64,000 bases of DNA from positions 1 to 64,000 of IMG/VR virus record IMGVR_UViG_3300037467_000284. One strand, given 5' to 3'. The position numbers and the translations under genes are program-made. Below the pieces are notes generated by a model, which was not told the origin of the DNA, searched no databases, and worked only from the letters and a program-made list of their open reading frames with translations. Within the stretch, counting starts at the first letter, position 1. Every line of letters starts with the position of its first letter. The stretch comes from a virus. Of the stretch, positions 1 to 64,000 are shown one piece after another.

Positions 1-183
1 AGCAACCCGTAATGCTTCGTTTCGGGGACGGAACACCTGCGCCAAGGCTCTGCAACGCTAAGCCTATCGAGATATGGATCAACCTCCTTTCGGAATTTGA
101 AACAGTGGCGACTACTCTAATTCTGCAACTAGCGGTACGAGCTTTCGCTCTTTTCTAGCTGCTTTATCTCTTACGTACTGCGT

Positions 184-212
184 ATTCTACACTACGTAGG
201 CTTACTTGTCAA
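184..212 (-). promoter_or_regulatory. sigma70-type promoter, leftward (transcribes out of the left window edge)
   Basis: Minus strand reads TTGACA (212-207), 17 nt, TAGAAT (189-184). The spacer ends in ACGTAGTG, as in other promoters of this window. Confidence 0.45.
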
Positions 213-222
213 GTTTTGATGC

Positions 223-783
223 TTACGCATCCGTTTTTGCTTCTTCACCGACAATTTTACCAAACCATTCGAGGTTGTCAACGTGGTTATTGGCGGGATT
301 ATCGTCCTTGTGCCGTACGTTGCGATGGCGGTTCGGATTAGGTAGGAACGTTAGAGCGATGAGGCGATGCACCGAGATACCGTTCGAGATGAACAGGTAA
401 CGTTTCTTCGAGTGCGGATTGGTTTTGGACTCCGTAGGCTTCAGCCACTTGTCGTGACTATGCGACCACACTCGTCCATCCCGTGTTACTGACCACTTCC
501 CGCCGTAGCCCTTGACCAAGACAGCTCCGGATGCCTCGTACTCTGCGATGCGGGCTGCTCGTGCTGCTTTCTCGGCCTCGACAGCCTCCACTACGTCCTT
601 TCCTACCTTCTCTATGCGTTTATCACGCTTGAGCGTCTTACGGACTTGGCGAAGCTGCTCTACGATGTCCGTACGCCCGTTTGCGGTGTACGTCTTGATC
701 GCAATGTGAAGAGCTTGGCGAGAGATGCCTTTAGCTCGTTCTACTGCTTCGTCCAAGGTCAAATCTTTCCAGCTCTTAGCCAT
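223..783 (-). CDS. HNH homing endonuclease
   Basis: 186-aa ORF with a GAGGA RBS before the ATG at 783. The C-terminal half carries VHRLIALTFLPNP...VRHKDDNPANNHVDNLEW, the HNH_3-type motif of phage homing endonucleases. Confidence 0.8.
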   Translation of the reverse strand: MAKSWKDLTLDEAVERAKGISRQALHIAIKTYTANGRTDIVEQLRQVRKTLKRDKRIEKVGKDVVEAVEAEKAARAARIAEYEASGAVLVKGYGGKWSVTRDGRVWSHSHDKWLKPTESKTNPHSKKRYLFISNGISVHRLIALTFLPNPNRHRNVRHKDDNPANNHVDNLEWFGKIVGEEAKTDA

Positions 784-951
784 CTATTCGTTCCTCGGTT
801 GTTTTAGTAAATGCCAGCCTAATTTCCTTGTTAGCCAGCTTCAGGCGGTAGGCAGGGCGAAGATCGGCTACTACGCAGCAGCCGCACCTAAGCACCTTGT
901 AACGCTTACCTCTCAATTTTGCTTGTCCTGCTGCCCAGTGCGAGCGCATGG

Positions 952-1284
952 TCACACCGACTGAATCGTGTTCATGTCTAGCCTTGGAGCGCTCGTCGCC
1001 TTCCCAGCGTCGGGGACGAGTGGGCGAGAGGGGCCACTAGCCTTCATCTCTGCGATCTGACGTTTCAGATCGTCGTCGTTGATTGCCTCGCTTACTCCGA
1101 TCTTGTAGTCGATCAGTTTGGCTGCACACTTCAGTCGCTCCTTCAACGGAGCATCCGCATCGTTCATCGTGGTAGCTAGCAGATCAACCGCCTCGGGCGT
1201 AACCTTGTCTAGCTGCTTCAACAGGTCATCGAGTTCGTGCTTTCGCTTCACGAACATCTTCCCCGGCGTTAGCGCTACTGCCAT
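952..1284 (-). CDS. hypothetical helical protein (function not assignable)
   Basis: The ORF track gives 952-1317 with a GTG start. I prefer the ATG at 1284, preceded by AGGAG (1298-1294), because the -10 of promoter 1309-1337 overlaps the longer form. Confidence 0.55.
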   Translation of the reverse strand: MAVALTPGKMFVKRKHELDDLLKQLDKVTPEAVDLLATTMNDADAPLKERLKCAAKLIDYKIGVSEAINDDDLKRQIAEMKASGPSRPLVPDAGKATSAPRLDMNTIQSV

Positions 1285-1308
1285 TCTTGTGTACTCCTGA
1301 AAATTCAT

Positions 1309-1337
1309 AGTGTACACTACGTACCTTCATTTGTCAA
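1309..1337 (-). promoter_or_regulatory. sigma70-type promoter, leftward
   Basis: Minus strand reads TTGACA (1337-1332), 17 nt, TACACT (1314-1309). It is followed by AGGAG and the ATG at 1284. Confidence 0.6.
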
Positions 1338-1421
1338 CTTTACGCAACAGTACATTATATATTTCTTATATAATACTTTACTTATATATTTTATAGTAGT
1401 ACTCTTAATTACTTATTGACT

Positions 1422-1440
1422 CCCCTCCTTACCGGAGGGG
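1422..1440. other. GC-rich hairpin inside an AT-rich control region
   Basis: CCCCTCC-TTACC-GGAGGGG is embedded in TTATATA-rich DNA between divergent promoters. There is no clear U-tract on either strand. Confidence 0.5.
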
Positions 1441-1498
1441 GTCTATAATTTATATATTCTATAGTACTCCCTCACTCGCTAGCGCTCGTTCGGTCGTT

Positions 1499-1527
1499 AT
1501 GTTACACTACGTTCTTTCGTTTGTCAA
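1499..1527 (-). promoter_or_regulatory. sigma70-type promoter, leftward (upstream member of a tandem pair)
   Basis: Minus strand reads TTGACA (1527-1522), 17 nt, TAACAT (1504-1499). The spacer ends in ACGTAGTG. It transcribes the ORF-free AT-rich segment 1490-1340. Confidence 0.5.
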
Positions 1528-1554
1528 CTTTAGAGCGTAAGCAACAAAGAAGTG

Positions 1555-1583
1555 TTGACAGAAGTCTCTTGACCTTGTACAAT
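1555..1583 (+). promoter_or_regulatory. sigma70-type promoter, rightward
   Basis: TTGACA (1555-1560), 17 nt, TACAAT (1578-1583), 30 nt upstream of the ATG at 1613. Confidence 0.65.
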
Positions 1584-1612
1584 GTGTATATTCTAAAGAA
1601 TAGGAGTAGTAA

Positions 1613-1858
1613 ATGAACTTCAGACCTAAGCAGTACTACGTAACTAAGCGGAATGAAGCCGCTGTAGAAGCAGCGGACAATACGCTCAATGTCTACTTTC
1701 GCAAGAACCTCACGGAGCTTGGTCACATCAAGGTAGGCAACTGTGCTTCGCACAAGGAAGCAATCTTGGCCGTCAAGGAGGCTCTGGTAGCCGAAGGCGA
1801 TGGCTTGCACAACAAGGCCGTTCTGGTCGCAATCAAAGGAGGAAAAATTGCAAACTGA
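1613..1858 (+). CDS. hypothetical protein
   Basis: 81 aa with an AGGAG RBS. It is the first gene after promoter 1555-1583. Confidence 0.6.
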   Translation: MNFRPKQYYVTKRNEAAVEAADNTLNVYFRKNLTELGHIKVGNCASHKEAILAVKEALVAEGDGLHNKAVLVAIKGGKIAN

Positions 1859-2138
1859 ATTTTTTGATATCGTGGAACACAATCTTGCTTCTTTCGCAAA
1901 AGAACTGGAGAGCAAGCTGCTCGACGGTTGGCAAATAAGCAAGACCAATCCGGGAGATGTCGTAGGGTTTTACGGTGGCACGTTCACTATCTCCCTCTTC
2001 CGCAATTACGAGACTGTTCAGCGGCTCCGCAGTCGAGTTGAAGGCGTTCAAGAAGCCCCGAAACTCTCCCGTGGAGAGAGCCTTGCGAGGGCACGAGCTG
2101 CAAAAGCTGACAAGAAATCAACGGGAAAAGCTGCTTGA
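1848..2138 (+). CDS. hypothetical protein
   Basis: TTG start 5 nt after AAGGAGG (1836-1842). It overlaps the end of the previous gene. The ORF-track form 1800-2138 has no RBS. Confidence 0.45.
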   Translation: MQTEFFDIVEHNLASFAKELESKLLDGWQISKTNPGDVVGFYGGTFTISLFRNYETVQRLRSRVEGVQEAPKLSRGESLARARAAKADKKSTGKAA

Positions 2139-2267
2139 CTCGCAATTGGTGCGAGGAAACAACACTTTCAGATAATCACGTTCAGTTTTTGTTCGCAAAC
2201 ACGCATAATGCTGATCAGCGGCAACACGCCGCAGAACGAACTGACAATACCAAGGAGAAATTTTCGT

Positions 2268-2648
2268 ATGAGCACCACTGCCCTGTCTATGCTGCGTCAC
2301 CACCTGAAGTCGAACCTGTTCCACATCAACTTCCTGCAAGACGAAATTCGTGCAGCTACGTGGGAAATTACGCAGTTCTACAACGCTAACAATCCGGAGG
2401 GGGCTTACTACGAAGAGCGCGACCGTGCCAAGCTGCGTAAGCAACTTGCCAAGCTGGTAGATATGCAGAAACGTATCAAGGTAGAAATCGCTGCCATCTT
2501 CCGTAACGAGCGTATCCAGCGCAAGTACGTAAAGGTGTTTGGCAAGCTGCCGCAGCAGCAGATCGCTACTTCGCACGAGCAAGAAGCGATGCTCGACCAA
2601 CTGTTGAAAGAAAAGTCGGCTTCGGAAGCTCTCGCAATCAGCGAGTAA
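2268..2648 (+). CDS. hypothetical protein (coiled-coil-like)
   Basis: ATG at 2268 preceded by AAGGAG. The longer track ORF from 2208 lacks an RBS. Confidence 0.55.
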   Translation: MSTTALSMLRHHLKSNLFHINFLQDEIRAATWEITQFYNANNPEGAYYEERDRAKLRKQLAKLVDMQKRIKVEIAAIFRNERIQRKYVKVFGKLPQQQIATSHEQEAMLDQLLKEKSASEALAISE

Positions 2649-2655
2649 AAAGTAC

Positions 2656-2684
2656 TTGACCGTCTGCATTTTGTACGGCACAAT
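2656..2684 (+). promoter_or_regulatory. sigma70-type promoter
   Basis: TTGACC (2656-2661), 17 nt, CACAAT (2679-2684), upstream of the recombinase gene. Confidence 0.5.
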
Positions 2685-2716
2685 CCTCCTATCGAACTCA
2701 TCCGGCAGGAGGCAAT

Positions 2717-3385
2717 GTGAAAAAGATCATCGGCTACACCCGCGTATCGACCAAAGAGCAGGGCAAGACCCGGAACGGTCTTGAAGCGCAGGCGGAAGCT
2801 ATTCGGCTGTTCTGCCAGTACAACGGTTACGAATTGATCGAGATTGCTGAGGAAGTGCAATCCGGTGCTGACGATGATCGTCCTGTCCTCGCTGCCGTGA
2901 CAAAGCGTGCCAAAATGCTTGGAGCATTTGTGGTCGTGAACAAGCTAGATCGTTTGTCGCGTAGTGCCATCTTCATCCTGAACTACGTTCAGCAAAACTC
3001 AAAGTTCATCGTGACGATGCTTGGCGAGGACGTTGACCCGTTCATGCTGCACATATACGCGGGTTTGGCCGAGAAAGAGCGGCTGATGATTTCCGACCGG
3101 ACCCGCGCTGGTCTTCAGGCCAAGAAAGCCCGTGGCGAGGCTCTAGGGGCGTCCAAAGACGTTCTTGCGAGGGCTACGACCAACTCGCACATCACGATCA
3201 AGGCCAACGCTGACGCTTTCGCTGAACGCCTGAAGCCGATGATTAGCCGGATGCTCGCAGCCGGGATGTCGTATCGGGCCATCGCAGAAGAATTAAACAG
3301 CACTGGGACCAAGACAGTCCGGGGCGGCAACTGGCACGCCAGTTCCGTGAGCAATCTCGTTGAACGTTTGGCTACGGAGGCTTAA
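2717..3385 (+). CDS. serine recombinase (resolvase/invertase family)
   Basis: GTG start after GGAGG. The N-terminus MKKIIGYTRVSTKEQ is the catalytic-serine motif of resolvases. The C-terminus has an HTH-like segment, GMSYRAIAEELN. Confidence 0.8.
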   Translation: MKKIIGYTRVSTKEQGKTRNGLEAQAEAIRLFCQYNGYELIEIAEEVQSGADDDRPVLAAVTKRAKMLGAFVVVNKLDRLSRSAIFILNYVQQNSKFIVTMLGEDVDPFMLHIYAGLAEKERLMISDRTRAGLQAKKARGEALGASKDVLARATTNSHITIKANADAFAERLKPMISRMLAAGMSYRAIAEELNSTGTKTVRGGNWHASSVSNLVERLATEA

Positions 3386-3616
3386 ATGTGGTTTGGAACA
3401 TATTGCCTTGACCTATACTGCGACAATAGCGGTCCCGCAAGGGATGGGGCGACAATGGAGAACTATGACGGCATCCATGCCTTCCAAGAGTTCCCAAAGC
3501 AATACACGGGGGAGCACGGGTCTGCTTGCCGTGCTCAGGCCCGTAAGGACGGGTGGATCATACGTGGCGACGGTTCGGCTATCTGTCCTAAGTGCAGCGG
3601 CAAAACACGGAAGTAA
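3386..3616 (+). CDS. hypothetical protein with C-terminal zinc-ribbon-like motif
   Basis: 76 aa with its ATG directly after the recombinase stop. The protein ends in ...CPKCSGKTRK. Confidence 0.5.
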   Translation: MWFGTYCLDLYCDNSGPARDGATMENYDGIHAFQEFPKQYTGEHGSACRAQARKDGWIIRGDGSAICPKCSGKTRK

Positions 3617-3662
3617 AGTTCGCCGGGAGTGTCCCGGCTCTTTAACCAAAAGGAGAAGAAAA

Positions 3663-4214
3663 ATGAGTGAAATTGACATGATCATCATCGCAGGCGCGGC
3701 AGGTTTCGCGTTGGCTGCACACGCGGGCCAGAAACGCAAATATACTGGCGAGGACTATTACCATCACCCGAAGCGTGTGTGCGAGACTCTTGAGGCTCAC
3801 GGTCACAAAGATGTCGAAACTCTGGTTGCGGGCCTCCTACACGATGTCGTAGAGGACACGCACGTTACGCAAGAACAGATAATCGAGTATTTCGGCAACG
3901 ATGTTGCGGTTCTCGTGGGCTGGTTGACGAAGACTGGATGGGACGCACCGGCTCCTGCTCGTGCAGAGCGCAAAGCGTTCGAAGTGGCACGCCTGAAGGA
4001 TGCACCGTCCAAGGTAAAGACGATCAAGCTGGCGGATCGGTTGGATAACCTGCCGTCCGTGATCGAGCACGATCCGAAATTCGCTCCCGTCATCGTTGCG
4101 GAGACGCGTGAGCTGCTGGACGGAGCCCTCGTCGGCGGTTGCCCGAAGCTCTGGGCGAAGGTAGACGCGATTGTACGCGAATTTCAATCGAAACAGCTTG
4201 ACAAGGTAGCGTAA
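3663..4214 (+). CDS. RelA/SpoT-type HD-domain small alarmone hydrolase ((p)ppGpp/(p)ppApp hydrolase-like)
   Basis: ATG at 3663 after AAGGAG. HAGQKRKYTGEDYYHHP...AGLLHDVVEDT matches the SpoT/Mesh1 hydrolase HD signature. The 183-aa single-domain protein has no synthetase part. Confidence 0.75.
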   Translation: MSEIDMIIIAGAAGFALAAHAGQKRKYTGEDYYHHPKRVCETLEAHGHKDVETLVAGLLHDVVEDTHVTQEQIIEYFGNDVAVLVGWLTKTGWDAPAPARAERKAFEVARLKDAPSKVKTIKLADRLDNLPSVIEHDPKFAPVIVAETRELLDGALVGGCPKLWAKVDAIVREFQSKQLDKVA

Positions 4215-4227
4215 GTAGTACTACAAT
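4198..4227 (+). promoter_or_regulatory. sigma70-type promoter
   Basis: TTGACA (4198-4203), 18 nt, TACAAT (4222-4227), inside the 3' end of the HD gene and 30 nt before the rtcB start. Confidence 0.6.
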
Positions 4228-4256
4228 CCTACCTGTCAACTAACTAAGGAGAACAT

Positions 4257-5504
4257 ATGCAAGAACGTACCACTGCGAAGATGGTTATCCCTTCGGAAAA
4301 CGGCTCCCGTCCCATCAAGGTTTGGACGACCGATGTCGAAGACGAAGCCATGACGCAACTCAAGAACCTCTCCCGCCTGCCCTTCATTGCGAAGGAAGGT
4401 GTAGCCTGTATGCCGGATGTCCACGCGGGCAAGGGTAGCACCGTAGGAACCGTTATCGCCACGGATAAGGCGATCATCCCGGCTGCGGTAGGTGTGGACA
4501 TTGGTTGCGGCATGGTGGCTACCCGCCTGTCGCTGAAGGCGCACCAGTTGCCGGATTCCCTAGCACGGATTCGTTCGGAAATCGAACGTGTCGTACCGAT
4601 GGGTACTGGCGGCAACCACACTGCCAAGACCGGCCTGATGAACGAGAACGGCTCTCGTATGGGTCCGTACGGATGGCTGGTCCACTCGCTGCGTAACAAC
4701 GATGCGGTGTCGAAAGTCTTCGGTGGGGACGCTGGTAAAGCTGGCGAAAAGGCGTGGAGCCAAGTCGGTACTCTGGGATCGGGGAACCACTTCATCGAAA
4801 TCTGTATCGACCAGAACGACGATGTGTGGGTAATGCTGCACTCCGGTTCCCGTGGCATCGGCAACATGATCGGTCAGTACTACATCGACAAGGGTAAGGA
4901 ACTGATGGAGCAGTTTCACATTACGCTACCTGATGGCGACCTCGCCTACCTGCCGCAAGGGACCGACCTGTTCGAAGACTACGTAGCTGCCGTCCAGTGG
5001 GCGCAGGACTACGCGATGGAAAATCGCAAGTGGATGCTGAAAGCAGTGCTCGATGTGCTTCGCCGTGAGATTCCGGTAACGTTCGGTATCACGGAAGAGG
5101 CAATCAACTGCCACCACAACTACGTAGTACAGGAGAACCATTTTGGAAAGAACCTGTGGATCACTCGCAAAGGCGCTATCCGTGCCCGTGAAGGCGATCT
5201 GGGCATCATTCCGGGCTCGATGGGAGCAAAGAGCTACATCGTACGCGGGAAAGGCAACAAAGAGTCCTACTGCTCGTGCTCGCACGGGGCGGGGCGTAAG
5301 ATGTCACGGTCGAAGGCCCGTCAGATGTTCACTGTCGCTGACCTGAAGGCACAAACGCAGGGCGTAGAGTGCCGTAAGGACGATGCAGTACTTGACGAGA
5401 TTCCGGGCTCGTACAAAGACATTGACGTAGTGATGGAAAACCAGAAGTCTTTGGTTGAAGTTGTACATACGCTACGCGCTGTTCTTTGCTGCAAGGGTGC
5501 GTGA
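4257..5504 (+). CDS. rtcB: RtcB-family RNA 3'-phosphate ligase
   Basis: 415 aa with an AAGGAG RBS. GSGNHFIE, HSGSRGIGN, CHHNY and CSHGAGR motifs are characteristic of RtcB. Confidence 0.9.
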   Translation: MQERTTAKMVIPSENGSRPIKVWTTDVEDEAMTQLKNLSRLPFIAKEGVACMPDVHAGKGSTVGTVIATDKAIIPAAVGVDIGCGMVATRLSLKAHQLPDSLARIRSEIERVVPMGTGGNHTAKTGLMNENGSRMGPYGWLVHSLRNNDAVSKVFGGDAGKAGEKAWSQVGTLGSGNHFIEICIDQNDDVWVMLHSGSRGIGNMIGQYYIDKGKELMEQFHITLPDGDLAYLPQGTDLFEDYVAAVQWAQDYAMENRKWMLKAVLDVLRREIPVTFGITEEAINCHHNYVVQENHFGKNLWITRKGAIRAREGDLGIIPGSMGAKSYIVRGKGNKESYCSCSHGAGRKMSRSKARQMFTVADLKAQTQGVECRKDDAVLDEIPGSYKDIDVVMENQKSLVEVVHTLRAVLCCKGA

Positions 5505-5740
5505 TGAAAGCCGCCACCATAATAGCGTGGGCTGCGATCATTGGTCTCTTCGCCGGGGTCATCTACGGCCTTAACATGAACGCTGTCCGGGCTGCGGAGC
5601 AGAAGGAGAGGATTCAGGCATTCTCTGCTAAGTTCCACTGCCAGCCGGAAGGCTACGTAGCAACGCGGAACGAGCCAGTCCGTACCTACCGCTGCGACAA
5701 CGGTTTGTTTGTCGCTAACGACATGAAGGACACCAAATGA
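5504..5740 (+). CDS. small membrane protein
   Basis: ATG overlaps the rtcB stop (TGATG). It has an N-terminal hydrophobic helix. Confidence 0.55.
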   Translation: MKAATIIAWAAIIGLFAGVIYGLNMNAVRAAEQKERIQAFSAKFHCQPEGYVATRNEPVRTYRCDNGLFVANDMKDTK

Positions 5741-5946
5741 TGATTGCCCCAGTAGCAGCGGTGATTGTTGCGAACAACGCAGCTACCCGCAGGTACGGTT
5801 ACGGACGCGTTGCTGCTGGCAAGGCCAACATGGTCGGTGGAGCTGGGACCGACCCAGACAACATCGGCTGGTCGATTGTCTTTGGCCTGCTTGCTGGCTT
5901 CGCTATTGTAGCGGTAATCTTCGTAGCAGCAGCTTTGACGAAATAA
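5737..5946 (+). CDS. small membrane protein
   Basis: 69 aa with an ATGA overlap with the upstream gene. It has two hydrophobic segments. Confidence 0.55.
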   Translation: MMIAPVAAVIVANNAATRRYGYGRVAAGKANMVGGAGTDPDNIGWSIVFGLLAGFAIVAVIFVAAALTK

Positions 5947-5957
5947 GGAGGGGAGGT

Positions 5958-6215
5958 ATGGTGTCAATCGAGTACAAAGGAACGTTCGCTGCTAAGGGTA
6001 GCGAACTGTACAAAGCCATTACGGAGAAACGCCCAGACGATGCTAAACGCATCTATGCGGAGACGACATCTCGTATGTACGCTCTGCTGAATAAGCTGGC
6101 TGTCCCTCGTGCCATCTTCGAGCTAGACAAGGAAGGGAAGGCTACGGGCAAATGGCATATCGAGTCGGCTGACGCCTCCTACGACAACAACGGACGCTTC
6201 AAGGAGAAGAAATGA
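5958..6215 (+). CDS. hypothetical protein
   Basis: 85 aa with a GGAGGGGAGG RBS. Confidence 0.6.
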   Translation: MVSIEYKGTFAAKGSELYKAITEKRPDDAKRIYAETTSRMYALLNKLAVPRAIFELDKEGKATGKWHIESADASYDNNGRFKEKK

Positions 6216-6535
6216 AATACGAGCTAGGACAAAAGCTGGAAATCCATAGCCTACCTAATATTGCCGAGCTTCCTAGCTTGAATGGTAGCATTGTCTTCGT
6301 AAAGTCCCTTCCGGGAACCCATGCCGTCTTCACCGGGGCTTACGGAGTGCTTACGAAGGAAGGCAAGATCGAGTGGGTTGCAGAACGCTACCTTCGTCCT
6401 TACCCCCCAGAACTACCGAATGGACGCGGAGACACCGACAATAAGAGTACGTGGGAAGAGTTTCGTAAGGCTACCAACCTGTCTACGGAACAGATGGACC
6501 GTATTCGTGGCTTGAACTCCAACCCGGACTACTGA
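6212..6535 (+). CDS. hypothetical protein
   Basis: 107 aa with an ATGA overlap with the previous gene. Confidence 0.6.
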   Translation: MKYELGQKLEIHSLPNIAELPSLNGSIVFVKSLPGTHAVFTGAYGVLTKEGKIEWVAERYLRPYPPELPNGRGDTDNKSTWEEFRKATNLSTEQMDRIRGLNSNPDY

Positions 6536-6536
6536 C

Positions 6537-6737
6537 ATGGTAGAACGAGAGGAATACAACTACGAAGCACACAATTTCAGCCTTCGTATTGGAGGAAAGC
6601 AATACTGCGTCAAGTGTGGCCTGTTCGGCCTGAACAATGCGTTCTCCGACTGGGCTGTGCGGATGGGATGTAATCACCGGGATCATCCCTCCTACGCTAA
6701 CAAGCGTTACGACACTACCAAACTGCCCGGATTTTAA
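6537..6737 (+). CDS. hypothetical Cys-containing small protein
   Basis: 66 aa starting 1 nt after the previous stop. It contains CVKC...C..H. Confidence 0.5.
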   Translation: MVEREEYNYEAHNFSLRIGGKQYCVKCGLFGLNNAFSDWAVRMGCNHRDHPSYANKRYDTTKLPGF

Positions 6738-6753
6738 CCAAGGAGGGAAACAA

Positions 6754-7083
6754 GTGAAGATCAAATGGGATACTAGCAGCAGTATTTACGAAGTAATGAA
6801 GGGAAGCAGAGGGGATTTCGTGTCCCTGCTCGTGCTGGATCGTGGAGACTCTGGGGTAAAAGAGGCGGGATACGTCTACAAAGACTACTGCGGGAAAGCC
6901 GATCTTGATGCATGGATTGACTCCGGGAGTGTCATTGTTCTGGACGTTCTGGACGAACAGAAGAATGAATCTGCTCCCGAATTCCTCAAAGTGGGCGTGG
7001 ACAGCTCTGAACTGGAGAAAGCCCTTACTATGGCGAAGGAACTGGAAGCAACGTTGCTCCGAATCAAGAGCATGTTCGCATGA
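6754..7083 (+). CDS. hypothetical protein
   Basis: GTG at 6754 preceded by AAGGAGGG. The track ORF from 6637 overlaps the previous gene and has no RBS. Confidence 0.5.
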   Translation: MKIKWDTSSSIYEVMKGSRGDFVSLLVLDRGDSGVKEAGYVYKDYCGKADLDAWIDSGSVIVLDVLDEQKNESAPEFLKVGVDSSELEKALTMAKELEATLLRIKSMFA

Positions 7084-7177
7084 CATAGCTCAATGACAAC
7101 TTATGTTGTCGATGTACTATGTGTTCATGGCATCCCGTTCATTGCGTCCGGGAGCCAAGAAAGGAGGCCGTCAACCT

Positions 7178-7264
7178 GTGAGCCGTATAATCGCTGTTGG
7201 CAGTGCAATCTCGCTTCTCCTGCTGCTTGGCGTGCTGGCTGCTGCAATCCGGTACGCTTCGTAG
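7178..7264 (+). CDS. possible 28-aa hydrophobic peptide
   Basis: GTG start 8 nt after AAGGAGG. Product MSRIIAVGSAISLLLLLGVLAAAIRYAS. Below the ORF-track cutoff and found manually. Confidence 0.3.
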   Translation: MSRIIAVGSAISLLLLLGVLAAAIRYAS

Positions 7265-7312
7265 GACGCTAGCTGTCGCTGTCTCGCAAACACCTCATCT
7301 CGCGTCAACACA

Positions 7313-7340
7313 AGCCCCGCTTCGGCGGGGCTTTCCTTCC
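7313..7340 (+). terminator. rho-independent terminator
   Basis: AGCCCCGC-TTCG-GCGGGGCT followed by TTTCCTTCC. It closes the rightward 1613-7264 cassette. Confidence 0.7.
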
Positions 7341-7359
7341 TTCCCTGTTGAGGCCCATC

Positions 7360-7509
7360 ATGCGCTGGCTATTTGAATTCCTCTGCATTTTCATCCGGGC
7401 CTGCTTGTACACCGCCATCGTTCTGACAGCGGTGGTATTGATATTCTCCCTCATCTTCGCAGTGCTTTGCCCTCACTTCAACATTCTGGACCCCCATTCC
7501 TGCCGCTAG
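7360..7509 (+). CDS. possible 49-aa membrane protein
   Basis: ATG 6 nt after GAGG. The product is hydrophobic. Its stop overlaps the stop of the convergent gene 7506-7778. Found manually. Confidence 0.4.
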   Translation: MRWLFEFLCIFIRACLYTAIVLTAVVLIFSLIFAVLCPHFNILDPHSCR

Positions 7510-7778
7510 GCATTATCGTTCACGCTCTCTACAGTGACAGGCGGAGGCCACGGGGACTCCCTCACTAGCCACATACCTCTTTCCGGATCGAGGTGATACG
7601 CACGGCAAAGCGCTGCCTTGGCGTCTCGTTCGTTACGTCCCCACAGCCTCCCCATCCACCGGGCATTCAGGAAAATATCGTAATGCTTGCCCGGATAGCT
7701 CGTCATTCCTATCCCTCTCGCCATGTCTCCGGCCGCTAGACGGAGCCAGCGGGAGAAATCATCCTCTTGCGTTTCCAT
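7506..7778 (-). CDS. hypothetical protein
   Basis: 90 aa with an AGGGG RBS-like element 6 nt upstream. Confidence 0.5.
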   Translation of the reverse strand: METQEDDFSRWLRLAAGDMARGIGMTSYPGKHYDIFLNARWMGRLWGRNERDAKAALCRAYHLDPERGMWLVRESPWPPPVTVESVNDNA

Positions 7779-7963
7779 TTCAGCCCCTATAAATCAAGAT
7801 AACCCCTTGATTTTAAAAATAAAATTTAAAATTTGCCTATGGCAGCACATTATATCGCCAATGGCGAAATATATCTTGCACCAAAACAGCAGAGTTTGAA
7901 CCGAATTGTCTATGAGAAAGGGCATCCAGGAATGCTCATCTTGAGCAAGAGCGAGGGGTGACT

Positions 7964-8125
7964 TTAACTCCGGAGAATTGCCGCCTTAGCTGCGGTTTCA
8001 AGAGCCACTTTAAGCTCTTTAAGGTCAATAGGATCAGCGTTAAGGAACTCTTCAACGTAAGCCTTGAGAACCTCGACGGAATCTAGATGATCTTCGACAT
8101 TAAAGGGGAGCGTTTCGCCTGCCAT
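7964..8125 (-). CDS. small protein resembling the N-terminal part of COG3636/HigA-like antidote proteins (no HTH part)
   Basis: ATG at 8125 preceded by AGGAGG. FNVEDHLDSVEVLKAYVEEFLNADP...ALETAAKA resembles the F..a.yLDs.E.i.aYL motif of that family. Only 53 aa. The similarity is from memory. Confidence 0.45.
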   Translation of the reverse strand: MAGETLPFNVEDHLDSVEVLKAYVEEFLNADPIDLKELKVALETAAKAAILRS

Positions 8126-8569
8126 GTTGCCTCCTAAAATAAAAATTTTGAGAATGGGCAGCATACCACATTTCCTCGGGTAGCGAGAGGGTTGCTTAAC
8201 GGCCCTTACCTGCCTGAAACATGCCTCTCTGGCTTGCCAGAAATATCCATAGGGCCATTTCTCAGGAGAGATGAGGGAACATACCGGGACAGGCCCAGTG
8301 GGCTCAGAAGGCCGCTATTCGGCTCCTATAGCCTGTGTACAAATTGCTGACGTTCGTTACCATTGTGTACAGCGTCTATACCAGTGTGGATAACATAAGC
8401 TAGACCATAGGCCGAGAAAGCCTCTAGGACCGCATAGGAGAGGCTACAAGGCCCGAACATTGACCTGTCTATGGTTTGACTAGGCCATAGGCCAGAATGA
8501 TCCTGTAGAGCCTCTGGCTCTGGCTGAGCTAGGACACGGACAAATGTCCGTACAGTGCAACAAATGTTT

Positions 8570-8601
8570 GTTTCACGTGAAACACAAGCGCCACAGGCGC
8601 A
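8570..8601 (+). repeat. 32-bp perfect direct repeat, copy 1
   Basis: GTTTCACGTGAAACACAAGCGCCACAGGCGCA. It contains the 14-bp palindrome GTTTCACGTGAAAC and the hairpin GCGCC-ACA-GGCGC. Confidence 0.9.
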
Positions 8602-8689
8602 GAATTCCTGCTAAGAAAGAAGAGTTAAAGAACGTTCGACGGCTTAACCAGCCGCCCCCGATCTGTTTGTAGACACATAACTTTTGAAC

Positions 8690-8721
8690 GTTTCACGTGA
8701 AACACAAGCGCCACAGGCGCA
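8690..8721 (+). repeat. 32-bp perfect direct repeat, copy 2
   Basis: Identical to 8570-8601 and exactly 120 bp downstream. Confidence 0.9.
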
Positions 8722-8954
8722 TTAACATCAAGGGCCATAGGCCCATAACAATCCGCCCGCCTCTGTTATCAGACATAGGGATATGACCATACTGAGCCAT
8801 TGGCTCAGGTGATCAGGTGATATAACGCCATAGGCGATGCCATATAACGTGCCATAGGCACAAAGCCGTTTCAGCCGTTGGCTATATAGCCTTATTCTTT
8901 GCCATAGGCAACTAACATTGTCAATTTTAGAATGTTTCCTCTAGTGCAAAATGG

Positions 8955-8983
8955 TTGACTTTTGGCAAGGTGTATGCTACCCT
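8955..8983 (+). promoter_or_regulatory. candidate sigma70-type promoter inside the hairpin tract
   Basis: TTGACT (8955-8960), 17 nt, TACCCT (8978-8983), the same -10 as promoter 32390-32418. It would transcribe hairpins 8993-9195 toward the hairpin at 9500-9517. Confidence 0.35.
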
Positions 8984-9490
8984 AACCCACGAGTGCCATA
9001 GCACGAGTGGTAATAGAAAGCAAGTACTATTTAGTTATATAGTGCCGTAGGCACAAAACATATGTTATGAGCCTATGGCTCTATACGTATGGTCCCGTAG
9101 GGACAGAGGAACGACTCCCGTATAGGGGAGTCGATAGGGGGAGAGGGATTTGATAGGCCATAGGCCAAGTAGATAGTGTTATGTGCCTATGGCACTAGAG
9201 GGACTGGAGAGACGTTCCACCGGGCAGGATGGCGGGACAATCCTAAAGGGATAATCATGCATTCAGTATGCACGTTTGAATAGAGGCGTTTAGAGCCGTT
9301 TATTTTGATGAGTTGGTATGAGGGTAGCCTAGCACTTGCGTTCGTGCCTTTGTAGCGCCTCTGGTGCGGTCTGAGAGGCATTGGCACATATTCCGCTAGC
9401 CCTGCTATCCAAGGGTATGCCAAAGGACAGGCTATTCCCTGTGTTACTTGAGGACTACTTTAGTAATACTTGAGTTGTCAAGTATTGCAT

Positions 9491-9520
9491 AAATAAAAAG
9501 GCCCGAATTAACGGGCCTTT
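9491..9520 (-). terminator. rho-independent terminator ending the AT-rich leftward operon
   Basis: GGCCCG-AATTAA-CGGGCC (9500-9517). On the minus strand it is followed by TTTTTATTTAT. It lies just after the stop of gene 9523-9756. Confidence 0.75.
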
Positions 9521-9522
9521 GC

Positions 9523-9756
9523 CTATCCACCTTTCGACCATCTGCCGCGTGATTTGTCGTCATACGCTGCTATCAATTCCCTCATTTCCCATATTCCCCA
9601 TGCTTGAGGGAATTCTATCAATTCGACAATTGCGCCTGTAGGGCTGAAAGAGGCGAATTGATAAACTGGCGTGTCCCTGTTGTCGATAGCGTAAATCTGT
9701 GCGCTCACAGCTCCGCTACCACTGTAATTCATCAGCCGTTGCACCAAGCGAGACAT
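9523..9756 (-). CDS. hypothetical protein
   Basis: 77 aa with an AGGAA RBS. It is the last gene of the leftward operon. Confidence 0.6.
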   Translation of the reverse strand: MSRLVQRLMNYSGSGAVSAQIYAIDNRDTPVYQFASFSPTGAIVELIEFPQAWGIWEMRELIAAYDDKSRGRWSKGG

Positions 9757-9771
9757 TTCATTTTCCTTTCG

Positions 9772-9927
9772 CTATGCATCAGGGTGTTTTGAATTCAGAA
9801 CGTCAAGAGCCAGCCGCATAAACCGCGCAGCATGTTCTACTGTCATGCCATTATGCTCTGCCCATTTCTCGATGGTGAGGTAGTTATTGACGTAATCGAG
9901 ATACGCCTTAATCAGAATGTCGCGCAT
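9772..9927 (-). CDS. hypothetical protein (51 aa)
   Basis: Found manually in the gap between track ORFs. Product MRDILIKAYLDYVNNYLTIEKWAEHNGMTVEHAARFMRLALDVLNSKHPDA. Tightly spaced with its neighbours. Confidence 0.45.
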   Translation of the reverse strand: MRDILIKAYLDYVNNYLTIEKWAEHNGMTVEHAARFMRLALDVLNSKHPDA

Positions 9928-9932
9928 GATGT

Positions 9933-10175
9933 TTAATCCTCTAACTCGTATTCATAAAGTGAAAACGGCAATGCTTCGCCATTGTCAGCCCGTTTCAAAT
10001 CGTACAGAGGCATATTGCCCATAGTTTCATCGTAGCCGGGATGAAAACCGTTCGGCTTACCTTTGGCGAAGAATTCAGCCGCTGGCATGTATTTGGTGGC
10101 TTTGGACGTTACGATTAATTCGACATCACGCCACTGTTCGCCGTAGTTTTGTATTGCGTCTTCTGTCATTTTCAT
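9933..10175 (-). CDS. hypothetical protein
   Basis: 80 aa. Its start overlaps the stop of the upstream gene (ATGA). Confidence 0.6.
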   Translation of the reverse strand: MKMTEDAIQNYGEQWRDVELIVTSKATKYMPAAEFFAKGKPNGFHPGYDETMGNMPLYDLKRADNGEALPFSLYEYELED

Positions 10176-10375
10176 TACTTGCCCCTTTCGGCTAGTTTAT
10201 TTGCGATGGTTTGTAATGCAATATGGTCCGTGTCGTTTTGATTCCCGTTCCTGTAGCGCCTCAAACAAGCTTTGTCATCGATTGACAGGGACGCCAGCTT
10301 TTCAGCATCGAGAATGGCACTCATATAAAACGCTTTGCCGAGTGCGATGTTTTCGAGTTTCTTTGAGAGTTTCAT
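10175..10375 (-). CDS. hypothetical protein
   Basis: 66 aa with a GGGGCAATAATG-type RBS context. Confidence 0.55.
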   Translation of the reverse strand: MKLSKKLENIALGKAFYMSAILDAEKLASLSIDDKACLRRYRNGNQNDTDHIALQTIANKLAERGK

Positions 10376-10390
10376 TATTGCCCCAGTCTT

Positions 10391-10561
10391 TTAGCGGCTG
10401 GCCGGAATTCCGGCTTTACGTGCTTTAGTAATTGCGATCTGTGCGGCACGGTAGGATTTAAAGCGCTTGCCGTGGAAATGCCCGGTGTCGTCCGTTACAT
10501 AGCATTCCGACTTGTTGCAATAGCCGTTGATATACATGCCGTTATAGTAATGCGTGAACAT
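10391..10561 (-). CDS. hypothetical protein (56 aa)
   Basis: Found manually. AAGGAA RBS. Product MFTHYYNGMYINGYCNKSECYVTDDTGHFHGKRFKSYRAAQIAITKARKAGIPASR. Confidence 0.45.
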   Translation of the reverse strand: MFTHYYNGMYINGYCNKSECYVTDDTGHFHGKRFKSYRAAQIAITKARKAGIPASR

Positions 10562-10597
10562 AGTTTGTTCCTTTGGTCAGTGGTTAGAACATCTGTT

Positions 10598-10620
10598 AAT
10601 GCCCTACTTGGTAAGGCATT
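10598..10620 (-). repeat. intercistronic stem-loop family, copy 1
   Basis: Plus strand AATGCC-11 nt-GGCATT followed by GGCTG. It lies between the stop at 10631 and the start at 10561. Confidence 0.7.
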
Positions 10621-10630
10621 GGCTGAGGCT

Positions 10631-10969
10631 CTATTTACGCGGGTACAGGTCGAATGATCCTAGCAATTTATCCTCTCGTCCAAGCTTTGCGATTTCTTCG
10701 CATTGCTCGAATGAATACAGGGCGGATTCGTCGCCGTTTGGCGATATAACGCGGAAGTGCTGGCCGACTTCGATAATCTTGTAATCGTCATGGTTGGCGA
10801 ACAAATCCCTGCCAGCATTGATTGCCGCATTGCCTTGATTGCGGTTTTTCAAGTTGAGCATTGCCGTTATGTTGCCGTCGCCATACTCGCCACTTGCATA
10901 AAGCCGGAATGCCTCCCGGCATACGGATTCGCCATACTTGGCAATTGCCCGTTTCGTGTTTTGGTTCAT
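10631..10969 (-). CDS. hypothetical protein
   Basis: 112 aa with an RBS present. Confidence 0.6.
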   Translation of the reverse strand: MNQNTKRAIAKYGESVCREAFRLYASGEYGDGNITAMLNLKNRNQGNAAINAGRDLFANHDDYKIIEVGQHFRVISPNGDESALYSFEQCEEIAKLGREDKLLGSFDLYPRK

Positions 10970-10972
10970 TTC

Positions 10973-11302
10973 TTATTTCCTTTTCTTTTCAAGTAGCATC
11001 GTTGCCCCGAATTTAATTACCGTATCTTCAGGGTTCCATTCGTAATGCGGTTTGCTGATGACACCATTAATCGAGCGCGATTGCGAATAGTAAAGTTGAT
11101 CCGTCTCGGCGTCCAACACTTCCGCATATGTTGCCCCGTATTTGTTGATTTGCAGATTGCGCATGACGTTTAAGCCAGCTTCGAACAAATCACTTCCGTG
11201 ATTCGTTTTGACAATCTCACCGTTAAACACGTAACGAGTTTTAAGCTTGACTGGTGCATCTTTGGACCGACCAGAGTTCATTACGATTTTCTTGACTTGC
11301 AT
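10973..11302 (-). CDS. hypothetical protein
   Basis: 109 aa with an AAGGGGAAA RBS. Confidence 0.6.
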   Translation of the reverse strand: MQVKKIVMNSGRSKDAPVKLKTRYVFNGEIVKTNHGSDLFEAGLNVMRNLQINKYGATYAEVLDAETDQLYYSQSRSINGVISKPHYEWNPEDTVIKFGATMLLEKKRK

Positions 11303-11346
11303 CTATATTTCCCCTTGGATGATTTGAATAACTCGGCTAAGCCGTC

Positions 11347-11374
11347 AATGAGCACTCGTTATTGAATGCTCATT
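11347..11374 (-). repeat. intercistronic stem-loop family, copy 2
   Basis: Plus strand AATGAGCA-12 nt-TGCTCATT followed by AGCTG. It lies between the stop at 11381 and the start at 11302. Confidence 0.7.
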
Positions 11375-11380
11375 AGCTGG

Positions 11381-11758
11381 TTAGCGTTCCCGCGTTTCCC
11401 ACGCATTACGGGCCAATGGCTCGATATTATTGGCTTTGCAGTTTGCGGAATATGTTGCATATTCCAAGTCAACGAAATCGCCAATTGACCGCGTGAATAC
11501 ATTTGTTCGCAGTGCGTGCAAATACGCTGGCAACAACTCTTGTTCAGTTGCCGTGAGAGTCCAAAGCAGTGATAAGGGCGTTGAACCGTTGTGTTTGAAG
11601 AATTGCCACGCAACGTATCCACGCCTAGCGCATTCGTCATAAGCCGTTTCCAAATGCGCTGCATTGTCGGCATTAGGGTTTAGTTCGAGCTGGGCACGTT
11701 CCCCGGTGGCTGCGGTATATTCGCCTTTTGATGAGCGATTGAAGAATTGAGCATACAT
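11381..11758 (-). CDS. hypothetical protein
   Basis: 125 aa with an RBS present. Confidence 0.6.
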   Translation of the reverse strand: MYAQFFNRSSKGEYTAATGERAQLELNPNADNAAHLETAYDECARRGYVAWQFFKHNGSTPLSLLWTLTATEQELLPAYLHALRTNVFTRSIGDFVDLEYATYSANCKANNIEPLARNAWETRER

Positions 11759-11773
11759 TTTGATTTTTCCTTT

Positions 11774-11980
11774 TCAGAGTGGTACATAACGCTTTGCTGC
11801 CCTACGTGCGCCACTATAGCTTTTCCACGTCCTTACGTCGCCTCCTGTGGTGCGCAAATAGCCGTATTGCGTGCCGATGACGATATATTCATATTCATCA
11901 GCTTTAACGCGAAACTTAGCCACAGTGGGCGACTTAGGCTCTCGGCAACGTGAGTCAATACCATTCTCAAAGACAATCAT
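11774..11980 (-). CDS. hypothetical protein
   Basis: 68 aa with a GGAGGAACAA RBS. Confidence 0.55.
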   Translation of the reverse strand: MIVFENGIDSRCREPKSPTVAKFRVKADEYEYIVIGTQYGYLRTTGGDVRTWKSYSGARRAAKRYVPL

Positions 11981-12009
11981 TTGTTCCTCCGTTTAAAAGT
12001 TAATCCGTT

Positions 12010-12035
12010 AATGCCCACCTTTAATAATGGGCATT
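12010..12035 (-). repeat. intercistronic stem-loop family, copy 3
   Basis: Plus strand AATGCCCA-10 nt-TGGGCATT followed by GGCTG. It lies between the stop at 12048 and the start at 11980. Confidence 0.7.
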
Positions 12036-12047
12036 GGCTGATTAGCT

Positions 12048-12542
12048 TCAATTGTTATAGAAGTAATGCCCATTCGATTCGAAAAACGAATGGCTCAAAT
12101 CCCCGTTCCAATAGTGCTCCCAATCGATATAAGCAAACATTGGGTGACTTTCCTCAATCAAGCCAGTCTCTATTGCCCACTCTTCCGCAAAGTCTTTGCC
12201 GGAGTCGTATTTGCCTCTGTAATTGTCGCGTGCTGTTGCGAAATCACATTCACCGCAATTGGCAATATACGCTGCCCACATTTCCCGGTCATCTTCCTCC
12301 AATGCGGCAAGCTCAAAAGCTTTTTCGTTAATCGATGATTCGCTGATCAGAGCGTCCGGAATGTCTTCCCAATCTTGGAACATGAATTCAGGGTCAGATT
12401 CGTCCGCGTGAATTTCACGGCATTTTTCGTAGAATTCGTCTTTATCGTTGAAGTCTTCCAAATCAAGCCACTCACCTTTCAAGCTGCCTGAATTGTATTT
12501 GGCATAAGTGCCAACATAAACACGCATAGTGTCATTCGCCAT
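12048..12542 (-). CDS. ardA: ArdA-family anti-restriction protein
   Basis: 164 aa and very acidic. RVYVGTYAKYNSGSLKGEWLDLEDF... and the C-terminal ...AYIDWEHYWNGDLSHSFFESNGHYF match the ArdA (type I R-M inhibitor, DNA mimic) pattern. Confidence 0.8.
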   Translation of the reverse strand: MANDTMRVYVGTYAKYNSGSLKGEWLDLEDFNDKDEFYEKCREIHADESDPEFMFQDWEDIPDALISESSINEKAFELAALEEDDREMWAAYIANCGECDFATARDNYRGKYDSGKDFAEEWAIETGLIEESHPMFAYIDWEHYWNGDLSHSFFESNGHYFYNN

Positions 12543-12556
12543 TTTAAATCCCCTTG

Positions 12557-12862
12557 TTAGCTGAAGTATTGCCCGATGATGACGGAATCAAACGAGTCAT
12601 CAGCCCATTTCAACAAGATGCCGGAAAATGCGGAATCACTGTAATAGCCGTTCCACCCTTTGAACCATTCCGTTTCTGGACATTGCATAAATTCCCCGAT
12701 GTCGTAAAGCTGGCCCTTGAAACGGAAGAACTGCCGGTTATCGTTTCCGGAATCGATTGCCTGCCAGTTGATGTAATCGAATTCCTTACGTTCTTTTTCG
12801 GTTAGCTGGTATGCGTCAATAACTAGGCGCGGCACATTATTAGTGCGGACAGTGATAGCCAT
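12557..12862 (-). CDS. hypothetical protein
   Basis: 101 aa. Its start overlaps the upstream stop (ATGA-type). Confidence 0.6.
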   Translation of the reverse strand: MAITVRTNNVPRLVIDAYQLTEKERKEFDYINWQAIDSGNDNRQFFRFKGQLYDIGEFMQCPETEWFKGWNGYYSDSAFSGILLKWADDSFDSVIIGQYFS

Positions 12863-13185
12863 TATTGCCCCTTAGTGAATTTAAATTCGTGTTTGATTAC
12901 CTGTTTTATTTCGATGCCGTAATGCGTCAAAAACGCCCCGTATGCACTAGCTAGCTTTTGCCATGCATCCGCATCATCCGGGATACCAAGCAACTCTAAA
13001 CGCTTGTCTATCGCCTTCTCGTAACATCGGGGCATATCTTCAGGATTCGCACCAATATCTGTTTGTTCGCCATTACCAGTGACACGGATAATGTACGAAT
13101 TGGCGTTTTGAGCGTGTTTCTTGAAGTAGATGCCATATGGCGCACCACTGGCACGCAAAAGCTTAACCTGAGTTGTTTTAGTCAT
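12862..13185 (-). CDS. hypothetical protein
   Basis: ATG at 13185 preceded by AAGGA. The longer track ORF to 13290 runs through the intercistronic hairpin. Confidence 0.55.
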   Translation of the reverse strand: MTKTTQVKLLRASGAPYGIYFKKHAQNANSYIIRVTGNGEQTDIGANPEDMPRCYEKAIDKRLELLGIPDDADAWQKLASAYGAFLTHYGIEIKQVIKHEFKFTKGQ

Positions 13186-13214
13186 ACCTGTGCATCCTTC
13201 TAAGTAAATCCGAC

Positions 13215-13237
13215 AATGCCTAGACCAGCTAGGCATT
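13215..13237 (-). repeat. intercistronic stem-loop family, copy 4
   Basis: Plus strand AATGCCTAG-5 nt-CTAGGCATT followed by AGCTG. It lies between the stop at 13244 and the start at 13185. Confidence 0.7.
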
Positions 13238-13243
13238 AGCTGA

Positions 13244-13573
13244 TTAACTCTCAGCGTAGCTCTTAACAGCCCATTCGATATACGGGGCAACCCCTAAGCC
13301 GTGCAAGCCGTATCCGATGGCATCGCCAATGTATGCGATGCATTCGCTTTCGGCGTGACCAAGCCACTTTGAGATGACCACGCCGGTAACGGCTACTATG
13401 GTTCCAGTGGCGAGCCTGTAATAAAGCGGATGATCGTGACCGAACATCAGATTGCACAACGGATGCATGATATTCAGCCTGATCAGGACACGCTTGATAA
13501 CGCCCGGCTTTTTGGCATGGATAGTTGCCAGCTTGTTTTTGCCTTTCAATGGTGCGTTCGTGTGGCGAAACAT
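13244..13573 (-). CDS. hypothetical membrane protein
   Basis: 109 aa with hydrophobic central segments and an RBS present. Confidence 0.55.
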   Translation of the reverse strand: MFRHTNAPLKGKNKLATIHAKKPGVIKRVLIRLNIMHPLCNLMFGHDHPLYYRLATGTIVAVTGVVISKWLGHAESECIAYIGDAIGYGLHGLGVAPYIEWAVKSYAES

Positions 13574-13608
13574 TTTTATTATTCCCCTTGGTAATTTTGG
13601 TTTAGGTT

Positions 13609-14022
13609 TTATACAAAAACTTCGATTGCGGGCACAACATCCTCATGTGCAACAGCTCCGGCCAGAATTGCATCACGTTCGCGTTTCGCAATGAACGCTT
13701 TGCGAGTGATGCCGAGACTTACAGGCACGCTATCAGGACCATATACGGCGATGTTTGCTGGCGCATCCCATTCAAAGCCAACCGTTGCGATATACGGTGC
13801 ATCCGGGTCAACATCGGCTTTTGCGGCAGCGTAGCTATCGTACAAGTCGCCGGGATGGGCATTCAGCGTTCCCGGCTTGCCGGTGCGATGATAATAGCCC
13901 TGCTCGTAAATGTTCATGTAGCTAATGCGCTTTGCTTTAGCTGGAGTGCCAAACACGCGAACGGCAGCGAAGAGGCGCGCGAACAGATTACGGATGATGA
14001 TTGCTTTGATAAAGTTTTTCAT
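13609..14022 (-). CDS. hypothetical protein with N-terminal signal/anchor-like segment
   Basis: 137 aa. The N-terminus MKNFIKAIIIRNLFARLFAAVRVFG is hydrophobic. Confidence 0.55.
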   Translation of the reverse strand: MKNFIKAIIIRNLFARLFAAVRVFGTPAKAKRISYMNIYEQGYYHRTGKPGTLNAHPGDLYDSYAAAKADVDPDAPYIATVGFEWDAPANIAVYGPDSVPVSLGITRKAFIAKRERDAILAGAVAHEDVVPAIEVFV

Positions 14023-14047
14023 TTTTATTCCTCTTGGTATTAGTTAT

Positions 14048-14497
14048 TTATTGGATGAAGGTGTCAATACTGAATTTGCCGCTACCTGAAAAAACGCTAA
14101 CGAATAGCAATGCCATCAAAAGAATCTCAGGCAAGAAAAGCCAATTCGTTGCCCGGTCAAGCGTGTTGAAATTGCTTCGGGCATTTACCTTACGCGGGCC
14201 AGTCGTCACTGTGGCGACTATACAAACGATTATCAGCACGGCAGCGTGGAACGCAGTGAGAAAACCAATTGCATAGGCTAATCCACCGAAGCATTCCCAA
14301 AAAGCTACCCACCAGCAAAAGAAACTCACGAACGGAATTTGACATCCCGTTAAGCTGGCTATCAGGTTTTTATGTCCCTGATTTGTGAACAGCTTATTGA
14401 ATCCGGACATTGCGAAAAATACGCCAACAATAAAACGCGGGATGAAAAGCGCAATGTCATTTGCCGGAATCCCTTGCGTGACAAGCAAAAGCAACAT
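14048..14497 (-). CDS. DoxX-like integral membrane protein
   Basis: ATG at 14497 after GGAGG. It has four hydrophobic helices. IPRFIVGVFFAMSGFNKLF resembles the DoxX N-terminal motif. The family call is from memory. Confidence 0.5.
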   Translation of the reverse strand: MLLLLVTQGIPANDIALFIPRFIVGVFFAMSGFNKLFTNQGHKNLIASLTGCQIPFVSFFCWWVAFWECFGGLAYAIGFLTAFHAAVLIIVCIVATVTTGPRKVNARSNFNTLDRATNWLFLPEILLMALLFVSVFSGSGKFSIDTFIQ

Positions 14498-14501
14498 TTG
14501 T

Positions 14502-15053
14502 CTATGCCTCCATAGGCTCACGGATGAGGCGCAGAACGGCGAATTGCGTCTCAGTGTCGAAACGGGCAATGTATGCCGGTAATTGGGAAACAACCCACTC
14601 CAATTGATTTTCCGGGAATTGCCCGTTATTGCCTTTTGCATACAGGCTTTGCCCAATGGTGTCGGCGTACATGAGCAATGCTTCAAGCGATGTTTGCCCG
14701 AAAAATTCTTGCACTTCCCGCACGTGGATTGCACCAATGGCGATTTCCTCAGCCGTGCTAAACCCTTTGTTCAGGACGCAGTGCAAAACATCGTGCCAGA
14801 AACGAAATGCCCAGTTTGCACCAGCATTCGTGTAAATCGTGTTTTCACTTGCACCACGCCACACAGGCAGCGCGTGCCCGGTGGATTTGGACGCGTTCCA
14901 AGCCGTTTTAAGCTCGTTGAAATCATCCGGAGCTGCCGCTACATCAATGTAGCCAAAGCCGATTTTCTTTGCGATTTCGTCAGCTTTGCGGATGGCGAAT
15001 TGAGACAGGTTAATGCGTGCGGCTTCGATGTTTCGGATATGGGCAAAAGTCAT
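14502..15053 (-). CDS. hypothetical protein
   Basis: 183 aa with an RBS present. Confidence 0.6.
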   Translation of the reverse strand: MTFAHIRNIEAARINLSQFAIRKADEIAKKIGFGYIDVAAAPDDFNELKTAWNASKSTGHALPVWRGASENTIYTNAGANWAFRFWHDVLHCVLNKGFSTAEEIAIGAIHVREVQEFFGQTSLEALLMYADTIGQSLYAKGNNGQFPENQLEWVVSQLPAYIARFDTETQFAVLRLIREPMEA

Positions 15054-15112
15054 TTTTATTGTTCCAATCTTGTTTAGGTTTTAGTCTCATCAGCGCACGC
15101 ATTACGTGCGGA

Positions 15113-15134
15113 CAAAAGACCGGCTAGGCCGGTC
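15113..15134 (-). terminator. internal terminator/attenuator hairpin in the leftward operon
   Basis: GACCGGC-TAG-GCCGGTC. On the minus strand it is followed by TTTTG. A second hairpin, CGCACG-CATTA-CGTGCG, lies just downstream. Confidence 0.5.
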
Positions 15135-15149
15135 CATTGTTTCGACTTG

Positions 15150-15404
15150 TTACGGATTGCGGAAACCCTCATGGTTTTCCTTTTCCATTTCTTCCAGCGT
15201 TTGAATCTTTGGCGCGAATTCCACTTTTTCACCGCACAATGAATAATGCGTCACGCTGATTTCGAATCCTTCAGACTTTGGAAACCGTTTAACGAAGTCT
15301 TCATAAACGGTTTTCATTGCATCACGCGTGGCTTGATTGAAACTACGCTCATGCGTGGCAAAGTAGTGTTTTCCGTGTTTTGAGACGTTGATTTCGTAGT
15401 ACAT
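15150..15404 (-). CDS. hypothetical protein
   Basis: ATG at 15404 preceded by AAGGGGAAA. The longer track form has no RBS. Confidence 0.55.
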   Translation of the reverse strand: MYYEINVSKHGKHYFATHERSFNQATRDAMKTVYEDFVKRFPKSEGFEISVTHYSLCGEKVEFAPKIQTLEEMEKENHEGFRNP

Positions 15405-15478
15405 GATTATTTCCCCTTGCGAATGATTTTGGAAAGAGCGGCACGGAAAGCGGCACGCTGTTGTTTTACAGACATTTA

Positions 15479-15673
15479 TTAATCCCCTTTTTGATATAAA
15501 ACCCAAATGCCAAACATTACCATCAGCAAAAAGATAATGTCAGTTGCGGCGCAGATGTACAGCAAATCACTTTGCACTTTGCCGTAGAAACCTATGCCGA
15601 TTGCCCCGTTAAAAACAATTCCAACAATCGAAAACAAAATCGTCAGAATTGCCAAGAAATTTTTTACTTTCAT
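15479..15673 (-). CDS. small membrane protein
   Basis: 64 aa with two hydrophobic helices. Confidence 0.55.
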   Translation of the reverse strand: MKVKNFLAILTILFSIVGIVFNGAIGIGFYGKVQSDLLYICAATDIIFLLMVMFGIWVLYQKGD

Positions 15674-15785
15674 TTAGTCCCCTTAGAAATAGGCTTTGAT
15701 CATCACGTAGATATCGATTCCAGCAAAAAGAACCGCAATGCCGAGCATGTAATACCCGGCTTTGCGCTCTTCCCTGTCCCTGATT

Positions 15786-16490
15786 TCACGCTTGAGATAT
15801 TCGCTTTGCATTTGCGGCTTCATAGATAAGATGAATATCGGAATTAAAATCTACGAAAGCATCAGTGTTGAACCGGGAACCGAATTTTCCGTCAAGCATA
15901 GAGATAATGCCGGTGTCGCCATCGTCATCGTACCTTGGATATGGCGTATCTAACACTTCAGCCGAGAAATCAGAAATCTTGCGAAAGATAATCGGGTTTC
16001 CGATGAATTGAAAAACGCGGTCAACAGCCAGCAAGCCGAAAACAGTTCGCTTAGGGCCAATGCACTGTTCAGCATTCGGCAAAGCTACATCAGTAAGCCA
16101 CGAACTATAGGCCGCCTGAGCAACACGGTTATTGTCATAGTCCGTGATGAAATAGCCGTCAATGTCCGCTTGAATCATCAGTTCATTATTGATGATGTAA
16201 TAGTCGAGAAATTCCGCATTCATCTTTTCGATGATGGCATACAAAGCTTCGTCGCACAGGCCCAATACCTTGATTACAGCATCGGTAGTGGGCATGATGC
16301 CCGCTGGAAGGGGCACGACATCGTAAACATCAGCTGTTGCCTTGTGATATTTACGGCACGAATCGTTACACTGTTTGGCCGATTCCATTGCTTCAGCCAT
16401 CGTCGCGTAAGAGTCATAGCAAGTGCCTCCTTCAACTTCGCATAGTTCGCCAGTTTCGATTACGCGAACGGCATAGAAAGTATGTTTCAT
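15786..16490 (-). CDS. hypothetical protein
   Basis: 234 aa, the largest gene of the AT-rich operon. RBS present. Confidence 0.65.
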   Translation of the reverse strand: MKHTFYAVRVIETGELCEVEGGTCYDSYATMAEAMESAKQCNDSCRKYHKATADVYDVVPLPAGIMPTTDAVIKVLGLCDEALYAIIEKMNAEFLDYYIINNELMIQADIDGYFITDYDNNRVAQAAYSSWLTDVALPNAEQCIGPKRTVFGLLAVDRVFQFIGNPIIFRKISDFSAEVLDTPYPRYDDDGDTGIISMLDGKFGSRFNTDAFVDFNSDIHLIYEAANAKRISQA

Positions 16491-16532
16491 TATTATTTCC
16501 CTTGTTAGGTGAATTAAAACATCGCATGTAAT

Positions 16533-16556
16533 AGCGCATTACCGAAGCAATACGCT
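16533..16556 (-). repeat. intercistronic stem-loop family, copy 5 (divergent)
   Basis: AGCGCATT-8 nt-AATACGCT. The single C/A mismatch on the plus strand is a G.U pair on the coding (minus) strand. Confidence 0.5.
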
Positions 16557-16572
16557 ATAGCCTGAAATGTCT

Positions 16573-16839
16573 TTATTGCGGATCGTACTCTTCCAACATT
16601 TGTGGTTCCCCGTGCGCAGTTGGAAACGCGATTTGCCCGAACTCATTGACATAAGAGTCTTTGTGTACGGCATATAAGCGCCACGGACCGGAGATTTTGC
16701 CACCAGCGTTTTTAACTTGCCGTTTTGCCTCTTGCACCGTTGCCCCCTTGCCCCAGTGATTCGGAACAGTGATTAAGAAAATAAAATCAGGTGTCAGAAT
16801 GTTGTGCTTATTGTTCGGAATCGTTTTTGGTTTAATCAT
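16573..16839 (-). CDS. hypothetical protein (first gene of the AT-rich leftward operon)
   Basis: 88 aa with a GGAGGGTAACAAAATG RBS. Confidence 0.6.
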   Translation of the reverse strand: MIKPKTIPNNKHNILTPDFIFLITVPNHWGKGATVQEAKRQVKNAGGKISGPWRLYAVHKDSYVNEFGQIAFPTAHGEPQMLEEYDPQ

Positions 16840-17326
16840 TTTGTTACCCTCCTAAGAAATCACTAAAGTGAACACAAAATCATGCCTCCTGAACATGCCT
16901 AGATATATGTTCGGTTTAGCTCAGTCGGCATTGTTTTGCGCCTTATGGGCACATTCTTTTTTCCGTCATTCTTGACGTTTAATCACTCCCCGTCTCGCGT
17001 ACCATCCCGGTAGGCTATCGGATCAAAGCTTTCTTACTCGTATGCCGTGCCAAGAGGATTTAGGACCGAAGTCATGTCTACACTTGAACACTCAACTTAT
17101 CCGCTACACGCTGCCATCCCGGCAGTGCCACACTACTAAACTACTAAAACATACAACAGACCACAGAATACCAAACGGCTTAGGTATGTGCAATACCTAA
17201 ATCAAAATATTTCCACACGAATCGCAAAGCTGTTGCCTAACGACAAATTGCGCACGCGTAACACGCGAATAGCACGGGCCATGTAGCCGAGTCAAGCAAT
17301 TTCGGACGTAGTGTTGCTTTCCTATC

Positions 17327-18110
17327 TTATCCACAGGTTAGCAGCGTATCTAGCACTACTTATCCACATGCTCTAAAACGCGTTAAACGGGCCTGTAAGG
17401 CGTCCGGGAAGTCGGATGAACCCGTTTTCATCCGGTGTCCTGCGTGCCGTGGCAGTGCCTCAAAACGCGTTTAAACGGCATTGTCGAAAAGCAATTTTCT
17501 GTGGATAAGCTGTGGATTACACGTTTTTAACACTTTCAACATGAGTTTTTACATGGCATTTCGTCAGTCATCAAGCCGAACTCTGCCCGGACGGTAGGAC
17601 GCCACAACGGAAAACATCAGTAAAATCAATCACTTGAGTCTTATATAAGAGTTGGAAAATTCATCTATATGAATCGGTGGCACTCTTATATAAGACCTAA
17701 GACCACTCTTATATAAGACTAGGGAAAATGTAAAACACGGATTCATATAGATGACTAGATGAGTTAGTGGTATGGCTTTTGCCTTAGCAAGTAGCGTGCC
17801 AGCTACCACTACTTTGCCTGCTAGCTAGCCTGTCTTTGCTTTGTAGGTATGGTTCATAACCTTTTGTCATACCTTGTTTCCTGCTACGCTGGAACATCTG
17901 GGAATTTATACAGGATGGAACGAACGAAACATTAGGTTCTTACAAGCAATGTAATCACGGCTAGCTATTGCTATGCGATAGCTTATAAGCCGTGCTTATG
18001 CCTAGCTTTAGCTTGTGGATAACATGCATTGCTAGCAACTTTCCTAAAGGTTGTCCACAGGGACAGGGCTGTTTGCGCCTTTTGGCAGGGTTTTCCACAG
18101 CTTGTTCACA
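17327..18110. promoter_or_regulatory. DnaA-box cluster (oriC-like or DnaA-titrating region)
   Basis: Perfect TTATCCACA at 17327-17335 and 17360-17368. Perfect TGTGGATAA at 17500-17508 and 18014-18022. One-mismatch boxes at 17511-17519, 18051-18059 and 18091-18099. A two-mismatch box at 18102-18110. Confidence 0.7.
17638..17754. repeat. iteron-like 15-bp repeats plus a flanking 15-bp inverted repeat, AT-rich
   Basis: ACTCTTATATAAGAC at 17682-17696 and 17705-17719, with an inverted copy at 17638-17652. TTCATCTATATGAATC (17660-17675) pairs with GATTCATATAGATGA (17740-17754). Confidence 0.8.
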
Positions 18111-18270
18111 GATTTGCTGCTTTCAAGCAACGCCTTGCAATATTGGCAAGGAGTGGGCAGGATGTTAGCGCTAGCAGGAAAAGCAGCTCAGGGAAGGCTA
18201 GCAGCTAGAGACGCTTGGAAGGCTCCTAAACCTTCTGACTAAGATGGGGCGAGATAGGCTGGAACCACGC

Positions 18271-18341
18271 TAAGAAAGAAGTAGAAAATTCCCCACTCCC
18301 TGTCGAAATTCTGACTTCTGATTTCCAGATAGGATTTCGAG
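18271..18341 (+). repeat. long direct repeat, copy 1
   Basis: 18271-18309 is identical to 23629-23667 (39 of 39). The next 32 nt match 19 of 32 without gaps by manual alignment. Confidence 0.9.
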
Positions 18342-18349
18342 ACAAGCCC

Positions 18350-18379
18350 AAAAAGAAAAGCCCCGCACGAAGGCGGGGC
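18350..18379 (-). terminator. rho-independent terminator of the 22924-18407 leftward block
   Basis: GCCCCGC-ACGAAG-GCGGGGC. On the minus strand it is followed by TTTTCTTTTT. It lies 28 nt after the stop of gene 18407-18784. Confidence 0.75.
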
Positions 18380-18406
18380 CGGGACGCGTTTGGAAATTTT
18401 TACGTT

Positions 18407-18784
18407 TCAAAATCCTTTCCACTGGAAGTGAATGGTATTAACGTACTGCCATTCAATCGCCCCAGTAAGCCCAATTAGCACAATCTGCGCAATGGCCCAG
18501 CCGGTCGAGACATCTTTGAATAGGTAGTACAGCATGCTACCGGATGCCACTACCAGCAGCAGGCAGTAGAAGGCGATAAGAATCCACGGGACGTTCTGCG
18601 TAGCAACCTCAGCGGAAAGTACGAGCACTACAGCGGATGGGACAAACAGCACGGTTGCGAACGTCGAACCCAAGATGCGGAGGACTGATTCGATGGCGAA
18701 AGCCTTGGTTTTCTCATAGCACATGAGAGCCCCAAGGCCAGCGACAACAAGCCATAAGATCAAACTGTCAGTGGCGGTTGGCAT
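18407..18784 (-). CDS. integral membrane protein
   Basis: 125 aa with about four hydrophobic helices. Confidence 0.6.
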   Translation of the reverse strand: MPTATDSLILWLVVAGLGALMCYEKTKAFAIESVLRILGSTFATVLFVPSAVVLVLSAEVATQNVPWILIAFYCLLLVVASGSMLYYLFKDVSTGWAIAQIVLIGLTGAIEWQYVNTIHFQWKGF

Positions 18785-18794
18785 GGTAGGCTCC

Positions 18795-19406
18795 TTAGAC
18801 GTACTTCTCAGCGTTAAAGGCTTCCATGAACGCGTTAAAGCCGTCCGGGTCGCCTACGGTGTAGTTCCAGTCCGCTACCACTTCGCTGCCATCGTCCGCG
18901 TTGCCGAACACGAAGCGAATGTAGTGTTGGCCGAAACCTTCTTTAAAGACGTACAAGGTGCAGTCGTCTAGATTGAACATGACTTCCATTGCCTGCTTCG
19001 TGAAGTCGCCCTTGTTCAGTAGGATTTGGGTCAATTCTTCGCCGTCATCGATGTCCACCAACTTGAATCCGGCTTGCTGAAGCTCGGTAAGCAGGGCGTA
19101 GACAACTTTACGCTCGTTCTTGGCCCGGATGTGCATCGGCTCGTTCTTCCAGAGCACCTTATCGATGTCCAGAGCCGGGAAGCCGTTCTCTGCTACGCTG
19201 GTGTCAACACCTCTGCATTCAAGCAGGTAGCGTACGAAGGCAGCTTCTAGCTTAGCTGCCCTGTCGTCCATCTGGAGCGTGATGTTCGATTGCTTGGCCC
19301 GGAATTGCATGTCTTCGAAGGCATGGTCGATGATTGCCTGTTCTTCCTGCGTCAGAACAGTGGAACGCTTGTTGAGGAAATCGCGGTCTGCGGCTGATAG
19401 GGTCAT
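18795..19406 (-). CDS. hypothetical protein
   Basis: ATG at 19406 after AAGGAG. It abuts the stop of the upstream gene at 19408. The longer track ORF overlaps that gene. Confidence 0.6.
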   Translation of the reverse strand: MTLSAADRDFLNKRSTVLTQEEQAIIDHAFEDMQFRAKQSNITLQMDDRAAKLEAAFVRYLLECRGVDTSVAENGFPALDIDKVLWKNEPMHIRAKNERKVVYALLTELQQAGFKLVDIDDGEELTQILLNKGDFTKQAMEVMFNLDDCTLYVFKEGFGQHYIRFVFGNADDGSEVVADWNYTVGDPDGFNAFMEAFNAEKYV

Positions 19407-19407
19407 T

Positions 19408-19674
19408 TCACTTCTCCTTTGGTTGCTTGGTTGCTTGGTTGATTGCTGCTTTGATTTCATCGTGCATTCGATGAGCCTTGGACGGGGCAATAGCGTACTT
19501 GCGGACGGTGGATTCCAGATACAGCAAGTCACTGCCCGGATAGGTTGTTGCGAAGTAGGACGCCCCTTTCGTCTTACGACCGTCCGGGTACTTTACAAGC
19601 CATACTGTTCGGTCGGATAACTTGGAATGCAGGGTGACAGTGGGGACAGGCCGTGGCTGAGTTGCGTAAGTCAT
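19408..19674 (-). CDS. hypothetical protein
   Basis: 88 aa. Its start overlaps the upstream stop (ATGA). Confidence 0.55.
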   Translation of the reverse strand: MTYATQPRPVPTVTLHSKLSDRTVWLVKYPDGRKTKGASYFATTYPGSDLLYLESTVRKYAIAPSKAHRMHDEIKAAINQATKQPKEK

Positions 19675-19940
19675 GACTGCGCCTTCCTGATCACGAGCTT
19701 GTCGATCTTCACGCTGGAACCATCTTCAGCGAATACGATGTCTTTGAAGTAGGCACTAGCTTTCTTGAACCACTCCTTGTCATTCTCGTACTTCACTTCT
19801 AGCCGCACAGAAGTAGCCTGCATCTTGACGCGGAGTGTTCCACCAGCGAATTCCCGTTGGAAGTGTCCCCAACGATCTTGCTTGTAGCCAGCCAACGGGA
19901 GGAAATCATGGAGGCGTTGCTCATTGGATATCTTGCCCAT
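19671..19940 (-). CDS. hypothetical protein
   Basis: ATG at 19940 after GGAGG. It abuts the stop at 19942. Confidence 0.55.
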   Translation of the reverse strand: MGKISNEQRLHDFLPLAGYKQDRWGHFQREFAGGTLRVKMQATSVRLEVKYENDKEWFKKASAYFKDIVFAEDGSSVKIDKLVIRKAQS

Positions 19941-19941
19941 G

Positions 19942-20124
19942 TCATGACCTCCGCAGTACGGTAGTGTACACGGTGACGGTTTGCCCACTGTAGGTCTGGG
20001 CAAGGTTGGCTTTAGCAGTGTTATACTCCTGCTCGTTATCGAACGTCACAACCTGCGAGGTCAGTGAGGAAGCGTTGCTCTCGCTGTACGGGTGCTCGTG
20101 GACAGTGATAAGGACAGTCAGCAT
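19942..20124 (-). CDS. hypothetical protein
   Basis: 60 aa with an AAGGAGC RBS. Confidence 0.5.
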   Translation of the reverse strand: MLTVLITVHEHPYSESNASSLTSQVVTFDNEQEYNTAKANLAQTYSGQTVTVYTTVLRRS

Positions 20125-20170
20125 TTCAAGCTCCTTTTGGTTGATGGAGAGTGCTACAACATCAGCCTAT

Positions 20171-20202
20171 CACAAACGACAACGCCCCGCAAGAGCGAGG
20201 CG
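20171..20202 (-). terminator. possible internal terminator
   Basis: The minus strand folds CGCCTCGC-TCTT-GCGGGGCG (one G.U pair), followed by TTGTCGTTTGTG. Confidence 0.4.
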
Positions 20203-20225
20203 CATAGTGTGGTAAGAACGTAGCA

Positions 20226-20630
20226 CTACTTACGGATAGGCTCACGAACAGTGGGCTTCTCTTCGGCCTCCACTCGCTGTATGCTGTCTCTTTCCCAACT
20301 CGGGCCGGAAAACACAGGACGAGACTTAAACTCAACAGCCGTGATTTGCCAATTGTGGGCCAACAAAGATGCAATGTGCTGGCGGCGCTTAGGGAACAGA
20401 ACAAGCAGTTCAGCAAAGGCAGCTTGCTTAGCCTCCCGTACTTGTTCAGCTACTTCCGTGGCAGATGCCATAGCCTCATTGCCTGACCAGTACTCTCCCA
20501 GTCCTCCATCATCGGTCTGCCAAGCACCGGGGCCGTCCGGGGCGTCCTCGATCAACTTAACCGCGTGAGTGTAGTGGCGTCCATTGGCGTTGATGCCAAT
20601 GATTGCGTAAGCGTTAGGTTGAGTTTTCAT
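20226..20630 (-). CDS. hypothetical protein
   Basis: 134 aa. Its start overlaps the upstream stop. Confidence 0.6.
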   Translation of the reverse strand: MKTQPNAYAIIGINANGRHYTHAVKLIEDAPDGPGAWQTDDGGLGEYWSGNEAMASATEVAEQVREAKQAAFAELLVLFPKRRQHIASLLAHNWQITAVEFKSRPVFSGPSWERDSIQRVEAEEKPTVREPIRK

Positions 20631-21031
20631 TATTCTTCCTCGTCCGGGATTGCTTCAACGGCAGCACGGGCCTTAGCTACCATTTCCTCGTACTTCTGCA
20701 CATGCGCCAGTAGCTCTTGCTTAGTGGCGTACCGGGAGACCGGAAGAAGGGACGGCTCGTTCAGGGCACGGACTTGAACCAGTGCGTCACGCTCGGCGTT
20801 ATGACGGCGAGCAGCGGCGACATCGAATTCCAGCCATCCACCGTGACCGAAGCCATTCCCGTTAGCGGCGAAGCGTTTCTCAGTGCCAGCATCGGTAGTC
20901 ACCGTTATCTGCCCAGATGGGCTTACCTTAGTGATTTTTCCGAAGACGTAGTACCCGAACGTGCGGCTGTTGATTGCCACTTCATTACCTATCGGCTCGC
21001 CGTGTTTCAGCCTATACTCATGGATGTTCAT
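20630..21031 (-). CDS. hypothetical protein
   Basis: ATG at 21031 (MNIHEYRLKHGE...) after AAGGGG. The longer track ORF overlaps two upstream genes. Confidence 0.55.
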   Translation of the reverse strand: MNIHEYRLKHGEPIGNEVAINSRTFGYYVFGKITKVSPSGQITVTTDAGTEKRFAANGNGFGHGGWLEFDVAAARRHNAERDALVQVRALNEPSLLPVSRYATKQELLAHVQKYEEMVAKARAAVEAIPDEEE

Positions 21032-21044
21032 CGCTACATACCCC

Positions 21045-21203
21045 TTATTGGAAGTTATCCCACTGGCGTTTGGTGTCCATGCGTTCCCACTGCTTGCCAC
21101 GCTTCGCCTGCTGGACAGGCTCTTGCTGTTCCCCACGCGGAGGGCGTGCGTTGCGTTCCTTGCGTGCAGTGCTCTTGCTCTCAAAATTGCTATTGCCTTG
21201 CAT
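21045..21203 (-). CDS. small basic protein (52 aa)
   Basis: Found manually. GGGAGA RBS. It fills the gap between 21243 and 21031 exactly. Confidence 0.4.
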   Translation of the reverse strand: MQGNSNFESKSTARKERNARPPRGEQQEPVQQAKRGKQWERMDTKRQWDNFQ

Positions 21204-21242
21204 GATGCGATATTCTCCCTAGTTGTTGGTGTTTGTTGCTGC

Positions 21243-21788
21243 TTATACTGCGAAAGCCTTGTCACGCAGCTTTTCGGCTTTGCGTTGCTTCCGGGTGACG
21301 GCCACGCGGGTGTTCGACCACACTTTGTTGCTGTAGCCTTTGACACGGATAGCCTTGCCATCTTCACGCCCGGTGAAACGGCCTTCCAGCTTGTTACGGC
21401 TCTCGTAGAGCTTCACATGCACACCGAAGGGCCAGTTGGTAGCCGGATGCGAGTAGCTAGCAGGCTGGGATTCTGCTGCGAAATCTTCGGCTGCGATTCC
21501 AGCACTATCCGCCAACGATTCTTCTTTCGAGTCGAACAGGAGAGGCACGCTTGCCTTGTCGGTGTCGTCGCTGGTTGCTGCTTTCGGGGCGGGAATGGAG
21601 CCGTTAATAGGCTCTTTCCCGGTGGCCTGCAAGTGCTTGGTGATTGCGCCCTTGGCGTTGCCCAGCGTTGCGTAGCCGTCAATGTTAAACTTCGTGTCAT
21701 TCTCGGTGCTCTGCACGAAGAAGCGGTCGGACGAGTTGGCGATGCCGCACAGGATGGTGAAGCCTTTGTATTCAACGGTTTTCTGCAT
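21243..21788 (-). CDS. hypothetical protein
   Basis: 181 aa with a GGAGAG RBS. Confidence 0.6.
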   Translation of the reverse strand: MQKTVEYKGFTILCGIANSSDRFFVQSTENDTKFNIDGYATLGNAKGAITKHLQATGKEPINGSIPAPKAATSDDTDKASVPLLFDSKEESLADSAGIAAEDFAAESQPASYSHPATNWPFGVHVKLYESRNKLEGRFTGREDGKAIRVKGYSNKVWSNTRVAVTRKQRKAEKLRDKAFAV

Positions 21789-22069
21789 TTCAGCTCTCCA
21801 GAGAGGAAGTTGGTTTCGGTTTATTTCTGCTACGTAAGTAGCTAGCTAGTGCTACGTATTATGCCGAGCAAATTATGAACGTGCAAGCACATTTTGAACG
21901 TCATGGGAAGTGTTGCGAGGACGCCACACGCGAAGACCAAGCGTTGCGTTGAGGCGGTAGTAGGCGGGGAGGACGTAGAGGACGAAGCTAGTCATAATGC
22001 TGTCGGGACAGGGTGAGTTGATAGAGTGGACATCCTACCATATTTCCCCTGTCCCGCAGCGCGGGAAGC

Positions 22070-22924
22070 TTATTTAGTCGGTGCTGGAGCCTTTTGGAAG
22101 CGTCCCCCAGTTCCGCGCTGCTTGCCTCCGGTGGGAGCCTTCGCGGCTGGCTGCTGTTGTGCCGGTGCTATGGGCTGTGCCCCGGCTTGTTCCAGATGTT
22201 GCGCAAACTGCGCCACGGGGTCAGCGCTGGCTTTCACTGCTTGCAGCATCGCCTTACTCTTTGCAACTGCGTCTGCTGCCTCTTGCTTGATGGCTTTTTC
22301 GAACTCAACCGTCAGTTCAGCGATGGCTTTCTGCGCCGCGTCACGATCTGTGGTAGCCTTCTGAACTTCCGCGTCGAGCAGCGCGATGTGCTGCTGTTGT
22401 GCCATGATGAACTTGTTGAGAGTTTCGATGCGACGGAACAAGCCAACACTGGGCAGTTCGCCAGCTACATCGGCAGGCAGCTCAGGCTTTACAGGAGCCT
22501 GCGGAATCGGGGCCAGCGTCTCGCCCGGTTGCGGCAAGTTGCCTTGTGCAGCGGGAGGGGCTGGCTGATGCTCGATAGCCTTGGCTGCGCTCTTGCGGGG
22601 CGTTGCCGGGGCAGGAGCGGACACCAGTGCGCCCGGAGCGGAAGACGCCAAGATATTCGGCAAGTGACGGGGCGTGCGCGGGAGACGCTGACGGATACGC
22701 AACACTTGATCGTTCCTGTTAGTCGCCTGCTTGAAGCGTTCCATCAGTACCTTCTCGTCTGCTGCGGACAGAGGGGCGGTCATGTGGTAGTAGTCCAGCG
22801 GCACGTATTTCGGATTGCCGTGGCCGTCCCATGCCTGAATCTGGTTCCCGTTGATTGTGTCAGACAGGAAGACAACAGCAGCATTTTTGGCGCGGTCGAA
22901 GCGGCAGAGGATGTCAGTAGCCAT
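22070..22924 (-). CDS. hypothetical protein with Pro/Ala-rich linker and C-terminal coiled coil
   Basis: 284 aa with an AAGGAG RBS. It is the first gene of the leftward block. Confidence 0.65.
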   Translation of the reverse strand: MATDILCRFDRAKNAAVVFLSDTINGNQIQAWDGHGNPKYVPLDYYHMTAPLSAADEKVLMERFKQATNRNDQVLRIRQRLPRTPRHLPNILASSAPGALVSAPAPATPRKSAAKAIEHQPAPPAAQGNLPQPGETLAPIPQAPVKPELPADVAGELPSVGLFRRIETLNKFIMAQQQHIALLDAEVQKATTDRDAAQKAIAELTVEFEKAIKQEAADAVAKSKAMLQAVKASADPVAQFAQHLEQAGAQPIAPAQQQPAAKAPTGGKQRGTGGRFQKAPAPTK

Positions 22925-23628
22925 TTTGATACTCCTTAGTAGAGGGAAGATTTAAGTCGGTGCTTGCGTTGCTTTCGTCCTTTGGTTCGTATGCATCGCG
23001 GACAATTCCAATGGTAGCGAAATCTGCGGACAGTTCAAGCAGAAATTCAATCGTGCGCAGAGTGTTTTGAGATGTTTTGAGATTACGCAAGGATTTTCGT
23101 GGTGAATAAACAACATAACCGGAAAAATTTTCTTACAGGCTTTGTAAGTTGCCAGTGCTGCGTTCTGTTTGCTTTTCGGAAAGTCAGAATTCTCTTACAA
23201 AACAGGGAGTTACGTAGGAAAGAACGAAGCAATACATAGCTATCTACCGCGATGCAGCAATAGGTTAGAAGCTATTTAACTGTAAGTCTGTCCAGTATTT
23301 TCCTTGTCGTACGCCCAATTTTCAGGTAAAATGAGAAGTGGGTGGGAGATTGCCCGTTATTCAGGATCGCTGTTTTCTGCCTAAAATTTACTCAAATTTG
23401 AAGGAGCCGTAAGCCTTCTGGGCCGCTGCATTGTCCAGAGCGAACAGGAACGTACCAACGTAGCGAGAAGACAACAGACAGGGTAGAAAGTGCTCCCTAG
23501 CAACCTTCGAGGGGCTGTGGCAACTTTCAGCCCTAGCGAAGAAAGTAGGGTTGCGTTACATGCCAAGGTAAGACGCGGAGAACGTTTTGCTGTTCCTTGC
23601 TGTGCAGGAGAACAACTGACCCTTCACA

Positions 23629-23699
23629 TAAGAAAGAAGTAGAAAATTCCCCACTCCCTGTCGAAATCTCAGCACATGATTTCTAAGTAGGATTCCGGG
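23629..23699 (+). repeat. long direct repeat, copy 2
   Basis: See 18271-18341. It lies 5358 bp from copy 1 in the same orientation. Confidence 0.9.
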
Positions 23700-23732
23700 A
23701 AAATGTTTTTGTAAGAACGTAGCACTACCTGC

Positions 23733-23761
23733 TTGACAAACGAAATTTCTGCGTGCAGAAT
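23733..23761 (+). promoter_or_regulatory. sigma70-type promoter, start of the long rightward module
   Basis: TTGACA (23733-23738), 17 nt, CAGAAT (23756-23761). Confidence 0.6.
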
Positions 23762-23798
23762 GCGTACCACTACCAACCACTCAACCAAGGAGAAAACA

Positions 23799-24509
23799 AT
23801 GAACACTACCATCCCGGCATCGAACATCACGGCAGTGGGAGTTTTGAACGAAGCTCTCCACGTTCTTTGGGACGGCATCGACCAGAATGAATACTTTGAC
23901 GACACGAAAGAGAAGTTCGGTTGCCACACTATCACCCGTGGCTTCCTAAAGCTATCCGGTGAAGTGTACAACGCACATTCGGCAGTCTTCTGGAAGAAGT
24001 TCAATGCCGCAGAGCGGGAGCCTATCGTGCAAGAGTTGCATAAGGAAATCAGCAAGTACATTGGCTTCTTCGCACTGGCATCTACTTTCTTGGAACGCCA
24101 GCTTGGTAGATATCCATCCGACGAGGAAGCGCAAACTTTCCGTAAGAAGATGCTGGAGGATATTCTCGCTAAGTATGAAGCGAAGGCCACGGATACTACG
24201 GCTGTAGCGCTACTGAAGTCCGCACTTGAAAACCATCTCGCAGAGGATACGGATCACGAAGGCAAGACGGTGTACGCTTGCCATGCCGTTGCATGGGCTG
24301 CATGCGATCTGCTCGGAATCCGATTGTTTGAATTGCATCCCACCGTTCAGGTACTCAAGGACGACATCAAGCAGTACATCAAAGGCTATAAGAGCGTTGA
24401 AGACTACTTCGCAGCGGAGGGCATCAAAGAGGATACGTACGAGTTCCGTCAGCGTATGTTGAAAGAGCTTATTGAACGCTACCAAGCAAAGCTGGAGAGA
24501 GCCAACTAG
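23799..24509 (+). CDS. hypothetical protein with internal duplication
   Basis: ATG at 23799 after AAGGAG. The two halves both end in a ...TFRKKMLEDILAKYEAK / ...EFRQRMLKELIERYQAK motif. Confidence 0.6.
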   Translation: MNTTIPASNITAVGVLNEALHVLWDGIDQNEYFDDTKEKFGCHTITRGFLKLSGEVYNAHSAVFWKKFNAAEREPIVQELHKEISKYIGFFALASTFLERQLGRYPSDEEAQTFRKKMLEDILAKYEAKATDTTAVALLKSALENHLAEDTDHEGKTVYACHAVAWAACDLLGIRLFELHPTVQVLKDDIKQYIKGYKSVEDYFAAEGIKEDTYEFRQRMLKELIERYQAKLERAN

Positions 24510-24526
24510 GCACTAAGGAGAGAACA

Positions 24527-24820
24527 ATGGGTAAAAAGAACAATCCGGAACTGATTGAGGAAATTGAGCGCATCAAACGCCGGGTGGAAGCAGCAGGGAC
24601 GCGCTGGAACGAGTTCGTGTGCGTTGCTGCTGGGCGAGGTAAGTACGGCGACATGATCCGTAGAATGGTTCGTCGCCACATCGGCCAGCACAGTTCGATG
24701 GGCTGCTTCCTCAATGAACAGAGCGTGCGCGACCCGTGGAGCGCTCGTGTCAGCAACAAGTACCGTCTACTGATGCTGGATAATATGATCGACTGGGTAC
24801 GAAAGGGGAACTACCAGTGA
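24527..24820 (+). CDS. hypothetical protein
   Basis: 97 aa with an AAGGAG RBS. Confidence 0.6.
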   Translation: MGKKNNPELIEEIERIKRRVEAAGTRWNEFVCVAAGRGKYGDMIRRMVRRHIGQHSSMGCFLNEQSVRDPWSARVSNKYRLLMLDNMIDWVRKGNYQ

Positions 24821-26181
24821 ACAACCTGTACGAAATCATCAAGAGCCTGCAAGCGGCTCCGGGCAGCATTGCCAAGCAAGCCATTTTGGACGCCAACAAG
24901 GACAACGAGCTGTTCAAGGCGTACATGAAGGCTGTGTATGATGTCGGTATCAACTACTACCAAAAGAAGCTGCCGAAGGGCTGCGATGCTTTCGGCAGCA
25001 CGAAAGAGTTCGAACAACTCGACATCGACATGATGATGGAACTGGCTGAACGCAAGTACACAGGACACGAAGCCCTCGCACGACTGCATGGCCATGCGTC
25101 CGCAGTGAGCGGCGAGACGCGGGAACTACTTCAGTACATGCTGGACCGCAAGATCGGTGCGTCCGTGGGCGATACGATGGTGCTGAAGACATGGCCTGAC
25201 TTGTACTTTATACCACCGTACCAAAGGTGTAGTTTGCTGGACAAGAAGGCCCGTGAGCGCTTTGGCAAGCTGAAACGGTTCTATGTCCAAACCAAGGCAG
25301 ACGGCTCGTTTGCGTACGTTGTGAAGCGTCTGGATGGCACGGTCGATGTCATCACTCGACAGGGTAGCAAGTATCCGCAATGGTTTGCTGAATACATGGC
25401 CGAAGGTATGGAACCCGGCACGGTGCTTGTTGGCGAACTACTTGTGTCGGAGGCTGACGGCCAATGGAAACTGAAGGATTTGGAACGTAAAACTGCCAAT
25501 GGGCTTCTGAACAGCGCTTTGAAAGATGGAGACAAGTTTGATCTGAAGCGGTACACCGTTCGCATGGAAGCATGGGATTTGCTGACGCAGAAAGAGTTTG
25601 AAGCTGGTAAGTCCTCACGCAAGTACGAAGATCGTTTGGGATGGCTACAAAGCTACACTGCATCCAGCAATCGGCCTCGCGTGTACATGATCTATACGCG
25701 GGAAGTCGGCTCATTGGAACAGGCATTTGCTGTCTACCAAGAGCACTTGCAACGTGGATTGGAAGGCTGCATCATCAAAGACCCGGCCGCGCTGTGGAAG
25801 GATGGTACGTCCCGTGATATGGTTAAACTCAAAATCAAGTTCGAAGTGGAGATGCTTTGTACTGGTATATACGAAGGGACCGGAAAGTACGCTGGCATGA
25901 TGGGAGGGGGCTACTTCACTAGCAAGGACGGAGGCATCAAGAACGAAGCAGGCTCAGGGTTCACTGACAAGCAGCGAGAGGACTTCTGGAAAAACCCGGA
26001 ACTGATTGTTGACCAAGTGTGCGCTCTGGAAGCCAACGACATCACTCAATCGAAGGTGGAAGGTAGTATTCCGTCCCTATCGTTGCCAATCTTCTGTGAG
26101 GTACGGTACGATAAGAAAAGTAAAGGGGCAGACACAACTGAGCACATCTATGCACAGTTGGAAGCTGCGAAGGGAGGCTGA
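24817..26181 (+). CDS. ATP-dependent DNA ligase
   Basis: GTG start overlapping the upstream stop. It has the nucleotidyl-transferase KxDG motif (VQTKADGSFAYV). Size and position resemble a T7-like ligase. Confidence 0.8.
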   Translation: MNNLYEIIKSLQAAPGSIAKQAILDANKDNELFKAYMKAVYDVGINYYQKKLPKGCDAFGSTKEFEQLDIDMMMELAERKYTGHEALARLHGHASAVSGETRELLQYMLDRKIGASVGDTMVLKTWPDLYFIPPYQRCSLLDKKARERFGKLKRFYVQTKADGSFAYVVKRLDGTVDVITRQGSKYPQWFAEYMAEGMEPGTVLVGELLVSEADGQWKLKDLERKTANGLLNSALKDGDKFDLKRYTVRMEAWDLLTQKEFEAGKSSRKYEDRLGWLQSYTASSNRPRVYMIYTREVGSLEQAFAVYQEHLQRGLEGCIIKDPAALWKDGTSRDMVKLKIKFEVEMLCTGIYEGTGKYAGMMGGGYFTSKDGGIKNEAGSGFTDKQREDFWKNPELIVDQVCALEANDITQSKVEGSIPSLSLPIFCEVRYDKKSKGADTTEHIYAQLEAAKGG

Positions 26182-26759
26182 TGATAGTCGAAGATTTTAA
26201 GCACATCGGAAGGTGGGTTAAGTACAAGGGAACCTACCCTGACAAGGTTCAAACCCGTGCTGCGTCAACTTGGTACGGGATGAAGAAGCGGGTAAGGGAC
26301 GCTAAAAAGCGACCTACTTACGAGGGATGTACAATCTCTGCTGACTTCCTAGATTTTCAGATTTTCGCTGAGTGGTGTCAACACCAAGTAGGCTACGGTA
26401 ATGCGGGGTGGGAGTTAGACAAGGACTTGCTAGTACGAGGGAACAAGATGTACTCCCCTGCAACTTGCGTGTTCGTGCCGCCGGAGATTAACGTAGCTCT
26501 AACTAAGGCTGACAAGTCTCGCGGGAGTAGCCCTATCGGAGTGTCGTACAAAAAGTCTCACAGCAAGTACGTTGCACAAGTCGGTATCGGGGCGGTCCAG
26601 AAACATTTAGGGCTATTCGACACAGAGGATGAAGCATTCGCTGCGTACAAGGTAGCGAAAGAGCAATTCCTTCAAGAGCTTGCAGAGCAATATAAAGGGC
26701 AAATTGACGACCGTGCGTACTTAGCACTACTGCGTTACGAAGTCAGCCGTGAAGACTAA
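26181..26759 (+). CDS. AP2-domain DNA-binding protein, homing-endonuclease-like
   Basis: ATG overlaps the ligase stop. IGVSYKKSHSKYVAQV...HLGLFDTEDEAFAAYKVAKE is an AP2 domain. No HNH catalytic motif was recognised. Confidence 0.6.
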   Translation: MIVEDFKHIGRWVKYKGTYPDKVQTRAASTWYGMKKRVRDAKKRPTYEGCTISADFLDFQIFAEWCQHQVGYGNAGWELDKDLLVRGNKMYSPATCVFVPPEINVALTKADKSRGSSPIGVSYKKSHSKYVAQVGIGAVQKHLGLFDTEDEAFAAYKVAKEQFLQELAEQYKGQIDDRAYLALLRYEVSRED

Positions 26760-26762
26760 CGC

Positions 26763-26791
26763 TTGACAAACCAAGAAGTAGGGAGTAAGAT
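26763..26791 (+). promoter_or_regulatory. sigma70-type promoter
   Basis: TTGACA, 17 nt, TAAGAT. Confidence 0.6.
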
Positions 26792-26830
26792 ACTGCTTCC
26801 TACTAAATAACCAACAAGGAGAAGAACAAT

Positions 26831-27997
26831 ATGAGCAATCGCAAACTGGCATCGATTCGTCGCATCAAGCAACTGCTGCCCATCTCCGGGGCCGATAAAA
26901 TCGAACTGGCCTTGGTCGATGGCTGGCAAGTCGTCGTGAAGAAGGGTGAGTTCAAAGAAAATGAACTCGCTGTGTACTTCGAAATCGACAGCTTTATCCC
27001 GAACAGCATCGCTCCGTTCCTAACGAAAGAAGGTTATCCACCGAAGGAATTCAACGGTGTGAAGGGTGAGCGTCTGAAGACCGTCAAGCTGCGCAAAACA
27101 CTGTCGCAAGGTCTGCTGCTACCTGTGTCGAACTTCCCGTTCATGGCAGGAGAAATTGAAGATGGCGTAGTCTGCGAGGGCTACGACTTGACCGACGAAC
27201 TGCGCGTCCAGAAATGGGAAGCCCCGGAAGAGAAGGCTACCAACAACGGCCCAATGGCTTCCAAGACCCGTTCGTTCCCGTACTTCATCCGCAAGACGGA
27301 TCAGGAGCGAGCGCAGAACTATGGCAAGTTGATCGAACAGAACCTCGACACGGAATTCGAAGTGACCGTGAAAAAGGATGGTAGCTCGATCACTGTGTTC
27401 CGTGTGAACCCGGACAGCGAGTACTACGAGGATGCGAAACGTATGGTGCATGGTAAGCCGTCCCTGTGGCAGCGTATCAAGGCGTTCTTCCAGCGGAAGT
27501 ATGACGAGCCTGTGTACGGCATCTGCTCCCGTAACGTCCTGCTGCCATTCGAAGGCGAAAGCAACTTCCATAAGGCTGCTGCTAAGCTTCTGCCGCACAT
27601 GAAGGTGTACAACGAAGGCTCAGTTGCTATCCAAGCCGAACTGGTAGCCCCTGATATTCAGGGCAACTACGAGAAAGTAGATGGCGTTGAAGTACACATT
27701 TTCGATGTGTTCAACATCGATAAGCAGGAATACATGGTCCCGCGTGACCGTATCAACTTCCTTGGCGTGATGTTCTCGCCCGACAAGGTTCCGCACGCTA
27801 CCATAGTAGACCGTGGTACGCTGCGTAACATCCTTCAACTGAAGGACGGCGAAGATGCCGTAGCGAAGCTGCTAACGTACGCTTCGGGTGAGGGTGACAA
27901 TCCGGGCGTCATGCGTGAAGGTGTTGTCTTCAAGGCAATGGACAAGGACTTCTCGTTCAAGGTGGTATCGAACGAGTACTTGCTAAAGAAGGGCTGA
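26831..27997 (+). CDS. ATP-dependent RNA ligase (DRB0094/Rnl5-like family)
   Basis: N-terminal OB-like segment LASIRRIKQLLPISGADKIELALVDGWQVVVKKGEF and the KxDG motif (VTVKKDGSSITVF). The family assignment is from memory. Confidence 0.7.
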   Translation: MSNRKLASIRRIKQLLPISGADKIELALVDGWQVVVKKGEFKENELAVYFEIDSFIPNSIAPFLTKEGYPPKEFNGVKGERLKTVKLRKTLSQGLLLPVSNFPFMAGEIEDGVVCEGYDLTDELRVQKWEAPEEKATNNGPMASKTRSFPYFIRKTDQERAQNYGKLIEQNLDTEFEVTVKKDGSSITVFRVNPDSEYYEDAKRMVHGKPSLWQRIKAFFQRKYDEPVYGICSRNVLLPFEGESNFHKAAAKLLPHMKVYNEGSVAIQAELVAPDIQGNYEKVDGVEVHIFDVFNIDKQEYMVPRDRINFLGVMFSPDKVPHATIVDRGTLRNILQLKDGEDAVAKLLTYASGEGDNPGVMREGVVFKAMDKDFSFKVVSNEYLLKKG

Positions 27998-28461
27998 TGC
28001 TGCGCGTACTGCTCGCTATCTTGCTAGCTATCGTATGCTCGCCTCTTGCAAGTCCGCAGAAGGTGAGGTACACTTCTGATCCTAAACCGAAAGCATATCA
28101 GTGTTTAGCTTGGGTGGTGCATGACGAAAGCCGGGGAGAGCCGCTGAGGGGTAGCAGGGCAGTGTTGGATGCTGTCCTAAAGCGTATGAAGGACTCTGGG
28201 AAGGCTGCATGTGAGGTTATTGCAGAACCTTCTCAGTTTTCTGGGTTCTACCCGGAAGCTCCGTACGATGTTAGTAAGGAAGCGTTACAACGATTCGTAG
28301 CTGTTGCCAAGATGAAGCCAGTTACGGTAGAATGCAAATACTTCCATGCTGTGTACGTTCATCCGGCATGGGCAAACAAAATGACCAAGTGCTTTCAAGT
28401 TGGGAAGCACATCTTTTACAAGGAGAAGAAACATGCAAGCAGAAAACCTCGTCGCAGGTAA
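27997..28461 (+). CDS. SleB-like cell-wall hydrolase with signal peptide
   Basis: N-terminal hydrophobic leader. ...AWVVHDESRGEPLRGSRAVLDAVLKRM...PSQFSGF resembles the Hydrolase_2/SleB family. Confidence 0.6.
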   Translation: MLRVLLAILLAIVCSPLASPQKVRYTSDPKPKAYQCLAWVVHDESRGEPLRGSRAVLDAVLKRMKDSGKAACEVIAEPSQFSGFYPEAPYDVSKEALQRFVAVAKMKPVTVECKYFHAVYVHPAWANKMTKCFQVGKHIFYKEKKHASRKPRRR

Positions 28462-28789
28462 GCAGTACTGGTACGATGGCAAAGAAACCGATGGCATGGA
28501 CTGGCTATTGCCGAACTCCGTCGTCACTGTCCTCAGTCTGGACGGTTCGCAGACACCGCCTGCACGTGGTATCGCCCATCACGCGGGTGTCGGCGGGACT
28601 CGCTGTGCAGAAGGCGCAGTGATTGATGGCTTTGTGCGCGCGAAATGCCTGCATGAACTGCCGGTGGAAGCCCCGGCAGCGCCCGTTGATTACCACGTAA
28701 GCGTCAATCCGAACAGCACTACCATCGTCATCCAGAAGCGCCTGTCGATTGAGGAAGTGCAGGCTGTAATCAAGGCAGCGGGGGCTTGA
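28433..28789 (+). CDS. hypothetical protein
   Basis: ATG at 28433 after AAGGAG. It overlaps the 3' end of the previous gene. Confidence 0.55.
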   Translation: MQAENLVAGKQYWYDGKETDGMDWLLPNSVVTVLSLDGSQTPPARGIAHHAGVGGTRCAEGAVIDGFVRAKCLHELPVEAPAAPVDYHVSVNPNSTTIVIQKRLSIEEVQAVIKAAGA

Positions 28790-29112
28790 TGGGGCTCTCC
28801 GACAAGCTCCAAGGGATTCACTTCTTCCAGTTCTCAGAAGGTAGCTACTCTGACTACCAAGTAGGGGGAGCCTATGCCTGTGACCACGAAGTAAAGCAGG
28901 AAGAATGGGCTGCGCACTACGGAGCATTTGTGGCTACTCGTCAAGCCAAGCAGGAAGAGATGGTAACTGCCCGCTACGAGAATCTGGAGGTTTACCGTAT
29001 CCAGTGGAAGAAGTTTCGGGAGTGGTGCGAGGCTCAACCAAACCCGGAAACAACTTTTGTAGAGAAACATAACATGGTAGCTATCGAAGTTACCGAATGT
29101 TGGAGGGATTGA
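28786..29112 (+). CDS. hypothetical protein
   Basis: 108 aa with an ATGA overlap. Confidence 0.6.
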   Translation: MMGLSDKLQGIHFFQFSEGSYSDYQVGGAYACDHEVKQEEWAAHYGAFVATRQAKQEEMVTARYENLEVYRIQWKKFREWCEAQPNPETTFVEKHNMVAIEVTECWRD

Positions 29113-29114
29113 AA

Positions 29115-30221
29115 ATGGTAACAATCGAAGGTAAGTGCGGCATCAAGGCTACCATCCTCGCTGACAGCATCAGCAAAGCTGGCGTTCGGTTCCTTACGTA
29201 CGAAATTGAGTATCCTCGGCTGATTCTGGCCGAGCTAAATACTCACAAGATGCTGTCGAAGAACAGCTTCAGCAGCCGTGCCGTACCATTCGACAAGATG
29301 GTGCAGCAACTTTATGGCAAGCCTGTCCGCTTCGGCGCGAACCAAGGCGGTATGCAGGACAAGGGCGAAGACTACGACGCGAAGGTGCTCATTCCGGGCT
29401 ACCTGTACGTAGCGTTCTCTGAATACCTGTACCAGTACCATCCGGGGCCATCCATCGAAGATTTGATGGATGAAGGTAAGCTTGTCGTTGAAGCATCTAC
29501 TGCATGGGAGTTCCACAAATTCCTGAGCATTGGGCTCGCTGGTGCTATCAACGATGCGAAGTACCACAAGCAAGTGTACAACCGGCTGACGGAAGCACAC
29601 CAGATAATGAAGACGGTGCTGAGTGGTACGGAGGTAGAAAACTTCTTCTGGTTGCGTGACCACAAAGCTGCTGATCCTACGCTGGCCGAACTGGCTCGTG
29701 TAATGAACGAGGCACGTAAGGCTTCTACGCCTCAACTGTTGCAAGCCGGTGAGTGGCATTTGCCGTACGTGGACTGGATTCGTGATGTCAACGGGAAGCA
29801 GCAGTTCTACATCCGAGCCGAGGAACCGGCAACGATGGAAGGAATGGGCCTTGCTACGCCACTGACAATTGAGCAAGCAATCAAGGTTTCGTGTGCTCGC
29901 TGCGCTGCTGTCTCCTACCGTAACGAAGGCTACGGACTGGAAAAGAGCATCGAAGTGTACGACCGTCTGGTAGGGGACGACAGGAAGCACGCAAGCGCAT
30001 TCGAACATCAGGCTACGCCTGTCCGCGAGTGGGGCTACTATCCGCACTCCAACCCGGAATACAACAATAAGGTGCAGTACAACCATCCGTGGATTCCGTA
30101 CACTTGGGAAGAGGGCATCACCCACGTTGACCGTAAGGGCAAGCTGTGGAGCGGGAACCTTCGGGGCTGGAAGCAATACAGGAAACTCATTCCGGGGGAG
30201 AACTATACAGGTGAAAACTGA
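29115..30221 (+). CDS. ThyX-like flavin-dependent thymidylate synthase family protein (non-canonical motif)
   Basis: ATG at 29115 after GGAGGG. It has the ThyX-type layout, but the signature reads THK-x7-S (ELNTHKMLSKNSFSS) instead of RHR-x7-S. Confidence 0.6.
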   Translation: MVTIEGKCGIKATILADSISKAGVRFLTYEIEYPRLILAELNTHKMLSKNSFSSRAVPFDKMVQQLYGKPVRFGANQGGMQDKGEDYDAKVLIPGYLYVAFSEYLYQYHPGPSIEDLMDEGKLVVEASTAWEFHKFLSIGLAGAINDAKYHKQVYNRLTEAHQIMKTVLSGTEVENFFWLRDHKAADPTLAELARVMNEARKASTPQLLQAGEWHLPYVDWIRDVNGKQQFYIRAEEPATMEGMGLATPLTIEQAIKVSCARCAAVSYRNEGYGLEKSIEVYDRLVGDDRKHASAFEHQATPVREWGYYPHSNPEYNNKVQYNHPWIPYTWEEGITHVDRKGKLWSGNLRGWKQYRKLIPGENYTGEN

Positions 30222-30648
30222 TAACGAACTGGTAGCGATGGCGTTGGAGATGGCAGCAGAAGACAAGAACGCAATAATCATGTTCGTGTTGCCTACCTAC
30301 GCTGAAGCAAGGCACTTCTTGTCTCTGGCAAAGCAGAGTCCCGCTATAGGTGAAGGAGTGGTACAGCTACAATGTCTACAAGTGGATTTTCCTAGCGGTG
30401 GCCGTGTCTTGTTCCGAAGCCTATCGTTTGACAGTCGGAACGCTTGGGGAGGCTATCAGTATAGCCATGCGTTCGTGCCAAGACGTATCGGCAGCGAGTG
30501 CGAGGATGTAGTTAGATCGAAGTTGAGATACAGATACCCGGTATCCCGTGCTCCAATTGTGCCGAGCGGAATTTATCGGCCTTGGTACGTTGAGAGGAAT
30601 CACTACTACGGACAAGAAGGGAAGCATGGAAAACAAGTGGGATATTGA
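30211..30648 (+). CDS. hypothetical protein
   Basis: GTG at 30211 after GGGGGAG, or the ATG at 30238. It overlaps the ThyX-like stop and the primase start. Confidence 0.45.
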   Translation: MKTDNELVAMALEMAAEDKNAIIMFVLPTYAEARHFLSLAKQSPAIGEGVVQLQCLQVDFPSGGRVLFRSLSFDSRNAWGGYQYSHAFVPRRIGSECEDVVRSKLRYRYPVSRAPIVPSGIYRPWYVERNHYYGQEGKHGKQVGY

Positions 30649-32386
30649 CCTGAGCTACCCACACAACTGCCAGTGTCCTCGCTGTGCCCGTAACGGGAAA
30701 GACACGGCGAAGGACAACTTGCAAGTGTATGGGGAGGGTAAAGGTGCGTATTGCCACGCGTGCGAGTTCACTATCCTATCGGACGAAGAGAAGGAAGCGC
30801 GAGGCATTACGGACGACGACGAAGAGGAAGAAGTGAGCACAAAAGAACCTATCACAACTGAAGAAAATGAACAAATTAAGAGCTATACTGGTACAAAATC
30901 GAAGGGCTGGCGGGGAATCAAGGACGAGACTAATCGTGCCTACGGGGTTCGTTATTCCTACGACGAAGAAACCGGAGAACCGGACAAACAGTACGTACCA
31001 ACTACCCTCGGCTATGAACTGGTGGGATACAAAACCCGTGGATTCCCCAAGGATTTCTCCGAGCCTATCGGTGTAGTCGGAAAGGACTGCGATCTAATCG
31101 GCCAGTTCCGCTACAAGAATGGTGGGCGTGTTGTGCTCATCGTCGGCGGGGAAGTGGATATGCTCTCGGCTGAGCAGATGCTAGGAGAGTACCAAGAGTC
31201 GAAAGGCTACGACCGTGTTGCCGTTGTCACCCCATCGACAGGTGAGGGCGGTAGCGTCAAGCAGATTCAAGCCCAGTACGAATGGTTCAATAAGTTTGAC
31301 CGGATCATTATCGGACTGGACAACGATGATGCTGGCGAGAAGGCGATGCACAAGTATGCCAAGGTGCTACCTAAAGGGAAGGTGTACGTAGCCAAGTGGT
31401 CGAAGAAAGACCCGAATTTGATGCTGACTTCTGGCATGGAGAAGCAGTTTATCAACGACTACTTCAAGGCCAAGCCGTACACGCCTGACGGTATCGTGGG
31501 CTCCGGGTCGCTGGCTGACAAGATCAGGCAAGCTGCTGCTATGCTGAAGATTCCGCTGCCTCTGTTCATGCACAGGTTGCAGGATATGATGGCTGGCGGT
31601 ATTCCGCTGAAGGTCATTATCAATCTCGGCTCCGCATCCGGGACAGGTAAATCTACGATTGTCGATGAGTGTACGTACTTCTGGATTTTCAACAGTCCGT
31701 ACAAACCGGGTATCGTGACGCTGGAGAGCGATTCAGGGCAGTATGGTACGAAGCTACTGAGCAGGCACGTTGGGCGTAAGATCGACCTGATCCCTGCGGT
31801 GGAAGAGAAGTTGGCGTATCTTGATTCGGACTACGTACGGCAGAAGGAACACGAACTGTACTTCAAGGAAGACGGTACGGAACGCTTCTATCTTATCGAG
31901 GACCGCGACGGTGGCCTTGAGTCGATGAAGGCCAAGATCGAGGAACTGATCATCTCGTGCGGATGTCAACTCATCATTCTGGACCCGTTGCAGGACATTC
32001 TGGACGGCATGACGAACGAAGAGCAGGCAGTGTTCCTTAAATGGATGAAGGGCATGATCAAGTCGCACGACGTCACCTTCATCAACGTCAACCACGTTCG
32101 TAAGAGCGGTGGAGGTCAGAAGGCTAATAGTACAGGTGCAGACCTCTTCGAAGAGGATATGCAGGGCAGTTCGTCTATCTTCAAGTCCGGCGCATGTAAC
32201 CTGCTGTTTACTCGTAACAAGGAAGCTGAAGACGAAATCGAGCGCAACACGACTCGAATGAAGGCCAGTAAGATTCGTTGGACAGGTAAGACCGGCGTAG
32301 CAGGCGAGTACTACTACGATAACCCGACTCACACCATGTACGACAAGGAAGACTGGATGAGTAAAAATGGCGTCAAGGACTTTTGA
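30626..32386 (+). CDS. bifunctional primase-helicase (T7 gp4-like)
   Basis: Zn finger CQCPRC...CHAC, TOPRIM (LIVGGEVDMLS...IGLDNDDAGEKA) and a DnaB-like Walker A (GSASGTGKST). ATG at 30626. Confidence 0.85.
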   Translation: MENKWDIDLSYPHNCQCPRCARNGKDTAKDNLQVYGEGKGAYCHACEFTILSDEEKEARGITDDDEEEEVSTKEPITTEENEQIKSYTGTKSKGWRGIKDETNRAYGVRYSYDEETGEPDKQYVPTTLGYELVGYKTRGFPKDFSEPIGVVGKDCDLIGQFRYKNGGRVVLIVGGEVDMLSAEQMLGEYQESKGYDRVAVVTPSTGEGGSVKQIQAQYEWFNKFDRIIIGLDNDDAGEKAMHKYAKVLPKGKVYVAKWSKKDPNLMLTSGMEKQFINDYFKAKPYTPDGIVGSGSLADKIRQAAAMLKIPLPLFMHRLQDMMAGGIPLKVIINLGSASGTGKSTIVDECTYFWIFNSPYKPGIVTLESDSGQYGTKLLSRHVGRKIDLIPAVEEKLAYLDSDYVRQKEHELYFKEDGTERFYLIEDRDGGLESMKAKIEELIISCGCQLIILDPLQDILDGMTNEEQAVFLKWMKGMIKSHDVTFINVNHVRKSGGGQKANSTGADLFEEDMQGSSSIFKSGACNLLFTRNKEAEDEIERNTTRMKASKIRWTGKTGVAGEYYYDNPTHTMYDKEDWMSKNGVKDF

Positions 32387-32389
32387 CGC

Positions 32390-32418
32390 TTGACATTGGA
32401 ACGTACGTAGCTTACCCT
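32390..32418 (+). promoter_or_regulatory. sigma70-type promoter
   Basis: TTGACA, 17 nt, TACCCT. Confidence 0.55.
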
Positions 32419-32450
32419 ACGTACTTCCTAACCAACTAAAGGAGAAAACA

Positions 32451-32783
32451 ATGAGGAAATCTATGATCGTAGCAACCGCAGCACTGGCAGCAGCTATTGC
32501 AGCAACCGACGCTTCGGCTATCGCTGTCGCTGCACATGCCGTGGCTGTATCGGCTCATCCGGTGTCGGTAGCCCACGTAGCGCCTGCTGCTCATGTGGCA
32601 GCTCCCGCTGCGCATGTCACTATCGTTGAACCTGTCCGCGTTGCCCCTGCCCCTGTGGCAGTAAAGCCTGCTGTGGCTCCTGTACGACCTGTGATCGTCG
32701 CTCCTGTGCGTCCTGTCGTCGCAACGCCAGCCAGCAAGGTCTACTGCGAAAATCGCCCATACCGTTCGGACTGCAACAAATAA
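32451..32783 (+). CDS. secreted Ala/Val/Pro-rich low-complexity protein
   Basis: Signal-peptide-like N-terminus (MRKSMIVATAALAAAIAATDASA). The body is AHV/PVR-type repeats and the end is Cys-containing. AAGGAG RBS. Confidence 0.55.
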   Translation: MRKSMIVATAALAAAIAATDASAIAVAAHAVAVSAHPVSVAHVAPAAHVAAPAAHVTIVEPVRVAPAPVAVKPAVAPVRPVIVAPVRPVVATPASKVYCENRPYRSDCNK

Positions 32784-32792
32784 GGAGAAAAC

Positions 32793-33929
32793 ATGAGCAA
32801 AGCAACTAGCGAGATTACCCGCCGATTCGTGAATGTGTGGGTTCGCACGCAAGGAACTGACACTGCGGAACTAGAGAAGGCGTTCTTCGTTATGGGATTC
32901 CGCTGGCAGGGGAGCAAGAGGGGGGAGCCCCGCGAGCTTCGCACTCAAGAAAGGCCATCTTACATTCGCACTGAAGACAATTATAGCCTGTACTGGGCGA
33001 GTTGCCCCGGTGCTCGTCCGGAAGACTACGGCTACGATGCAAAGGAAGTGTCTCGTGACGAGGTGCTTGCAGCTGCTGAAGAAGTACGCAAGATCAAGCG
33101 TGCAGAAAGCAAGGCTTCCAAGAAGCGTCGTGCGCAGCGTAGATGGGATGCTACGGCTACCAAGCGTACTACGGAAGTGTGCCCGGTGCGTGAAAACGTT
33201 GTGATCGCTGTGAAACTCAATAACGGCACCGTTGTCACGAAACGTTCAGGCTGGTTCGATTGGGCTACGCGGCATTTAGACCAGAGAGGCAGCAACATCG
33301 CCAGCTACAAAGTGCTGGTTCCGAACAAGCACAAGCCGGAGCCCGTTGAATCAAGTGTAGTGCCACTGGAGTCGATGGTGCAAGCTGTTGCTTGGGATTT
33401 GGGCAAGGGTGTCGCCACTCCGGTACACGACGCTGTTCTCGATACGGACGGCAGCGTGGTAGCGACAGGCGAGTTCGTGAAGCCAGCACTCGACACGACC
33501 GGGCCGCTCGGCACGAATCCGAAGAAACAATATGGTGTGCAGTCGATCCCGTTGAGCTGCTGGAGTAGCTTGGCATCAGCCTACGGCTCTCTGGCCTTCT
33601 ACAACGGAGCGCTGAAGTATGGTAAGGCTAACTACGCAAACACCCCAGTGGAAGCCTCTATCTACATCGATGGAGCTATGCGCCATCTTGCTGCATGGGC
33701 TGCTGGCGAAGAGTTCGATCCGGCGGACGGTGTGCCGAATCTTGGTGGTGTACTAGCGAACATTGCTATCCTACTGGAAGCACGAGCCGCTAATATGCTG
33801 ATTGACGACCGTGCAAAACAGTCAGGCTACCTGAAGGAGCGCGACGAACTGAAAAAGATCGTGAAGCACCTGAACGAACTGCACGCTGGCAAGAATCCGA
33901 AGCACTATACGTTAGAGAAGAAGGAGTAA
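32793..33929 (+). CDS. protein with C-terminal DUF5664-type dATP/dGTP diphosphohydrolase-like domain
   Basis: The C-terminal ...YGVQSIPLSCWSSLASAYGSLAFYNGALKYGKANY...AMRHLAAWAAGEEFDPADGVPNLGG matches my recollection of that domain. The N-terminal roughly 230 aa are unassigned. Confidence 0.55.
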   Translation: MSKATSEITRRFVNVWVRTQGTDTAELEKAFFVMGFRWQGSKRGEPRELRTQERPSYIRTEDNYSLYWASCPGARPEDYGYDAKEVSRDEVLAAAEEVRKIKRAESKASKKRRAQRRWDATATKRTTEVCPVRENVVIAVKLNNGTVVTKRSGWFDWATRHLDQRGSNIASYKVLVPNKHKPEPVESSVVPLESMVQAVAWDLGKGVATPVHDAVLDTDGSVVATGEFVKPALDTTGPLGTNPKKQYGVQSIPLSCWSSLASAYGSLAFYNGALKYGKANYANTPVEASIYIDGAMRHLAAWAAGEEFDPADGVPNLGGVLANIAILLEARAANMLIDDRAKQSGYLKERDELKKIVKHLNELHAGKNPKHYTLEKKE

Positions 33930-33932
33930 GCG

Positions 33933-34187
33933 ATGCTCTACCTGCTTGCTTTCCTCACAAGCTTCTTGAATATCGGGCTCCGGTCGTTTCAGCAACTCAA
34001 TGTGATGTACCGTAAGTACTGGTGGATTCTTCCTACCAGCATGTGCATGGCAGCGTGTGAAGCGCTGATCCTGTTGTCGTATGTGCATAGCGGCTGGGGG
34101 TGGATCGTAGCAGCTATCGGCTTGGGTGGAGGGCTTGGTAGCATCACCAGTACGTATCTCCACGGAAAACTTACCAAGAAAGGGTAA
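33933..34187 (+). CDS. small membrane protein
   Basis: 84 aa with three hydrophobic helices. Confidence 0.55.
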   Translation: MLYLLAFLTSFLNIGLRSFQQLNVMYRKYWWILPTSMCMAACEALILLSYVHSGWGWIVAAIGLGGGLGSITSTYLHGKLTKKG

Positions 34188-34189
34188 CT

Positions 34190-34297
34190 ATGATCTTATT
34201 CATGCTGCTGATTATTGCTCTGGCGTTGATTGATTCCGAACTGGCAGGGCTCGCACTGTTCCTCGGTGTAATTTGGCTGCTCTTCGGCTACTGCTGA
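34190..34297 (+). CDS. possible 35-aa membrane peptide
   Basis: Found manually. Product MILFMLLIIALALIDSELAGLALFLGVIWLLFGYC. It ends just before terminator 34301. Confidence 0.35.
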   Translation: MILFMLLIIALALIDSELAGLALFLGVIWLLFGYC

Positions 34298-34300
34298 TTG

Positions 34301-34332
34301 AAAAGCCGCCCTTCGGGGCGGCTTTTTCTTTT
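34301..34332 (+). terminator. rho-independent terminator
   Basis: AAAAGCCGCCC-TTCG-GGGCGGCTTTT followed by TCTTTT. Confidence 0.8.
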
Positions 34333-34342
34333 AGTGAGAGCG

Positions 34343-34371
34343 TTGACTTAGCTACGAAGGTAGTGTAAGAT
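34343..34371 (+). promoter_or_regulatory. sigma70-type promoter
   Basis: TTGACT, 17 nt, TAAGAT. Confidence 0.6.
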
Positions 34372-34398
34372 ACGTTCATTACTAACCAAGGAGAACAA

Positions 34399-36126
34399 AT
34401 GACCCCAACCGAACAACAACTGACCTGCATCGCGGCAGCAGTGCAATACGCTGTCCTCAAGATCGAGGCTGGTGCAGGCTCAGGTAAGACCAGCACGCTG
34501 AAGCTAGTTGCTGAAGCTGTCCCTGAGCCGTCGCTGTACGTAGCATTCAATAAAGTAACTGCCACTGAGGCAGCAGAGAAGTTCCCGGCGCACGTTACCT
34601 GCAAGACCACTCACAGCATTGCCTACTCCAAGTTTGGCCGTAGCTTGCAAGACAAGCTGACCCGCCCGAAAGGTGGCTACGTCAATGTGGCCTTCACCGG
34701 CACGGAGATTGCCCGGTATTACAAGGTCGGGGCTATCATGGACATGGAACTCGGCACGCTGGCAACCACGGAGAATGCAGTTGGCCTGTTCGTACGTCAA
34801 ACGGTGGAACGTTTCGAGCAATCGGCAGACGCGGAAATCAACGAGTTCCACTTGCCCCGGTTCGACATGCAGAAGACTCTGCAAGCTGACCCTTCCGCTG
34901 CTGCTTATGTCCTTCGCCTTGCGAAGAAGCTTTGGCAAGATCGCATCGACCCGAAGAGCCCTGTACTGGCAAGCCACGACACCTACTTGAAGCTGTTCCA
35001 ACTCAGCAAGCCGAATCTTGGCTTCAAGGTGGTGTATCTGGACGAGGCACAAGACAGCACTCCTTGCGTGCTGGACATCGTGATGTCGCAAGCCAATCAC
35101 GGAGCCAAGATCGTCCTTGTCGGGGATCGTCGCCAAGCTATCTACGGCTGGCGTGGTGCTATCAACGCAATGCAGCGTGTCGAAGGCCACAGCACTATCC
35201 TCTCGAAGAGCTTCCGCTTCGGCCAAGGCGTTGCTGACGTAGCGACTGCTGTCCTGCAAGGGACGATGAAGCTGACGGGCCGGGAAGACATGCCATCCGT
35301 GATTGGCCGTGGGGTGGTGGACCGTACGAAGCCGTATATGTACTTGTTCCGTACTAACTCTGGGCTCCTGTATTCGGCTGTAGCAGCTATTTCGAAAGGC
35401 GAGAACATCCGTCTTGAAATCGATGTGAAAGACTTCCTGCGTCTGCTGGAGTCGGCATGGGCTTTGTCGAAGAACGACATGCGCAACGTGAAGCACGAGA
35501 ACATCCTTCCGTATCCAACTTGGCGAGAGTACAAGGAAGAAGCGGAGAAGATGGCAGGTGAGATGAAGCGCATTGTCAGCATCATCGATGGAGGGGACTA
35601 TTTCCGCTTCGTACGTACGTTGGAGGGCTTTAGCAACCCGACTAACGCACCTATCGTGTACACCACAGCGCACAAAGCGAAGGGTCGTGAGCATGACCAA
35701 GTGCTTCTGGCAGACGACTTCCCAAGCCACTATGACGGCGGGGAGTGGGTGGGCTTGAACGAGATGGAACAGAACCTTCTGTACGTCGCTGTAACCCGTG
35801 CTATGCGTGTATTAGAGACGAACGACTCTGTGCAGGAAGCGCTCGATTATTACCACAACAAGGAGGCTGATCCGCTTGAGGCGGAACACGCAGCTTACGC
35901 TGGGAGGTACGAAGATTTCGACCACGAAGAAGACATCGCCCGGCTGGAGCACTACCAGCTTAACGGGAATGCTCCTATGCTGATGCCATCACTCGGAGCT
36001 GTCGGTAAGTTGAATGGAGAGATGGCTGTCGAAGCCCTTCACCGTGGCATGGAAGAGGACGAATGGCGTCGAACACGGAGAGATGAGGGTTATAGCGAAG
36101 TAGAGATTGATAACCTACCGTTTTAA
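34399..36126 (+). CDS. UvrD/PcrA-like SF1 DNA helicase
   Basis: Walker A (AGAGSGKTS), Walker B (VYLDEAQD) and C-terminal TAHKAKGREHD...LYVAVTRA motifs. Confidence 0.8.
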   Translation: MTPTEQQLTCIAAAVQYAVLKIEAGAGSGKTSTLKLVAEAVPEPSLYVAFNKVTATEAAEKFPAHVTCKTTHSIAYSKFGRSLQDKLTRPKGGYVNVAFTGTEIARYYKVGAIMDMELGTLATTENAVGLFVRQTVERFEQSADAEINEFHLPRFDMQKTLQADPSAAAYVLRLAKKLWQDRIDPKSPVLASHDTYLKLFQLSKPNLGFKVVYLDEAQDSTPCVLDIVMSQANHGAKIVLVGDRRQAIYGWRGAINAMQRVEGHSTILSKSFRFGQGVADVATAVLQGTMKLTGREDMPSVIGRGVVDRTKPYMYLFRTNSGLLYSAVAAISKGENIRLEIDVKDFLRLLESAWALSKNDMRNVKHENILPYPTWREYKEEAEKMAGEMKRIVSIIDGGDYFRFVRTLEGFSNPTNAPIVYTTAHKAKGREHDQVLLADDFPSHYDGGEWVGLNEMEQNLLYVAVTRAMRVLETNDSVQEALDYYHNKEADPLEAEHAAYAGRYEDFDHEEDIARLEHYQLNGNAPMLMPSLGAVGKLNGEMAVEALHRGMEEDEWRRTRRDEGYSEVEIDNLPF

Positions 36127-36135
36127 AGGACAGAG

Positions 36136-36366
36136 ATGACTGATGCAGAACTAGCAGCGCACTACAAAGCGCAACGTGACAAACTTCTGGCGTTCGCCCA
36201 GAACGCACCTGTAGCCTCTGGCGTATGCTGCTGCGGGGATGATATGGGGGAGCACAGTAGTGCCTACGATTATGGGCACAGCCCAGTCGATCAGTGGGAC
36301 TGGAGCCTTCAGTGCTGGGAGAAGGAGTTTGATGAATTTGATAAGCAAGTAGGAAAGGAGACGTAG
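36136..36366 (+). CDS. hypothetical protein
   Basis: 76 aa with an AAAGGA RBS. Confidence 0.55.
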   Translation: MTDAELAAHYKAQRDKLLAFAQNAPVASGVCCCGDDMGEHSSAYDYGHSPVDQWDWSLQCWEKEFDEFDKQVGKET

Positions 36367-38883
36367 ATGGAACTAAGTGTTGTCTGGGACTCGGAGGCGA
36401 AGAACCTGCTGAATTCCGAGTCCATTGATTACACAGCCTCTCCGTATTGCCTTAAAGACCCAGAGTTCGTACACTGCGTTGGTTTCGTTGATGTGAACTC
36501 AGACGACGAATGGTTGTTCACTCCTGAGCAAGTAAGACGGGGTGAGCACATCGACTTCATCATGGAGCACGTTGTAGAAATGATCGGCCATAACACGATC
36601 AACTACGACCATCTCCTGATGAAGTTGAGTGCTGGCCTGCATTACGAAATCGGTATCAAGAGCCTCGGCACTGTAGATACCATTACGTACAAGGGACGGA
36701 CCAAGGAAGTCAAGATCACTGATACACTCGTGATGTCCAAGACGCTCAACCCTGACCGTCCGCAGCATAGCATTGAGTACTTCGGTAGCATTTTGGGTCT
36801 TGAAAAGATCAACTGGCGAGCGAAGGCTGTGGAGCTTGGGCTGATTGAAGCTGACGCTCCAAAAGGGTCAGAATTCAGGAAATGGCACCCAGAGATGGGC
36901 GTCTACATGATGCGGGACTGCCACGTTAATAAGCGTGTGTACCGTTGGCTGAAGAAGGAATGGGGAGACTGGGACTGGGATGATGCTTACGAACTAGAGA
37001 AGGCTGTAGCGGAAATCATCACGCGACAGGAGCACAGGGGATTCGCATTCAACTCGGCCAAGGCTGTAGAGAACGTTCGGTTCCTTGATGCCAAGATGGA
37101 AGAACTGCGGCAGAAGGTCGAGCCGCTGATTCCTCCTAAACCGTTGACGAAGACGCGTCTTGCCGACATGACGCCTACTGCCAAGCAATTTAAGAAGAAT
37201 GGGGAGCCCACAACGCACATCCTGAACTTCGCTAAGAAGCACGGCGGAGAGTTTGTAGAGGTAGATGGTGTATGGACTGCGGACCTATACGGTAAGACGC
37301 ATACGCTTCCGATGGAGCCTGAACCAATTGTCACGGAGGAACCGGCAAAGCTGGACGATACACTGCACATCAAGCAGTGGCTTGTCTCGATGGGCTGGAA
37401 TCCAACCCAGTACAAGGAACGTGATCTGACGGTAGACAGCAAGAAGAAGAAGCTTAGCTTGGACAAGTTCAACGAAGCTGTTAGGAAGTGGGTAGACCAG
37501 ACCTTCGATAGCCCGTTCAAAGCGGACAGGCTTGAAGAGTTGGAGTACTCTCCACGGGTTAGCAAGCAGTATGTGCTGCACAAGATGCTCGCTACAGACC
37601 ACATGAAACGTCCGTTGAAGGTTTATACGAACCCCACGCTGACAATCGGCATGGAGAAGGAGATTGACCCGGAGTTGGAGAAGCTGTCCGAGAAGTTCCC
37701 CTATGCAAAGGAGATTTCGCACTACCTGACGTACAAGCATCGACGTAACAGTATCTTGGGCGGAGGGATCGACCCGGACGACGAGGACGACATTCAGAAG
37801 GGCTGGATGTCCGTGGATAGGCTTAGTGTGGACGGACGTATTCCTACGCCTGCGGATACGTGTGGAGCAGCTACGAGCCGTTTCAAGCACCGATTGGTGG
37901 CTAACATTCCGCGTGTCACTTCGATGTATGGTGTGGAGATGCGGGAGTTGTTCGGAGTAGACGAGTACTTCTACCAGATGGGCTATGACTTCGACTCACT
38001 AGAGGCGAAAGTTGAGGCCCATTACACCTACCGCTATCCCGGTGGACCGGAGTATGGTGTCAGCCTCACCGCTGAGAAGCCGAATGACTGCCACTCTGTA
38101 CTGGCGCTGAAGATTACGGACATTCTTGGCCGTGAGTTTCCTCGCTCGACAGCTAAGAACGTGAAGTACGGTTGCTCGTACAATGCGCAGATTCCCCGTA
38201 TCGCTAAGACCGTGGGCTGTAGCATCGAAGAGGCAACCATTATCTTCAATGCGTTCTGGGAGCAGGCTTTCCCGCTGAAGGCTCTGAAGGAAAAGATGCA
38301 AGCGTACTGGGAGACGACAGGGCAGAAGAAGTTCTTGCAAGGTATCGATGGACGTAAGCTGCCAATCCGGGCGAAAGGTAACGTGATCAACACTGCGTTC
38401 CAAAGCTGCGGTGTTATCTGTGCCAAGCGTGCGATGGTGCTGCATGACCGCTACCTGAAGGAAGAGGGACTGTCTGTTGACTTCTTCTCGGATGACTGGA
38501 AGGCTAAGTTGGAAGCGAAGGAGCAGTTTGCACAGCAACTCATCGCCTACCACGACGAAGCCCAGTGCGAAGTGACGAAGAGCAGCGTTACCTTCAAGCT
38601 CTTCAAATTCGAAGGCCCGTACGAGGTTAAGAATGCGAAAGGTAAGATGGAACTGTCTGAGAACGCGGAGGCTGCTAAACGGGCTGCAAAGGCGTTTAAA
38701 GACGCGCAGACGGACAAGGTATGGTCTGATATCGGCCACACAGACAAATGCTTCTACGTGGCTTATAACCGTGCTGGAGAGCTTGCTACGAAGGCTGTCA
38801 CTGAAGCTGGTAAGTACTACAAGCTGAAAGTGGAACTGACTGCTGGCTACATGATCGGTACGAACTGGGCTACGTGTCACTAA
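36367..38883 (+). CDS. family A DNA polymerase (T7 gp5-like)
   Basis: 838 aa. Motif A GYDFDSLEAKV, motif B RSTAKNVKYGCSYNAQ and motif C AYHDEAQCEV. The N-terminal region is 3'-5' exo-like. Confidence 0.85.
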   Translation: MELSVVWDSEAKNLLNSESIDYTASPYCLKDPEFVHCVGFVDVNSDDEWLFTPEQVRRGEHIDFIMEHVVEMIGHNTINYDHLLMKLSAGLHYEIGIKSLGTVDTITYKGRTKEVKITDTLVMSKTLNPDRPQHSIEYFGSILGLEKINWRAKAVELGLIEADAPKGSEFRKWHPEMGVYMMRDCHVNKRVYRWLKKEWGDWDWDDAYELEKAVAEIITRQEHRGFAFNSAKAVENVRFLDAKMEELRQKVEPLIPPKPLTKTRLADMTPTAKQFKKNGEPTTHILNFAKKHGGEFVEVDGVWTADLYGKTHTLPMEPEPIVTEEPAKLDDTLHIKQWLVSMGWNPTQYKERDLTVDSKKKKLSLDKFNEAVRKWVDQTFDSPFKADRLEELEYSPRVSKQYVLHKMLATDHMKRPLKVYTNPTLTIGMEKEIDPELEKLSEKFPYAKEISHYLTYKHRRNSILGGGIDPDDEDDIQKGWMSVDRLSVDGRIPTPADTCGAATSRFKHRLVANIPRVTSMYGVEMRELFGVDEYFYQMGYDFDSLEAKVEAHYTYRYPGGPEYGVSLTAEKPNDCHSVLALKITDILGREFPRSTAKNVKYGCSYNAQIPRIAKTVGCSIEEATIIFNAFWEQAFPLKALKEKMQAYWETTGQKKFLQGIDGRKLPIRAKGNVINTAFQSCGVICAKRAMVLHDRYLKEEGLSVDFFSDDWKAKLEAKEQFAQQLIAYHDEAQCEVTKSSVTFKLFKFEGPYEVKNAKGKMELSENAEAAKRAAKAFKDAQTDKVWSDIGHTDKCFYVAYNRAGELATKAVTEAGKYYKLKVELTAGYMIGTNWATCH

Positions 38884-39038
38884 TGGACAGCCATGTACAG
38901 GAGCAGATTGAAGTTCTTAGACGAATAGCCGAACGAGGACTCAATCTGGCTCATAAAATCGACACAAGGTTCGTAGACATTTTCCAGCACATGCTGGACG
39001 AGATTGAACGGACAAAGAAGGAGGAAGTATGTTTGTAA
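38883..39038 (+). CDS. hypothetical protein (51 aa)
   Basis: Found manually. Its ATG overlaps the polymerase stop (TAATG). Confidence 0.4.
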   Translation: MDSHVQEQIEVLRRIAERGLNLAHKIDTRFVDIFQHMLDEIERTKKEEVCL

Positions 39039-39175
39039 ATGAAGAGTACTACGAGGGCAAGCGTGCCTATCGAGAGGGCTACGGCCACGACGAGAACCCG
39101 TATCAAGAGGGTACACCAGAGCACAACGATTGGACTGATGGATGGGAAGACGCTGAAGGCGAAGCATCGATGTAA
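39029..39175 (+). CDS. Rmf/CrpP-like small protein
   Basis: Found manually. AAGGAGGAAG RBS. KRAYREGYGHDENPYQEGTPEHNDWTDGWEDA fits the AY..GY....NPY.......W..GW pattern of the Rmf/CrpP family. Confidence 0.5.
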   Translation: MFVNEEYYEGKRAYREGYGHDENPYQEGTPEHNDWTDGWEDAEGEASM

Positions 39176-39182
39176 ATAACTG

Positions 39183-39211
39183 TTGACAAGCAGGTAGGAA
39201 GCTAATACTAT
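39183..39211 (+). promoter_or_regulatory. sigma70-type promoter
   Basis: TTGACA, 17 nt, TACTAT. Confidence 0.6.
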
Positions 39212-39244
39212 CTGTCTTGTCGTAACCTACAAAGGAGGAATCAA

Positions 39245-39421
39245 ATGTTTGGAATGCTTGAAAAGCTGGCTAAGGCCACGGTAGCAGCCGTTGTCGAAAC
39301 CCCTATCGCTCTCGTCGCAGACACGCTGACGTTGGGTGGCGCTCTCACCGACACGAAGGAGCCGTACACTGTTACCGCTCTGGACAAGGTGGTGAAGAAC
39401 GTACAGGAGGCTACGGAATAA
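39245..39421 (+). CDS. hypothetical protein (58 aa)
   Basis: Found manually. AAAGGAGGAA RBS. Its stop overlaps the next start (TAATG). Confidence 0.5.
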   Translation: MFGMLEKLAKATVAAVVETPIALVADTLTLGGALTDTKEPYTVTALDKVVKNVQEATE

Positions 39422-39672
39422 TGGGTCAAGCTAAACAAAGGGGCACCCTCGAACAACGTATCGAGCAATCCCGCCAGAAGTGGGACGCAGGCATCGAAGC
39501 CCAGAAGAAGGAGATTGCCGATCTGGATGCACTGGAAAAGCGTCAACTGGAAGCAATGGGCCGCTTCGTTGATACCCAAGTGATGCCCCGTCTGCGTACG
39601 AGTCCGCTCGTTCGTATCGACTATTCGGGTATCGAACTGAAGACGCTGGCTAACGGGCTAAATAAAGCTTGA
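39421..39672 (+). CDS. hypothetical protein
   Basis: 83 aa and coiled-coil-like. Confidence 0.55.
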   Translation: MGQAKQRGTLEQRIEQSRQKWDAGIEAQKKEIADLDALEKRQLEAMGRFVDTQVMPRLRTSPLVRIDYSGIELKTLANGLNKA

Positions 39673-39698
39673 CAATCTAAGAAGGTAGGTATTATTAT
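39669..39698 (+). promoter_or_regulatory. sigma70-type promoter
   Basis: TTGACA, 18 nt, TATTAT. Confidence 0.55.
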
Positions 39699-39727
39699 GT
39701 GCCTATCTACTCAACCAAGGAGAACGA

Positions 39728-39895
39728 ATGCGGATACTGATCTGTGGAATCGTCTTGCTAGCTGTCGGATTGGCTTTGAGCCCCTTTAATCCGAAGCTGG
39801 GCCAAGACGATTCAGAAGGATTCCTACCTTTGAGTGTAATACTCACTGGGGCTGGATTGTTCCTGACCTTAACTGCTCTAGCACCAACCATTTAA
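39728..39895 (+). CDS. small two-helix membrane protein (55 aa)
   Basis: Found manually with an AAGGAG RBS. Confidence 0.5.
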   Translation: MRILICGIVLLAVGLALSPFNPKLGQDDSEGFLPLSVILTGAGLFLTLTALAPTI

Positions 39896-39911
39896 CCAAA
39901 GGAGAATACAT

Positions 39912-40946
39912 ATGAAGAAACTGTTTGCAACCATCCTGCTGTCACTGGCTGCTGTGACAGCAATGGCATCACCCCGTCCCTCGGACATCGAAGATGCTTT
40001 GGCAGCACGGGACTACCAATCGGCCAAGTCGATGACGCAGGAAGTGCTGCGTGAGCATCCGGACAGCGCGAAAGCTCACCTGTTCAACGCTTACGTGCTG
40101 CTGAAGGCTGACAACGACCGCTCCGGGGCCGCTGCTGAACTGAAAACTGCCCGGATGCTGGACAAGAACCACAAGGTACAGAACTCGGCCCTGTTCGGTC
40201 GCACCACGGCGGAGTTGGAACGTAGCACTCCTGTCACTCCAGTGCAGCGTGTGGCACCGAAGCCGTACGTAGCCCCGGCTCCTGTCGTGTACAGCCAGCC
40301 GTATGTGCAGGAACAACCGGGTAGCTCGTTTCTGGTGAAGCTGTTGAAGTTCCTGTTCTGGACTTCGCTCATCGGCATCATCGTCTACTTCGTGTACAAG
40401 CTGTTTTTCAAGCGTAAAGAAGTGGTGGTTAGCTGCACTGGTCACACGTACACTGCGCCGCAACGTGCAACGATGGACGACGCCCTGTACACCAGCGTTT
40501 CCCGGCCAGCTTACGAAACTGCTGAACAACGCAGCTATCCGGCTACCCCGCATCCGGTGTACCGTGATACGGTGTACCGTGCCCCGGCTGTGCAGCCTGT
40601 CGTTCAAGCAGTTCCGAGCACTACTGTGGTGCATACGGACAACGGCATGAACAACATGATGACTGGCATGATGCTGAACGAGATGATGCACCACAGCCAC
40701 GAGCACGGTCACAGTTCTCACCGGGACACCTACGTAGAGCGTGATACGTATGTCGAACGTGCTCCCGCTTACGAGCCTCAACGTTACGAAGCACCATCCC
40801 GTAGTAGCACTGACTATGAAACATCGCGTGCTTCGTACTCGTCGGGCAGCGGTAACAACTGGGGCACGAAATCGAATGACAGTGGCTGGGACGACAGCGA
40901 TAGCGACACATCGACTGACACGCCGAGTGGAGGCTGGGACGACTGA
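39912..40946 (+). CDS. exported TPR-like protein with a membrane anchor and a Tyr/Thr/Asp-rich tail
   Basis: Signal peptide MKKLFATILLSLAAVTAMA, a central TM segment (FLFWTSLIGIIVYFVYKLFF) and a duplicated DTYVER unit. Confidence 0.6.
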   Translation: MKKLFATILLSLAAVTAMASPRPSDIEDALAARDYQSAKSMTQEVLREHPDSAKAHLFNAYVLLKADNDRSGAAAELKTARMLDKNHKVQNSALFGRTTAELERSTPVTPVQRVAPKPYVAPAPVVYSQPYVQEQPGSSFLVKLLKFLFWTSLIGIIVYFVYKLFFKRKEVVVSCTGHTYTAPQRATMDDALYTSVSRPAYETAEQRSYPATPHPVYRDTVYRAPAVQPVVQAVPSTTVVHTDNGMNNMMTGMMLNEMMHHSHEHGHSSHRDTYVERDTYVERAPAYEPQRYEAPSRSSTDYETSRASYSSGSGNNWGTKSNDSGWDDSDSDTSTDTPSGGWDD

Positions 40947-41323
40947 TGCGCAATAAGCCTACCAAGGCAATGCGCAAAGCTACCAAACCAGCAAAGGCCA
41001 AGGACTATCAAAAGATGGTCTTGGCAGCTAGTGAGGTAGTGATGCGTACGAGGAATGGTAGCTATGAGAATAGAAACCATTCTGGACTACCAGAATACGT
41101 TGTGATAGAATTCCCATACTTCGTGAAGTTCCAAAAGGGCTTCCCGAAGGGGATGCTGATCGAGAAGAAAGCTACTAGCAACGTACACCAGATTAACGCG
41201 GTAAAGTTGCTTGACTGGCTCTACGAGAACGGACACAGTAAGTACAGTGCTAAACAGCTAGTGCAACGTACTAAAGACTACGAACGATTGGAAGCTTCCA
41301 TTGCTCGTATGTTTGAAGACTAA
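40946..41323 (+). CDS. hypothetical basic protein
   Basis: 125 aa with an ATGA-type overlap. Confidence 0.55.
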   Translation: MRNKPTKAMRKATKPAKAKDYQKMVLAASEVVMRTRNGSYENRNHSGLPEYVVIEFPYFVKFQKGFPKGMLIEKKATSNVHQINAVKLLDWLYENGHSKYSAKQLVQRTKDYERLEASIARMFED

Positions 41324-41338
41324 TCAAAAGGAGAAAAC

Positions 41339-41605
41339 ATGAGTCTGAGTAAATTTTCTAGCCATGCTGAGTACATGGCATCCATCACTCCCGGCAAACC
41401 GGCTGCTACTGCCGATAAGCCTGTCGTGAAGTACAAGGCTACGCCAGTCACGAACCCCGAGGTCGGTAACTCCACTGCGGTCATCCCACTGGATCACCCG
41501 GCTGAGTACCTGAACGGTCGTGTGGCTACCACTTCCTACATCGTCGCTGTCGGCCAGAATGGCAGCTTCGAGACCCGTAACACCCGCTACGAACTGGCAG
41601 AGTAA
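41339..41605 (+). CDS. hypothetical protein
   Basis: 88 aa with an AAGGAG RBS. Confidence 0.6.
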   Translation: MSLSKFSSHAEYMASITPGKPAATADKPVVKYKATPVTNPEVGNSTAVIPLDHPAEYLNGRVATTSYIVAVGQNGSFETRNTRYELAE

Positions 41606-41611
41606 AAACAC

Positions 41612-41640
41612 TTGACAAGTAGTGCTACGTAGTGTAAGAT
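41612..41640 (+). promoter_or_regulatory. sigma70-type promoter
   Basis: TTGACA, 17 nt, TAAGAT. Confidence 0.6.
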
Positions 41641-41693
41641 AGCGGTTCTGGAGCAATTCAGACCGCAACCAATCAAACCTTGAAGGAGGGAAA

Positions 41694-41789
41694 ATGAGTC
41701 ACTGGTACTGCAACCCTTTCTTTTGGGGCGGGGTGGTGCAACAAGTAATATGGTGGGTGTGGATAATCTCTACCATTCGACGTAAGTAG
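41694..41789 (+). CDS. possible 31-aa Trp-rich hydrophobic peptide
   Basis: Found manually with a GAAGGAGGG RBS. Confidence 0.35.
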   Translation: MSHWYCNPFFWGGVVQQVIWWVWIISTIRRK

Positions 41790-41815
41790 TAATCAACCAA
41801 GTAAAGGAGAAAACA

Positions 41816-41974
41816 ATGCAACGTAAGGAATTCATGACCCCGGCTCAAACCCGTGCCATCGGCAATGCCCCTCGTACCCACGAGAACTGTATTCGTCTAC
41901 TGAAGGAAGCCAAGCTGGCTCCTGTGGCTCGTCCGGGTAAGACTGCCAAAGACGCCTACAACAAAGGGCGGTAA
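41816..41974 (+). CDS. hypothetical protein (52 aa)
   Basis: Found manually with an AAAGGAG RBS. Confidence 0.45.
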   Translation: MQRKEFMTPAQTRAIGNAPRTHENCIRLLKEAKLAPVARPGKTAKDAYNKGR

Positions 41975-41984
41975 TAAAACAAAC

Positions 41985-42061
41985 GGGTCGTTAGCTCAGT
42001 GGACAGAGCATCGGTGTTCTAGGCCGATTGGTCGAGGGTTCGAATCCTTCACGACTCACCA
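41985..42061 (+). tRNA. tRNA-Arg (anticodon UCU), CCA encoded
   Basis: Manual cloverleaf:
- acceptor GGGTCGT/ACGACTC;
- D arm GCTC-AGTGGACA-GAGC;
- anticodon stem TCGGT/GCCGA with loop GTTCTAG;
- T arm GAGGG-TTCGAAT-CCTTC;
- discriminator A followed by CCA. Confidence 0.8.
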
Positions 42062-42078
42062 ACAATAGGAGAAACTGT

Positions 42079-42360
42079 ATGTTCGTTGTAAATTTGACTT
42101 TGGGCATCCTGTGTACAATCTTCAAAGGTTTCGTACTGGCTGCGCTGTTCAACTGGTTCGTCGCCCCTGAACTCGGCTTCGCAATCAACACTGGTGTCGG
42201 TATCATCCTGATGATCCTAGCCAATCTGGCAACCTTCGATCCTCGCGTGGTAGTGGAGAAGGCAGGAAACCAATACGAACGCTTCGGTGAGACTGTTGCA
42301 ACCGCTGTCGTTTTCGGACTAGCCTTCGTCCTCGGCTGGCTCCTGCATCTGGTAGCGTAA
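42079..42360 (+). CDS. membrane protein
   Basis: ATG at 42079 after AGGAG. The track ORF from 42028 would start inside the tRNA. It has three hydrophobic helices. Confidence 0.55.
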   Translation: MFVVNLTLGILCTIFKGFVLAALFNWFVAPELGFAINTGVGIILMILANLATFDPRVVVEKAGNQYERFGETVATAVVFGLAFVLGWLLHLVA

Positions 42361-42369
42361 GGGGGAACA

Positions 42370-42588
42370 ATGTCACTGACACGTAAAGAAGCAATCGCTG
42401 CTGCTAAAAAGGCAGCAGAAAACTTCCCTGAGCAGTACACGAAGGTGGACGGTTTTGAACCGCACGAGTGGGTTATTCAAGCCGTCATCGAAGCTTCTAC
42501 GGATGCCCGCAAGGAGGGGTACGACGAGGGGTACAACGAAGGCTACGACGAGGGCTACGAAGACGGCTCCTACGAGGGCGGAGTGTAA
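42370..42588 (+). CDS. hypothetical protein with (EGYD)n tail
   Basis: 72 aa. The C-terminus KEGYDEGYNEGYDEGYEDGSYEGG is a tandem tetrapeptide repeat. Confidence 0.55.
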   Translation: MSLTRKEAIAAAKKAAENFPEQYTKVDGFEPHEWVIQAVIEASTDARKEGYDEGYNEGYDEGYEDGSYEGGV

Positions 42589-42724
42589 GGCTCTAGGAGA
42601 CGAAATGCCGTAAGTGTCTCGCTATGCGCTCACCCCGGTGGGCGTCTCTAAACAAAACGGCTATTGCGTAAGACCGAAAGGCTACGGGGCAACATAGGTT
42701 GCTATTAACTAAGGAGTATTACAA

Positions 42725-43681
42725 TTGGGTCTGAAACCAAAATCGAGCGGTAAAGGTGGTAATGGCGGTAACTACGAACAGCGTAACTTCCCGGTTCCGA
42801 AAGCTGGTGCTCGCCGTGCTCGCGTCTCGCTGATCGCTGACCTCGGCACGCAAGAGCGTGAGCCGAGCTACATTGGACCGGACGGCAAACTGTGTAAGCC
42901 GGATGCGGAAGGTGCTGTCCGTAAGGATAACAAGCCAGCACATCAGATCGCCATTTTCGCTGACCTCGTGAACGATGTCGTAGACTATGGCGGTGAAATC
43001 GGTAAAGCGCAGTACCGCCTGCTGCTGAACAAGAGCTTCAAAGGTGACGTTCAGGGTATCAACTTCTACCCTACCCCGCCAGTGGACAACAAGGGCAACA
43101 TTATCGAAGGTAAGAAGTGGGCGTACCATCCTCAGTCGATGCTGACAAAGCTTGGTGACGCTATCGGTCTGGAGAACTTCGGTGTACAGGACGAGACGGA
43201 CGATGTGGAACTCCTACTGAATGGGCAGTTCATCGCTGAAGTGGATGTGAAGGAAACCAACTCCGGTAAGCAGGACAAGGACGGTAACGACATCATCTAC
43301 AAGAACGTCAACTTCAAGAAGCCAGCCAAGGTTCCGCCTGAGATGAAGGAAGATGCGGACGGCAACGAAGTCGAAGTGGTCCCTACCTTCGCCAAACTGC
43401 AACAAACTCCGATGATTATCGGCTTCGACAACGTGGACGAAGACAACGTTAAGTTCCTGCGTGCTGATATTCGCAAGAAGATCAAGGCGTCGGCTGAGTA
43501 CCACAAAGAAGAAGGTGCTCGGATGAAGGCAGCAATCGAAGCGTACGAAGCGAAACTCGGTATCAAGGATGATAGCGCTGACGAAAAACCGGCTAAACCG
43601 GCCACTCCGAGGCCATCGAAACCTGCCAAACCGAAGGCTCCGGTGCAGCAAGACGACATGGACGACGATATTCCATTTTGA
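42725..43681 (+). CDS. single-stranded DNA-binding protein (phage type)
   Basis: TTG start 8 nt after AAGGAG. The acidic C-terminal tail ends in DDMDDDIPF, the SSB protein-interaction tip. The gene sits in the replication module. Confidence 0.6.
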   Translation: MGLKPKSSGKGGNGGNYEQRNFPVPKAGARRARVSLIADLGTQEREPSYIGPDGKLCKPDAEGAVRKDNKPAHQIAIFADLVNDVVDYGGEIGKAQYRLLLNKSFKGDVQGINFYPTPPVDNKGNIIEGKKWAYHPQSMLTKLGDAIGLENFGVQDETDDVELLLNGQFIAEVDVKETNSGKQDKDGNDIIYKNVNFKKPAKVPPEMKEDADGNEVEVVPTFAKLQQTPMIIGFDNVDEDNVKFLRADIRKKIKASAEYHKEEGARMKAAIEAYEAKLGIKDDSADEKPAKPATPRPSKPAKPKAPVQQDDMDDDIPF

Positions 43682-43706
43682 CGGAATAGGTAGTTAGCAC
43701 TATATG
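43678..43706 (+). promoter_or_regulatory. candidate promoter overlapping the 5' arm of a terminator
   Basis: TTGACG (43678-43683), 17 nt, TATATG (43701-43706). The spacer contains the AGGTAGT motif. Confidence 0.35.
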
Positions 43707-43743
43707 ACCCGTAATCCGAAAGGGTTGCGGGTCTTTTCTTTTG
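43706..43743 (+). terminator. rho-independent terminator after the SSB gene
   Basis: GACCCGTAA-10 nt-TTGCGGGTC (one G.U pair) followed by TTTTCTTTT. Confidence 0.7.
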
Positions 43744-43754
43744 GGGAGGATTAA

Positions 43755-44753
43755 ATGAGCATGGAACCAAAAAGGCCTGATCTTGTGGTCATCGATGGCG
43801 ATATAATTGCCTACCGTGCTTCAGCAGCGAACGAGAAACGCTTTGTAAGATGCGTACACAAAGAGACAGCGGAGGAAGTAGAATTCGATACGCTGACCAA
43901 GTTTCGGGAATGGGCAGGGGATACCAAGGACGACTACGAAGTGACGCCGGGGCAAAAATCCGGGCCACTGGAAAATGCTTTTCACATCCTGAACCACATG
44001 ATCCAAAACATCACAAAGGCATGTGGAACGGAGAGCTACCACATCGTAGTAAGCGGAGACGATAACTTCAGGCTTCAGCTACCACTGCCTACGCAGTACA
44101 AGGATAGCCGGAAAGAGAGCATGAGGCCGCTTCAACTTAAGGACTGCAAGAAGTATTTGATCAACAGTCACAATGCAGAAGTGAGCGTAGGCGTTGAAGC
44201 GGACGATGTACTGGTTGCGTATGCTACAGCCGGGAACATCCAAGCTTCCATCGATAAGGACGCCAATCATGGCCCGTTCTGGCTGTACAATTGGGACACC
44301 ATGACGGAGCCTGAGTACATCGGAGGCTTCGGAGAGCTTATCGAGATTGTGAAGGAGACAGCTCGTAAAACGGCTGCTGGCAAGCCGGTCTACACCCGCG
44401 ACATCAAGGGCAAGGGACGTATCTGGTTGTACTACCAAATGCTGTTCGGTGATCCTGTTGATGCGTACAAGCCTTGTGAGCTGGCAAAAGTGAAGTTTGG
44501 TGAGATTGGTGCGTATGAACTGCTACATCGATGCAAGACCGACAAGGAAGCATTGGAGGCAGTAGCTAAGCAGTACCAAATCTGGTATCCGGAGCCGATC
44601 ACGTATCGTGCTTGGGATGGCTCGCTACAGGAAAACAAGTCATGGCTGGACATCTGGCAAATGTATGCCGATTGCGCATTCATGAAACGCTTCGAAGGGG
44701 ACCGATTTGACGTACGTAAGGTGCTGAAGAAGCAGGGGATTATCGATGCGTAA
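43755..44753 (+). CDS. 5'-3' exonuclease (T7 gp6-like, PIN/FEN fold)
   Basis: N-terminal DLVVIDGDIIAYRA and later VVSGDDNFR...GVEADDVL acidic clusters. It sits next to the SSB and polymerase genes. Confidence 0.6.
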   Translation: MSMEPKRPDLVVIDGDIIAYRASAANEKRFVRCVHKETAEEVEFDTLTKFREWAGDTKDDYEVTPGQKSGPLENAFHILNHMIQNITKACGTESYHIVVSGDDNFRLQLPLPTQYKDSRKESMRPLQLKDCKKYLINSHNAEVSVGVEADDVLVAYATAGNIQASIDKDANHGPFWLYNWDTMTEPEYIGGFGELIEIVKETARKTAAGKPVYTRDIKGKGRIWLYYQMLFGDPVDAYKPCELAKVKFGEIGAYELLHRCKTDKEALEAVAKQYQIWYPEPITYRAWDGSLQENKSWLDIWQMYADCAFMKRFEGDRFDVRKVLKKQGIIDA

Positions 44754-44851
44754 GCGTAAGGCAAAGCTGTATGCCAGCAAGTACTACCGACCTTTCGATG
44801 TCTGGCTTAGAAGCCTTACGCGTGGCATCAATGCTTACGTAAGGAGTCTGC

Positions 44852-45394
44852 ATGGCTAAGAAGGAAGCCCCTAAGACCCGCTGTGGCGGGACGATGACGG
44901 AATCCCAGTACCTAGCGTGGATTCGTTCTGCTCTTCGTTCTAAGTGGCTTCGATGGCAACCCCGTAACGACTGCCTAGCAGCCGCTAGACGGCCTTACAA
45001 GGGTCCGAACGCACGGCAGAAGTGGGAGTACCAGTGTGCGATTTGCAAGGAGTGGTTCGTATCGAAAGAGATGGAGGTTGACCATTATCCGCACGATGCT
45101 GGCTCCATCCTGTCAGTTGAGGACATCGGCCCCTTCGTGGGACGCCTGTACTGCGAGACTGACAATCTCCGGGCAGTGTGCAAGCCTTGCCACAAGATAC
45201 ACACGTACGCCAAGAGCGAAGGGTTGACGTTCGAAGAGGCGAAGCTAGTTAAGAAGGTACTGGAGCTTACCAAGCAACCTACGAAAAAAGTTCTTGAGTT
45301 CCTTGCACAGCATGGGTACAATGGTGACTCTGTAAGTAACGCGACTAAGCGTAAGGAGTTGGTCACGAAAATTTTGAAGGAGAGACATGAGTAA
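44852..45394 (+). CDS. HNH endonuclease
   Basis: CAIC...VDHYPHD...NLRAVCKPCHKIH is an HNH/zinc-finger motif. Confidence 0.75.
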   Translation: MAKKEAPKTRCGGTMTESQYLAWIRSALRSKWLRWQPRNDCLAAARRPYKGPNARQKWEYQCAICKEWFVSKEMEVDHYPHDAGSILSVEDIGPFVGRLYCETDNLRAVCKPCHKIHTYAKSEGLTFEEAKLVKKVLELTKQPTKKVLEFLAQHGYNGDSVSNATKRKELVTKILKERHE

Positions 45395-46223
45395 TGTTGA
45401 ATGGACAACCCTAGCTGTCAAGCTGGATGAAACGGGGATGAGTTGGCGAGACATCGCGGACATGCTGAAAAAACCGAAGAGCACTGTCAGCGACTATCTT
45501 CGTGGCTACCATAAGGAGCTGTCGAAGGCTGGAGGGGACGATATGTTCGATACTGAGCGTGTCCTGTTCATCTCGGACCTGCACATCCCGTACCATCACG
45601 AAAAGGCTTTCATCTTCTTGGAAGGGCTGAAGAAGCGCTACGACCCTACGCTTGTTGTGAACGTAGGTGATGAGCTGGACAAGCACGCGATGAGCTATCA
45701 CGACCATGACCCGGACCTTCCGAGTGCCGGGGATGAGTTGGAGCGTTCGCTGCCGCATGTGAGGGAGCTTGAGAGCATCTTCCCGGACATGGAGTTGGTG
45801 GAATCAAATCACGGCAGTCTCCATCTCCGTAAAGCGAAGACGCACGGGTTCTCGAAGCGCTACATTCGCAGCTATAACGAGATTCTAGAAGTGGGCTCGG
45901 GATGGAGGTGGCACAACGATCTGACGTTGGACATGAGCAAGTGGGGAGTTCCGGATGTGTATGTGCATCATGGAAAGACCAAGCGGGCAATCATGACCAG
46001 CAAGGCTTATTCGATGTCTCACGTATGCGGGCACTACCATGAATCGTTCGGTATCGAATACTGGGCGAATCCGAAGGGGCTGTATTTCGGGATGAACATT
46101 GGTTGCCTTATCGATGATAAGAAGCTAGCATTCGCTTACAATAAGATCAATCCGCACCGTCCGATCATCGGGACCGGGCTGATTATCGAAGGCGTCCCGG
46201 TCTTGGAAGCAATGCCACTGTAA
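45387..46223 (+). CDS. calcineurin-like metallophosphoesterase with N-terminal HTH
   Basis: The HTH is MSWRDIADMLKKPKSTVSDYL. Phosphoesterase motifs: ISDLHIPYHH, NVGDELD and ESNHG. Confidence 0.7.
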   Translation: MSNVEWTTLAVKLDETGMSWRDIADMLKKPKSTVSDYLRGYHKELSKAGGDDMFDTERVLFISDLHIPYHHEKAFIFLEGLKKRYDPTLVVNVGDELDKHAMSYHDHDPDLPSAGDELERSLPHVRELESIFPDMELVESNHGSLHLRKAKTHGFSKRYIRSYNEILEVGSGWRWHNDLTLDMSKWGVPDVYVHHGKTKRAIMTSKAYSMSHVCGHYHESFGIEYWANPKGLYFGMNIGCLIDDKKLAFAYNKINPHRPIIGTGLIIEGVPVLEAMPL

Positions 46224-46249
46224 AATAACACAACCAAAGGAGAATAAAC

Positions 46250-46483
46250 ATGAGCATTTTTGACGTACGCACTGACACTGCCCCGAATATCACTCAGTTG
46301 AAGTTTGGGGATTTCAACAGCAAAACGGCTACCGCACAATACATCGAGCGGTACAAAGGGGCAGTGGGCGGGATCAAGGTCGTTGACGACTACGACGAGT
46401 TCGTTGTTGTCAGTGACAAAGCCCACGCGGAAAATCTCATCAAAGCCCTTGAGACAGCTATCGAACTGGGTTGGGTGGAATGA
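46250..46483 (+). CDS. hypothetical protein
   Basis: 77 aa with an AAAGGAG RBS. Confidence 0.6.
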   Translation: MSIFDVRTDTAPNITQLKFGDFNSKTATAQYIERYKGAVGGIKVVDDYDEFVVVSDKAHAENLIKALETAIELGWVE

Positions 46484-46797
46484 CAAATCTGACCTTCAAT
46501 GAGGTCTTTCTGGAACAGCTAGGTATCGATCTTGGCATTATGCTCGTCCTTGTATCGGATGGTCGTATCATGTTCGAACGTACCATTACGTTCGTTCCTA
46601 CGTATGACTATTCGAAGGATGGTGTGACGGCCAGTTTCGATGCCGACAGCTTCGGCCTGAAAGAACCTGACGGCGACTTCCAACCGTTCAATTACGGAGT
46701 GGCCTATCAGTATAAAGAGATTCCAACACTGAAAAAGTGGCTGGTGCAACAAAACATGCAATTCAACGTAATCAAGGAGCACACAAATGAGTATTAA
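46480..46797 (+). CDS. hypothetical protein
   Basis: ATG at 46480 overlapping the upstream stop (ATGA). The track lists a TTG at 46471. Confidence 0.55.
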   Translation: MTNLTFNEVFLEQLGIDLGIMLVLVSDGRIMFERTITFVPTYDYSKDGVTASFDADSFGLKEPDGDFQPFNYGVAYQYKEIPTLKKWLVQQNMQFNVIKEHTNEY

Positions 46798-47161
46798 GCA
46801 CGACATCAACGCAGCCGTAGACGCATGCCACAAAGCCTCGACGAACGCTGGGTGGTGGACTGACAAAGAAGGCAACCATCTTACGCTCAATCCGTTCGCC
46901 TTTTCCAACAAGATCGCACTGGTTCACAGCGAACTGTCGGAGGCTCTGGAAGCAGACCGTAAAGACATGATGGACGACAAGCTGCCACAGTTTCACGGGC
47001 GTGCTACGGAGCTAGCAGACGCATGTATCCGTATCTTCGATCTGGCTGGAGCCTACAACATTCCTCTCGGGGATGCAATCGAAGCGAAGATGGCGTTCAA
47101 CGCTGTCCGACCGGATCACAAGAAAGAAGCTCGGGAAGCAGTAGGCGGTAAGTCGTACTAA
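46787..47161 (+). CDS. MazG-like all-alpha nucleoside triphosphate pyrophosphohydrolase
   Basis: 124 aa. ...ALVHSELSEALEADRK...ELADACIRIFDLAG is the EExxE/D-type MazG motif pattern. Confidence 0.65.
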   Translation: MSIKHDINAAVDACHKASTNAGWWTDKEGNHLTLNPFAFSNKIALVHSELSEALEADRKDMMDDKLPQFHGRATELADACIRIFDLAGAYNIPLGDAIEAKMAFNAVRPDHKKEAREAVGGKSY

Positions 47162-47173
47162 GAAGGAGGTAGC

Positions 47174-47725
47174 ATGAAAACAATTAGCACCACTGATCTT
47201 CAACTCATTCCTGAGTTGTCGCATCTTCGAATGATCGATTTCATTCATCCACGTAACGATGCACTGATTGCCCCGTATCTGAAGGTGCTAGGGTACGATC
47301 TTGACTACCCAATCGAGTACGTCGCTTCCCAGCATCGAAACCTTCAAGGGAAGGTGGTAATCGCGTATCAGATTGTTGGTGAGGTTGATATCAATTCCAA
47401 CTTCCTTAATAGCTCGTTTGCTACTTCGGAAGACCGCATCATCGCTGCTGGCTACAAAGACCTTAGCTTGGCTAACCAAATGTCACGCTCCCTGTCCACA
47501 AACCGGGAGTACGATAGCGGGGTAGTGGAAGGCTTCCCGGCAGAGCTGACAAATCCGGACGAGGCAGATATTCTGGAGCAAATTGGAGTGCTTGAACACC
47601 TTCTGCAACAAGTGAGGCCGAACATGCGTCACGAGGATGGCAGTCTTAAAACTCTGGCAGAGTACCACGCCCCTCCGGTGGAGCCTGTCAAGAAGGAACG
47701 GCGTCGTAAGAAGCTTGCAAGCTAA
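47174..47725 (+). CDS. hypothetical protein
   Basis: 183 aa with an AAGGAGG RBS. Confidence 0.6.
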   Translation: MKTISTTDLQLIPELSHLRMIDFIHPRNDALIAPYLKVLGYDLDYPIEYVASQHRNLQGKVVIAYQIVGEVDINSNFLNSSFATSEDRIIAAGYKDLSLANQMSRSLSTNREYDSGVVEGFPAELTNPDEADILEQIGVLEHLLQQVRPNMRHEDGSLKTLAEYHAPPVEPVKKERRRKKLAS

Positions 47726-47743
47726 CGCTTCGTATGGTATAAT
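47715..47743 (+). promoter_or_regulatory. near-consensus extended -10 promoter
   Basis: TTGCAA (47715-47720), 17 nt, TATAAT (47738-47743), with TGg immediately upstream of the -10. Confidence 0.5.
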
Positions 47744-47754
47744 ATCCGTCCGCA

Positions 47755-47780
47755 AGGGGCTTCGTGCCCCTTTTTGTTTT
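47755..47780 (+). terminator. rho-independent terminator
   Basis: AGGGGC-TTCG(T)-GCCCCT followed by TTTTGTTTT. Confidence 0.7.
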
Positions 47781-47807
47781 ACAGAATAACCCGACAGTAA
47801 TAAGGAA

Positions 47808-49676
47808 TTGAAATTGGACATCTCGCAACAAATCCTCAGTGACGTAGTAGTGTTTAACAAGTATAGTAAATACATCCCGAAGCTTGAGCGCCGGGAAACA
47901 TGGGAAGAAATCTGTGATCGCAATATGGCGATGCACATTGCCAAGTATCCGGCTCTGGCTGACGAAATCGAAAACGTTTTCAATACGTACGTGAAAACTA
48001 AGAAAGTGCTCCCTTCGATGCGTTCGATGCAATTCGGTGGGCGTCCTATCGAAATCAACAACACACGTATGTTCAACTGCTGCTGCCTGCCTATCGACAG
48101 CTACATCTCGTTCAGTGAAACGATGTTCCTGTTGCTTGGTGGCTCAGGCGTTGGCTATAGCGTCCAGAAACACCATGTCGAGCAGCTTCCGGCAGTCGTA
48201 GGCCCGAAGGCTAAGAAGCGACGCTACCTTGTAGGAGATAGCATCGAGGGCTGGGCAGATGCAGTGAAGGTGCTGTTCCGTGCCTACTTCGAGAACAAGG
48301 CTGATCCGGATTTTGACTACCGGGACATCCGTGAAAAAGGAGCATTGCTTGTCACTGCTGGTGGTAAGGCTCCGGGACCGGACCCGTTGCGTATCTGCCT
48401 TGAGCATGTCCGTGTCATCCTAAACAACGCTCGTGGACGTAAGCTTACCCCGCTGGAGTGCCATGACATCCAGTGCCACATTGCGGATGCTGTCCTATCT
48501 GGCGGCATTCGTCGTGCTGCTATGATTGCATTCTTCAGTCCAGATGACATCGACATGATTACGTGCAAGAGCGGTGCATGGTGGGAACTGAACCCGCAAC
48601 GTGGCCGAGCTAACAACAGCGTTGTACTGGTACGTGGCACGATTGACGAAGCAACGTTCAAGGCAATCTGGAAGCGTGTCGAAGAATCGAATGCCGGGGA
48701 ACCGGGAGTGTACTGGACGAATGACCGGAACATCCTGAGCAACCCGTGTGTGGAAGCAACGTTGCTTATGTACTCGTTCTGTAACCTCACCACGGTTAAC
48801 GGTGACGATGTTGACACTCAGGAGGAACTGAACGCTCGTGCTCGTGCTGCTACGTTTATTGGAACGTTGCAAGCTGGCTACACCAACTTCCACTACCTGC
48901 GTGAAGTGTGGAAGGAAGTGACGGAAGATGACGCCCTAATCGGCGTGTCGATCACTGGCATTGGTTCTGGTAAGATTCTCAAGCTGAACCTTGAGCAAGC
49001 TGCTTTCGAAGTGGTGCGTGAGAACGCCCGTGTTGCTGGCATCATCGGCATCAAGACGGCTGCTCGTACGTCGCTGAACAAGCCAGAAGGTACTGCGTCC
49101 ATCGTTGTCGGTTCGGCTTCCGGTATTCATGCTTGGCATGCTCCGTACTACCTGCGTCGTATGCGTGTCGGTAAGAACGAAGCACTATACCACTACATGA
49201 TCAAGAAGTTCCCTCTGCTAGTTGAAGATTGCCACTTCAAGCCTCACTTGGAAGCGGTGATGACCTTCCCGCAGAAAGCTCCAGAGGGTTCGATCCTGCG
49301 TACGGAGAGCTTCATGGATTTGTTGGAGCGTGTACGTCGCTTCAACCAAGAATGGATCGCACCGGGCCACAACCGTGGCGTACAGAAGCATAACGTAAGC
49401 TGCACCATCAGCCTGAAAGCTGACGAGTGGGAAGCTTGCGGACAGTGGATGTGGGACCACAGGGACGAATACAACGGTATCAGCGTTCTCCCGTACGATG
49501 GTGGCACTTACGTTCAGGCACCATTCCAAGATTGCACCAAAGAAGAGTACGAAGGGCTGATGGCATACATCGAAGCACAGGGCTCGTTCGATCTTCGACA
49601 AGTGAACGAGGAAGAGGATTCTACTAACCATACTGGCGAGTTGGCCTGTGCTGGCGGAGCCTGTGAGGTAAGGTAA
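47808..49676 (+). CDS. ribonucleotide reductase, single large subunit (probably class II, B12-dependent)
   Basis: TTG start (47808 or 47814) after AAGGAA. It has the catalytic SNPCVEA motif and a C-terminal Cys pair (CAGGAC). No beta subunit is present in the window. The class is inferred. Confidence 0.7.
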   Translation: MKLDISQQILSDVVVFNKYSKYIPKLERRETWEEICDRNMAMHIAKYPALADEIENVFNTYVKTKKVLPSMRSMQFGGRPIEINNTRMFNCCCLPIDSYISFSETMFLLLGGSGVGYSVQKHHVEQLPAVVGPKAKKRRYLVGDSIEGWADAVKVLFRAYFENKADPDFDYRDIREKGALLVTAGGKAPGPDPLRICLEHVRVILNNARGRKLTPLECHDIQCHIADAVLSGGIRRAAMIAFFSPDDIDMITCKSGAWWELNPQRGRANNSVVLVRGTIDEATFKAIWKRVEESNAGEPGVYWTNDRNILSNPCVEATLLMYSFCNLTTVNGDDVDTQEELNARARAATFIGTLQAGYTNFHYLREVWKEVTEDDALIGVSITGIGSGKILKLNLEQAAFEVVRENARVAGIIGIKTAARTSLNKPEGTASIVVGSASGIHAWHAPYYLRRMRVGKNEALYHYMIKKFPLLVEDCHFKPHLEAVMTFPQKAPEGSILRTESFMDLLERVRRFNQEWIAPGHNRGVQKHNVSCTISLKADEWEACGQWMWDHRDEYNGISVLPYDGGTYVQAPFQDCTKEEYEGLMAYIEAQGSFDLRQVNEEEDSTNHTGELACAGGACEVR

Positions 49677-49852
49677 TGGCAAGAGAGACGGTGGACTTGA
49701 GTTGGAATGACCAGTTCCCGCCTCTCAACCTATACAACCATCCTAGCTACGGCGTGGTGGATGTGTGGGCGGAGGCCGTGAAACTGGGAACCATCCCTGT
49801 GCCTGACCACATCCGGCAGGCTATTCTTTTTGGAAAGGACAACAATGAGTAA
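49676..49852 (+). CDS. hypothetical protein (58 aa)
   Basis: Found manually. Its ATG overlaps the RNR stop (TAATG). Confidence 0.45.
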   Translation: MARETVDLSWNDQFPPLNLYNHPSYGVVDVWAEAVKLGTIPVPDHIRQAILFGKDNNE

Positions 49853-50102
49853 TTTGGTAGTGTACTCTACAAACAACTGCCCCGGTTGTAAGGCAGTAGT
49901 GCAGGAGTTGGAACGCCGGAACATCCGGCATGAAGTGGTGAAGATTGACGAGGACGCGGAGGCGATGACTTGGTTTAAGTTCCAAGGCCATCGTACGGTT
50001 CCCAAGGTCTACACCCGCGACGGTACGTGCCTTGCTGGCAGTCTGATGGAACTGCTGAAGCTTCCGCCTGCTGTTCTGGAGCCGTTTAAAAATAACGCTT
50101 GA
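49845..50102 (+). CDS. glutaredoxin/NrdH-like redoxin
   Basis: ATG at 49845. It has a CPGC active site (YSTNNCPGCKAV) and a TVPKVY motif. It is adjacent to the RNR gene. Confidence 0.75.
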   Translation: MSNLVVYSTNNCPGCKAVVQELERRNIRHEVVKIDEDAEAMTWFKFQGHRTVPKVYTRDGTCLAGSLMELLKLPPAVLEPFKNNA

Positions 50103-50127
50103 CAGCTACCAAGCACTAGCTTACTAT
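50099..50127 (+). promoter_or_regulatory. sigma70-type promoter
   Basis: TTGACA, 17 nt, TACTAT. Confidence 0.6.
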
Positions 50128-50158
50128 GTAGCCATACCAACCAACAAGGAGAACAAAC

Positions 50159-50593
50159 ATGAGCAATACCAAGCAAGCAAGAACTGGCGACATCATCCGT
50201 GCCGTGAGCGGCAACTTCGACATCACTCAAGGCAAGCTGTACTACGCCTACGATGTTCAACGGGAGCCAAAAGTTCATGTCAAATTCTACGACGACAAAG
50301 GCAACAAGCGTGCGTTCTGGCATGTGTCTGAGTACGAAATCGTTGGGAACCTTAACGATGTCGCCATCACTCCGAAACCGGGCCTGAAGGACATCAAGGG
50401 CAACGTAGTGCAGGAGGGCGACACCGTTGCTTACGCATTTACCAACGGGCACAACTCGGCAGAACTCGAACTGTTCGAAGTGCAGAAGATCGTCAACGAT
50501 GGCATCGCGGTAGGCCGTAGCCTCAAATCGGACATCGCGTACAATCTCGGCGTGTTCGAGCAGCGTGCGATCAAGGTAGCTAACGCTGCATAA
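50159..50593 (+). CDS. hypothetical protein
   Basis: 144 aa with an AAGGAG RBS. Confidence 0.6.
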   Translation: MSNTKQARTGDIIRAVSGNFDITQGKLYYAYDVQREPKVHVKFYDDKGNKRAFWHVSEYEIVGNLNDVAITPKPGLKDIKGNVVQEGDTVAYAFTNGHNSAELELFEVQKIVNDGIAVGRSLKSDIAYNLGVFEQRAIKVANAA

Positions 50594-50600
50594 ATACTAA

Positions 50601-50638
50601 GGCTGGAGTAGCTACGGCTGCTCTGGCCTTTTTCTTTT
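50601..50638 (+). terminator. rho-independent terminator
   Basis: GGCTGGAGTAGC-TACG-GCTGCTCTGGCC (with G.U pairs) followed by TTTTTCTTTT. Confidence 0.7.
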
Positions 50639-50644
50639 GGAGAT

Positions 50645-50836
50645 ATGATGAACCAGTGCGACGGATGCAGGGCGGGGCACGAAGTTATTAACAAATACGG
50701 GGCGAGAGCGCACGTAGATGCTACAGGCTACATGTACATGGCCTGCCAGTCACATCGCTACTTGCCACAAGAAGAGACACCAGAACAACGTGCTAAGCGA
50801 GAGCTTGGCTTTCCAATTGAAGGGATCGAACCATGA
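50645..50836 (+). CDS. hypothetical Cys-rich small protein
   Basis: 63 aa containing CDGC...C. Confidence 0.5.
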   Translation: MMNQCDGCRAGHEVINKYGARAHVDATGYMYMACQSHRYLPQEETPEQRAKRELGFPIEGIEP

Positions 50837-51123
50837 ACGCTTACCAACGTCGCAAACAACGTCGCTCTCGTGCTGTCCTCGTCTTCGACACTGAGGCATG
50901 GTGGAACAATCTTCGCAAGAAGGTTATGAGGTCGGTGCGTCCAAGCCTATCTGTTACGGGACGTAGCGAAGGTAGCGTTCTCTACCCGTTCGACTACCCT
51001 TACAGCAGGCGTATCAATGTGCTGAAAGCTCGACCTCTGTGCGATAACAGCACGTTGGTGTTCTCTCCTGACGGACTGGAAGATTTCTCTGGCTTGGAAA
51101 AGCGAATCGCGCTCAACTTGTAA
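50833..51123 (+). CDS. hypothetical protein
   Basis: 96 aa with an ATGA overlap. Confidence 0.55.
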   Translation: MNAYQRRKQRRSRAVLVFDTEAWWNNLRKKVMRSVRPSLSVTGRSEGSVLYPFDYPYSRRINVLKARPLCDNSTLVFSPDGLEDFSGLEKRIALNL

Positions 51124-51134
51124 AGGACTAACGA

Positions 51135-51626
51135 ATGAAACTCATCATCGCTGGAAGTAGATCGATCAAGGACTACAACGTTACACGGCAGGCTATCATC
51201 GAAAGTGGCCTGTGGCATACATACGGCAAGAAGATCGTGGTGGTATCTGGGGAAGCTGAAGGCCCGGACAAGCACGGACTGATATTCTCAGAGAAGGCCG
51301 GATTGAAGAAGCCTATCAAGAAGCCTGCTAAGTGGGACGACATTAAGGCTCCGGGAGCAGTGGTACGCTACCGCAGAGATGGAAAGCCATACAATGTGCT
51401 CGCTGGCTACTGGCGTAACGAAGAGATGGCTCAGATTGCGGATGCGGCCCTGATTGTATGGGACGGGCGTAGCACTGGAAGCTTGGACATGCTGCACCGG
51501 ATGGTAGCGCATGGGAAGAGCGACAGCACTTACTTGTTTCCGCTCCGTATCGATGCTGATGCGCTCGACCGCCTGCAAGATAAGTGCCACATTATTTTTC
51601 CAAACAGCTTGACACAGGATAAGTAG
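51135..51626 (+). CDS. DUF2493 / YpsA-related SLOG-family protein
   Basis: MKLIIAGSRS...VVVSGEAEGPDKHG...WRNEEMAQIADAALIVWDGRSTGSLDML follows the SLOG (Rossmannoid nucleotide-binding) layout. The family call is from memory. Confidence 0.6.
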   Translation: MKLIIAGSRSIKDYNVTRQAIIESGLWHTYGKKIVVVSGEAEGPDKHGLIFSEKAGLKKPIKKPAKWDDIKAPGAVVRYRRDGKPYNVLAGYWRNEEMAQIADAALIVWDGRSTGSLDMLHRMVAHGKSDSTYLFPLRIDADALDRLQDKCHIIFPNSLTQDK

Positions 51627-51637
51627 TACTAGATAAT
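51609..51637 (+). promoter_or_regulatory. sigma70-type promoter
   Basis: TTGACA, 17 nt, GATAAT. Confidence 0.6.
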
Positions 51638-51669
51638 AACTCCATCGCAACCAACCGGAAAACTTAAAT

Positions 51670-52083
51670 ATGCAAACCTTCTACCGTATCGAGCACAAAG
51701 AGACTGGGGCAGGGATGTACCACCAAGGTAACAACGGCACCCCTAACTTCTACGACATACTGCGGGAAACCGAGTCGAACCTGTTCGATGACCACCATCC
51801 ATCGCCATACAACGACTCCAAACTTCTTGATAGTTTCGAAGCAAAGGGCGTAGCTGCTGACGAGGTAGTGTACGTAGGATCGAAGTACTCGTACGGCTTC
51901 TGTTCGGTGGAGCAATTGCGTTCGTGGGTGTACAACGACGAATGGCTTCGTAAGCTGGACGAATCTGAATACGTGCTTGCCGTCGTTGAGTCGGACGACT
52001 ACTTTGAGGGCAACACTCAGGGGATATTCGTCAAGCCGGAAGAGTACAAGAAGGTAAGCATCAAAGAATTTTTCAACCTGTAA
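51670..52083 (+). CDS. hypothetical protein
   Basis: 137 aa. Confidence 0.55.
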   Translation: MQTFYRIEHKETGAGMYHQGNNGTPNFYDILRETESNLFDDHHPSPYNDSKLLDSFEAKGVAADEVVYVGSKYSYGFCSVEQLRSWVYNDEWLRKLDESEYVLAVVESDDYFEGNTQGIFVKPEEYKKVSIKEFFNL

Positions 52084-52105
52084 CAAGAAAACAAGGAGAA
52101 ACGAA

Positions 52106-52459
52106 ATGGAACAATTCAATCTAGCTGCAAACCTGCGTGCTGCTAAAGCCCTGATCGACACCCCGGCCAAGTGGACTCAAAGCGTTCTGGCCCGTGACAG
52201 CATGGCTCGCCAAGTGGGCATCGAAGACCGCAACGCTACCTGCTTCTGTTCGATGGGGGCGCTCTTGCGCCATTGCCGTGACAAGGAGCTTCCCGGTGAG
52301 GCTAGAAAAACCATCTCAGAGGCTCTGGACAATGTAGCGGAACTCACGGCGGGGGATGATAGCACAAATATTGTGATTTACAACGATGAGCACACCCACG
52401 CCGAGGTTATGGCCGTATGGGATAAGGCAATCGAACTGGCAGAGAAAGAAAGTGCTTGA
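52106..52459 (+). CDS. hypothetical protein
   Basis: 117 aa with an AAGGAG RBS. Confidence 0.6.
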   Translation: MEQFNLAANLRAAKALIDTPAKWTQSVLARDSMARQVGIEDRNATCFCSMGALLRHCRDKELPGEARKTISEALDNVAELTAGDDSTNIVIYNDEHTHAEVMAVWDKAIELAEKESA

Positions 52460-52826
52460 TCCGGACGTAGTGGCAGAGCTACGTTCTGAAGTACAAAGCA
52501 ATAAACGTAGCACTCGCTGCCAATGTGATGTAGAATGGGGCAAGTGCCCCGGACCTCAAGCGTGTCCGTTTTCTGGATACGGTGAAACCTGCCCGTACTC
52601 GGGCTTTGAACAAGGAGAAAAAGAAATGCTGAAAATCGAAGATTTGACAGTAGGTACTAAAGTAGTGGACTCAATGTTTCCGTTGGATGTCGGCTCCGTC
52701 ATCGCCAACGATGGCACCGAAGTTGTGGTTAAATTCGAGGACCATCAGCACCACTACAGCCACAACGTCCAAGGTGACGAACGTATCAAGGGAGCGGACA
52801 ACCTTCGCCACTTGGAACTAGCCTGA
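52452..52826 (+). CDS. hypothetical Cys-rich protein
   Basis: GTG at 52452 overlapping the upstream stop. An alternative strong-RBS ATG lies at 52626 in the same frame. Confidence 0.45.
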   Translation: MLDPDVVAELRSEVQSNKRSTRCQCDVEWGKCPGPQACPFSGYGETCPYSGFEQGEKEMLKIEDLTVGTKVVDSMFPLDVGSVIANDGTEVVVKFEDHQHHYSHNVQGDERIKGADNLRHLELA

Positions 52827-52840
52827 AAAAAGGAGACGAC

Positions 52841-53065
52841 ATGAAAGCTGTCATTAAGAGCCGTAACCAACGTGAAGGTAAATTTGTTCCGGGCTGGTGC
52901 TACAACCCGGCATTCAAGAGGACAGACGCTGGGAAGGTGTTTCCGAAGAAGCGTGCTGGTGCTCACTACGAGCTTCGGAAAGTGATTGGCTATACCGACA
53001 TCGTTGGAAATTTCATTCCCGGCCTCACTTACTTCCGTACCTACCGCGAAGGAGCATTCGAATGA
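52841..53065 (+). CDS. hypothetical protein
   Basis: 74 aa with an AAGGAG RBS. Confidence 0.55.
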   Translation: MKAVIKSRNQREGKFVPGWCYNPAFKRTDAGKVFPKKRAGAHYELRKVIGYTDIVGNFIPGLTYFRTYREGAFE

Positions 53066-53901
53066 GCTTGCGCATCGATGACAAGGAACTGTCGTTCACC
53101 AAGACGACCTTCCCCGGTGGCGAGTCGTGCATCCGTGTGGAAGTGGCAGGGGATGAACTCCCGAAGGGCATCGCAATTCAACTGGACTTCGAATCGAACT
53201 CTGACTTGTTTGATCTGGCCCTGCTGGTTGATGCCATTCGTCGCGTGTACGATGAGCGTATCACTCCGCGTGCTCCGATCATGCTGTTCCTTCCGTATGC
53301 ACCGTACGCTCGTCAGGACCGTGTGTGCAACGAAGGCGAAAGCCTGAGTATCAAGGTTGTGGCTGATTTCATCAACGCCCTGAACTTCGAAAGCGTGTGC
53401 ATCGTTGACCCTCACTCGGACGTTACCTCAGCGTTGTTTAATAACGTAGTGGTTATTCCGCAGGAAACGTTCGCTTCTTGCATGTTCCAAGGGTTGAAAC
53501 GTTCGAACACTATCATCGTTGCTCCGGATGCTGGTGCATCGAAGAAGGCTCGGAAGTTTGCACAAGCTGGCGGGTTCGCTGGCCTACTCCAAGCTGAGAA
53601 GGTGCGCGATCTATCAACGGGTAAGATTCTGAAGACGAAGATCAACGTCGATGAACTCGGACCTCCAGACGTTGACTACCTAATCGTAGATGACATCTGC
53701 GACGGTGGGCGTACTTTCACGGAACTGGCTAAGGTGCTGCGTCCGACTACTATCGGAAAGATCATGCTGTTCGTAACGCACGGTATCTTCTCGGCAGGCA
53801 CAGAAGTGTTTGACAACCTTATCGATGAAGTGTACACTGCTAATCCTGTCGGGGCCACTGGCAAGGCAGCAGTGGAATCTGGTAAGGTGAAACGTATCTA
53901 A
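53062..53901 (+). CDS. ribose-phosphate pyrophosphokinase (Prs) homologue; candidate ADPR-pyrophosphate synthetase (Adps-type)
   Basis: ATG at 53062 (ATGA overlap). FPGGES, YAPYARQDR and VDDICDGGRTF motifs match the Prs family. 279 aa. Confidence 0.75.
   Translation: MSLRIDDKELSFTKTTFPGGESCIRVEVAGDELPKGIAIQLDFESNSDLFDLALLVDAIRRVYDERITPRAPIMLFLPYAPYARQDRVCNEGESLSIKVVADFINALNFESVCIVDPHSDVTSALFNNVVVIPQETFASCMFQGLKRSNTIIVAPDAGASKKARKFAQAGGFAGLLQAEKVRDLSTGKILKTKINVDELGPPDVDYLIVDDICDGGRTFTELAKVLRPTTIGKIMLFVTHGIFSAGTEVFDNLIDEVYTANPVGATGKAAVESGKVKRI
53810..53838 (+). promoter_or_regulatory. candidate internal sigma70-type promoter
   Basis: TTGACA, 17 nt, TACACT, inside the 3' end of the Prs-like gene. 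Confidence 0.4.
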
Positions 53902-53941
53902 CGCTATGTAAGTAGCACTCATTAACTAAGGAGAAAAGAAA

Positions 53942-54157
53942 ATGGCAGCACATAAAATCGGAACCAAAGTCGTGTTCAGTAACGGAGAAGCCCTTCACGA
54001 TGTCACCAACGGCAAGGAATACACCATCGCTGGTATTGATTGGGATGGCGATGAGTACTTCATCGATGATGCTGGTGAGCGCAACTACGCGGCTGCATCT
54101 GGCGACTCTCGTTTGGGTGAAGGCGATGGAGTCTACACTATCGTAACCGAGCAATAA
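53942..54157 (+). CDS. hypothetical protein
   Basis: 71 aa with an AAGGAG RBS. Confidence 0.55.
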   Translation: MAAHKIGTKVVFSNGEALHDVTNGKEYTIAGIDWDGDEYFIDDAGERNYAAASGDSRLGEGDGVYTIVTEQ

Positions 54158-54168
54158 GGAGAATGAAA

Positions 54169-54426
54169 ATGCAAGTTCAAGTTTTTGACCAACCGGCGCA
54201 AGATGTCCTACGTGTTAAGCTTGTTCCGAACGACAACAGGGGGGATGTCAAAGGTGGCGTAACTGTTGTAGCCGTGGACGCGGACGGTACGGAAATCCTC
54301 GCCGGGAAAATCGTAACGATCAACGAAAACGGCGTGTACATCTGGCCTTATCTTGCTAAAAGTGTTGACCTCCCACGAGACGACAACAAGCAGGCCGTCA
54401 AACTGATTCGCACCGCCAACTACTAA
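54169..54426 (+). CDS. hypothetical protein
   Basis: The second ATG (54169) has a 7-nt spacing from AAGGAG. The track start at 54163 is only 1 nt from the RBS. Confidence 0.55.
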   Translation: MQVQVFDQPAQDVLRVKLVPNDNRGDVKGGVTVVAVDADGTEILAGKIVTINENGVYIWPYLAKSVDLPRDDNKQAVKLIRTANY

Positions 54427-54435
54427 GGAGAGCAT

Positions 54436-56061
54436 ATGCAAATCAAACCGCATCTGATTCTGGACTCGTACAAACTGGGCCACATCGATCAATACCCGGA
54501 AGGCACTGAGTACGTGTACTCCAACCTTACCGCTCGTTCCGCTGCTCACGCCAAGATGGGCAAGCTGTATGACAACAAGGTGGTGTTCGTCGGCCTGCAA
54601 GGCTTCGTGAAAGAGTTCCTGATCGAAGCGTGGAACGAGTACTTCTTCAAGCGCCCGAAGGACGAAGTGGTGGCTGAGTACAAACGTCGCTGCGACAATT
54701 TCTTAGGGCCGGATGCAGTGAGGACGGATCACATCGCAGCTCTGCACGATCTTGGCTACCTGCCTATCGTCATCAAGGCTCTGCCTGAAGGATCGCGTGT
54801 GGACATCAAGGTTCCATTCTTGACCATCAAGAACACGCTTCCGCAGTTCTACTGGCTGACGAACTATCTGGAAACCGTCCTGTCGGATGAGCTGTGGCAG
54901 CAGATCACGATTGCTACCATTACGTACGAGTACCGTCGCATCCTGAACAAATACGTGGAACTCACGGGAAGCTCGCCAGAGTTTGCCGACTGGCAGATTC
55001 ACGATTTCTCGATGCGTGGCATGGTGGGCTGGCATGGTGCTGCTAAGGGCGGGGCTGCTCACCTGTTCGTGTCCCGTGGCACTGATACGCTGCCTGCTAT
55101 CGACTATCTGGAACAGTACTACGGTGCTGACGTTACGAAGGAACTGGTTGCTGGCTCCGTTCCTGCTACGGAACACTCCGTCATGTGCATGGGGGGTAAA
55201 GCCGACGAGATTGGCACGTTCCGTCGCTTGATCAAGGATGTGTACCCGTCCGGTATCGTGTCCATCGTCTCGGATACGTGGGACTTCTGGCTAGTGATTA
55301 CCCAGTACACCCGTGTTCTGAAGGACGACATCCTTAACCGTACGCCGAATGCTCTGGGACAGGCGAAGGTAGTTTTCCGCCCTGACTCCGGCGATCCGGT
55401 GAAGATCATCACTGGCCTCCGTGCTATCGACTTCGATCTGCTGGACGAAGACAATTACTACAACTACGATGTGGTTATCAAGGACGGCAAGTACTACGAG
55501 TTCGAACAGGAACGTTGTGGCGATGTCTGCAATTGCATGTTGGATACGCAGCTTGGCCGGGAAGTGCCGGAGCACGAGGTCAAAGGTGCTGTGGAATGCC
55601 TCTGGGACATCTTCGGTGGCGACGTAACGGCGAAGGGCTACAAGACCCTGAACCAACGTGTCGGCCTGATCTACGGTGACAGCATTACGCTGCAACGTGC
55701 AGAAGACATCCTGCAACGCCTGATGGACAAGGGCTTCAGTGCTGGCAACATCGTGTTCGGCGTCGGCTCGTACACCTACCAGTACATCACCCGTGATACC
55801 TTCGGTATGGCCGTAAAAGCGACCTACGGCGTTGTGAACGGTGAAGCTCGTAACATCCAGAAAGACCCGAAGACCGGTGACGGCATGAAGAAGTCTGCTA
55901 CTGGCTTGCTTCGTGTCGAGAAGGAGGGCGACAAGTTTGTACTGTACGATCAGCAGACCGAAGACGAAGCAGACCAAGGCGAACTTCAGATTGTGTTCTC
56001 GAACGGTGTTCTTGTTCGTAACACTACCTTCGCTGAAATCGTGGAACGCCTTAAGCAATAA
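54436..56061 (+). CDS. nicotinamide phosphoribosyltransferase (NAMPT) homologue; candidate nicotinamide ADPR-transferase (Namat-type)
   Basis: 541 aa. The N-terminus ILDSYKLGH, the FRPDSGDP motif and the overall length match the NAMPT/NadV family. Confidence 0.8.
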   Translation: MQIKPHLILDSYKLGHIDQYPEGTEYVYSNLTARSAAHAKMGKLYDNKVVFVGLQGFVKEFLIEAWNEYFFKRPKDEVVAEYKRRCDNFLGPDAVRTDHIAALHDLGYLPIVIKALPEGSRVDIKVPFLTIKNTLPQFYWLTNYLETVLSDELWQQITIATITYEYRRILNKYVELTGSSPEFADWQIHDFSMRGMVGWHGAAKGGAAHLFVSRGTDTLPAIDYLEQYYGADVTKELVAGSVPATEHSVMCMGGKADEIGTFRRLIKDVYPSGIVSIVSDTWDFWLVITQYTRVLKDDILNRTPNALGQAKVVFRPDSGDPVKIITGLRAIDFDLLDEDNYYNYDVVIKDGKYYEFEQERCGDVCNCMLDTQLGREVPEHEVKGAVECLWDIFGGDVTAKGYKTLNQRVGLIYGDSITLQRAEDILQRLMDKGFSAGNIVFGVGSYTYQYITRDTFGMAVKATYGVVNGEARNIQKDPKTGDGMKKSATGLLRVEKEGDKFVLYDQQTEDEADQGELQIVFSNGVLVRNTTFAEIVERLKQ

Positions 56062-56089
56062 GCCGCTACGCAGCTAAGAAAGGAGTGCT

Positions 56090-56374
56090 ATGACGCTTGA
56101 TAGATTCGGTGAGGAAGTGCATACTGGCGATGTTGTCGTGTATGCGGACACCAACGTAAGCGGCAATAGCATCTCACTGGATGTGTACCTCGTGACTCAA
56201 CTGATCGATGTCCATACCTGCAAAGGTCAGTTGATGAACGGGGAGTGGGCAGGAGAAGAGTTCTACCTAGAGAACACAACCAGTAGATGTGCGTTTCTGT
56301 ACGAATCAAGTCCAGAGATGGACGAAGATGAAGAAGAGGAAGACAGCCTTCCTGAACAACCAACCCTCAATTAA
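56090..56374 (+). CDS. hypothetical acidic protein
   Basis: 94 aa with the C-terminal tail DEDEEEEDS. Confidence 0.55.
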   Translation: MTLDRFGEEVHTGDVVVYADTNVSGNSISLDVYLVTQLIDVHTCKGQLMNGEWAGEEFYLENTTSRCAFLYESSPEMDEDEEEEDSLPEQPTLN

Positions 56375-56383
56375 GGAGAAAGT

Positions 56384-57811
56384 ATGAATCATCAAAAGAA
56401 TTATGTCGGCTTTGCAAACGATCACTCGTCCTCGATGTACGATATCGCATCGGCTGCGATCCGTGACTACAACAACAACATCGCTGCGATTACTGGTGCT
56501 GCATCCCGTGAAACGCTGGATACCATCGTAACGGTTGTTGGCTTCGGCACTACCGTGGAACGCCAGCTTGTCAACTCCAATCCGCACGTTCTGAAACCTG
56601 TCGCCAACTGGAAAGCCGCAGGCTGGACTGCGCTGTACGATGGCATCGGCGAAGTCATTGAACTGTTCAAGACCATGCCGGACTACGACAACCCGAACGT
56701 CTCGTTCCTTGTGCTTGCTACCACGGACGGGGAAGAGAATGTGTCGAAGCGTTGGAGTGCTGCTTCGCTGGCTGCTGAAATTCGCAAGCTGCAAGCAACT
56801 GGCCGCTGGACGTTCGTTCTGCGTGTACCGGAAGGGACTGCCCACCGTGTAGCTAACCTCGGAATCCCGGCTGGCAACGTGCAAGAATGGGATACCACGG
56901 CTGCTGGCATGGAGAAATCCACCGTGGCTACTACCCAAGCGTTCGACCAGTTCTACGCTGCTCGTGCTGCCGGTGTGCGTTCGTCCAACGTGTTCTACAC
57001 TAGCACTGCTGCTGTTGACACTTCGAAGCTGGCTGACATCAGCAAAGAGACTTCGCTGTACCAAGTCGGGGCTGACCAGAACGGTATCCAGATCAAAGAC
57101 TTCATCTTGACGAAGCGTATGGAGTACTTGATTGGTGGCGCGTTCTACCAACTCACCAAGACGGAGCCGCGTGTGTCGCCTACCAAGCTGATCCTGATCC
57201 GTGAGAAGGCTACCGGCAAGGTGTACGCAGGTAAGGACGCACGTACGATGCTTGGACTCGATACGGTGAACAACGCTCGCGTGCATCCGAATCACGGTGG
57301 CGGTGGCTATGACATCTTCATCCAATCGGAGTCGGTGAATCGTAAGCTGGTGGCTAACACTGGCGTGCTGTATTGGCCTGCTGCCGGTCGTAAGCTGACC
57401 CAAGCCGATCTGGACAAATACTCAAGCCAGAAGAATGCCCCGGCTGTGCCTGTCCTGCCTGATGCTCCTGCTACTGGCCGTCCGACTCCGAACCCGGCTT
57501 CGGTGACGACCCAGAAGGCAGTGGCTCCGGGCCAAGCGAAGGTAGGTACGCCGCTTACGTACAACCCGAACACGCACGATCTGAAGGTTACTCCGAACGG
57601 CCAACTTGCAGCGATGCCGAAGGGTGGCAAGCCGCAGCCGATCCTGCCGAAAGACGGCGGTCGTGTCCGCTTCCACGCTGCTCCGGGGAACGCAGTGTTC
57701 TACAAGACGCGTGAACTGGCTCGTGCTCAGGCTCTCGTACAAGGCAAGAAGTCGTACGATGCTGGCCCGACTGCCCCGAAAGGCTTACGCTTCTACGTAG
57801 CAGCAGCGTGA
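56384..57811 (+). CDS. von Willebrand factor A (vWA) domain protein
   Basis: MIDAS-type DxSxS motif (ANDHSSSM) and ATTDGEEN in the N-terminal roughly 200 aa. The C-terminal roughly 270 aa are unassigned and Pro-rich. Confidence 0.65.
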   Translation: MNHQKNYVGFANDHSSSMYDIASAAIRDYNNNIAAITGAASRETLDTIVTVVGFGTTVERQLVNSNPHVLKPVANWKAAGWTALYDGIGEVIELFKTMPDYDNPNVSFLVLATTDGEENVSKRWSAASLAAEIRKLQATGRWTFVLRVPEGTAHRVANLGIPAGNVQEWDTTAAGMEKSTVATTQAFDQFYAARAAGVRSSNVFYTSTAAVDTSKLADISKETSLYQVGADQNGIQIKDFILTKRMEYLIGGAFYQLTKTEPRVSPTKLILIREKATGKVYAGKDARTMLGLDTVNNARVHPNHGGGGYDIFIQSESVNRKLVANTGVLYWPAAGRKLTQADLDKYSSQKNAPAVPVLPDAPATGRPTPNPASVTTQKAVAPGQAKVGTPLTYNPNTHDLKVTPNGQLAAMPKGGKPQPILPKDGGRVRFHAAPGNAVFYKTRELARAQALVQGKKSYDAGPTAPKGLRFYVAAA

Positions 57812-57818
57812 TTAACGC

Positions 57819-57848
57819 TTGACGCAAGCAGATAGGTAGTGCTACAAT
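57819..57848 (+). promoter_or_regulatory. sigma70-type promoter
   Basis: TTGACG, 18 nt, TACAAT. Confidence 0.55.
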
Positions 57849-57889
57849 GCTGCCTATCTGCTAACAACCAACAAGGAAGGTAATAAGGA

Positions 57890-58366
57890 ATGGCTCTGAA
57901 GATTGAATCCGGGGATGTGTTCAACGAACTGGCAGCAATGCAAGAAAAGCGGAAGGGTGTGATCTTCGTACACGGCTGCAACGCTCAAGGCGTGATGGGA
58001 AGTGGCATCGCATCATTGGTGAAGAAATTGTACCCTCATGCGTACGAAGCGTACAAAGCGGAGCATCGTGACTTCGGGCTTGTTTTGGGGGATGTTGTTT
58101 GGGCGAAACCTAACGGCGGATACGTTTACGTAGGTAACGCTATTACCCAGAAGAATTATGGGCGGGATGGCAAACTGTATGTGGACTACAACGCAGTGGT
58201 GGTCGCACTTGAGCACGTAGCTGCTGAGGCACGTAGCGCTAAATTGCCGGTCTTCCTGCCGATGATTGGTGGCGGACTTGGTGGAGGTGACAAGAAGCGT
58301 CTGACTGCTATCTTCCAAGCTGTATTCCATGATGTCGATGCAACGCTGTTCTTGAAGGAGGAATGA
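57890..58366 (+). CDS. macrodomain (ADP-ribose binding/hydrolase) protein
   Basis: IFVHGCNAQGVMGSGIASLV...LPMIGGGLGGGD is the macrodomain glycine-rich ADPR-binding pattern. 158 aa. Confidence 0.75.
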   Translation: MALKIESGDVFNELAAMQEKRKGVIFVHGCNAQGVMGSGIASLVKKLYPHAYEAYKAEHRDFGLVLGDVVWAKPNGGYVYVGNAITQKNYGRDGKLYVDYNAVVVALEHVAAEARSAKLPVFLPMIGGGLGGGDKKRLTAIFQAVFHDVDATLFLKEE

Positions 58367-58881
58367 TGTTTGGAATGAAATTACTGAGCAAGTTGTTTCT
58401 CGAAGACAAGCCTCATCCAAAAGGCGATGAACTGTATGGCTGCTACGAAGGACTTCTGGTAGCGGAGGAAGCTTCAGATTCAGAGCCTCCGAAAAAGGAC
58501 ATCGGTGAGCCAGTGTTATCACTTGCGAAATCGATTCTGGAGACAGAAGACTGGGAGTTGAGACACGACTTAACGCCCTACCCTGGAATGAACTGGTTTT
58601 CACTTGTAAAAGGAAACTTAACTGTGGCATTTAAAACGTCGGGGGAGGTAAAGTTTACAGATCGTGTGGTAGGAGTCGTGCGTACGACTATTACAACTTG
58701 CCTAGCTAGTTGGATGACGCAAGACGAACAGGTGTACATGGCCGAAGTCTTCCGCGAATGGCAGCGGCTGGAAGAGAAGAGGGCAGAGGAACGTAGAATC
58801 TCTGCAAATGTTGCAACAAGGGAGCGCTTCATGCGTGAATTGGTTGATCATCGTGGTCAACTTGAATTGGAACTTAACTGA
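58363..58881 (+). CDS. hypothetical protein
   Basis: 172 aa with an ATGA overlap. Confidence 0.6.
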   Translation: MMFGMKLLSKLFLEDKPHPKGDELYGCYEGLLVAEEASDSEPPKKDIGEPVLSLAKSILETEDWELRHDLTPYPGMNWFSLVKGNLTVAFKTSGEVKFTDRVVGVVRTTITTCLASWMTQDEQVYMAEVFREWQRLEEKRAEERRISANVATRERFMRELVDHRGQLELELN

Positions 58882-58896
58882 AAGGAGAGAATTAAA

Positions 58897-59073
58897 ATGG
58901 CATACGTACTTACAATGATTGCACTTTGGGTCGTAGTAGCTGCTAGCTGGATCGCCAACATCGTTAAGCTCGTGTCGATGCTCGGTGGGGACATTACGCT
59001 GCTAGCTGTCCTGCGCATTATCGGCATCTTTGCTCCACCGCTGGGCTGCGTACTCGGCTTCGTTTCAAACTGA
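58897..59073 (+). CDS. small two-helix membrane protein (58 aa)
   Basis: Found manually with an AAAGGAGAG RBS. Confidence 0.5.
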   Translation: MAYVLTMIALWVVVAASWIANIVKLVSMLGGDITLLAVLRIIGIFAPPLGCVLGFVSN

Positions 59074-59106
59074 TGTACATCTACAACTAACTTAAAGGAG
59101 AAACAA

Positions 59107-59382
59107 ATGAACACTATCGAGAAAAAAGAACCGTCCTTCTTCGGCTCCATCGGTAGCTTCTTCGGCAAAGCCGAGCAGGCTGTTGTCCTGAAGGTCGATC
59201 ATGTGATGCAGACCTTCCACAACACCATCGCCAGCTTGGAACTGGTAGCAGAGACGCACGTACTGGAAGCTGCTGAACATGCCCGTGTTATCGAGCAACG
59301 TGCTGCTGCTAAGCTAGCTGCTGAAGCCGAAGCGTTGCGTGCAACCGGCATCGCCCAGAAGATGAAGGAGCTGATCAAATGA
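59107..59382 (+). CDS. hypothetical protein
   Basis: 91 aa with an AAAGGAG RBS. Confidence 0.6.
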   Translation: MNTIEKKEPSFFGSIGSFFGKAEQAVVLKVDHVMQTFHNTIASLELVAETHVLEAAEHARVIEQRAAAKLAAEAEALRATGIAQKMKELIK

Positions 59383-59621
59383 AGGTTGCATCGGAGCCGA
59401 TCAAGTTTCAGCCGGTTACGCTTACCTTGGAGTCCGAAGGAGAACTTCGGTTCCTCCGCGACGTTCTTGGGGGCGCAACCGGCACTCTCGAAGAGGCTTA
59501 CGGAATTACTTCGCCGCAAACGTTGTACTACGCCTACCTCGCTGCTGACAGGCTGTGTAAGGAGCGTGGCCTGACGAACAAGGAAGTAGCGAACATCAAT
59601 TTAGTAGTGAAGGAGCAATAA
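59379..59621 (+). CDS. hypothetical protein
   Basis: 80 aa with an ATGA overlap. Confidence 0.55.
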   Translation: MKVASEPIKFQPVTLTLESEGELRFLRDVLGGATGTLEEAYGITSPQTLYYAYLAADRLCKERGLTNKEVANINLVVKEQ

Positions 59622-60022
59622 TGGCAGCACTCGTAGAATACAGCCGAGAAATCGGTCCTCTGGTTCGCCAGATCGAAACCAAGAAGCAAATCCTGAAAGA
59701 CTTCAAGACCACTGACGAGAAGGCTATCGAGTTGGCCCAGAATGTCGCTGATGGACAGGCCGAACTGAAGAAGTACGTTGCTGAGCAGAACAAGGAACTG
59801 CTCGATGAAATCAAGGCACTGGAAGGCGAGCTAAAGCAAGCAGTACAAGCTGCGGCCCGTTCTACCAAGGACACCGACCGTCCGTTCACTGTCGGAGAAC
59901 TGAAGCCCTACTTCAAGGCTCGTAATAAGCCTCACGAAATGGGCAAGCCGTCTCCTGTCAAGAAGGTCATCGTGAAGGGTGATACGTTCGAAGAACTGGA
60001 AACCAAAATCGGGAAGGACTAA
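59621..60022 (+). CDS. hypothetical coiled-coil protein
   Basis: 133 aa with a GAAGGAG RBS. Confidence 0.6.
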   Translation: MAALVEYSREIGPLVRQIETKKQILKDFKTTDEKAIELAQNVADGQAELKKYVAEQNKELLDEIKALEGELKQAVQAAARSTKDTDRPFTVGELKPYFKARNKPHEMGKPSPVKKVIVKGDTFEELETKIGKD

Positions 60023-60023
60023 T

Positions 60024-60185
60024 ATGTTCTGGATTATCCCTCTAATCATTACCATCGTTGCTTTAGTTTGGTCGGTAATCGAAGCTAGCGATACATACGG
60101 GCTTGCCATCTGGATTATCGGTATCCCGGCTACTCTGCTTAGCTGGCTGATCTATTTCGCCTTGAGGGCTTGGGGCGTAATGTGA
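60024..60185 (+). CDS. small two-helix membrane protein
   Basis: ATG at 60024 (MFWIIPLIITIVALVW...). Confidence 0.5.
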   Translation: MFWIIPLIITIVALVWSVIEASDTYGLAIWIIGIPATLLSWLIYFALRAWGVM

Positions 60186-60436
60186 AGTGGCTCCGTGTTG
60201 TTGAACGGGGTAATCGTCAAATCCTGCTGACGACAGAAAAGGAATCTGAAACGGGCGGCTACCTAGTCATCATCGAAACACACTTTCAAGGTGATCAGTT
60301 CGTATCGCTAGCGATTGAAGGTTTCGAATCCCGACCTTCAGCCTACGCCGGTATGATGGGCCTATCTGACGATGAGATAATGGCGAACATTACCAACGTC
60401 CTAGACGCTCTTTCTGACACTGGAGATAGCGAGTAA
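60182..60436 (+). CDS. hypothetical protein
   Basis: GTG at 60182 overlapping the upstream stop. The track lists a TTG at 60170. Confidence 0.45.
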   Translation: MKWLRVVERGNRQILLTTEKESETGGYLVIIETHFQGDQFVSLAIEGFESRPSAYAGMMGLSDDEIMANITNVLDALSDTGDSE

Positions 60437-60474
60437 TAAAAAAGGAGGGAGGACCGCAATAGTCCTTCCCTCCC
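60437..60474. terminator. hairpin terminator at the convergence point of the rightward and leftward modules
   Basis: AAAAAA-GGAGGGAGGAC-7 nt-GTCCTTCCCTCC. The U-tract is present on the minus-strand transcript only. Confidence 0.7.
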
Positions 60475-60496
60475 AACGCCCTACCACAGAGCAACC

Positions 60497-61057
60497 TTAC
60501 TTTTTCACAACATCAGCTGGGACAGACTGAGCCAGTAGCTTCGTCTTCTCAGCGCTCCCTGAAGTGCTACCAAAGTAGTATGTCACCGTAGCAATCCATG
60601 CTGTACCCAACGATCCCAACATAATGTTGAGGATATCCCTACTCTCGGCTGGCACTCTCGCTAGCATCAGGAACACTAGAACTCCGAAAAACCCTGCTGT
60701 GATTGAGTATGCAAGGTTACGGGGAGTCTTGTCCTTCACTTCCATTTCTCGCTTACGAGCTGAGTCCCGGTCACTAGTAGCTAGTGCTTCCAGCTTTTCG
60801 ATGCTGTCAAACCCCAGCTTTGCCATATTCTCAGCATGCTCTGCATCAGCCTTCTTCAAGGCCAGCAGTTGATCCGCATTAGCCCCGCTTAGAGCCGCTG
60901 TAAGGGCCGTTTGCCTGTCACTGGTACTTCCATCCCCACTCAGGCCGAAAACGCTTTCTAGGGCCGTTATAGCCGTTGAGGCAAGGGGTCCACCAATGGT
61001 GGCTGCGATTGTAGGGGCCAACGTAGTCAGCATTCCCTTTACACTATTCCAATCCAT
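60497..61057 (-). CDS. holin (3TM, DUF3154/GTA-holin-like)
   Basis: 186 aa. It has an N-terminal Gly/Ala-rich hydrophobic region, a central charged helix and C-terminal TM helices. It lies directly downstream of the endolysin. The family call is from memory. Confidence 0.55.
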   Translation of the reverse strand: MDWNSVKGMLTTLAPTIAATIGGPLASTAITALESVFGLSGDGSTSDRQTALTAALSGANADQLLALKKADAEHAENMAKLGFDSIEKLEALATSDRDSARKREMEVKDKTPRNLAYSITAGFFGVLVFLMLARVPAESRDILNIMLGSLGTAWIATVTYYFGSTSGSAEKTKLLAQSVPADVVKK

Positions 61058-61058
61058 A

Positions 61059-61616
61059 TCAATCTCCCTTTACTTTCACCCGGTTTAGGAACCATCCGAA
61101 CAAGAAGGCTTCTTGAGACGGCTTAGCCTTAGCCAGTTCGATGTACCGGCTACCTTGCATCACATTGAGCATACGGAGCAACACAAGCTCTCCGTCCTTG
61201 CCCCGTTTGAGCATGTAGGCTCCTAGCGCATTCAACGTAGCTGGGCCAATCGCCTTATCTTCCGGGATATCTTTGTAGTCCACTTCCTGTCGATTCAGAA
61301 GATTCAGACAGGATTGTAGGATGCCTTCAGCGAAGGACACTCCGCAGTTCACTCCTGTGTCAGTCAATTCCGCAGCCACTTCCGGGGACAGCATTGCTAC
61401 CTTGTCGAACTTCGGTTCGAAGTAGTAGCGGTTCATATAAACTTGACGGGCGAAGCTTTCAGGCATGTCTTTCATCGCTCCATTGTAGCCGTTCTTTCGT
61501 GCTACAACTTCAGTGATGCCATACTTGGTAGCTCCGCCTGCGTCATTTTCGTCATTTACGTATCCACCCTCTGCTTTGAGGATGTCGTCAATGATCTTAT
61601 CAACGACATTATCCAT
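61059..61616 (-). CDS. endolysin, GH108 N-acetylmuramidase with PG-binding domain
   Basis: ILKAEGGYVNDENDAGGATKYGIT is the GH108 signature. The C-terminal half resembles PG_binding_3. Confidence 0.8.
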   Translation of the reverse strand: MDNVVDKIIDDILKAEGGYVNDENDAGGATKYGITEVVARKNGYNGAMKDMPESFARQVYMNRYYFEPKFDKVAMLSPEVAAELTDTGVNCGVSFAEGILQSCLNLLNRQEVDYKDIPEDKAIGPATLNALGAYMLKRGKDGELVLLRMLNVMQGSRYIELAKAKPSQEAFLFGWFLNRVKVKGD

Positions 61617-61619
61617 GTC

Positions 61620-61964
61620 TTACTCCTTACGCAACGCTTCAAACATGATCCTGATTTGTGTCAGGATGTTGGTTTCAGTGGTACGGATTTGCTCGCCAAG
61701 TCGTTCAGCCATTTGCTGCATCTCCCTGTCGTGCCTTGACTCAAGCTTATTAATCATCTTTTCGCCGTCCTCTTTCACAGCATTCAACTCCTGTGCCCAA
61801 CGGGCTTCGGCCTCTTGTAGCCTGTCATTGTCAGCTTTTCCTCTGATTTGTTCTGCCTGTTCCTTAGCTTCATTTCGTACCATGCTCCAAATAATGCCGC
61901 TAAGCGATGCAATAATCGTCACTGCACCCGTCAGTACCCATACCAATGTTTCTACATTCGGCAT
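61620..61964 (-). CDS. membrane-anchored coiled-coil protein (possible lysis accessory or i-spanin-like)
   Basis: One N-terminal TM helix, then a charged coiled coil. It sits in the lysis cluster. No lipoprotein partner was found. Confidence 0.45.
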   Translation of the reverse strand: MPNVETLVWVLTGAVTIIASLSGIIWSMVRNEAKEQAEQIRGKADNDRLQEAEARWAQELNAVKEDGEKMINKLESRHDREMQQMAERLGEQIRTTETNILTQIRIMFEALRKE

Positions 61965-61991
61965 TTTTATTTACCCTTCTCTCTAGTGGTG

Positions 61992-62480
61992 TTACGGCTT
62001 CAATGCCATCAGCATCGTTCCGGTGATGTGTCCTGCGTCTTCGCGGAAGGCATCTCTACCAGCTTTGGCTAGCGCAGCAGCAGCCAGTTCAAAACAGAAC
62101 CATTTATCCGGTTCCATCCATTCCCTGTCTGGAGCTAGTGATAGGCCCAAAGCCCCCCACCAGTCGTAAGGTAGTCCAACTTGAGTACGAGCCCAAGCCA
62201 GTCCTGCTTCTGCGTCTGGTACGTAGAAATCAATCTCTTCGACAACAGTTAGCCCTTTAAGAGCTACGTCCTTGTGAGCACGACGAACGCCATGCTCCAT
62301 TGATGCTTCGATAAAATAGTCACCGTCCTTAATAAGACAGTGCGATACGGATGCTACGTGGAAGCGAGTCTTAGGTAGCCCCCATCGGATCAAATACGAT
62401 CCGGGGTTCCATTCGCGCTTCGTGAATACTACGGTAATCGAATCGGCACTGTTAGCCTTATCGACGGTGATCTTATCCAT
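61992..62480 (-). CDS. permuted papain-fold (NlpC/P60 or YiiX-like) peptidase
   Basis: His-containing SVSHCLI motif upstream of the WFCFELAAAAL Cys motif, a permuted order. Confidence 0.5.
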   Translation of the reverse strand: MDKITVDKANSADSITVVFTKREWNPGSYLIRWGLPKTRFHVASVSHCLIKDGDYFIEASMEHGVRRAHKDVALKGLTVVEEIDFYVPDAEAGLAWARTQVGLPYDWWGALGLSLAPDREWMEPDKWFCFELAAAALAKAGRDAFREDAGHITGTMLMALKP

Positions 62481-62554
62481 GCTATATTTCCCTACTTATT
62501 ATTTAGCTTTAGCTTATTGTTGGCTTAGAGGGTTTACCCTAAAGGGGTTTCCCT

Positions 62555-62953
62555 TTAAAGGGTAGCAGCTAGGATGAATAGGTTGTCCACTTCGCTTTCT
62601 GTCATTCCGAGAGCGGAGCCCATCATTTTAGTAATGGGACGATCCCTTTCTACAGCGCTTGAGTAGTCCCATTCAATTTGGGCTTCCTCTTTTTGTGGGC
62701 TTGGCATAGAAGCAATCGCTGCATCTACGCTTCCCAGTTTCCCGGCTTGTAATAGTGCTAGGCGAGCTTGTCGCATGGTCACTGAGCTAGGTACTGCTGG
62801 GACAGGGGCAGGGTCATCTACCACCTCTTCCTCTACTCCCATAGCAGCCCGGTTATCTGCATCATAAAACCAACCCACCGGATACTGAACATCGCCAATA
62901 ATATGAGTGCGGTTGATATCGAACGGCTCTCCGTTAAGTGTGTATTGAATCAT
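62555..62953 (-). CDS. DUF4376-like tail-fibre-associated protein
   Basis: The C-terminus ...MRQARLALLQAGKLGSVDAAIASMPSPQKEEAQIEWDYSSAVERDRP... matches the pattern seen in tail fibre assembly and accessory proteins. Confidence 0.55.
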   Translation of the reverse strand: MIQYTLNGEPFDINRTHIIGDVQYPVGWFYDADNRAAMGVEEEVVDDPAPVPAVPSSVTMRQARLALLQAGKLGSVDAAIASMPSPQKEEAQIEWDYSSAVERDRPITKMMGSALGMTESEVDNLFILAATL

Positions 62954-62962
62954 TTTGCTCCT

Positions 62963-63997
62963 TTAAAAGAACGCAGCGAAGTTTGGCAGCGCCTTGAAGA
63001 ATGTGATGTTGCTATTGTTACCAAGGTCGGTAGAAGCGCGAGCAATGAACGTGCTAGCTGGCGAGCCGTTGATGTCTTTAATCGAGCAGTAATCCATGTA
63101 TGCCGCCCCGCCACCAGTCTTGGTCAGCGTAGTTTTAAAACCGGCACTAGCTGACTTAACCGTGATGCCGTTTCCGAAAACCCCGTTAAACGCGAAGGAA
63201 CCAGCGGTGAACCCGCCAGAGCCGGGGAAACTCACCACACTGCCTGCGGCGACAGTCAGGCTAGAGTAAGAGCCACCGGCGAGGAAGACGCCTCCAGTGC
63301 CTGTGCCTGTAATTTGAAGCGATGTGTTCCCTGCCGTGCCGGAGGCATAAGAATCAAGTGTCTTACTTGTAGCACTGGTGTCTGTAACTTGTACAGTGCA
63401 GCCCGGTGAACTGCTGGTTGTGAAAGACGTACCATCATAAAGAGTTCCCGTCCCTGTAAACGTCCATGTACCAGTTCCCATCAAAACACGGACTGTTGCA
63501 TTACTGCCTGCTGCCCAAGGGTTAGTCAGTTTACCCAGCGTTACATTCTTGTTGTTGCAATTGAGGTCAAATGGCGCGTTAGTCACACCATCCGAATAGT
63601 ACACATCCTGCAATACGACACTCCCAGTCACCACAATGTCCGACGCAAGAGATACGGTATTCCCAACATTCAACTGACCAATAGAGACACCTGAAGCAGT
63701 GAGTGTGGTAATGGTCGGATCAATGCTAGACGACTTAGCCAGCGTGAGCGTGGCAACACTAGCCGTCCCCGTAAGGTTGCAAGCATTGTTTGCCAATGCT
63801 GTTACAGACAGTGTGCTTGTGAACGTCATCGCTGCTGCGCCGGTCGTGTTGATCGAACTGCACGGGCCTGCTACGATAGAGCGGGCCGCTCCAGAGTTAG
63901 CGTCAAAAATAACGTCAGAGCCTACGACCGGATAGTTGCCGTTAGACGGCCCACCAGATGTATTAGACCATCCCCCAACTGTATTCCAGTTTGTCAT
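62963..63997 (-). CDS. tail fibre / tailspike-like protein
   Basis: 344 aa. It is Ser/Thr/Gly/Asn-rich with repetitive beta-strand-like segments (TGTGTWTFTGTGT). It sits in the tail and lysis module. Confidence 0.6.
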   Translation of the reverse strand: MTNWNTVGGWSNTSGGPSNGNYPVVGSDVIFDANSGAARSIVAGPCSSINTTGAAAMTFTSTLSVTALANNACNLTGTASVATLTLAKSSSIDPTITTLTASGVSIGQLNVGNTVSLASDIVVTGSVVLQDVYYSDGVTNAPFDLNCNNKNVTLGKLTNPWAAGSNATVRVLMGTGTWTFTGTGTLYDGTSFTTSSSPGCTVQVTDTSATSKTLDSYASGTAGNTSLQITGTGTGGVFLAGGSYSSLTVAAGSVVSFPGSGGFTAGSFAFNGVFGNGITVKSASAGFKTTLTKTGGGAAYMDYCSIKDINGSPASTFIARASTDLGNNSNITFFKALPNFAAFF

Positions 63998-64000
63998 GGA

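Follow-up and report, generated by a model that had tools for sequence, protein, structure and literature searches.

Phage T4 uses Pnkp and Rnl1 for tRNA repair against PrrC. The locus described here resembles that system in its phage-encoded capacity for RNA ligation, which would restore cleaved tRNA, and differs from it in that its ligase, RtcB, would join ends directly, without an end-healing step. RtcB genes occur in 698 of 50,697 phage records (phrog_1075, "tRNA splicing ligase"); unlike the one studied here, most of them have no small alarmone hydrolase (SAH) gene nearby. Experimental proof of a phage RtcB countering a defence was not found in the literature searched, and the plating of PAK_P3 was unaffected when the host's rtcB was deleted (PMC4933390). 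The phage-encoded hydrolases PaSpo-SSU5 and PbcSpo-PVP-SE1 neutralise five of five tested toxSAS toxins, those neutralised by PaSpo being CapRel, FaRel2, PhRel, PhRel2, and FaRel (PMC7229694), and PaSpo-SSU5 removes the FaRel2 modification from tRNA (PMC11245113). Small serine recombinases are represented by the Gin/Hin invertases and gamma-delta/Tn3 resolvases and, in Phapecoctavirus phages, by an orphan protein of ~220 aa (phAPEC8 gp216) encoded among the small early genes of a virulent myovirus. Each component of the block considered here is a known kind of phage gene.

The window (the whole stretch of DNA analysed, 64,000 nucleotides or 64 kb) comes from a phage: among its genes are those for DNA polymerase, primase-helicase, DNA ligase, ribonucleotide reductase, thymidylate synthase, and endolysin, and a scan of its ORFs of at least 150 aa returned no integrase or repressor. 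The phage, of ~92 kb, is virulent-looking and is a member of an uncultured family that is widespread. In its DNA polymerase it shares ~50% identity with Aeromonas phage PAc and with PAK_P3-like Pseudomonas phages; a megablast search of positions 2000-8000 against the 50,697 phage records gave zero matches, and the phage is without a close cultured relative. The original prediction had named a recombinase, an SAH, an RtcB, an RNA ligase, and a tRNA-Arg(UCU), and each of these was recovered at exactly the coordinates given in Table 1, with catalytic motifs intact. The early promoter family of this phage shares the motif TTGACA-N11-GTAGTGTA, of which four copies were observed against zero expected.

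Table 1. Features of the window, with positions counted from its first nucleotide
Feature	Position	Strand	Evidence or remark
Divergent leftward promoters	1337-1309 and 1527-1499	-	Extended motif in common with the early promoter family
Sigma-70-type promoter-like site, TTGACA-17-TACAAT	1555..1583	+	Consensus promoter heading the rightward early operon with recombinase, SAH, and RtcB
Small serine recombinase, 222 aa	2717..3385	+	Pfam Resolvase PF00239, 2.9e-26; start of Recombinase PF07508, 1.4e-06
Cys-rich, zinc-ribbon-like ORF, 76 aa	3386..3616	+	phrog_926, 8.7e-09; variable slot
Hairpin	3622-3638		3' of the zinc-ribbon ORF
SAH, PaSpo-like, 183 aa	3663..4214	+	HD_4 PF13328, 1.2e-17, as sole domain; no synthetase domain
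Sigma-70 promoter of RtcB, TTGACA-18-TACAAT	4198..4227	+	11/12 consensus positions
RtcB RNA ligase, 415 aa	4257..5504	+	Pfam PF01139, 1.7e-125, profile positions 1-426 of 426
Rnl5-type ATP-dependent RNA ligase	26831..27997	+	PHA02142 OB, 1.5e-29 (residues 6-99); RNA_ligase PF09414, 8.1e-15 (residues 175-379)
tRNA-Arg(UCU), anticodon tct	41985..42061	+	ARAGORN and Rfam

The reading that we favour, at a probability of about 0.6, is that the recombinase, SAH, and RtcB are separate enzymes that lie side by side by descent in the early operon of a virulent-type phage of ~92 kb. The gene identities, the intactness of the motifs, the synteny, the missing RtcB of some relatives, and the lack of repeats are direct observations; what the enzymes do biochemically, and any part in countering defences, we infer. 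The early operon would be transcribed by host RNAP, and an SAH made early would act as a Mn2+-dependent 3'-pyrophosphohydrolase that strips the 3'-pyrophosphate from (p)ppGpp and (p)ppApp and, by analogy with PaSpo-SSU5, also from tRNA CCA ends pyrophosphorylated by toxSAS enzymes, which would blunt alarmone-based or toxSAS-based growth arrest.

The catalytic residues of the SAH (R25, H35, H60-D61, E64-D65, D125, and N129) are invariant across 34 homologues and align to those of Lmo0812 and of the hydrolase domains of long RSH enzymes; in the PDB it matches Lmo0812, long-RSH hydrolase domains, and MESH1. The closest characterised homologue is PaSpo (SSU5_099) of Salmonella phage SSU5, at 45% identity over 154 aa (E 1e-33). 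Both proteins are phage-encoded, stand-alone, single HD_4 domains with the same catalytic motifs, and both are orphans without a toxSAS gene. However, SSU5 is a phage-plasmid whose SAH has neither a recombinase nor an RtcB neighbour, and the C-terminal 30 residues of the window protein cannot be aligned to PaSpo. Type IV toxSAS-SAH pairs offer no parallel, as the neighbours of the window SAH are the recombinase, the zinc-ribbon ORF, and RtcB, with no RelA_SpoT synthetase domain among them. The proposal that this SAH could counter toxSAS-type immunity gains support by analogy with PaSpo (PMC7229694, PMC11245113). One other role was considered for the HD protein, that of an RNA end-healing 2',3'-phosphoesterase serving the Rnl5-type ligase, and was rejected: it is a RelA/SpoT-type HD_4 protein with a Glu-Asp motif and groups with SAHs.

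The SAH might serve stringent-response suppression alone. Another reading, which we regard as possible and would adopt only tentatively, is that the SAH is mainly a host-takeover enzyme rather than a specific anti-toxSAS factor: with (p)ppGpp kept low, synthesis of rRNA, tRNA, and nucleotides would go on during infection. SAH genes are core in related virulent phages and have been so interpreted for Pakpunavirus Adele (PMC12846349), and jumbo phages widely encode HD alarmone phosphodiesterases (PMC7824862). The window SAH is itself an orphan with no adjoining synthetase or toxin gene, and its closest PDB relatives are the long-RSH hydrolase domains and Lmo0812. However, the nearest characterised homologue, PaSpo-SSU5, neutralises toxSAS toxins (PMC7229694), and a host-takeover function is compatible with an anti-toxSAS function, the two not being mutually exclusive.

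Downstream of the SAH, the RtcB protein carries all of the motifs MPDVHAG, GVDIGCGM, GSGNHFIE, MLHSGSRG, CHHNY, and CSHGAGR, which align to the metal ligands and the histidine nucleophile (GMP adduct) of the Pyrococcus horikoshii (4dwr) and Thermus TTHA1785 enzymes; the ligand residues are D in MPDVHAG, D and C in GVDIGCGM, N-H in GSGNHF, and H in each of LHSGSRG, CHHNY, and CSHGAGR. Its best cultured match is gp041 of Bordetella phage PHB04 (67% full-length identity, with all active-site residues). PHB04 also has an HD phosphohydrolase gene 5 kb from RtcB, but on the opposite strand and beyond the portal gene. As had been proposed, RtcB in the window has its own promoter (Table 1), which overlaps the SAH gene at its 3' end (stop codon 4212-4214); AAGGAG and the ATG start codon at 4257 come after it. 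This promoter was seen only in the window genome and in one relative (L043), the two genomes in which SAH and RtcB abut. In the favoured reading, RtcB, in the slot that follows the SAH, would be an accessory gene for a GTP/Mn2+-dependent ligase that would reseal the 2',3'-cyclic phosphate or 3'-phosphate and 5'-OH ends left by metal-independent ribonucleases such as anticodon nucleases and HEPN RNases.

Comparison with relatives shows how the block is inherited. Single-protein pattern scans of viral contigs found five loci for the SAH and two for the recombinase, and alignments and a protein database extended this reach. The recombinase-SAH-RtcB order was recovered in 11 distinct ~90 kb metagenomic phage genomes, and the early operon around it is syntenic throughout. 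The gene order orf1800 / orf2208 / recombinase / SAH / (RtcB) / orf5958 / orf6212 / orf6537 is kept in L003, L004, L011, L043, L049, L100, and L101, and the triad persists in L055, L056, L057, L180, L181, and L183, where the recombinase falls to 50% identity and the SAH to about 45%. Three syntenic relatives (L049/L050, L100, and L101) keep the recombinase-SAH pair and lack RtcB, with their surroundings conserved; in L049, a 103-aa ORF at the place of RtcB ends in the RtcB C-terminal residues CCKGA. RtcB is dispensable in the family, and recombinase-SAH is the most stable pair of the block. Small variable ORFs, differing by genome, usually lie between the block genes; for instance, the slot of the zinc-ribbon ORF holds a Lar-like restriction-alleviation gene in L181, and an HNH endonuclease fills a variable slot in L005. 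Position, order, and strand of the block do not vary among the 14 family genomes in which it occurs (14/14), both flanks are conserved, and gains and losses affect single genes only, so that turnover inside the block proceeds gene by gene. Same-place synteny, the lack of orientation or presence/absence polymorphism, and the lack of flanking repeats indicate that the three genes are probably neighbours by vertical descent and not a mobile or obligate repair cassette.

SAH and RtcB had been proposed to form a functional unit, and one version of this would be a co-selected, two-step tRNA repair module in which SAH strips the 3'-pyrophosphate, or lowers (p)ppGpp to enable GTP-dependent RtcB, and RtcB reseals the cleaved tRNA. 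The linkage in the 11 family genomes, which spans deep SAH divergence, is what such a module would predict, as is one apparently independent juxtaposition on an unrelated 107 kb contig (L058), in which SAH and RtcB lie within 1 kb of each other. Further, the two genes are 4-7 kb apart in PHB04, L008, L012/L014/L040, and L103, and both occur in many jumbo phages. However, three syntenic relatives do without RtcB; 0-2 unrelated ORFs intervene within the family and four in L058; just two of the family genomes examined have the RtcB promoter; of 77 viral SAH loci outside the family, only one lies within 10 kb of an RtcB gene; and more than 90 kb separates the genes in Pseudomonas phages D6, Psa21, and RVTF4. 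The chemistries are also unconnected, in that a 3'-pyrophosphorylated CCA end offers RtcB no 5'-OH partner. We therefore consider a dedicated repair module unlikely. Persistence of the triad down to about 45-50% identity amid the turnover of small ORFs could reflect co-selection, which is here inseparable from gene-order inertia.

The recombinase that heads the block starts at a GTG codon at 2717, with AGGAGG upstream. Residues R9, S11, D78, R79, R82, E121, R122, and R128 are invariant across 42 homologues, and by these motifs the protein looks catalytically intact; it is probably a core gene of the phage family. An AlphaFold2 model (pLDDT 92.3) has a serine-recombinase fold in which the catalytic domain is followed by the long helix E, then by a further long helix (residues 147-181), and lastly by a predicted C-terminal helix-turn-helix (helices 186-195 and 208-221); in Foldseek it comes closest to Bxb1 integrase and gamma-delta resolvase. 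The catalytic domain and helix E are common to Gin/Hin and the gamma-delta/Tn3 resolvases, with Gin the best PDB sequence match (3.2e-09). Unlike those enzymes, the window protein has the extra long helix, its C-terminal part matches the start of the "recombinase domain" of large serine recombinases (PF07508, profile positions 10-51 of 102 only) and not HTH_7, and the search for a gix-, hix-, or res-like pair of sites gave none. Length and architecture are shared with phAPEC8 gp216, which is ~32% identical over 98% of the protein, has the catalytic residues conserved, and is similarly placed among early genes, but no SAH or RtcB lies within 6 kb of it. Bacterial homologues (36-47% identity) sit in islands with tyrosine integrases, transposase, and restriction genes; a census of their neighbours indicated mobile-island location only and nothing specific on function. 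The adjoining zinc-ribbon ORF is translationally coupled to the recombinase gene: its ATG abuts the recombinase stop codon, with GGAGG upstream. Relatives have no homologue of this ORF at the same position. It was considered as a Lar homologue and rejected (BLASTP against the Lar-like gene of L181, E 0.056; no Pfam match).

The block, headed by a serine recombinase, had been suspected of being a mobile or invertible cassette, with recombinase target sites to be sought around 1300-7350. The apparently intact catalytic residues of the recombinase and the mobile-island location of its bacterial homologues speak for this. The constancy of place, order, and strand in the 14 genomes, the conserved flanks, and the gene-by-gene turnover argue strongly against this, and HNH homing endonuclease genes, common around the block, provide an alternative mechanism of turnover. 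No inverted or direct repeat pair bracketing the block was found at 1-10 kb or in the whole 64 kb window, although this search could miss sites that are short and degenerate. Promoter copies account for the best pairs (for example 191-213/4197-4219), the remainder being weak, chance-level matches (71-89% over 16-26 nt), and every long inverted repeat is a copy of the promoter motif. We find it extremely unlikely that the recombinase mobilises or inverts this region.

Small serine recombinases can serve as integrases, as in the filamentous Ralstonia phage RSM, and the window protein matches both a "DNA invertase" family (1.5e-36) and an "integrase" family (1.4e-33) in PHROG. That the protein is an integrase and the phage temperate is nevertheless very improbable. 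At 222 aa, with an incomplete recombinase domain and without a zinc-ribbon or coiled-coil domain, it falls outside the large serine integrases. No prophage of the family was found in 185,579 species genomes (pattern scan with the family alignment), in which the best recombinase match reached no more than 47% identity, at loci without SAH, RtcB, or other window genes. Full-length homologues (the ~32% matches above) lie in early regions of strictly lytic Phapecoctavirus phages, and the scanned ORFs include neither a repressor nor any other lysogeny gene. In the favoured reading, the recombinase would be a core family gene that neither moves nor flips the block. A further possibility, which we think doubtful, is that selection has kept the recombinase-SAH pair, usually with RtcB, together as the early core of this large family of uncultured, virulent ~90 kb phages, the recombinase doing a non-integrative job in lytic infection. 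Candidate jobs include recombining sites in a conserved, hairpin-rich non-coding region ~4 kb downstream, circularising or resolving the phage genome, or rearranging host DNA; the orphan recombinases of phAPEC8-like phages would then have the same job.

The original prediction thus keeps its gene identities, the RtcB promoter, the anti-toxSAS idea, and its general picture of a counter-defence-rich phage, to which ArdA and a PRPP-synthetase-like/NAMPT-like pair, also in the window, can be added as candidates; the functional unit and the mobile cassette are not borne out. What emerges is a widespread uncultured family in which the early operon never lacks an alarmone hydrolase and usually has an RtcB ligase too, two countermeasures that appear to be inherited and lost independently. 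This strengthens the view that alarmone/toxSAS signalling and RNA cleavage may be routine obstacles for such phages, and relatives with and without RtcB would be natural controls for phage RtcB as a counter-defence. It also draws attention to a conserved, motif-intact small serine recombinase in strictly lytic phages, here and in Phapecoctavirus.

A search of the window against Rfam returned, the tRNA aside, no Y RNA or other RNA family; an RsmY match that scored 19 bits, where the gathering threshold is 57, was dismissed. The second RNA ligase has an N-terminal OB fold followed by a nucleotidyltransferase domain, as in the Naegleria gruberi and Deinococcus radiodurans type (4.3e-62 to the N. 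gruberi RNA ligase, 5cot), and would handle 3'-OH/5'-phosphate nicks. It is not physically linked to the recombinase-SAH-RtcB block: its neighbours encode an AP2-domain protein and a cell-wall hydrolase, and no polynucleotide kinase-phosphatase was found beside it or in the window. An early-type promoter lies at 41612-41636, with the tRNA-Arg gene ~350 nt downstream, and AGA accounts for nine of the 438 Arg codons (9/438) in 22 window genes.

A long-lived recombinase-SAH(-RtcB) arrangement recurs across a widespread family of uncultured phages of about 90 kb that share the early operon of the window. Here, SAH denotes the small alarmone hydrolase, a single RelA/SpoT-type HD domain, and RtcB an RNA ligase. 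The novelty is descriptive; the components are all of known kinds: a PaSpo-like phage SAH, an RtcB of the kind seen in phages, a small orphan serine recombinase like those of lytic phages, and an Rnl5 ligase encoded elsewhere in the window. Scanning viral contigs for sequence patterns and looking up exact proteins gathered 15 further distinct genomes, mostly contigs of 88-96 kb. The three genes occur together in 11 genomes (the window and the viral contigs L003, L004, L011, L043, L051/L055, L056, L057, L180, L181, and L183), on one strand and in the order recombinase, zero to three small ORFs, SAH, zero to two small ORFs, RtcB. Small window genes flanking this triad are syntenic too (orf952, orf1613, orf1800, and orf2208 upstream; orf5958, orf6212, and orf6537 downstream). 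The most distant of these genomes have recombinases 50-57% identical and SAHs about 45% identical to those of the window, and their RtcB match is about as strong as that of close relatives (79-82% identical there).

The gene coordinates of the original prediction were all correct by ORF listing, Pfam, ARAGORN, and Rfam; its observation is confirmed, and its interpretation partly supported.

Features of the window, with the evidence for each
Feature	Position	Strand	Details
Extended promoter motif	188-212	-	conserved spacer and extended -10 element
Extended promoter motif	1313-1337	-	conserved spacer and extended -10 element
Extended promoter motif	1503-1527	-	conserved spacer and extended -10 element
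Serine recombinase	2717-3385		GTG start, 222 aa; Pfam Resolvase 2.9e-26 and start of 'Recombinase' domain
Cys-rich zinc-ribbon ORF	3386-3616		76 aa, phrog_926; translationally coupled to recombinase; followed by a hairpin
SAH	3663-4214		183 aa; ATG within longer 3360-4214 frame; Pfam HD_4 1.2e-17
RtcB promoter (related)	4198-4227	+	TTGACA-18-TACAAT
RtcB	4257-5504		415 aa; Pfam RtcB 1.7e-125, full profile
ArdA antirestriction protein	12048-12542	-	Pfam 1.9e-25; phrog_2059
RNA ligase, Rnl5-type	26831-27997		Pfam PHA02142 OB fold and RNA_ligase
Extended promoter motif	41612-41636	+	conserved spacer and extended -10 element
tRNA-Arg(tct)	41985-42061		ARAGORN and Rfam

That SAH and RtcB form a unit, as had been proposed, is not supported, because RtcB is missing from genomes with exactly the same synteny (L049/L050, L100, and L101) and lies near SAH in only one of 77 SAH loci outside the family. 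In L101, SAH and the orf5958 homologue are just 450 bp apart. Where RtcB would be, L049 carries an ORF of 401 aa and a Cys-rich one of 103 aa (10528-12101). The latter terminates in CCKGA, the C-terminal residues of RtcB, which are a remnant of RtcB and a footprint of its replacement. Another relative, L182, has kept the recombinase, and no SAH or RtcB lies inside 6 kb. Recombinase and SAH are the stabler pair, and RtcB comes and goes on its own. The 77 outside loci come from a set of 80 viral loci that a diverse SAH alignment retrieved, with flanks reaching up to 10 kb, the other three being family members; the single exception, L103, has RtcB 4.2 kb off. Of 43 RtcB loci, those of PHB04, L008, and the L012/L014/L040 lineage have an SAH gene at a distance of 5-7 kb, and the others have none. 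In an unrelated 107-kb contig (L058), with no other gene in common with the window, SAH is followed by four small ORFs and a divergent RtcB of about 41% identity, and in jumbo Pseudomonas phages with both genes, these are >90 kb apart. Across 50,697 phage records, RtcB occurs in 698, this kind of SAH in 267, and this kind of recombinase in 389.

Transcription is organized around a rightward operon that holds all three genes and begins at a consensus promoter at 1555. The expectation that RtcB has its own promoter was borne out by a near-consensus element overlapping the stop codon of SAH, with AAGGAG and then the ATG downstream. Apart from the window, only L043 has this promoter, and these are the two genomes in which SAH directly adjoins RtcB. 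The divergent leftward promoters have in common the extended motif TTGACA-N11-GTAGTGTA, with four exact copies in the window versus none expected. The fourth copy lies ~350 nt upstream of the tRNA-Arg gene.

It had also been suggested that the cassette could be mobile or invertible, a reading that finds no support, as every relative carrying the block has it in one and the same position, order, and strand. Repeat searches of 1-10 kb and of the whole 64-kb window returned only promoter-motif copies (for example, 191-213/4197-4219 and 183-217/41607-41641) plus short, weak pairs, and the longest apparent inverted repeats of the window arise because of these motif copies. When 185,579 species genomes were scanned with the family recombinase alignment, nothing exceeded 47% identity, and none of 39 bacterial recombinase loci contained SAH, RtcB, or other window-region genes; their neighbours were tyrosine integrases, a transposase, and restriction genes, as is typical of mobile islands. 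Thus, nothing here points to a prophage form. The window ORFs scanned yielded neither an integrase nor a repressor; they include genes for DNA ligase, thymidylate synthase, primase-helicase, helicase, DNA polymerase, exonuclease, ribonucleotide reductase, and endolysin. The DNA polymerase shares 47-51% identity with its counterparts in Aeromonas phage PAc and Pseudomonas PAK_P3-like phages, and none of the 50,697 phage records matched window positions 2000-8000 at the nucleotide level. Further, strictly lytic Phapecoctavirus phages such as phAPEC8 carry full-length recombinase homologues (about 32% identity) in their early regions, annotated as hypothetical.

All three proteins retain their catalytic residues. 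Recombinase R9, S11, D78, R79, R82, E121, R122, and R128 do not vary among 42 homologues and are retained also by the distant phAPEC8 and Vibrio phage proteins. Its AlphaFold2 model (pLDDT 92.3) comprises a catalytic domain, helix E, an extra long helix (147-181), and a C-terminal helix-turn-helix, with Bxb1 integrase and gamma-delta resolvase as top structural matches. SAH R25, H35, H60-D61, E64-D65, D125, and N129 are invariant in 34 aligned homologues and align to Lmo0812, MESH1, and the hydrolase domains of long RSH enzymes. The RtcB histidine nucleophile and Asp/Cys/His metal ligands align to the Pyrococcus horikoshii and Thermus enzymes.

In the favoured reading, the triad would provide three early functions independent of one another, and a counter-defence role is plausible. 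The SAH would remove the 3'-pyrophosphate from alarmones and, by analogy with PaSpo-SSU5, would likewise act on tRNA modified by toxic small alarmone synthetases. PaSpo-SSU5 (SSU5_099 of Salmonella phage SSU5) is 45% identical to the window SAH over 154 aa (E 1e-33). Like PbcSpo-PVP-SE1, it neutralises CapRel, PhRel, PhRel2, FaRel, and FaRel2, and SAHs were proposed to let phages bypass alarmone-mediated defence (Jimmy et al.; PMC7229694); PaSpo-SSU5 also strips from tRNA the modification that FaRel2 adds (PMC11245113). Equally compatible with the data is an SAH that merely suppresses the stringent response, as suggested for that of Pakpunavirus Adele (PMC12846349). RtcB would rejoin RNA ends with 2',3'-cyclic phosphate and 5'-OH, a resealing role already predicted for phage RtcBs by comparative literature (PMC7824862) and for which we found no experimental demonstration in the literature searched. 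The Rnl5 ligase, which matches Naegleria gruberi RNA ligase (5cot, 4.3e-62), would take 3'-OH/5'-phosphate nicks, so that the two ligases would cover both end chemistries. The recombinase looks active and is a core gene of the family. For tRNA-Arg(UCU), codon supply is a weak explanation, at least in early and middle genes, since AGA makes up 9 of 438 Arg codons (1.0 per 1000 codons) in 22 window genes sampled; this low use is not proof that the tRNA acts as a decoy or a replacement.

The gaps between triad genes are occupied by unrelated genes that differ among genomes. Between recombinase and SAH, L181 carries a Lar-type restriction-alleviation gene (6677-6916; PF14354, 3.3e-09), to which the zinc-ribbon ORF in the same slot of the window is unrelated, and L005 has an HNH endonuclease gene between SAH and RtcB (7505-7765). 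HNH (and GIY-YIG) homing-endonuclease-like genes also occur around the early region (window 223-783 (-) and 44852-45394 (+); L055 696-1253, 3041-3589, and 5974-6696), and such genes likely drive its gene-by-gene turnover. Bacterial RNA-repair operons link Ro with RtcB; a distant family member, L057, encodes a TROVE (Ro60-like) RNA-binding protein ~5 kb upstream of its triad (1307-2689 (-); weak Pfam match), and neither a TROVE gene nor, by Rfam, a Y RNA was seen in the window.

Within a gene-poor stretch (8165-9490), non-coding positions 8400-9250 are crowded with 13-nt perfect hairpin palindromes with a 5-bp GC-rich stem and 3-nt loop (consensus G-N-GCC-ATA-GGC-N'-C). Of 51 such hairpins in the window, 11 fall in this ~1% of its length, alongside imperfect copies; stem position 2 varies, its partner always being complementary. 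The region, which includes an exact 32-nt direct repeat (8570-8601 and 8690-8721), matched no Rfam family and has hairpin-dense counterparts at the syntenic place in at least nine relatives. This region could serve as an origin, encode a cluster of ncRNAs, or provide sites for a protein or a recombinase.

Elsewhere, adjoining genes for ribose-phosphate-pyrophosphokinase-like (PRPP-synthetase-like; 52897-53901 (+)) and NAMPT-like (54436-56061 (+)) proteins recall the phage NAD+ reconstitution pathway reported in Pakpunaviruses (PMC12846349). A 378-aa protein (32793-33929 (+)) with an N-terminal dATP/dGTP diphosphohydrolase-type domain (PF18909, 9.3e-17; phrog 'dATP/dGTP pyrophosphohydrolase') possibly has a nucleotide-pool or DNA-modification function.

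Follow-up and report, generated by a model that had tools for sequence, protein, structure and literature searches.

Why would a phage maintain, between two convergent operons, a tract crowded with small hairpins of a single design? Hairpin arrays that are recognized by proteins are rare, and CRISPR repeats, REP/BIME elements, N4 promoters, and Csr sponges each opened a field. The tract considered here lies in a 64-kb stretch of viral DNA (the window: positions 1 to 64,000 of IMG/VR record IMGVR_UViG_3300037467_000284, with ~27 kb of the genome outside it). Six related metagenomic phage genomes carry it in synteny (12-17 sites each), and the seven genomes compared, those of the window phage, L001, L002, L009, L041, L046, and L052/L054, carry 12-20 copies. 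The array-bearing phages form a small group with genomes of ~90 kb; they are uncultured, tRNA-rich, and equipped for RNA repair, and the array itself is compact and clearly selected.

A Compact Array of Mini-Hairpins

Between 7834 and 9195 the window holds 18 perfect palindromes of a single design, NNCC-N3-GGNN with a stem of at least 4 bp, and one longer hairpin. An earlier note, made from the letters of the window alone, had reported about 25 hairpins of this kind. The design is real and each hairpin it listed was recovered within 1 nt, but the total is a mild overcount: besides the 18 perfect CC/GG sites and the 8-bp hairpin at 9112-9133, the others are A/T-rich or imperfect. Its heptamer counts were reproduced, CCATAGG occurring eight times and CCTATGG three times in 7836-9186, with a single other heptamer, at 14510, elsewhere in the window. 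TATAACG and TGTTATG, which it described as flanking motifs, are likewise present.

The shuffled control proposed in the note was carried out on 7779-9530 with 1000 dinucleotide-preserving shuffles. This interval contains 14 hairpins with a stem of at least 5 bp and a 3-nt loop (shuffle mean 1.8, maximum 8), 27 with a stem of at least 4 bp (mean 7.1), 16 copies of GCC-N3-GGC (mean 0.6), and 11 of the two heptamers together (mean 0.3). For all four counts the observed value lay above all 1000 shuffles. Windows of the same size in the remainder of the 64 kb average 1.9, 7.7, 0.35, and 0.03, respectively. The excess is confined to 3-nt loops. Outside the tract just 0-3 sites are found per genome. 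The hairpin array is real and under selection. The quasi-periodicity suggested earlier holds within sub-clusters, where the centre-to-centre spacing has a mode of 23-28 nt across the seven genomes, but is broken by gaps of 62-143 nt and by a single gap of 627 nt containing a window-specific ORF. The hairpins, given without strand and identified by sequence scan where nothing else is stated, are listed with this ORF.

7834-7844: mini-hairpin TGCC-TAT-GGCA
7855-7867: mini-hairpin TCGCC-AAT-GGCGA, first in the tract in 7/7 genomes; identical in L001, L009, L041, and L052
7964-8164, minus strand: window-specific 66-aa ORF, interrupting the tract
8483-8493: mini-hairpin GGCC-ATA-GGCC
8507-8521: mini-hairpin AGAGCC-TCT-GGCTCT
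8588-8600: mini-hairpin GCGCC-ACA-GGCGC, within a 32-nt perfect direct repeat (8570-8601 and 8690-8721)
8708-8720: mini-hairpin GCGCC-ACA-GGCGC
8732-8744: mini-hairpin GGGCC-ATA-GGCCC
8792-8808: mini-hairpin CTGAGCC-ATT-GGCTCAG; orthologues GTGCC/GGCAC (L001, L009, L002) and GCTCC/GGAGC (L041)
8826-8836: mini-hairpin CGCC-ATA-GGCG
8849-8861: mini-hairpin GTGCC-ATA-GGCAC
8873-8883: mini-hairpin AGCC-GTT-GGCT
8899-8911: mini-hairpin TTGCC-ATA-GGCAA
9042-9054: mini-hairpin GTGCC-GTA-GGCAC
9069-9081: mini-hairpin GAGCC-TAT-GGCTC, covariation helix 1; orthologous second pair G-C in 4 genomes, U-A in 2, A-U in 1
9092-9104: mini-hairpin GTCCC-GTA-GGGAC
9112-9133: longer hairpin CGACTCCC-GTATAG-GGGAGTCG, 8-bp stem, in 7/7 genomes with differing stems
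9156-9166: mini-hairpin GGCC-ATA-GGCC, covariation helix 3
9183-9195: mini-hairpin GTGCC-TAT-GGCAC, best conserved of all sites, covariation helix 4; L041 has GCGCC-AAT-GGCGC

Across genomes the stems of the longer hairpin include TTGACCCC/GGGGTCAA, TTGGCCC/GGGCCAA, GGCCCCT/AGGGGCC, and GGCTCCC/GGGAGCC.

Design Rules of the 13-nt Unit

The unit spans 13 nt and reads G-N-N-C-C / W-W-W / G-G-N'-N'-C. Its inner CC/GG is invariant, its outer three stem pairs covary, and an unpaired A (or T) flanks it on both sides; the stem is exactly 5 bp, position 6 being mostly an A-A mismatch. When only CC-N3-GG is required, positions 3, 4, and 5 outward are complementary in 84/101, 87/101, and 60/101 sites, and position 6 in just 15/101, so that this position is mismatched more often than chance. 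Compensatory two-sided changes separate orthologous sites, and the covariation score in the alignment of relatives, a check that the earlier note had called for, exceeds all 500 shuffles. Its contention that the stem rather than a fixed sequence is conserved therefore extends to seven genomes. Selection keeps the fold, the exact stem length, the loop-proximal sequence, and many copies together.

Conservation of the stem by compensatory changes favors a folded single strand over a plain dyad-symmetric duplex site, which the earlier note had also entertained. A related proposal, that the units are duplex operators for a dimeric phage regulator and the array a sink or repression complex, is quite improbable. 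GCCA-W-TGGC, the preferred core, is truly palindromic, loop usage is strand-symmetric (AAT 16 vs. ATT 18; ATA 14 vs. TAT 14), and a spacing of 23-28 bp is like that of lambda ori and other iteron or operator arrays. For a dimer bound to duplex DNA, however, the bases that it leaves unread have no need to be complementary; position 4 can be T, G, C, or A yet is paired in ~86% of sites, and a duplex-binding homodimer thus fails to explain the data. The above-chance mismatch at position 6 fits a defined stem end, and essentially no sites lie upstream of genes elsewhere in the 64 kb. Iteron arrays, lambda ori among them, likewise have internal dyad sites with GC arms and an A/T centre, ~22-25 bp apart, in non-coding DNA with DnaA boxes. 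The iterons of one replicon are near-identical and read as duplex, whereas the arms here differ yet stay complementary, and the oriC-like tract of this phage is separate, 8 kb off.

Of the cells at positions 3-5 that are not Watson-Crick pairs, the GT:AC:other counts are 12:12:48, the random ratio, with no G-U excess. Predicted stability of the unit is -6 to -9 kcal/mol as RNA and -4 to -6 kcal/mol as single-stranded DNA. The stem GNNCC/GGNNC is identical when read in either orientation and units are present in both, a mixture therefore compatible with stem reading by an RNA-binding protein.

Two further readings of the unit were dropped. No -12 element follows the TGGCAC found within sites, and a sigma-54 -24 element was discarded for this reason. 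The unit resembles type I-F CRISPR repeats (GCC-GUAUA-GGC), and mimicry of these was rejected on loop length, closing pair, and handle position. A CRISPR array or solitary-repeat RNA anti-CRISPR consists of near-identical direct repeats of 23-47 nt with spacers of one length; the tract differs because its stems vary, its orientation is mixed, and its spacing is irregular.

Coding Status, Relatives, and Distribution

Similarities between relatives in the tract fall in all six frames and switch frame. The tract is therefore non-coding, a protein-coding reading was rejected, and the ORF-poor character noted earlier holds, no ORF being conserved. The minus-strand ORFs at 7964-8164 and 7506-7778 have no homologue in relatives and no Pfam or PHROG match. 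Mean column identity over the tract is just 55% in a five-genome alignment, and 12-18 hairpin sites are nonetheless retained in each of the seven genomes.

The best PolA matches of the window phage are to Plateaulakevirus and PAK_P3-like phages (47-51%) and the best RtcB match is to Phabquatrovirus PHB04. The array is absent from the next relatives, L003 (RtcB 75%) and Bordetella phage PHB04 (RtcB 67%), which have an ORF-free tract in the same slot, and blastn found no homology to the hairpin tract in either. In PHB04 this slot, downstream of RtcB, contains three tRNAs and a tmRNA; ARAGORN detected no tRNA or tmRNA in the tract of any clade member, and a remnant of such genes was rejected. A metagenome scan with RtcB yielded no additional array-bearing genome, and no close DNA relative was present among isolates in 50,697 phage records and 72,556 plasmids. 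Rfam gave no match at gathering score in the window and only chance-level matches (E at least 3) in 7700-9600. A three-site pattern scan of IMG/VR returned, among the matches listed, only simple tandem repeats and GC-rich chance matches, and a paired-site pattern scanned across 185,579 bacterial species genomes gave 15 single matches, no more than chance would produce. The array matches no described class, as the earlier note had surmised, and is specific to one phage clade, with the IMG/VR part of this statement referring to the matches listed.

Among named elements, REP/BIME sequences are similar in being short GC-rich palindromes with 2-3-nt loops and covarying stems, found in both orientations with short linkers. 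A cluster of this type at a convergent-operon junction, binding gyrase or protecting mRNA 3' ends and spreading by local duplication, is an improbable explanation. The extragenic location between convergent operons, the two orientations, the loop size, and a purine-rich, TAG-like 5' flank are as in REP elements (PMC3733652), and the 32-nt perfect repeat, with copies 120 bp apart, is a visible local duplication. Known REP units, however, are 20-40 bp long, have stems of 6-13 bp and a GTAG or CGTC tag left unpaired, and occur as hundreds of dispersed, RAYT-linked copies (PMC3733652). Here the unit is 13 nt and pairing ends after exactly 5 bp; the flank is (C/A)TA, the following G is paired as the first stem base, and CGTC is absent. 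Every copy lies in one phage tract, with paired sites at chance level in the bacterial genomes, no RAYT was found among the ~88 window ORFs, and ~1.3 kb greatly exceeds what 3'-end protection would need.

A Proposed Multivalent Platform

The tract is tentatively read, at somewhat less than an even chance, as a non-coding array of protein-recognition mini-hairpins acting as a multivalent platform, with a plus-strand non-coding RNA slightly favored as the active form. One hairpin-specific protein would bind many copies, and the tract would serve as a sponge or an assembly scaffold. Transcription might start at internal promoters, namely an invariant CCTGTGTAYAAA element and, where present, TTGACT-17-TACCCT, and the hairpins on the transcript would be spaced by A/U- and G-rich single-stranded linkers. 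The elements that bear on such a transcript are as follows.

7803-7833, no strand assigned: conserved A/T-rich element CCTTGATTTTAAAAATAAAATTTAAAAT at the left tract edge, just 3' of the terminator of the upstream plus-strand operon
8165-8400, plus strand: best-conserved block, with invariant alignment columns, containing GCTTAAC, CCAGAAATATC, the invariant 12-mer CCTGTGTACAAA (8332-8343), and a covarying hairpin at ~8346-8361
8955-8983, plus strand: predicted sigma-70-type promoter, TTGACT, 17-nt spacer ending in TGC, TACCCT
8987-9010, plus strand: stem-loop where a transcript from the 8955 promoter is predicted to begin, folding in the window and L041
9134-9149, plus strand: polypurine G-rich stretch after the longer hairpin, purine-rich in 7/7 genomes without sequence conservation
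9497-9520, minus strand: intrinsic terminator of the minus-strand operon, a 9-bp stem followed by TTTTTATTT on the minus strand and only TTTG on the plus strand; right tract boundary

Several features argue for plus-strand RNA. The spacers are strand-asymmetric, being G/purine-rich on the plus strand in all genomes (GGGG 86 vs. CCCC 27 and GGGA 51 vs. TCCC 12 on the plus strand of the tract). The predicted promoter is followed by a 5' stem-loop whose structure is conserved without its sequence: the L041 equivalent of 8987-9010 is unrelated in sequence and likewise forms a stem (CCGTATTGC/GCGATACGG) in which one pair is U-G on the plus strand. The hairpin after the invariant 12-mer varies by GC/CG/UA changes and shows, on the plus strand, 5 G-U cells vs. 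0 A-C cells. Each unit is stable as RNA, the orientation-neutral stem removes the objection from mixed orientation, and the corresponding slot of PHB04 holds RNA genes.

Other features weigh against it. The mini-hairpins show no G-U excess and their loops are strand-symmetric. The earlier note had proposed a structured non-coding RNA running from a promoter at 8955 to a hairpin at 9500; such an RNA is compatible with the data, but the promoter is conserved in only 3/7 genomes (the same hexamers are kept in L009 and L041 and missing in L001, L002, L046, and L052/L054), and the hairpin chiefly serves as terminator for the minus-strand operon that lies on its right. The plus-strand terminator is weak, and no good one closes the tract. 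No convincing -35 element accompanies the 12-mer, which does not recur as a promoter motif in the window; at 7803-7833, CTTGATTTTA and an A/T run align in all relatives, and a conserved -10 hexamer was not found. RNAalifold on the left and right blocks gave little long-range consensus structure on either strand, and DNA-level sites (DnaA box, parS) lie in the same tract.

The design of the favored RNA would be akin to that of CsrB/RsmZ-type multi-hairpin sponges, with a different hairpin. Both consist of a non-coding stretch in which a short hairpin is iterated many times, and in both the design of the unit is kept as its copy number and spacing change rapidly in evolution. The hairpins of CsrB, CsrC, RsmY, and RsmZ bind CsrA/RsmA through a loop-exposed GGA, and these RNAs, 100-370 nt in length, have a clearly marked promoter and terminator. 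In the tract, of ~1.3 kb and without a match in Rfam, GG is base-paired and the loops are AWW. A narrower form of the reading, in which a ~1.2-kb non-coding RNA with 15-20 mini-hairpins is a decoy titrating a host protein, either an RNA-binding protein specific for hairpins or a defence ribonuclease, is unlikely; if true, it would be a phage RNA sponge of a new design beside RtcB and RNA ligase, the RNA-repair genes that the tract adjoins.

No candidate for the binding protein emerged among the ~88 window ORFs from annotation, Pfam/PHROG searches, or phyletic pattern, nor was a ParB, RAYT/HUH, Cas6, TROVE, or RNAP domain detected among them. A host-factor partner would make the array a nucleic-acid decoy of a new kind, and a phage-protein partner would make it part of a new DNA- or RNA-binding system that reads hairpins. 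The sequence rules (13 nt, CC/GG, 5 bp, A/T triloop, unpaired flanks) are precise enough to design pull-down oligonucleotides, and the partner is therefore directly accessible to experiment.

DNA-Level Readings and Host-Type Sites

The plus-strand RNA is slightly preferred over a DNA-level element, a possible but less probable form of the array, in which single-stranded DNA hairpins or supercoil-extruded cruciforms are bound by a hairpin-specific protein. Such an element would be a cis-acting region for replication, genome organisation, or segregation, beside the following sites (no strand assigned).

8385-8393: perfect DnaA box TGTGGATAA, perfect in the window, L009, L041, L046, and L052/L054, with one mismatch in L001
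8569-8584: first copy of the canonical chromosomal parS, TGTTTCACGTGAAACA, perfect
8689-8704: second parS copy, CGTTTCACGTGAAACA, one mismatch

The principle would be that of the early promoters of phage N4, where the DNA hairpin and not the duplex is the ligand of the virion RNA polymerase, and where hairpins with a 5-7-bp stem and 3-nt loop extrude at physiological supercoiling (PMC4496689). Strict Watson-Crick pairing without G-T excess, symmetric loop usage, both orientations, and stability as single-stranded DNA are consistent with this. The DnaA box, whose presence the earlier note had correctly reported, is kept in 5/7 genomes, the window phage has two parS sites inserted, and TGTGGATAACAT and GCTAAGAAAGAAG are common to the tract and an ORF-free oriC-like tract at 16860-18400. 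A G-rich non-template strand past the promoter would also favor R-loops, with hairpins on the displaced strand. On the other side, 13-bp palindromes seldom extrude and the loops are not of the extra-stable GNA type of N4. The spacer asymmetry, the promoter and 5' hairpin modules, and the G-U pairs after the 12-mer are left unexplained, and no HUH/RAYT, ParB, or single-subunit RNAP was found within the window. The separate tract, 8 kb away, which holds the DnaA-box cluster of the phage (four perfect boxes and near-matches), three iterons, and the cumulative GC skew minimum, is a better origin candidate.

That the hairpins are themselves N4-type promoters for a phage single-subunit RNA polymerase is the least probable reading. 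The geometry is alike, with a GC-rich core, a mixture of conserved and variable stem positions, and variable bases that need only pair. N4 has three promoter copies, oriented toward early genes at the genome end, with GNA-type loops and a 3,500-aa virion RNAP. The tract has 12-20 copies pointing both ways, A/T loops (AAT, ATT, ATA, TAT), and no downstream genes to transcribe; no RNAP-like ORF was found in the 64 kb, where the largest ORF is an 838-aa PolA.

The earlier note had compared the tract to the injection-stop (iss) region of T5, and a T5-type injection-stop or first-step-transfer signal is very improbable. Both regions are ORF-free over more than 1 kb, rich in repeated and palindromic sequence, found at a constant position across a phage group, and provided with at least one DnaA box. 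The T5 region is built differently: the sequence compared has nine direct repeats (DRD) of TGTGCAAATCCGACA, A/T-rich palindromes, and eight paired DnaA boxes in large inverted repeats (IRD'-spacer-IRC', with DRE and DRD repeats), lies at the inner end of the left terminal repeat, where first-step transfer has its boundary, and contains none of these hairpins. The hairpin tract has a single DnaA box and nothing that corresponds to the T5 repeats, the DnaA-box cluster of the window phage being at 16860-18400. By its PolA and RtcB affiliations the phage is no Demerecvirus. The distance between contig end and tract varies among the relatives, whose contig coordinates point to no consistent genome end, and there is thus no sign that the tract is close to a terminus.

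Neither the two parS sites nor the exact 5-bp stem or the G-rich strand asymmetry of the spacers had been remarked on in the earlier note. Both 16-mers fit the 16-bp parS palindrome TGTTNCACGTGAAACA and are candidate ParB sites; they occur only in the tract of the window phage and are missing from all relatives. Their co-location with a DnaA site suggests that lytic phages are able to take over signals with which the host organises its chromosome.

The hairpin array and its unit

The ORF-free tract at about 7803-9520 carries an array of mini-hairpins that is real, selected and clade-specific. All of the hairpins listed in the earlier note are present in the sequence, and among 1000 dinucleotide shuffles of 7779-9530 none equalled any observed count: hairpins with a stem of at least 5 bp and a 3-nt loop number 14 (shuffle mean 1.8, maximum 8), GCC-N3-GGC occurs 16 times (mean 0.6), and CCATAGG or CCTATGG 11 times (mean 0.3). 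The excess in this interval is restricted to 3-nt loops, and hairpin counts elsewhere in the window are close to the shuffle level. The estimate of about 25 hairpins was slightly high, the tract holding 18 fully paired (perfect) sites built on the CC/GG design and, in addition, a single 8-bp hairpin, and the proposed quasi-periodicity is found within sub-clusters (mode 23-28 nt) but not across the whole tract.

The anatomy of the unit was derived from a pairing tally that demanded only CC-N3-GG and pooled five genomes (n = 101 sites). Moving away from the core, complementarity holds at 84/101, 87/101 and 60/101 sites for the three adjoining positions, and at just 15/101 for the sixth, below chance and usually with A opposite A. 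Because pairing continues three positions beyond the core and fails at the sixth, stems have a length of exactly 5 bp. Their consensus reads A-[G N N C C]-[A W W]-[G G N' N' C]-A, in which the inner CC/GG does not vary, position 3 is mostly G, and position 4 (T at 27 sites, G at 26, C at 19, A at 6) has a complementary partner. Loops are AAT, ATT, ATA or TAT in 64 of the 78 perfect sites. Sites with an ATA loop carry a 3' A and those with TAT a T on both sides, and each unit therefore has polarity; both polarities are present at about 60:40, with the plus strand in excess. Such counts are not independent, since orthologous copies make up many of the sites. The predicted folding energy of a single unit is -6 to -9 kcal/mol for RNA, and for DNA -4 to -6 kcal/mol. 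Sequence rules this precise make the binding partner directly testable, which is the main reason for interest in the array.

Tentatively, and at somewhat less than an even chance, the hairpins would act within a plus-strand RNA as a multivalent platform for protein, a reading favored in part by a GNNCC/GGNNC stem that is identical when read in either orientation. That they act as DNA is only slightly less likely; it is favored by strand-symmetric loop usage (AAT/ATT 16/18, ATA/TAT 14/14) and by the absence of a wobble-pair preference in the mini-hairpins, whose non-Watson-Crick cells at positions 3-5 are distributed GT:AC:other = 12:12:48, the random ratio, so that wobble pairs are not favored on either strand.

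The phage and its relatives

The window derives from a large lytic-type phage, for which no close DNA relative was found among the isolated phages and plasmids searched. For PolA, identity reaches 51% at most with Aeromonas Plateaulakevirus phages and is 47% with Pseudomonas PAK_P3-like phages; among these isolates the closest RtcB match is that of Bordetella phage PHB04 (67% identity). Also encoded are an ATP-dependent DNA ligase, an RNA ligase, a T7-type primase/helicase, ribonucleotide reductase and NAMPT. Genes located in the window include the following.

2717-3385, plus strand: small serine recombinase (resolvase/invertase type), kept across the clade at 70-76%
4257-5504, plus strand: RtcB
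12048-12542, minus strand: ArdA anti-restriction protein (PF07275, E 2e-25), in the early-type small-ORF block of the minus strand, 9.5-24 kb
9.5-24 kb, same minus-strand block: MazZ-like dATP/dGTP diphosphohydrolase N-terminal domain (PF18909, pooled ORF scan)
41985-42061: tRNA-Arg(TCT), the sole tRNA gene inside the window

Querying IMG/VR with RtcB and a 16-mer from the tract yielded six more genomes of about 90 kb each (L001, L002, L009, L041, L046, and L052+L054 on two contigs), with RtcB identities of 75-82%. Immediately left of the position where the window starts, the clade has a minus-strand block of 12-20 tRNA genes (L001 2438-5425; L002 2123-5112; L009 2224-5361; L041 158-6332; L052 195-1597). 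Each relative contains 12-17 sites of the same design inside a syntenic ORF-free tract, bordered on one side by the end of the RtcB operon (plus strand) and on the other by that of a small-gene operon on the minus strand. A six-frame comparison of the relatives revealed no conserved reading frame, and ORFs 7506-7778 and 7964-8164 are insertions specific to the window. The L052 end and L054 start (IMG/VR 3300046528_000048 and _000143) meet, with a 127-bp overlap, where the metagenome assembly of this clade member broke inside the tract; strains that differ at this locus, or branching of the assembly graph at repeats, may account for the break.

In a five-genome alignment the tract is homologous yet divergent (mean column identity 55%, many indels), and sites in the same column show double changes, e.g., GAGCC/GGCTC, GTGCC/GGCAC and GCTCC/GGAGC. 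A 184-column block of seven genomes contains four helices, with pairing in 87.6% of their cells and two-sided changes at seven pairs; none of the 500 shuffles or the slid controls reached its covariation score. These double changes at orthologous sites, the complementary variable positions and covariation above shuffles bear out the proposal that the stem, rather than a fixed sequence, is conserved. The 8-bp hairpin at 9112-9133 is present in 7/7 genomes with differing stems, and a polypurine tract always follows it.

Beyond the clade, blastn found no homology of the tract, and Rfam no match to it. Among the matches listed, a three-site pattern retrieved from IMG/VR only plain tandem repeats and chance matches; a paired-site pattern, which recovers 6/7 clade genomes, gave 15 single matches in 185,579 bacterial species genomes, the chance level. 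The more distant relative L003 (RtcB 75%) has a 1.6-kb ORF-free tract in the same slot, in which hairpins of this design were not found; its serine recombinase homolog (13535-14176, 32% identical) directly adjoins that tract. PHB04 (NC_047861) has a 2.7-kb ORF-poor tract at 13060-15765, nearly gene-less in the annotated record, in which ARAGORN detects tRNA-Met, tRNA-Asn, tRNA-Pro and a tmRNA (tag ANDDYIRAAA); RNA genes in this slot are in line with an RNA role for the array. Genome L006 likewise encodes a phage tmRNA (4369-4771).

Other elements of the tract

The tract contains several further elements.

Left edge: conserved A/T-rich element
8165-8400: conserved block containing the invariant 12-mer CCTGTGTAYAAA
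8385: DnaA box reported in the earlier note, perfect in 5/7 genomes
8569-8584: sequence match to canonical chromosomal parS TGTTTCACGTGAAACA, perfect
8689-8704: sequence match to parS, one mismatch
8955-8983: predicted promoter, TTGACT-17-(TGn)TACCCT
Right end: strong terminator serving the minus-strand operon

Several of these bear on the nature of the platform. The covarying hairpin that follows the 12-mer has, on the plus strand, five G-U cells and zero A-C cells, and in each of the genomes the plus strand of the spacers is G/purine-rich (GGGG 86 against CCCC 27); both observations argue for RNA, as do the modules of promoter and following 5' stem-loop in 3/7 genomes. Loss of the promoter from the other four points toward DNA, as do the neighboring DnaA and parS sites. 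The latter lie in a perfect 32-nt direct repeat, particular to the window phage, whose copies are 120 bp apart and each carry parS and then a mini-hairpin; parS was not found in any of the six relatives. In a lytic-type phage such sites would imply a host with ParABS, and the window phage may use them to recruit or titrate host ParB.

Selection and comparison with known systems

That a folded single strand is under selection is well supported: stem pairs covary, stem length is fixed, and position six is mismatched. Equally well supported are a probable sequence-specific reading of the fold, from the invariant CC/GG and constrained loop, and its probable multivalent binding by one protein, from the many copies in one place. 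The mechanism can be inferred only in outline. ParB, RAYT, Cas6, TROVE and RNAP domains were not found in the approximately 88 window ORFs, nor was a candidate binding protein.

The array could be placed in none of the described classes compared. REP/BIME clusters resemble it in location, mixed orientation and small loops, but their units differ in size and tag and are dispersed, and the RAYT transposase that goes with them was not found among the window ORFs. The geometry of the hairpin is common to N4 promoters, which as small DNA hairpins read by protein provide a precedent for a DNA role; they differ in number of copies, in orientation and in loop type, and they need a cognate RNAP, a domain not found among the window ORFs. 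Csr/Rsm sponges have the logic of iterated hairpins in common with the array but a different motif. The suggested analogy to the T5 injection-stop region is not supported; that region (AY587007) is made of repeats unrelated to those of the tract. What probability the RNA and DNA platforms leave is divided among four readings: a role like that of REP/BIME clusters, operators on duplex DNA, an injection stop as in T5, and promoters of the N4 type.

A second ORF-free tract

The ORF-free tract at 16860-18400 looks like an oriC-type origin, and cumulative GC skew reaches its minimum at about 18 kb.

17327, 17360, 17500, 18014: perfect DnaA boxes
About 17510, 18050, 18085, 18100: near-match DnaA boxes
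17640-17720: three direct repeats (iterons) (C)ACTCTTATATAAGAC

With its DnaA boxes, iterons and skew minimum this tract is a much better origin candidate, which weakens an origin role for the hairpin tract. DnaA-box clusters occur at the corresponding place in L054 (6503-7133) and L041 (20288, 20444). Both TGTGGATAACAT and GCTAAGAAAGAAG are common to the two tracts. The motif GC(C/T)AAGAAAGA, at 8610-8620 in the window, does not vary among the hairpin tracts of the relatives and is found again at 18269-18279; the window has 9 occurrences with at most one mismatch, vs. 2.4 expected by chance.
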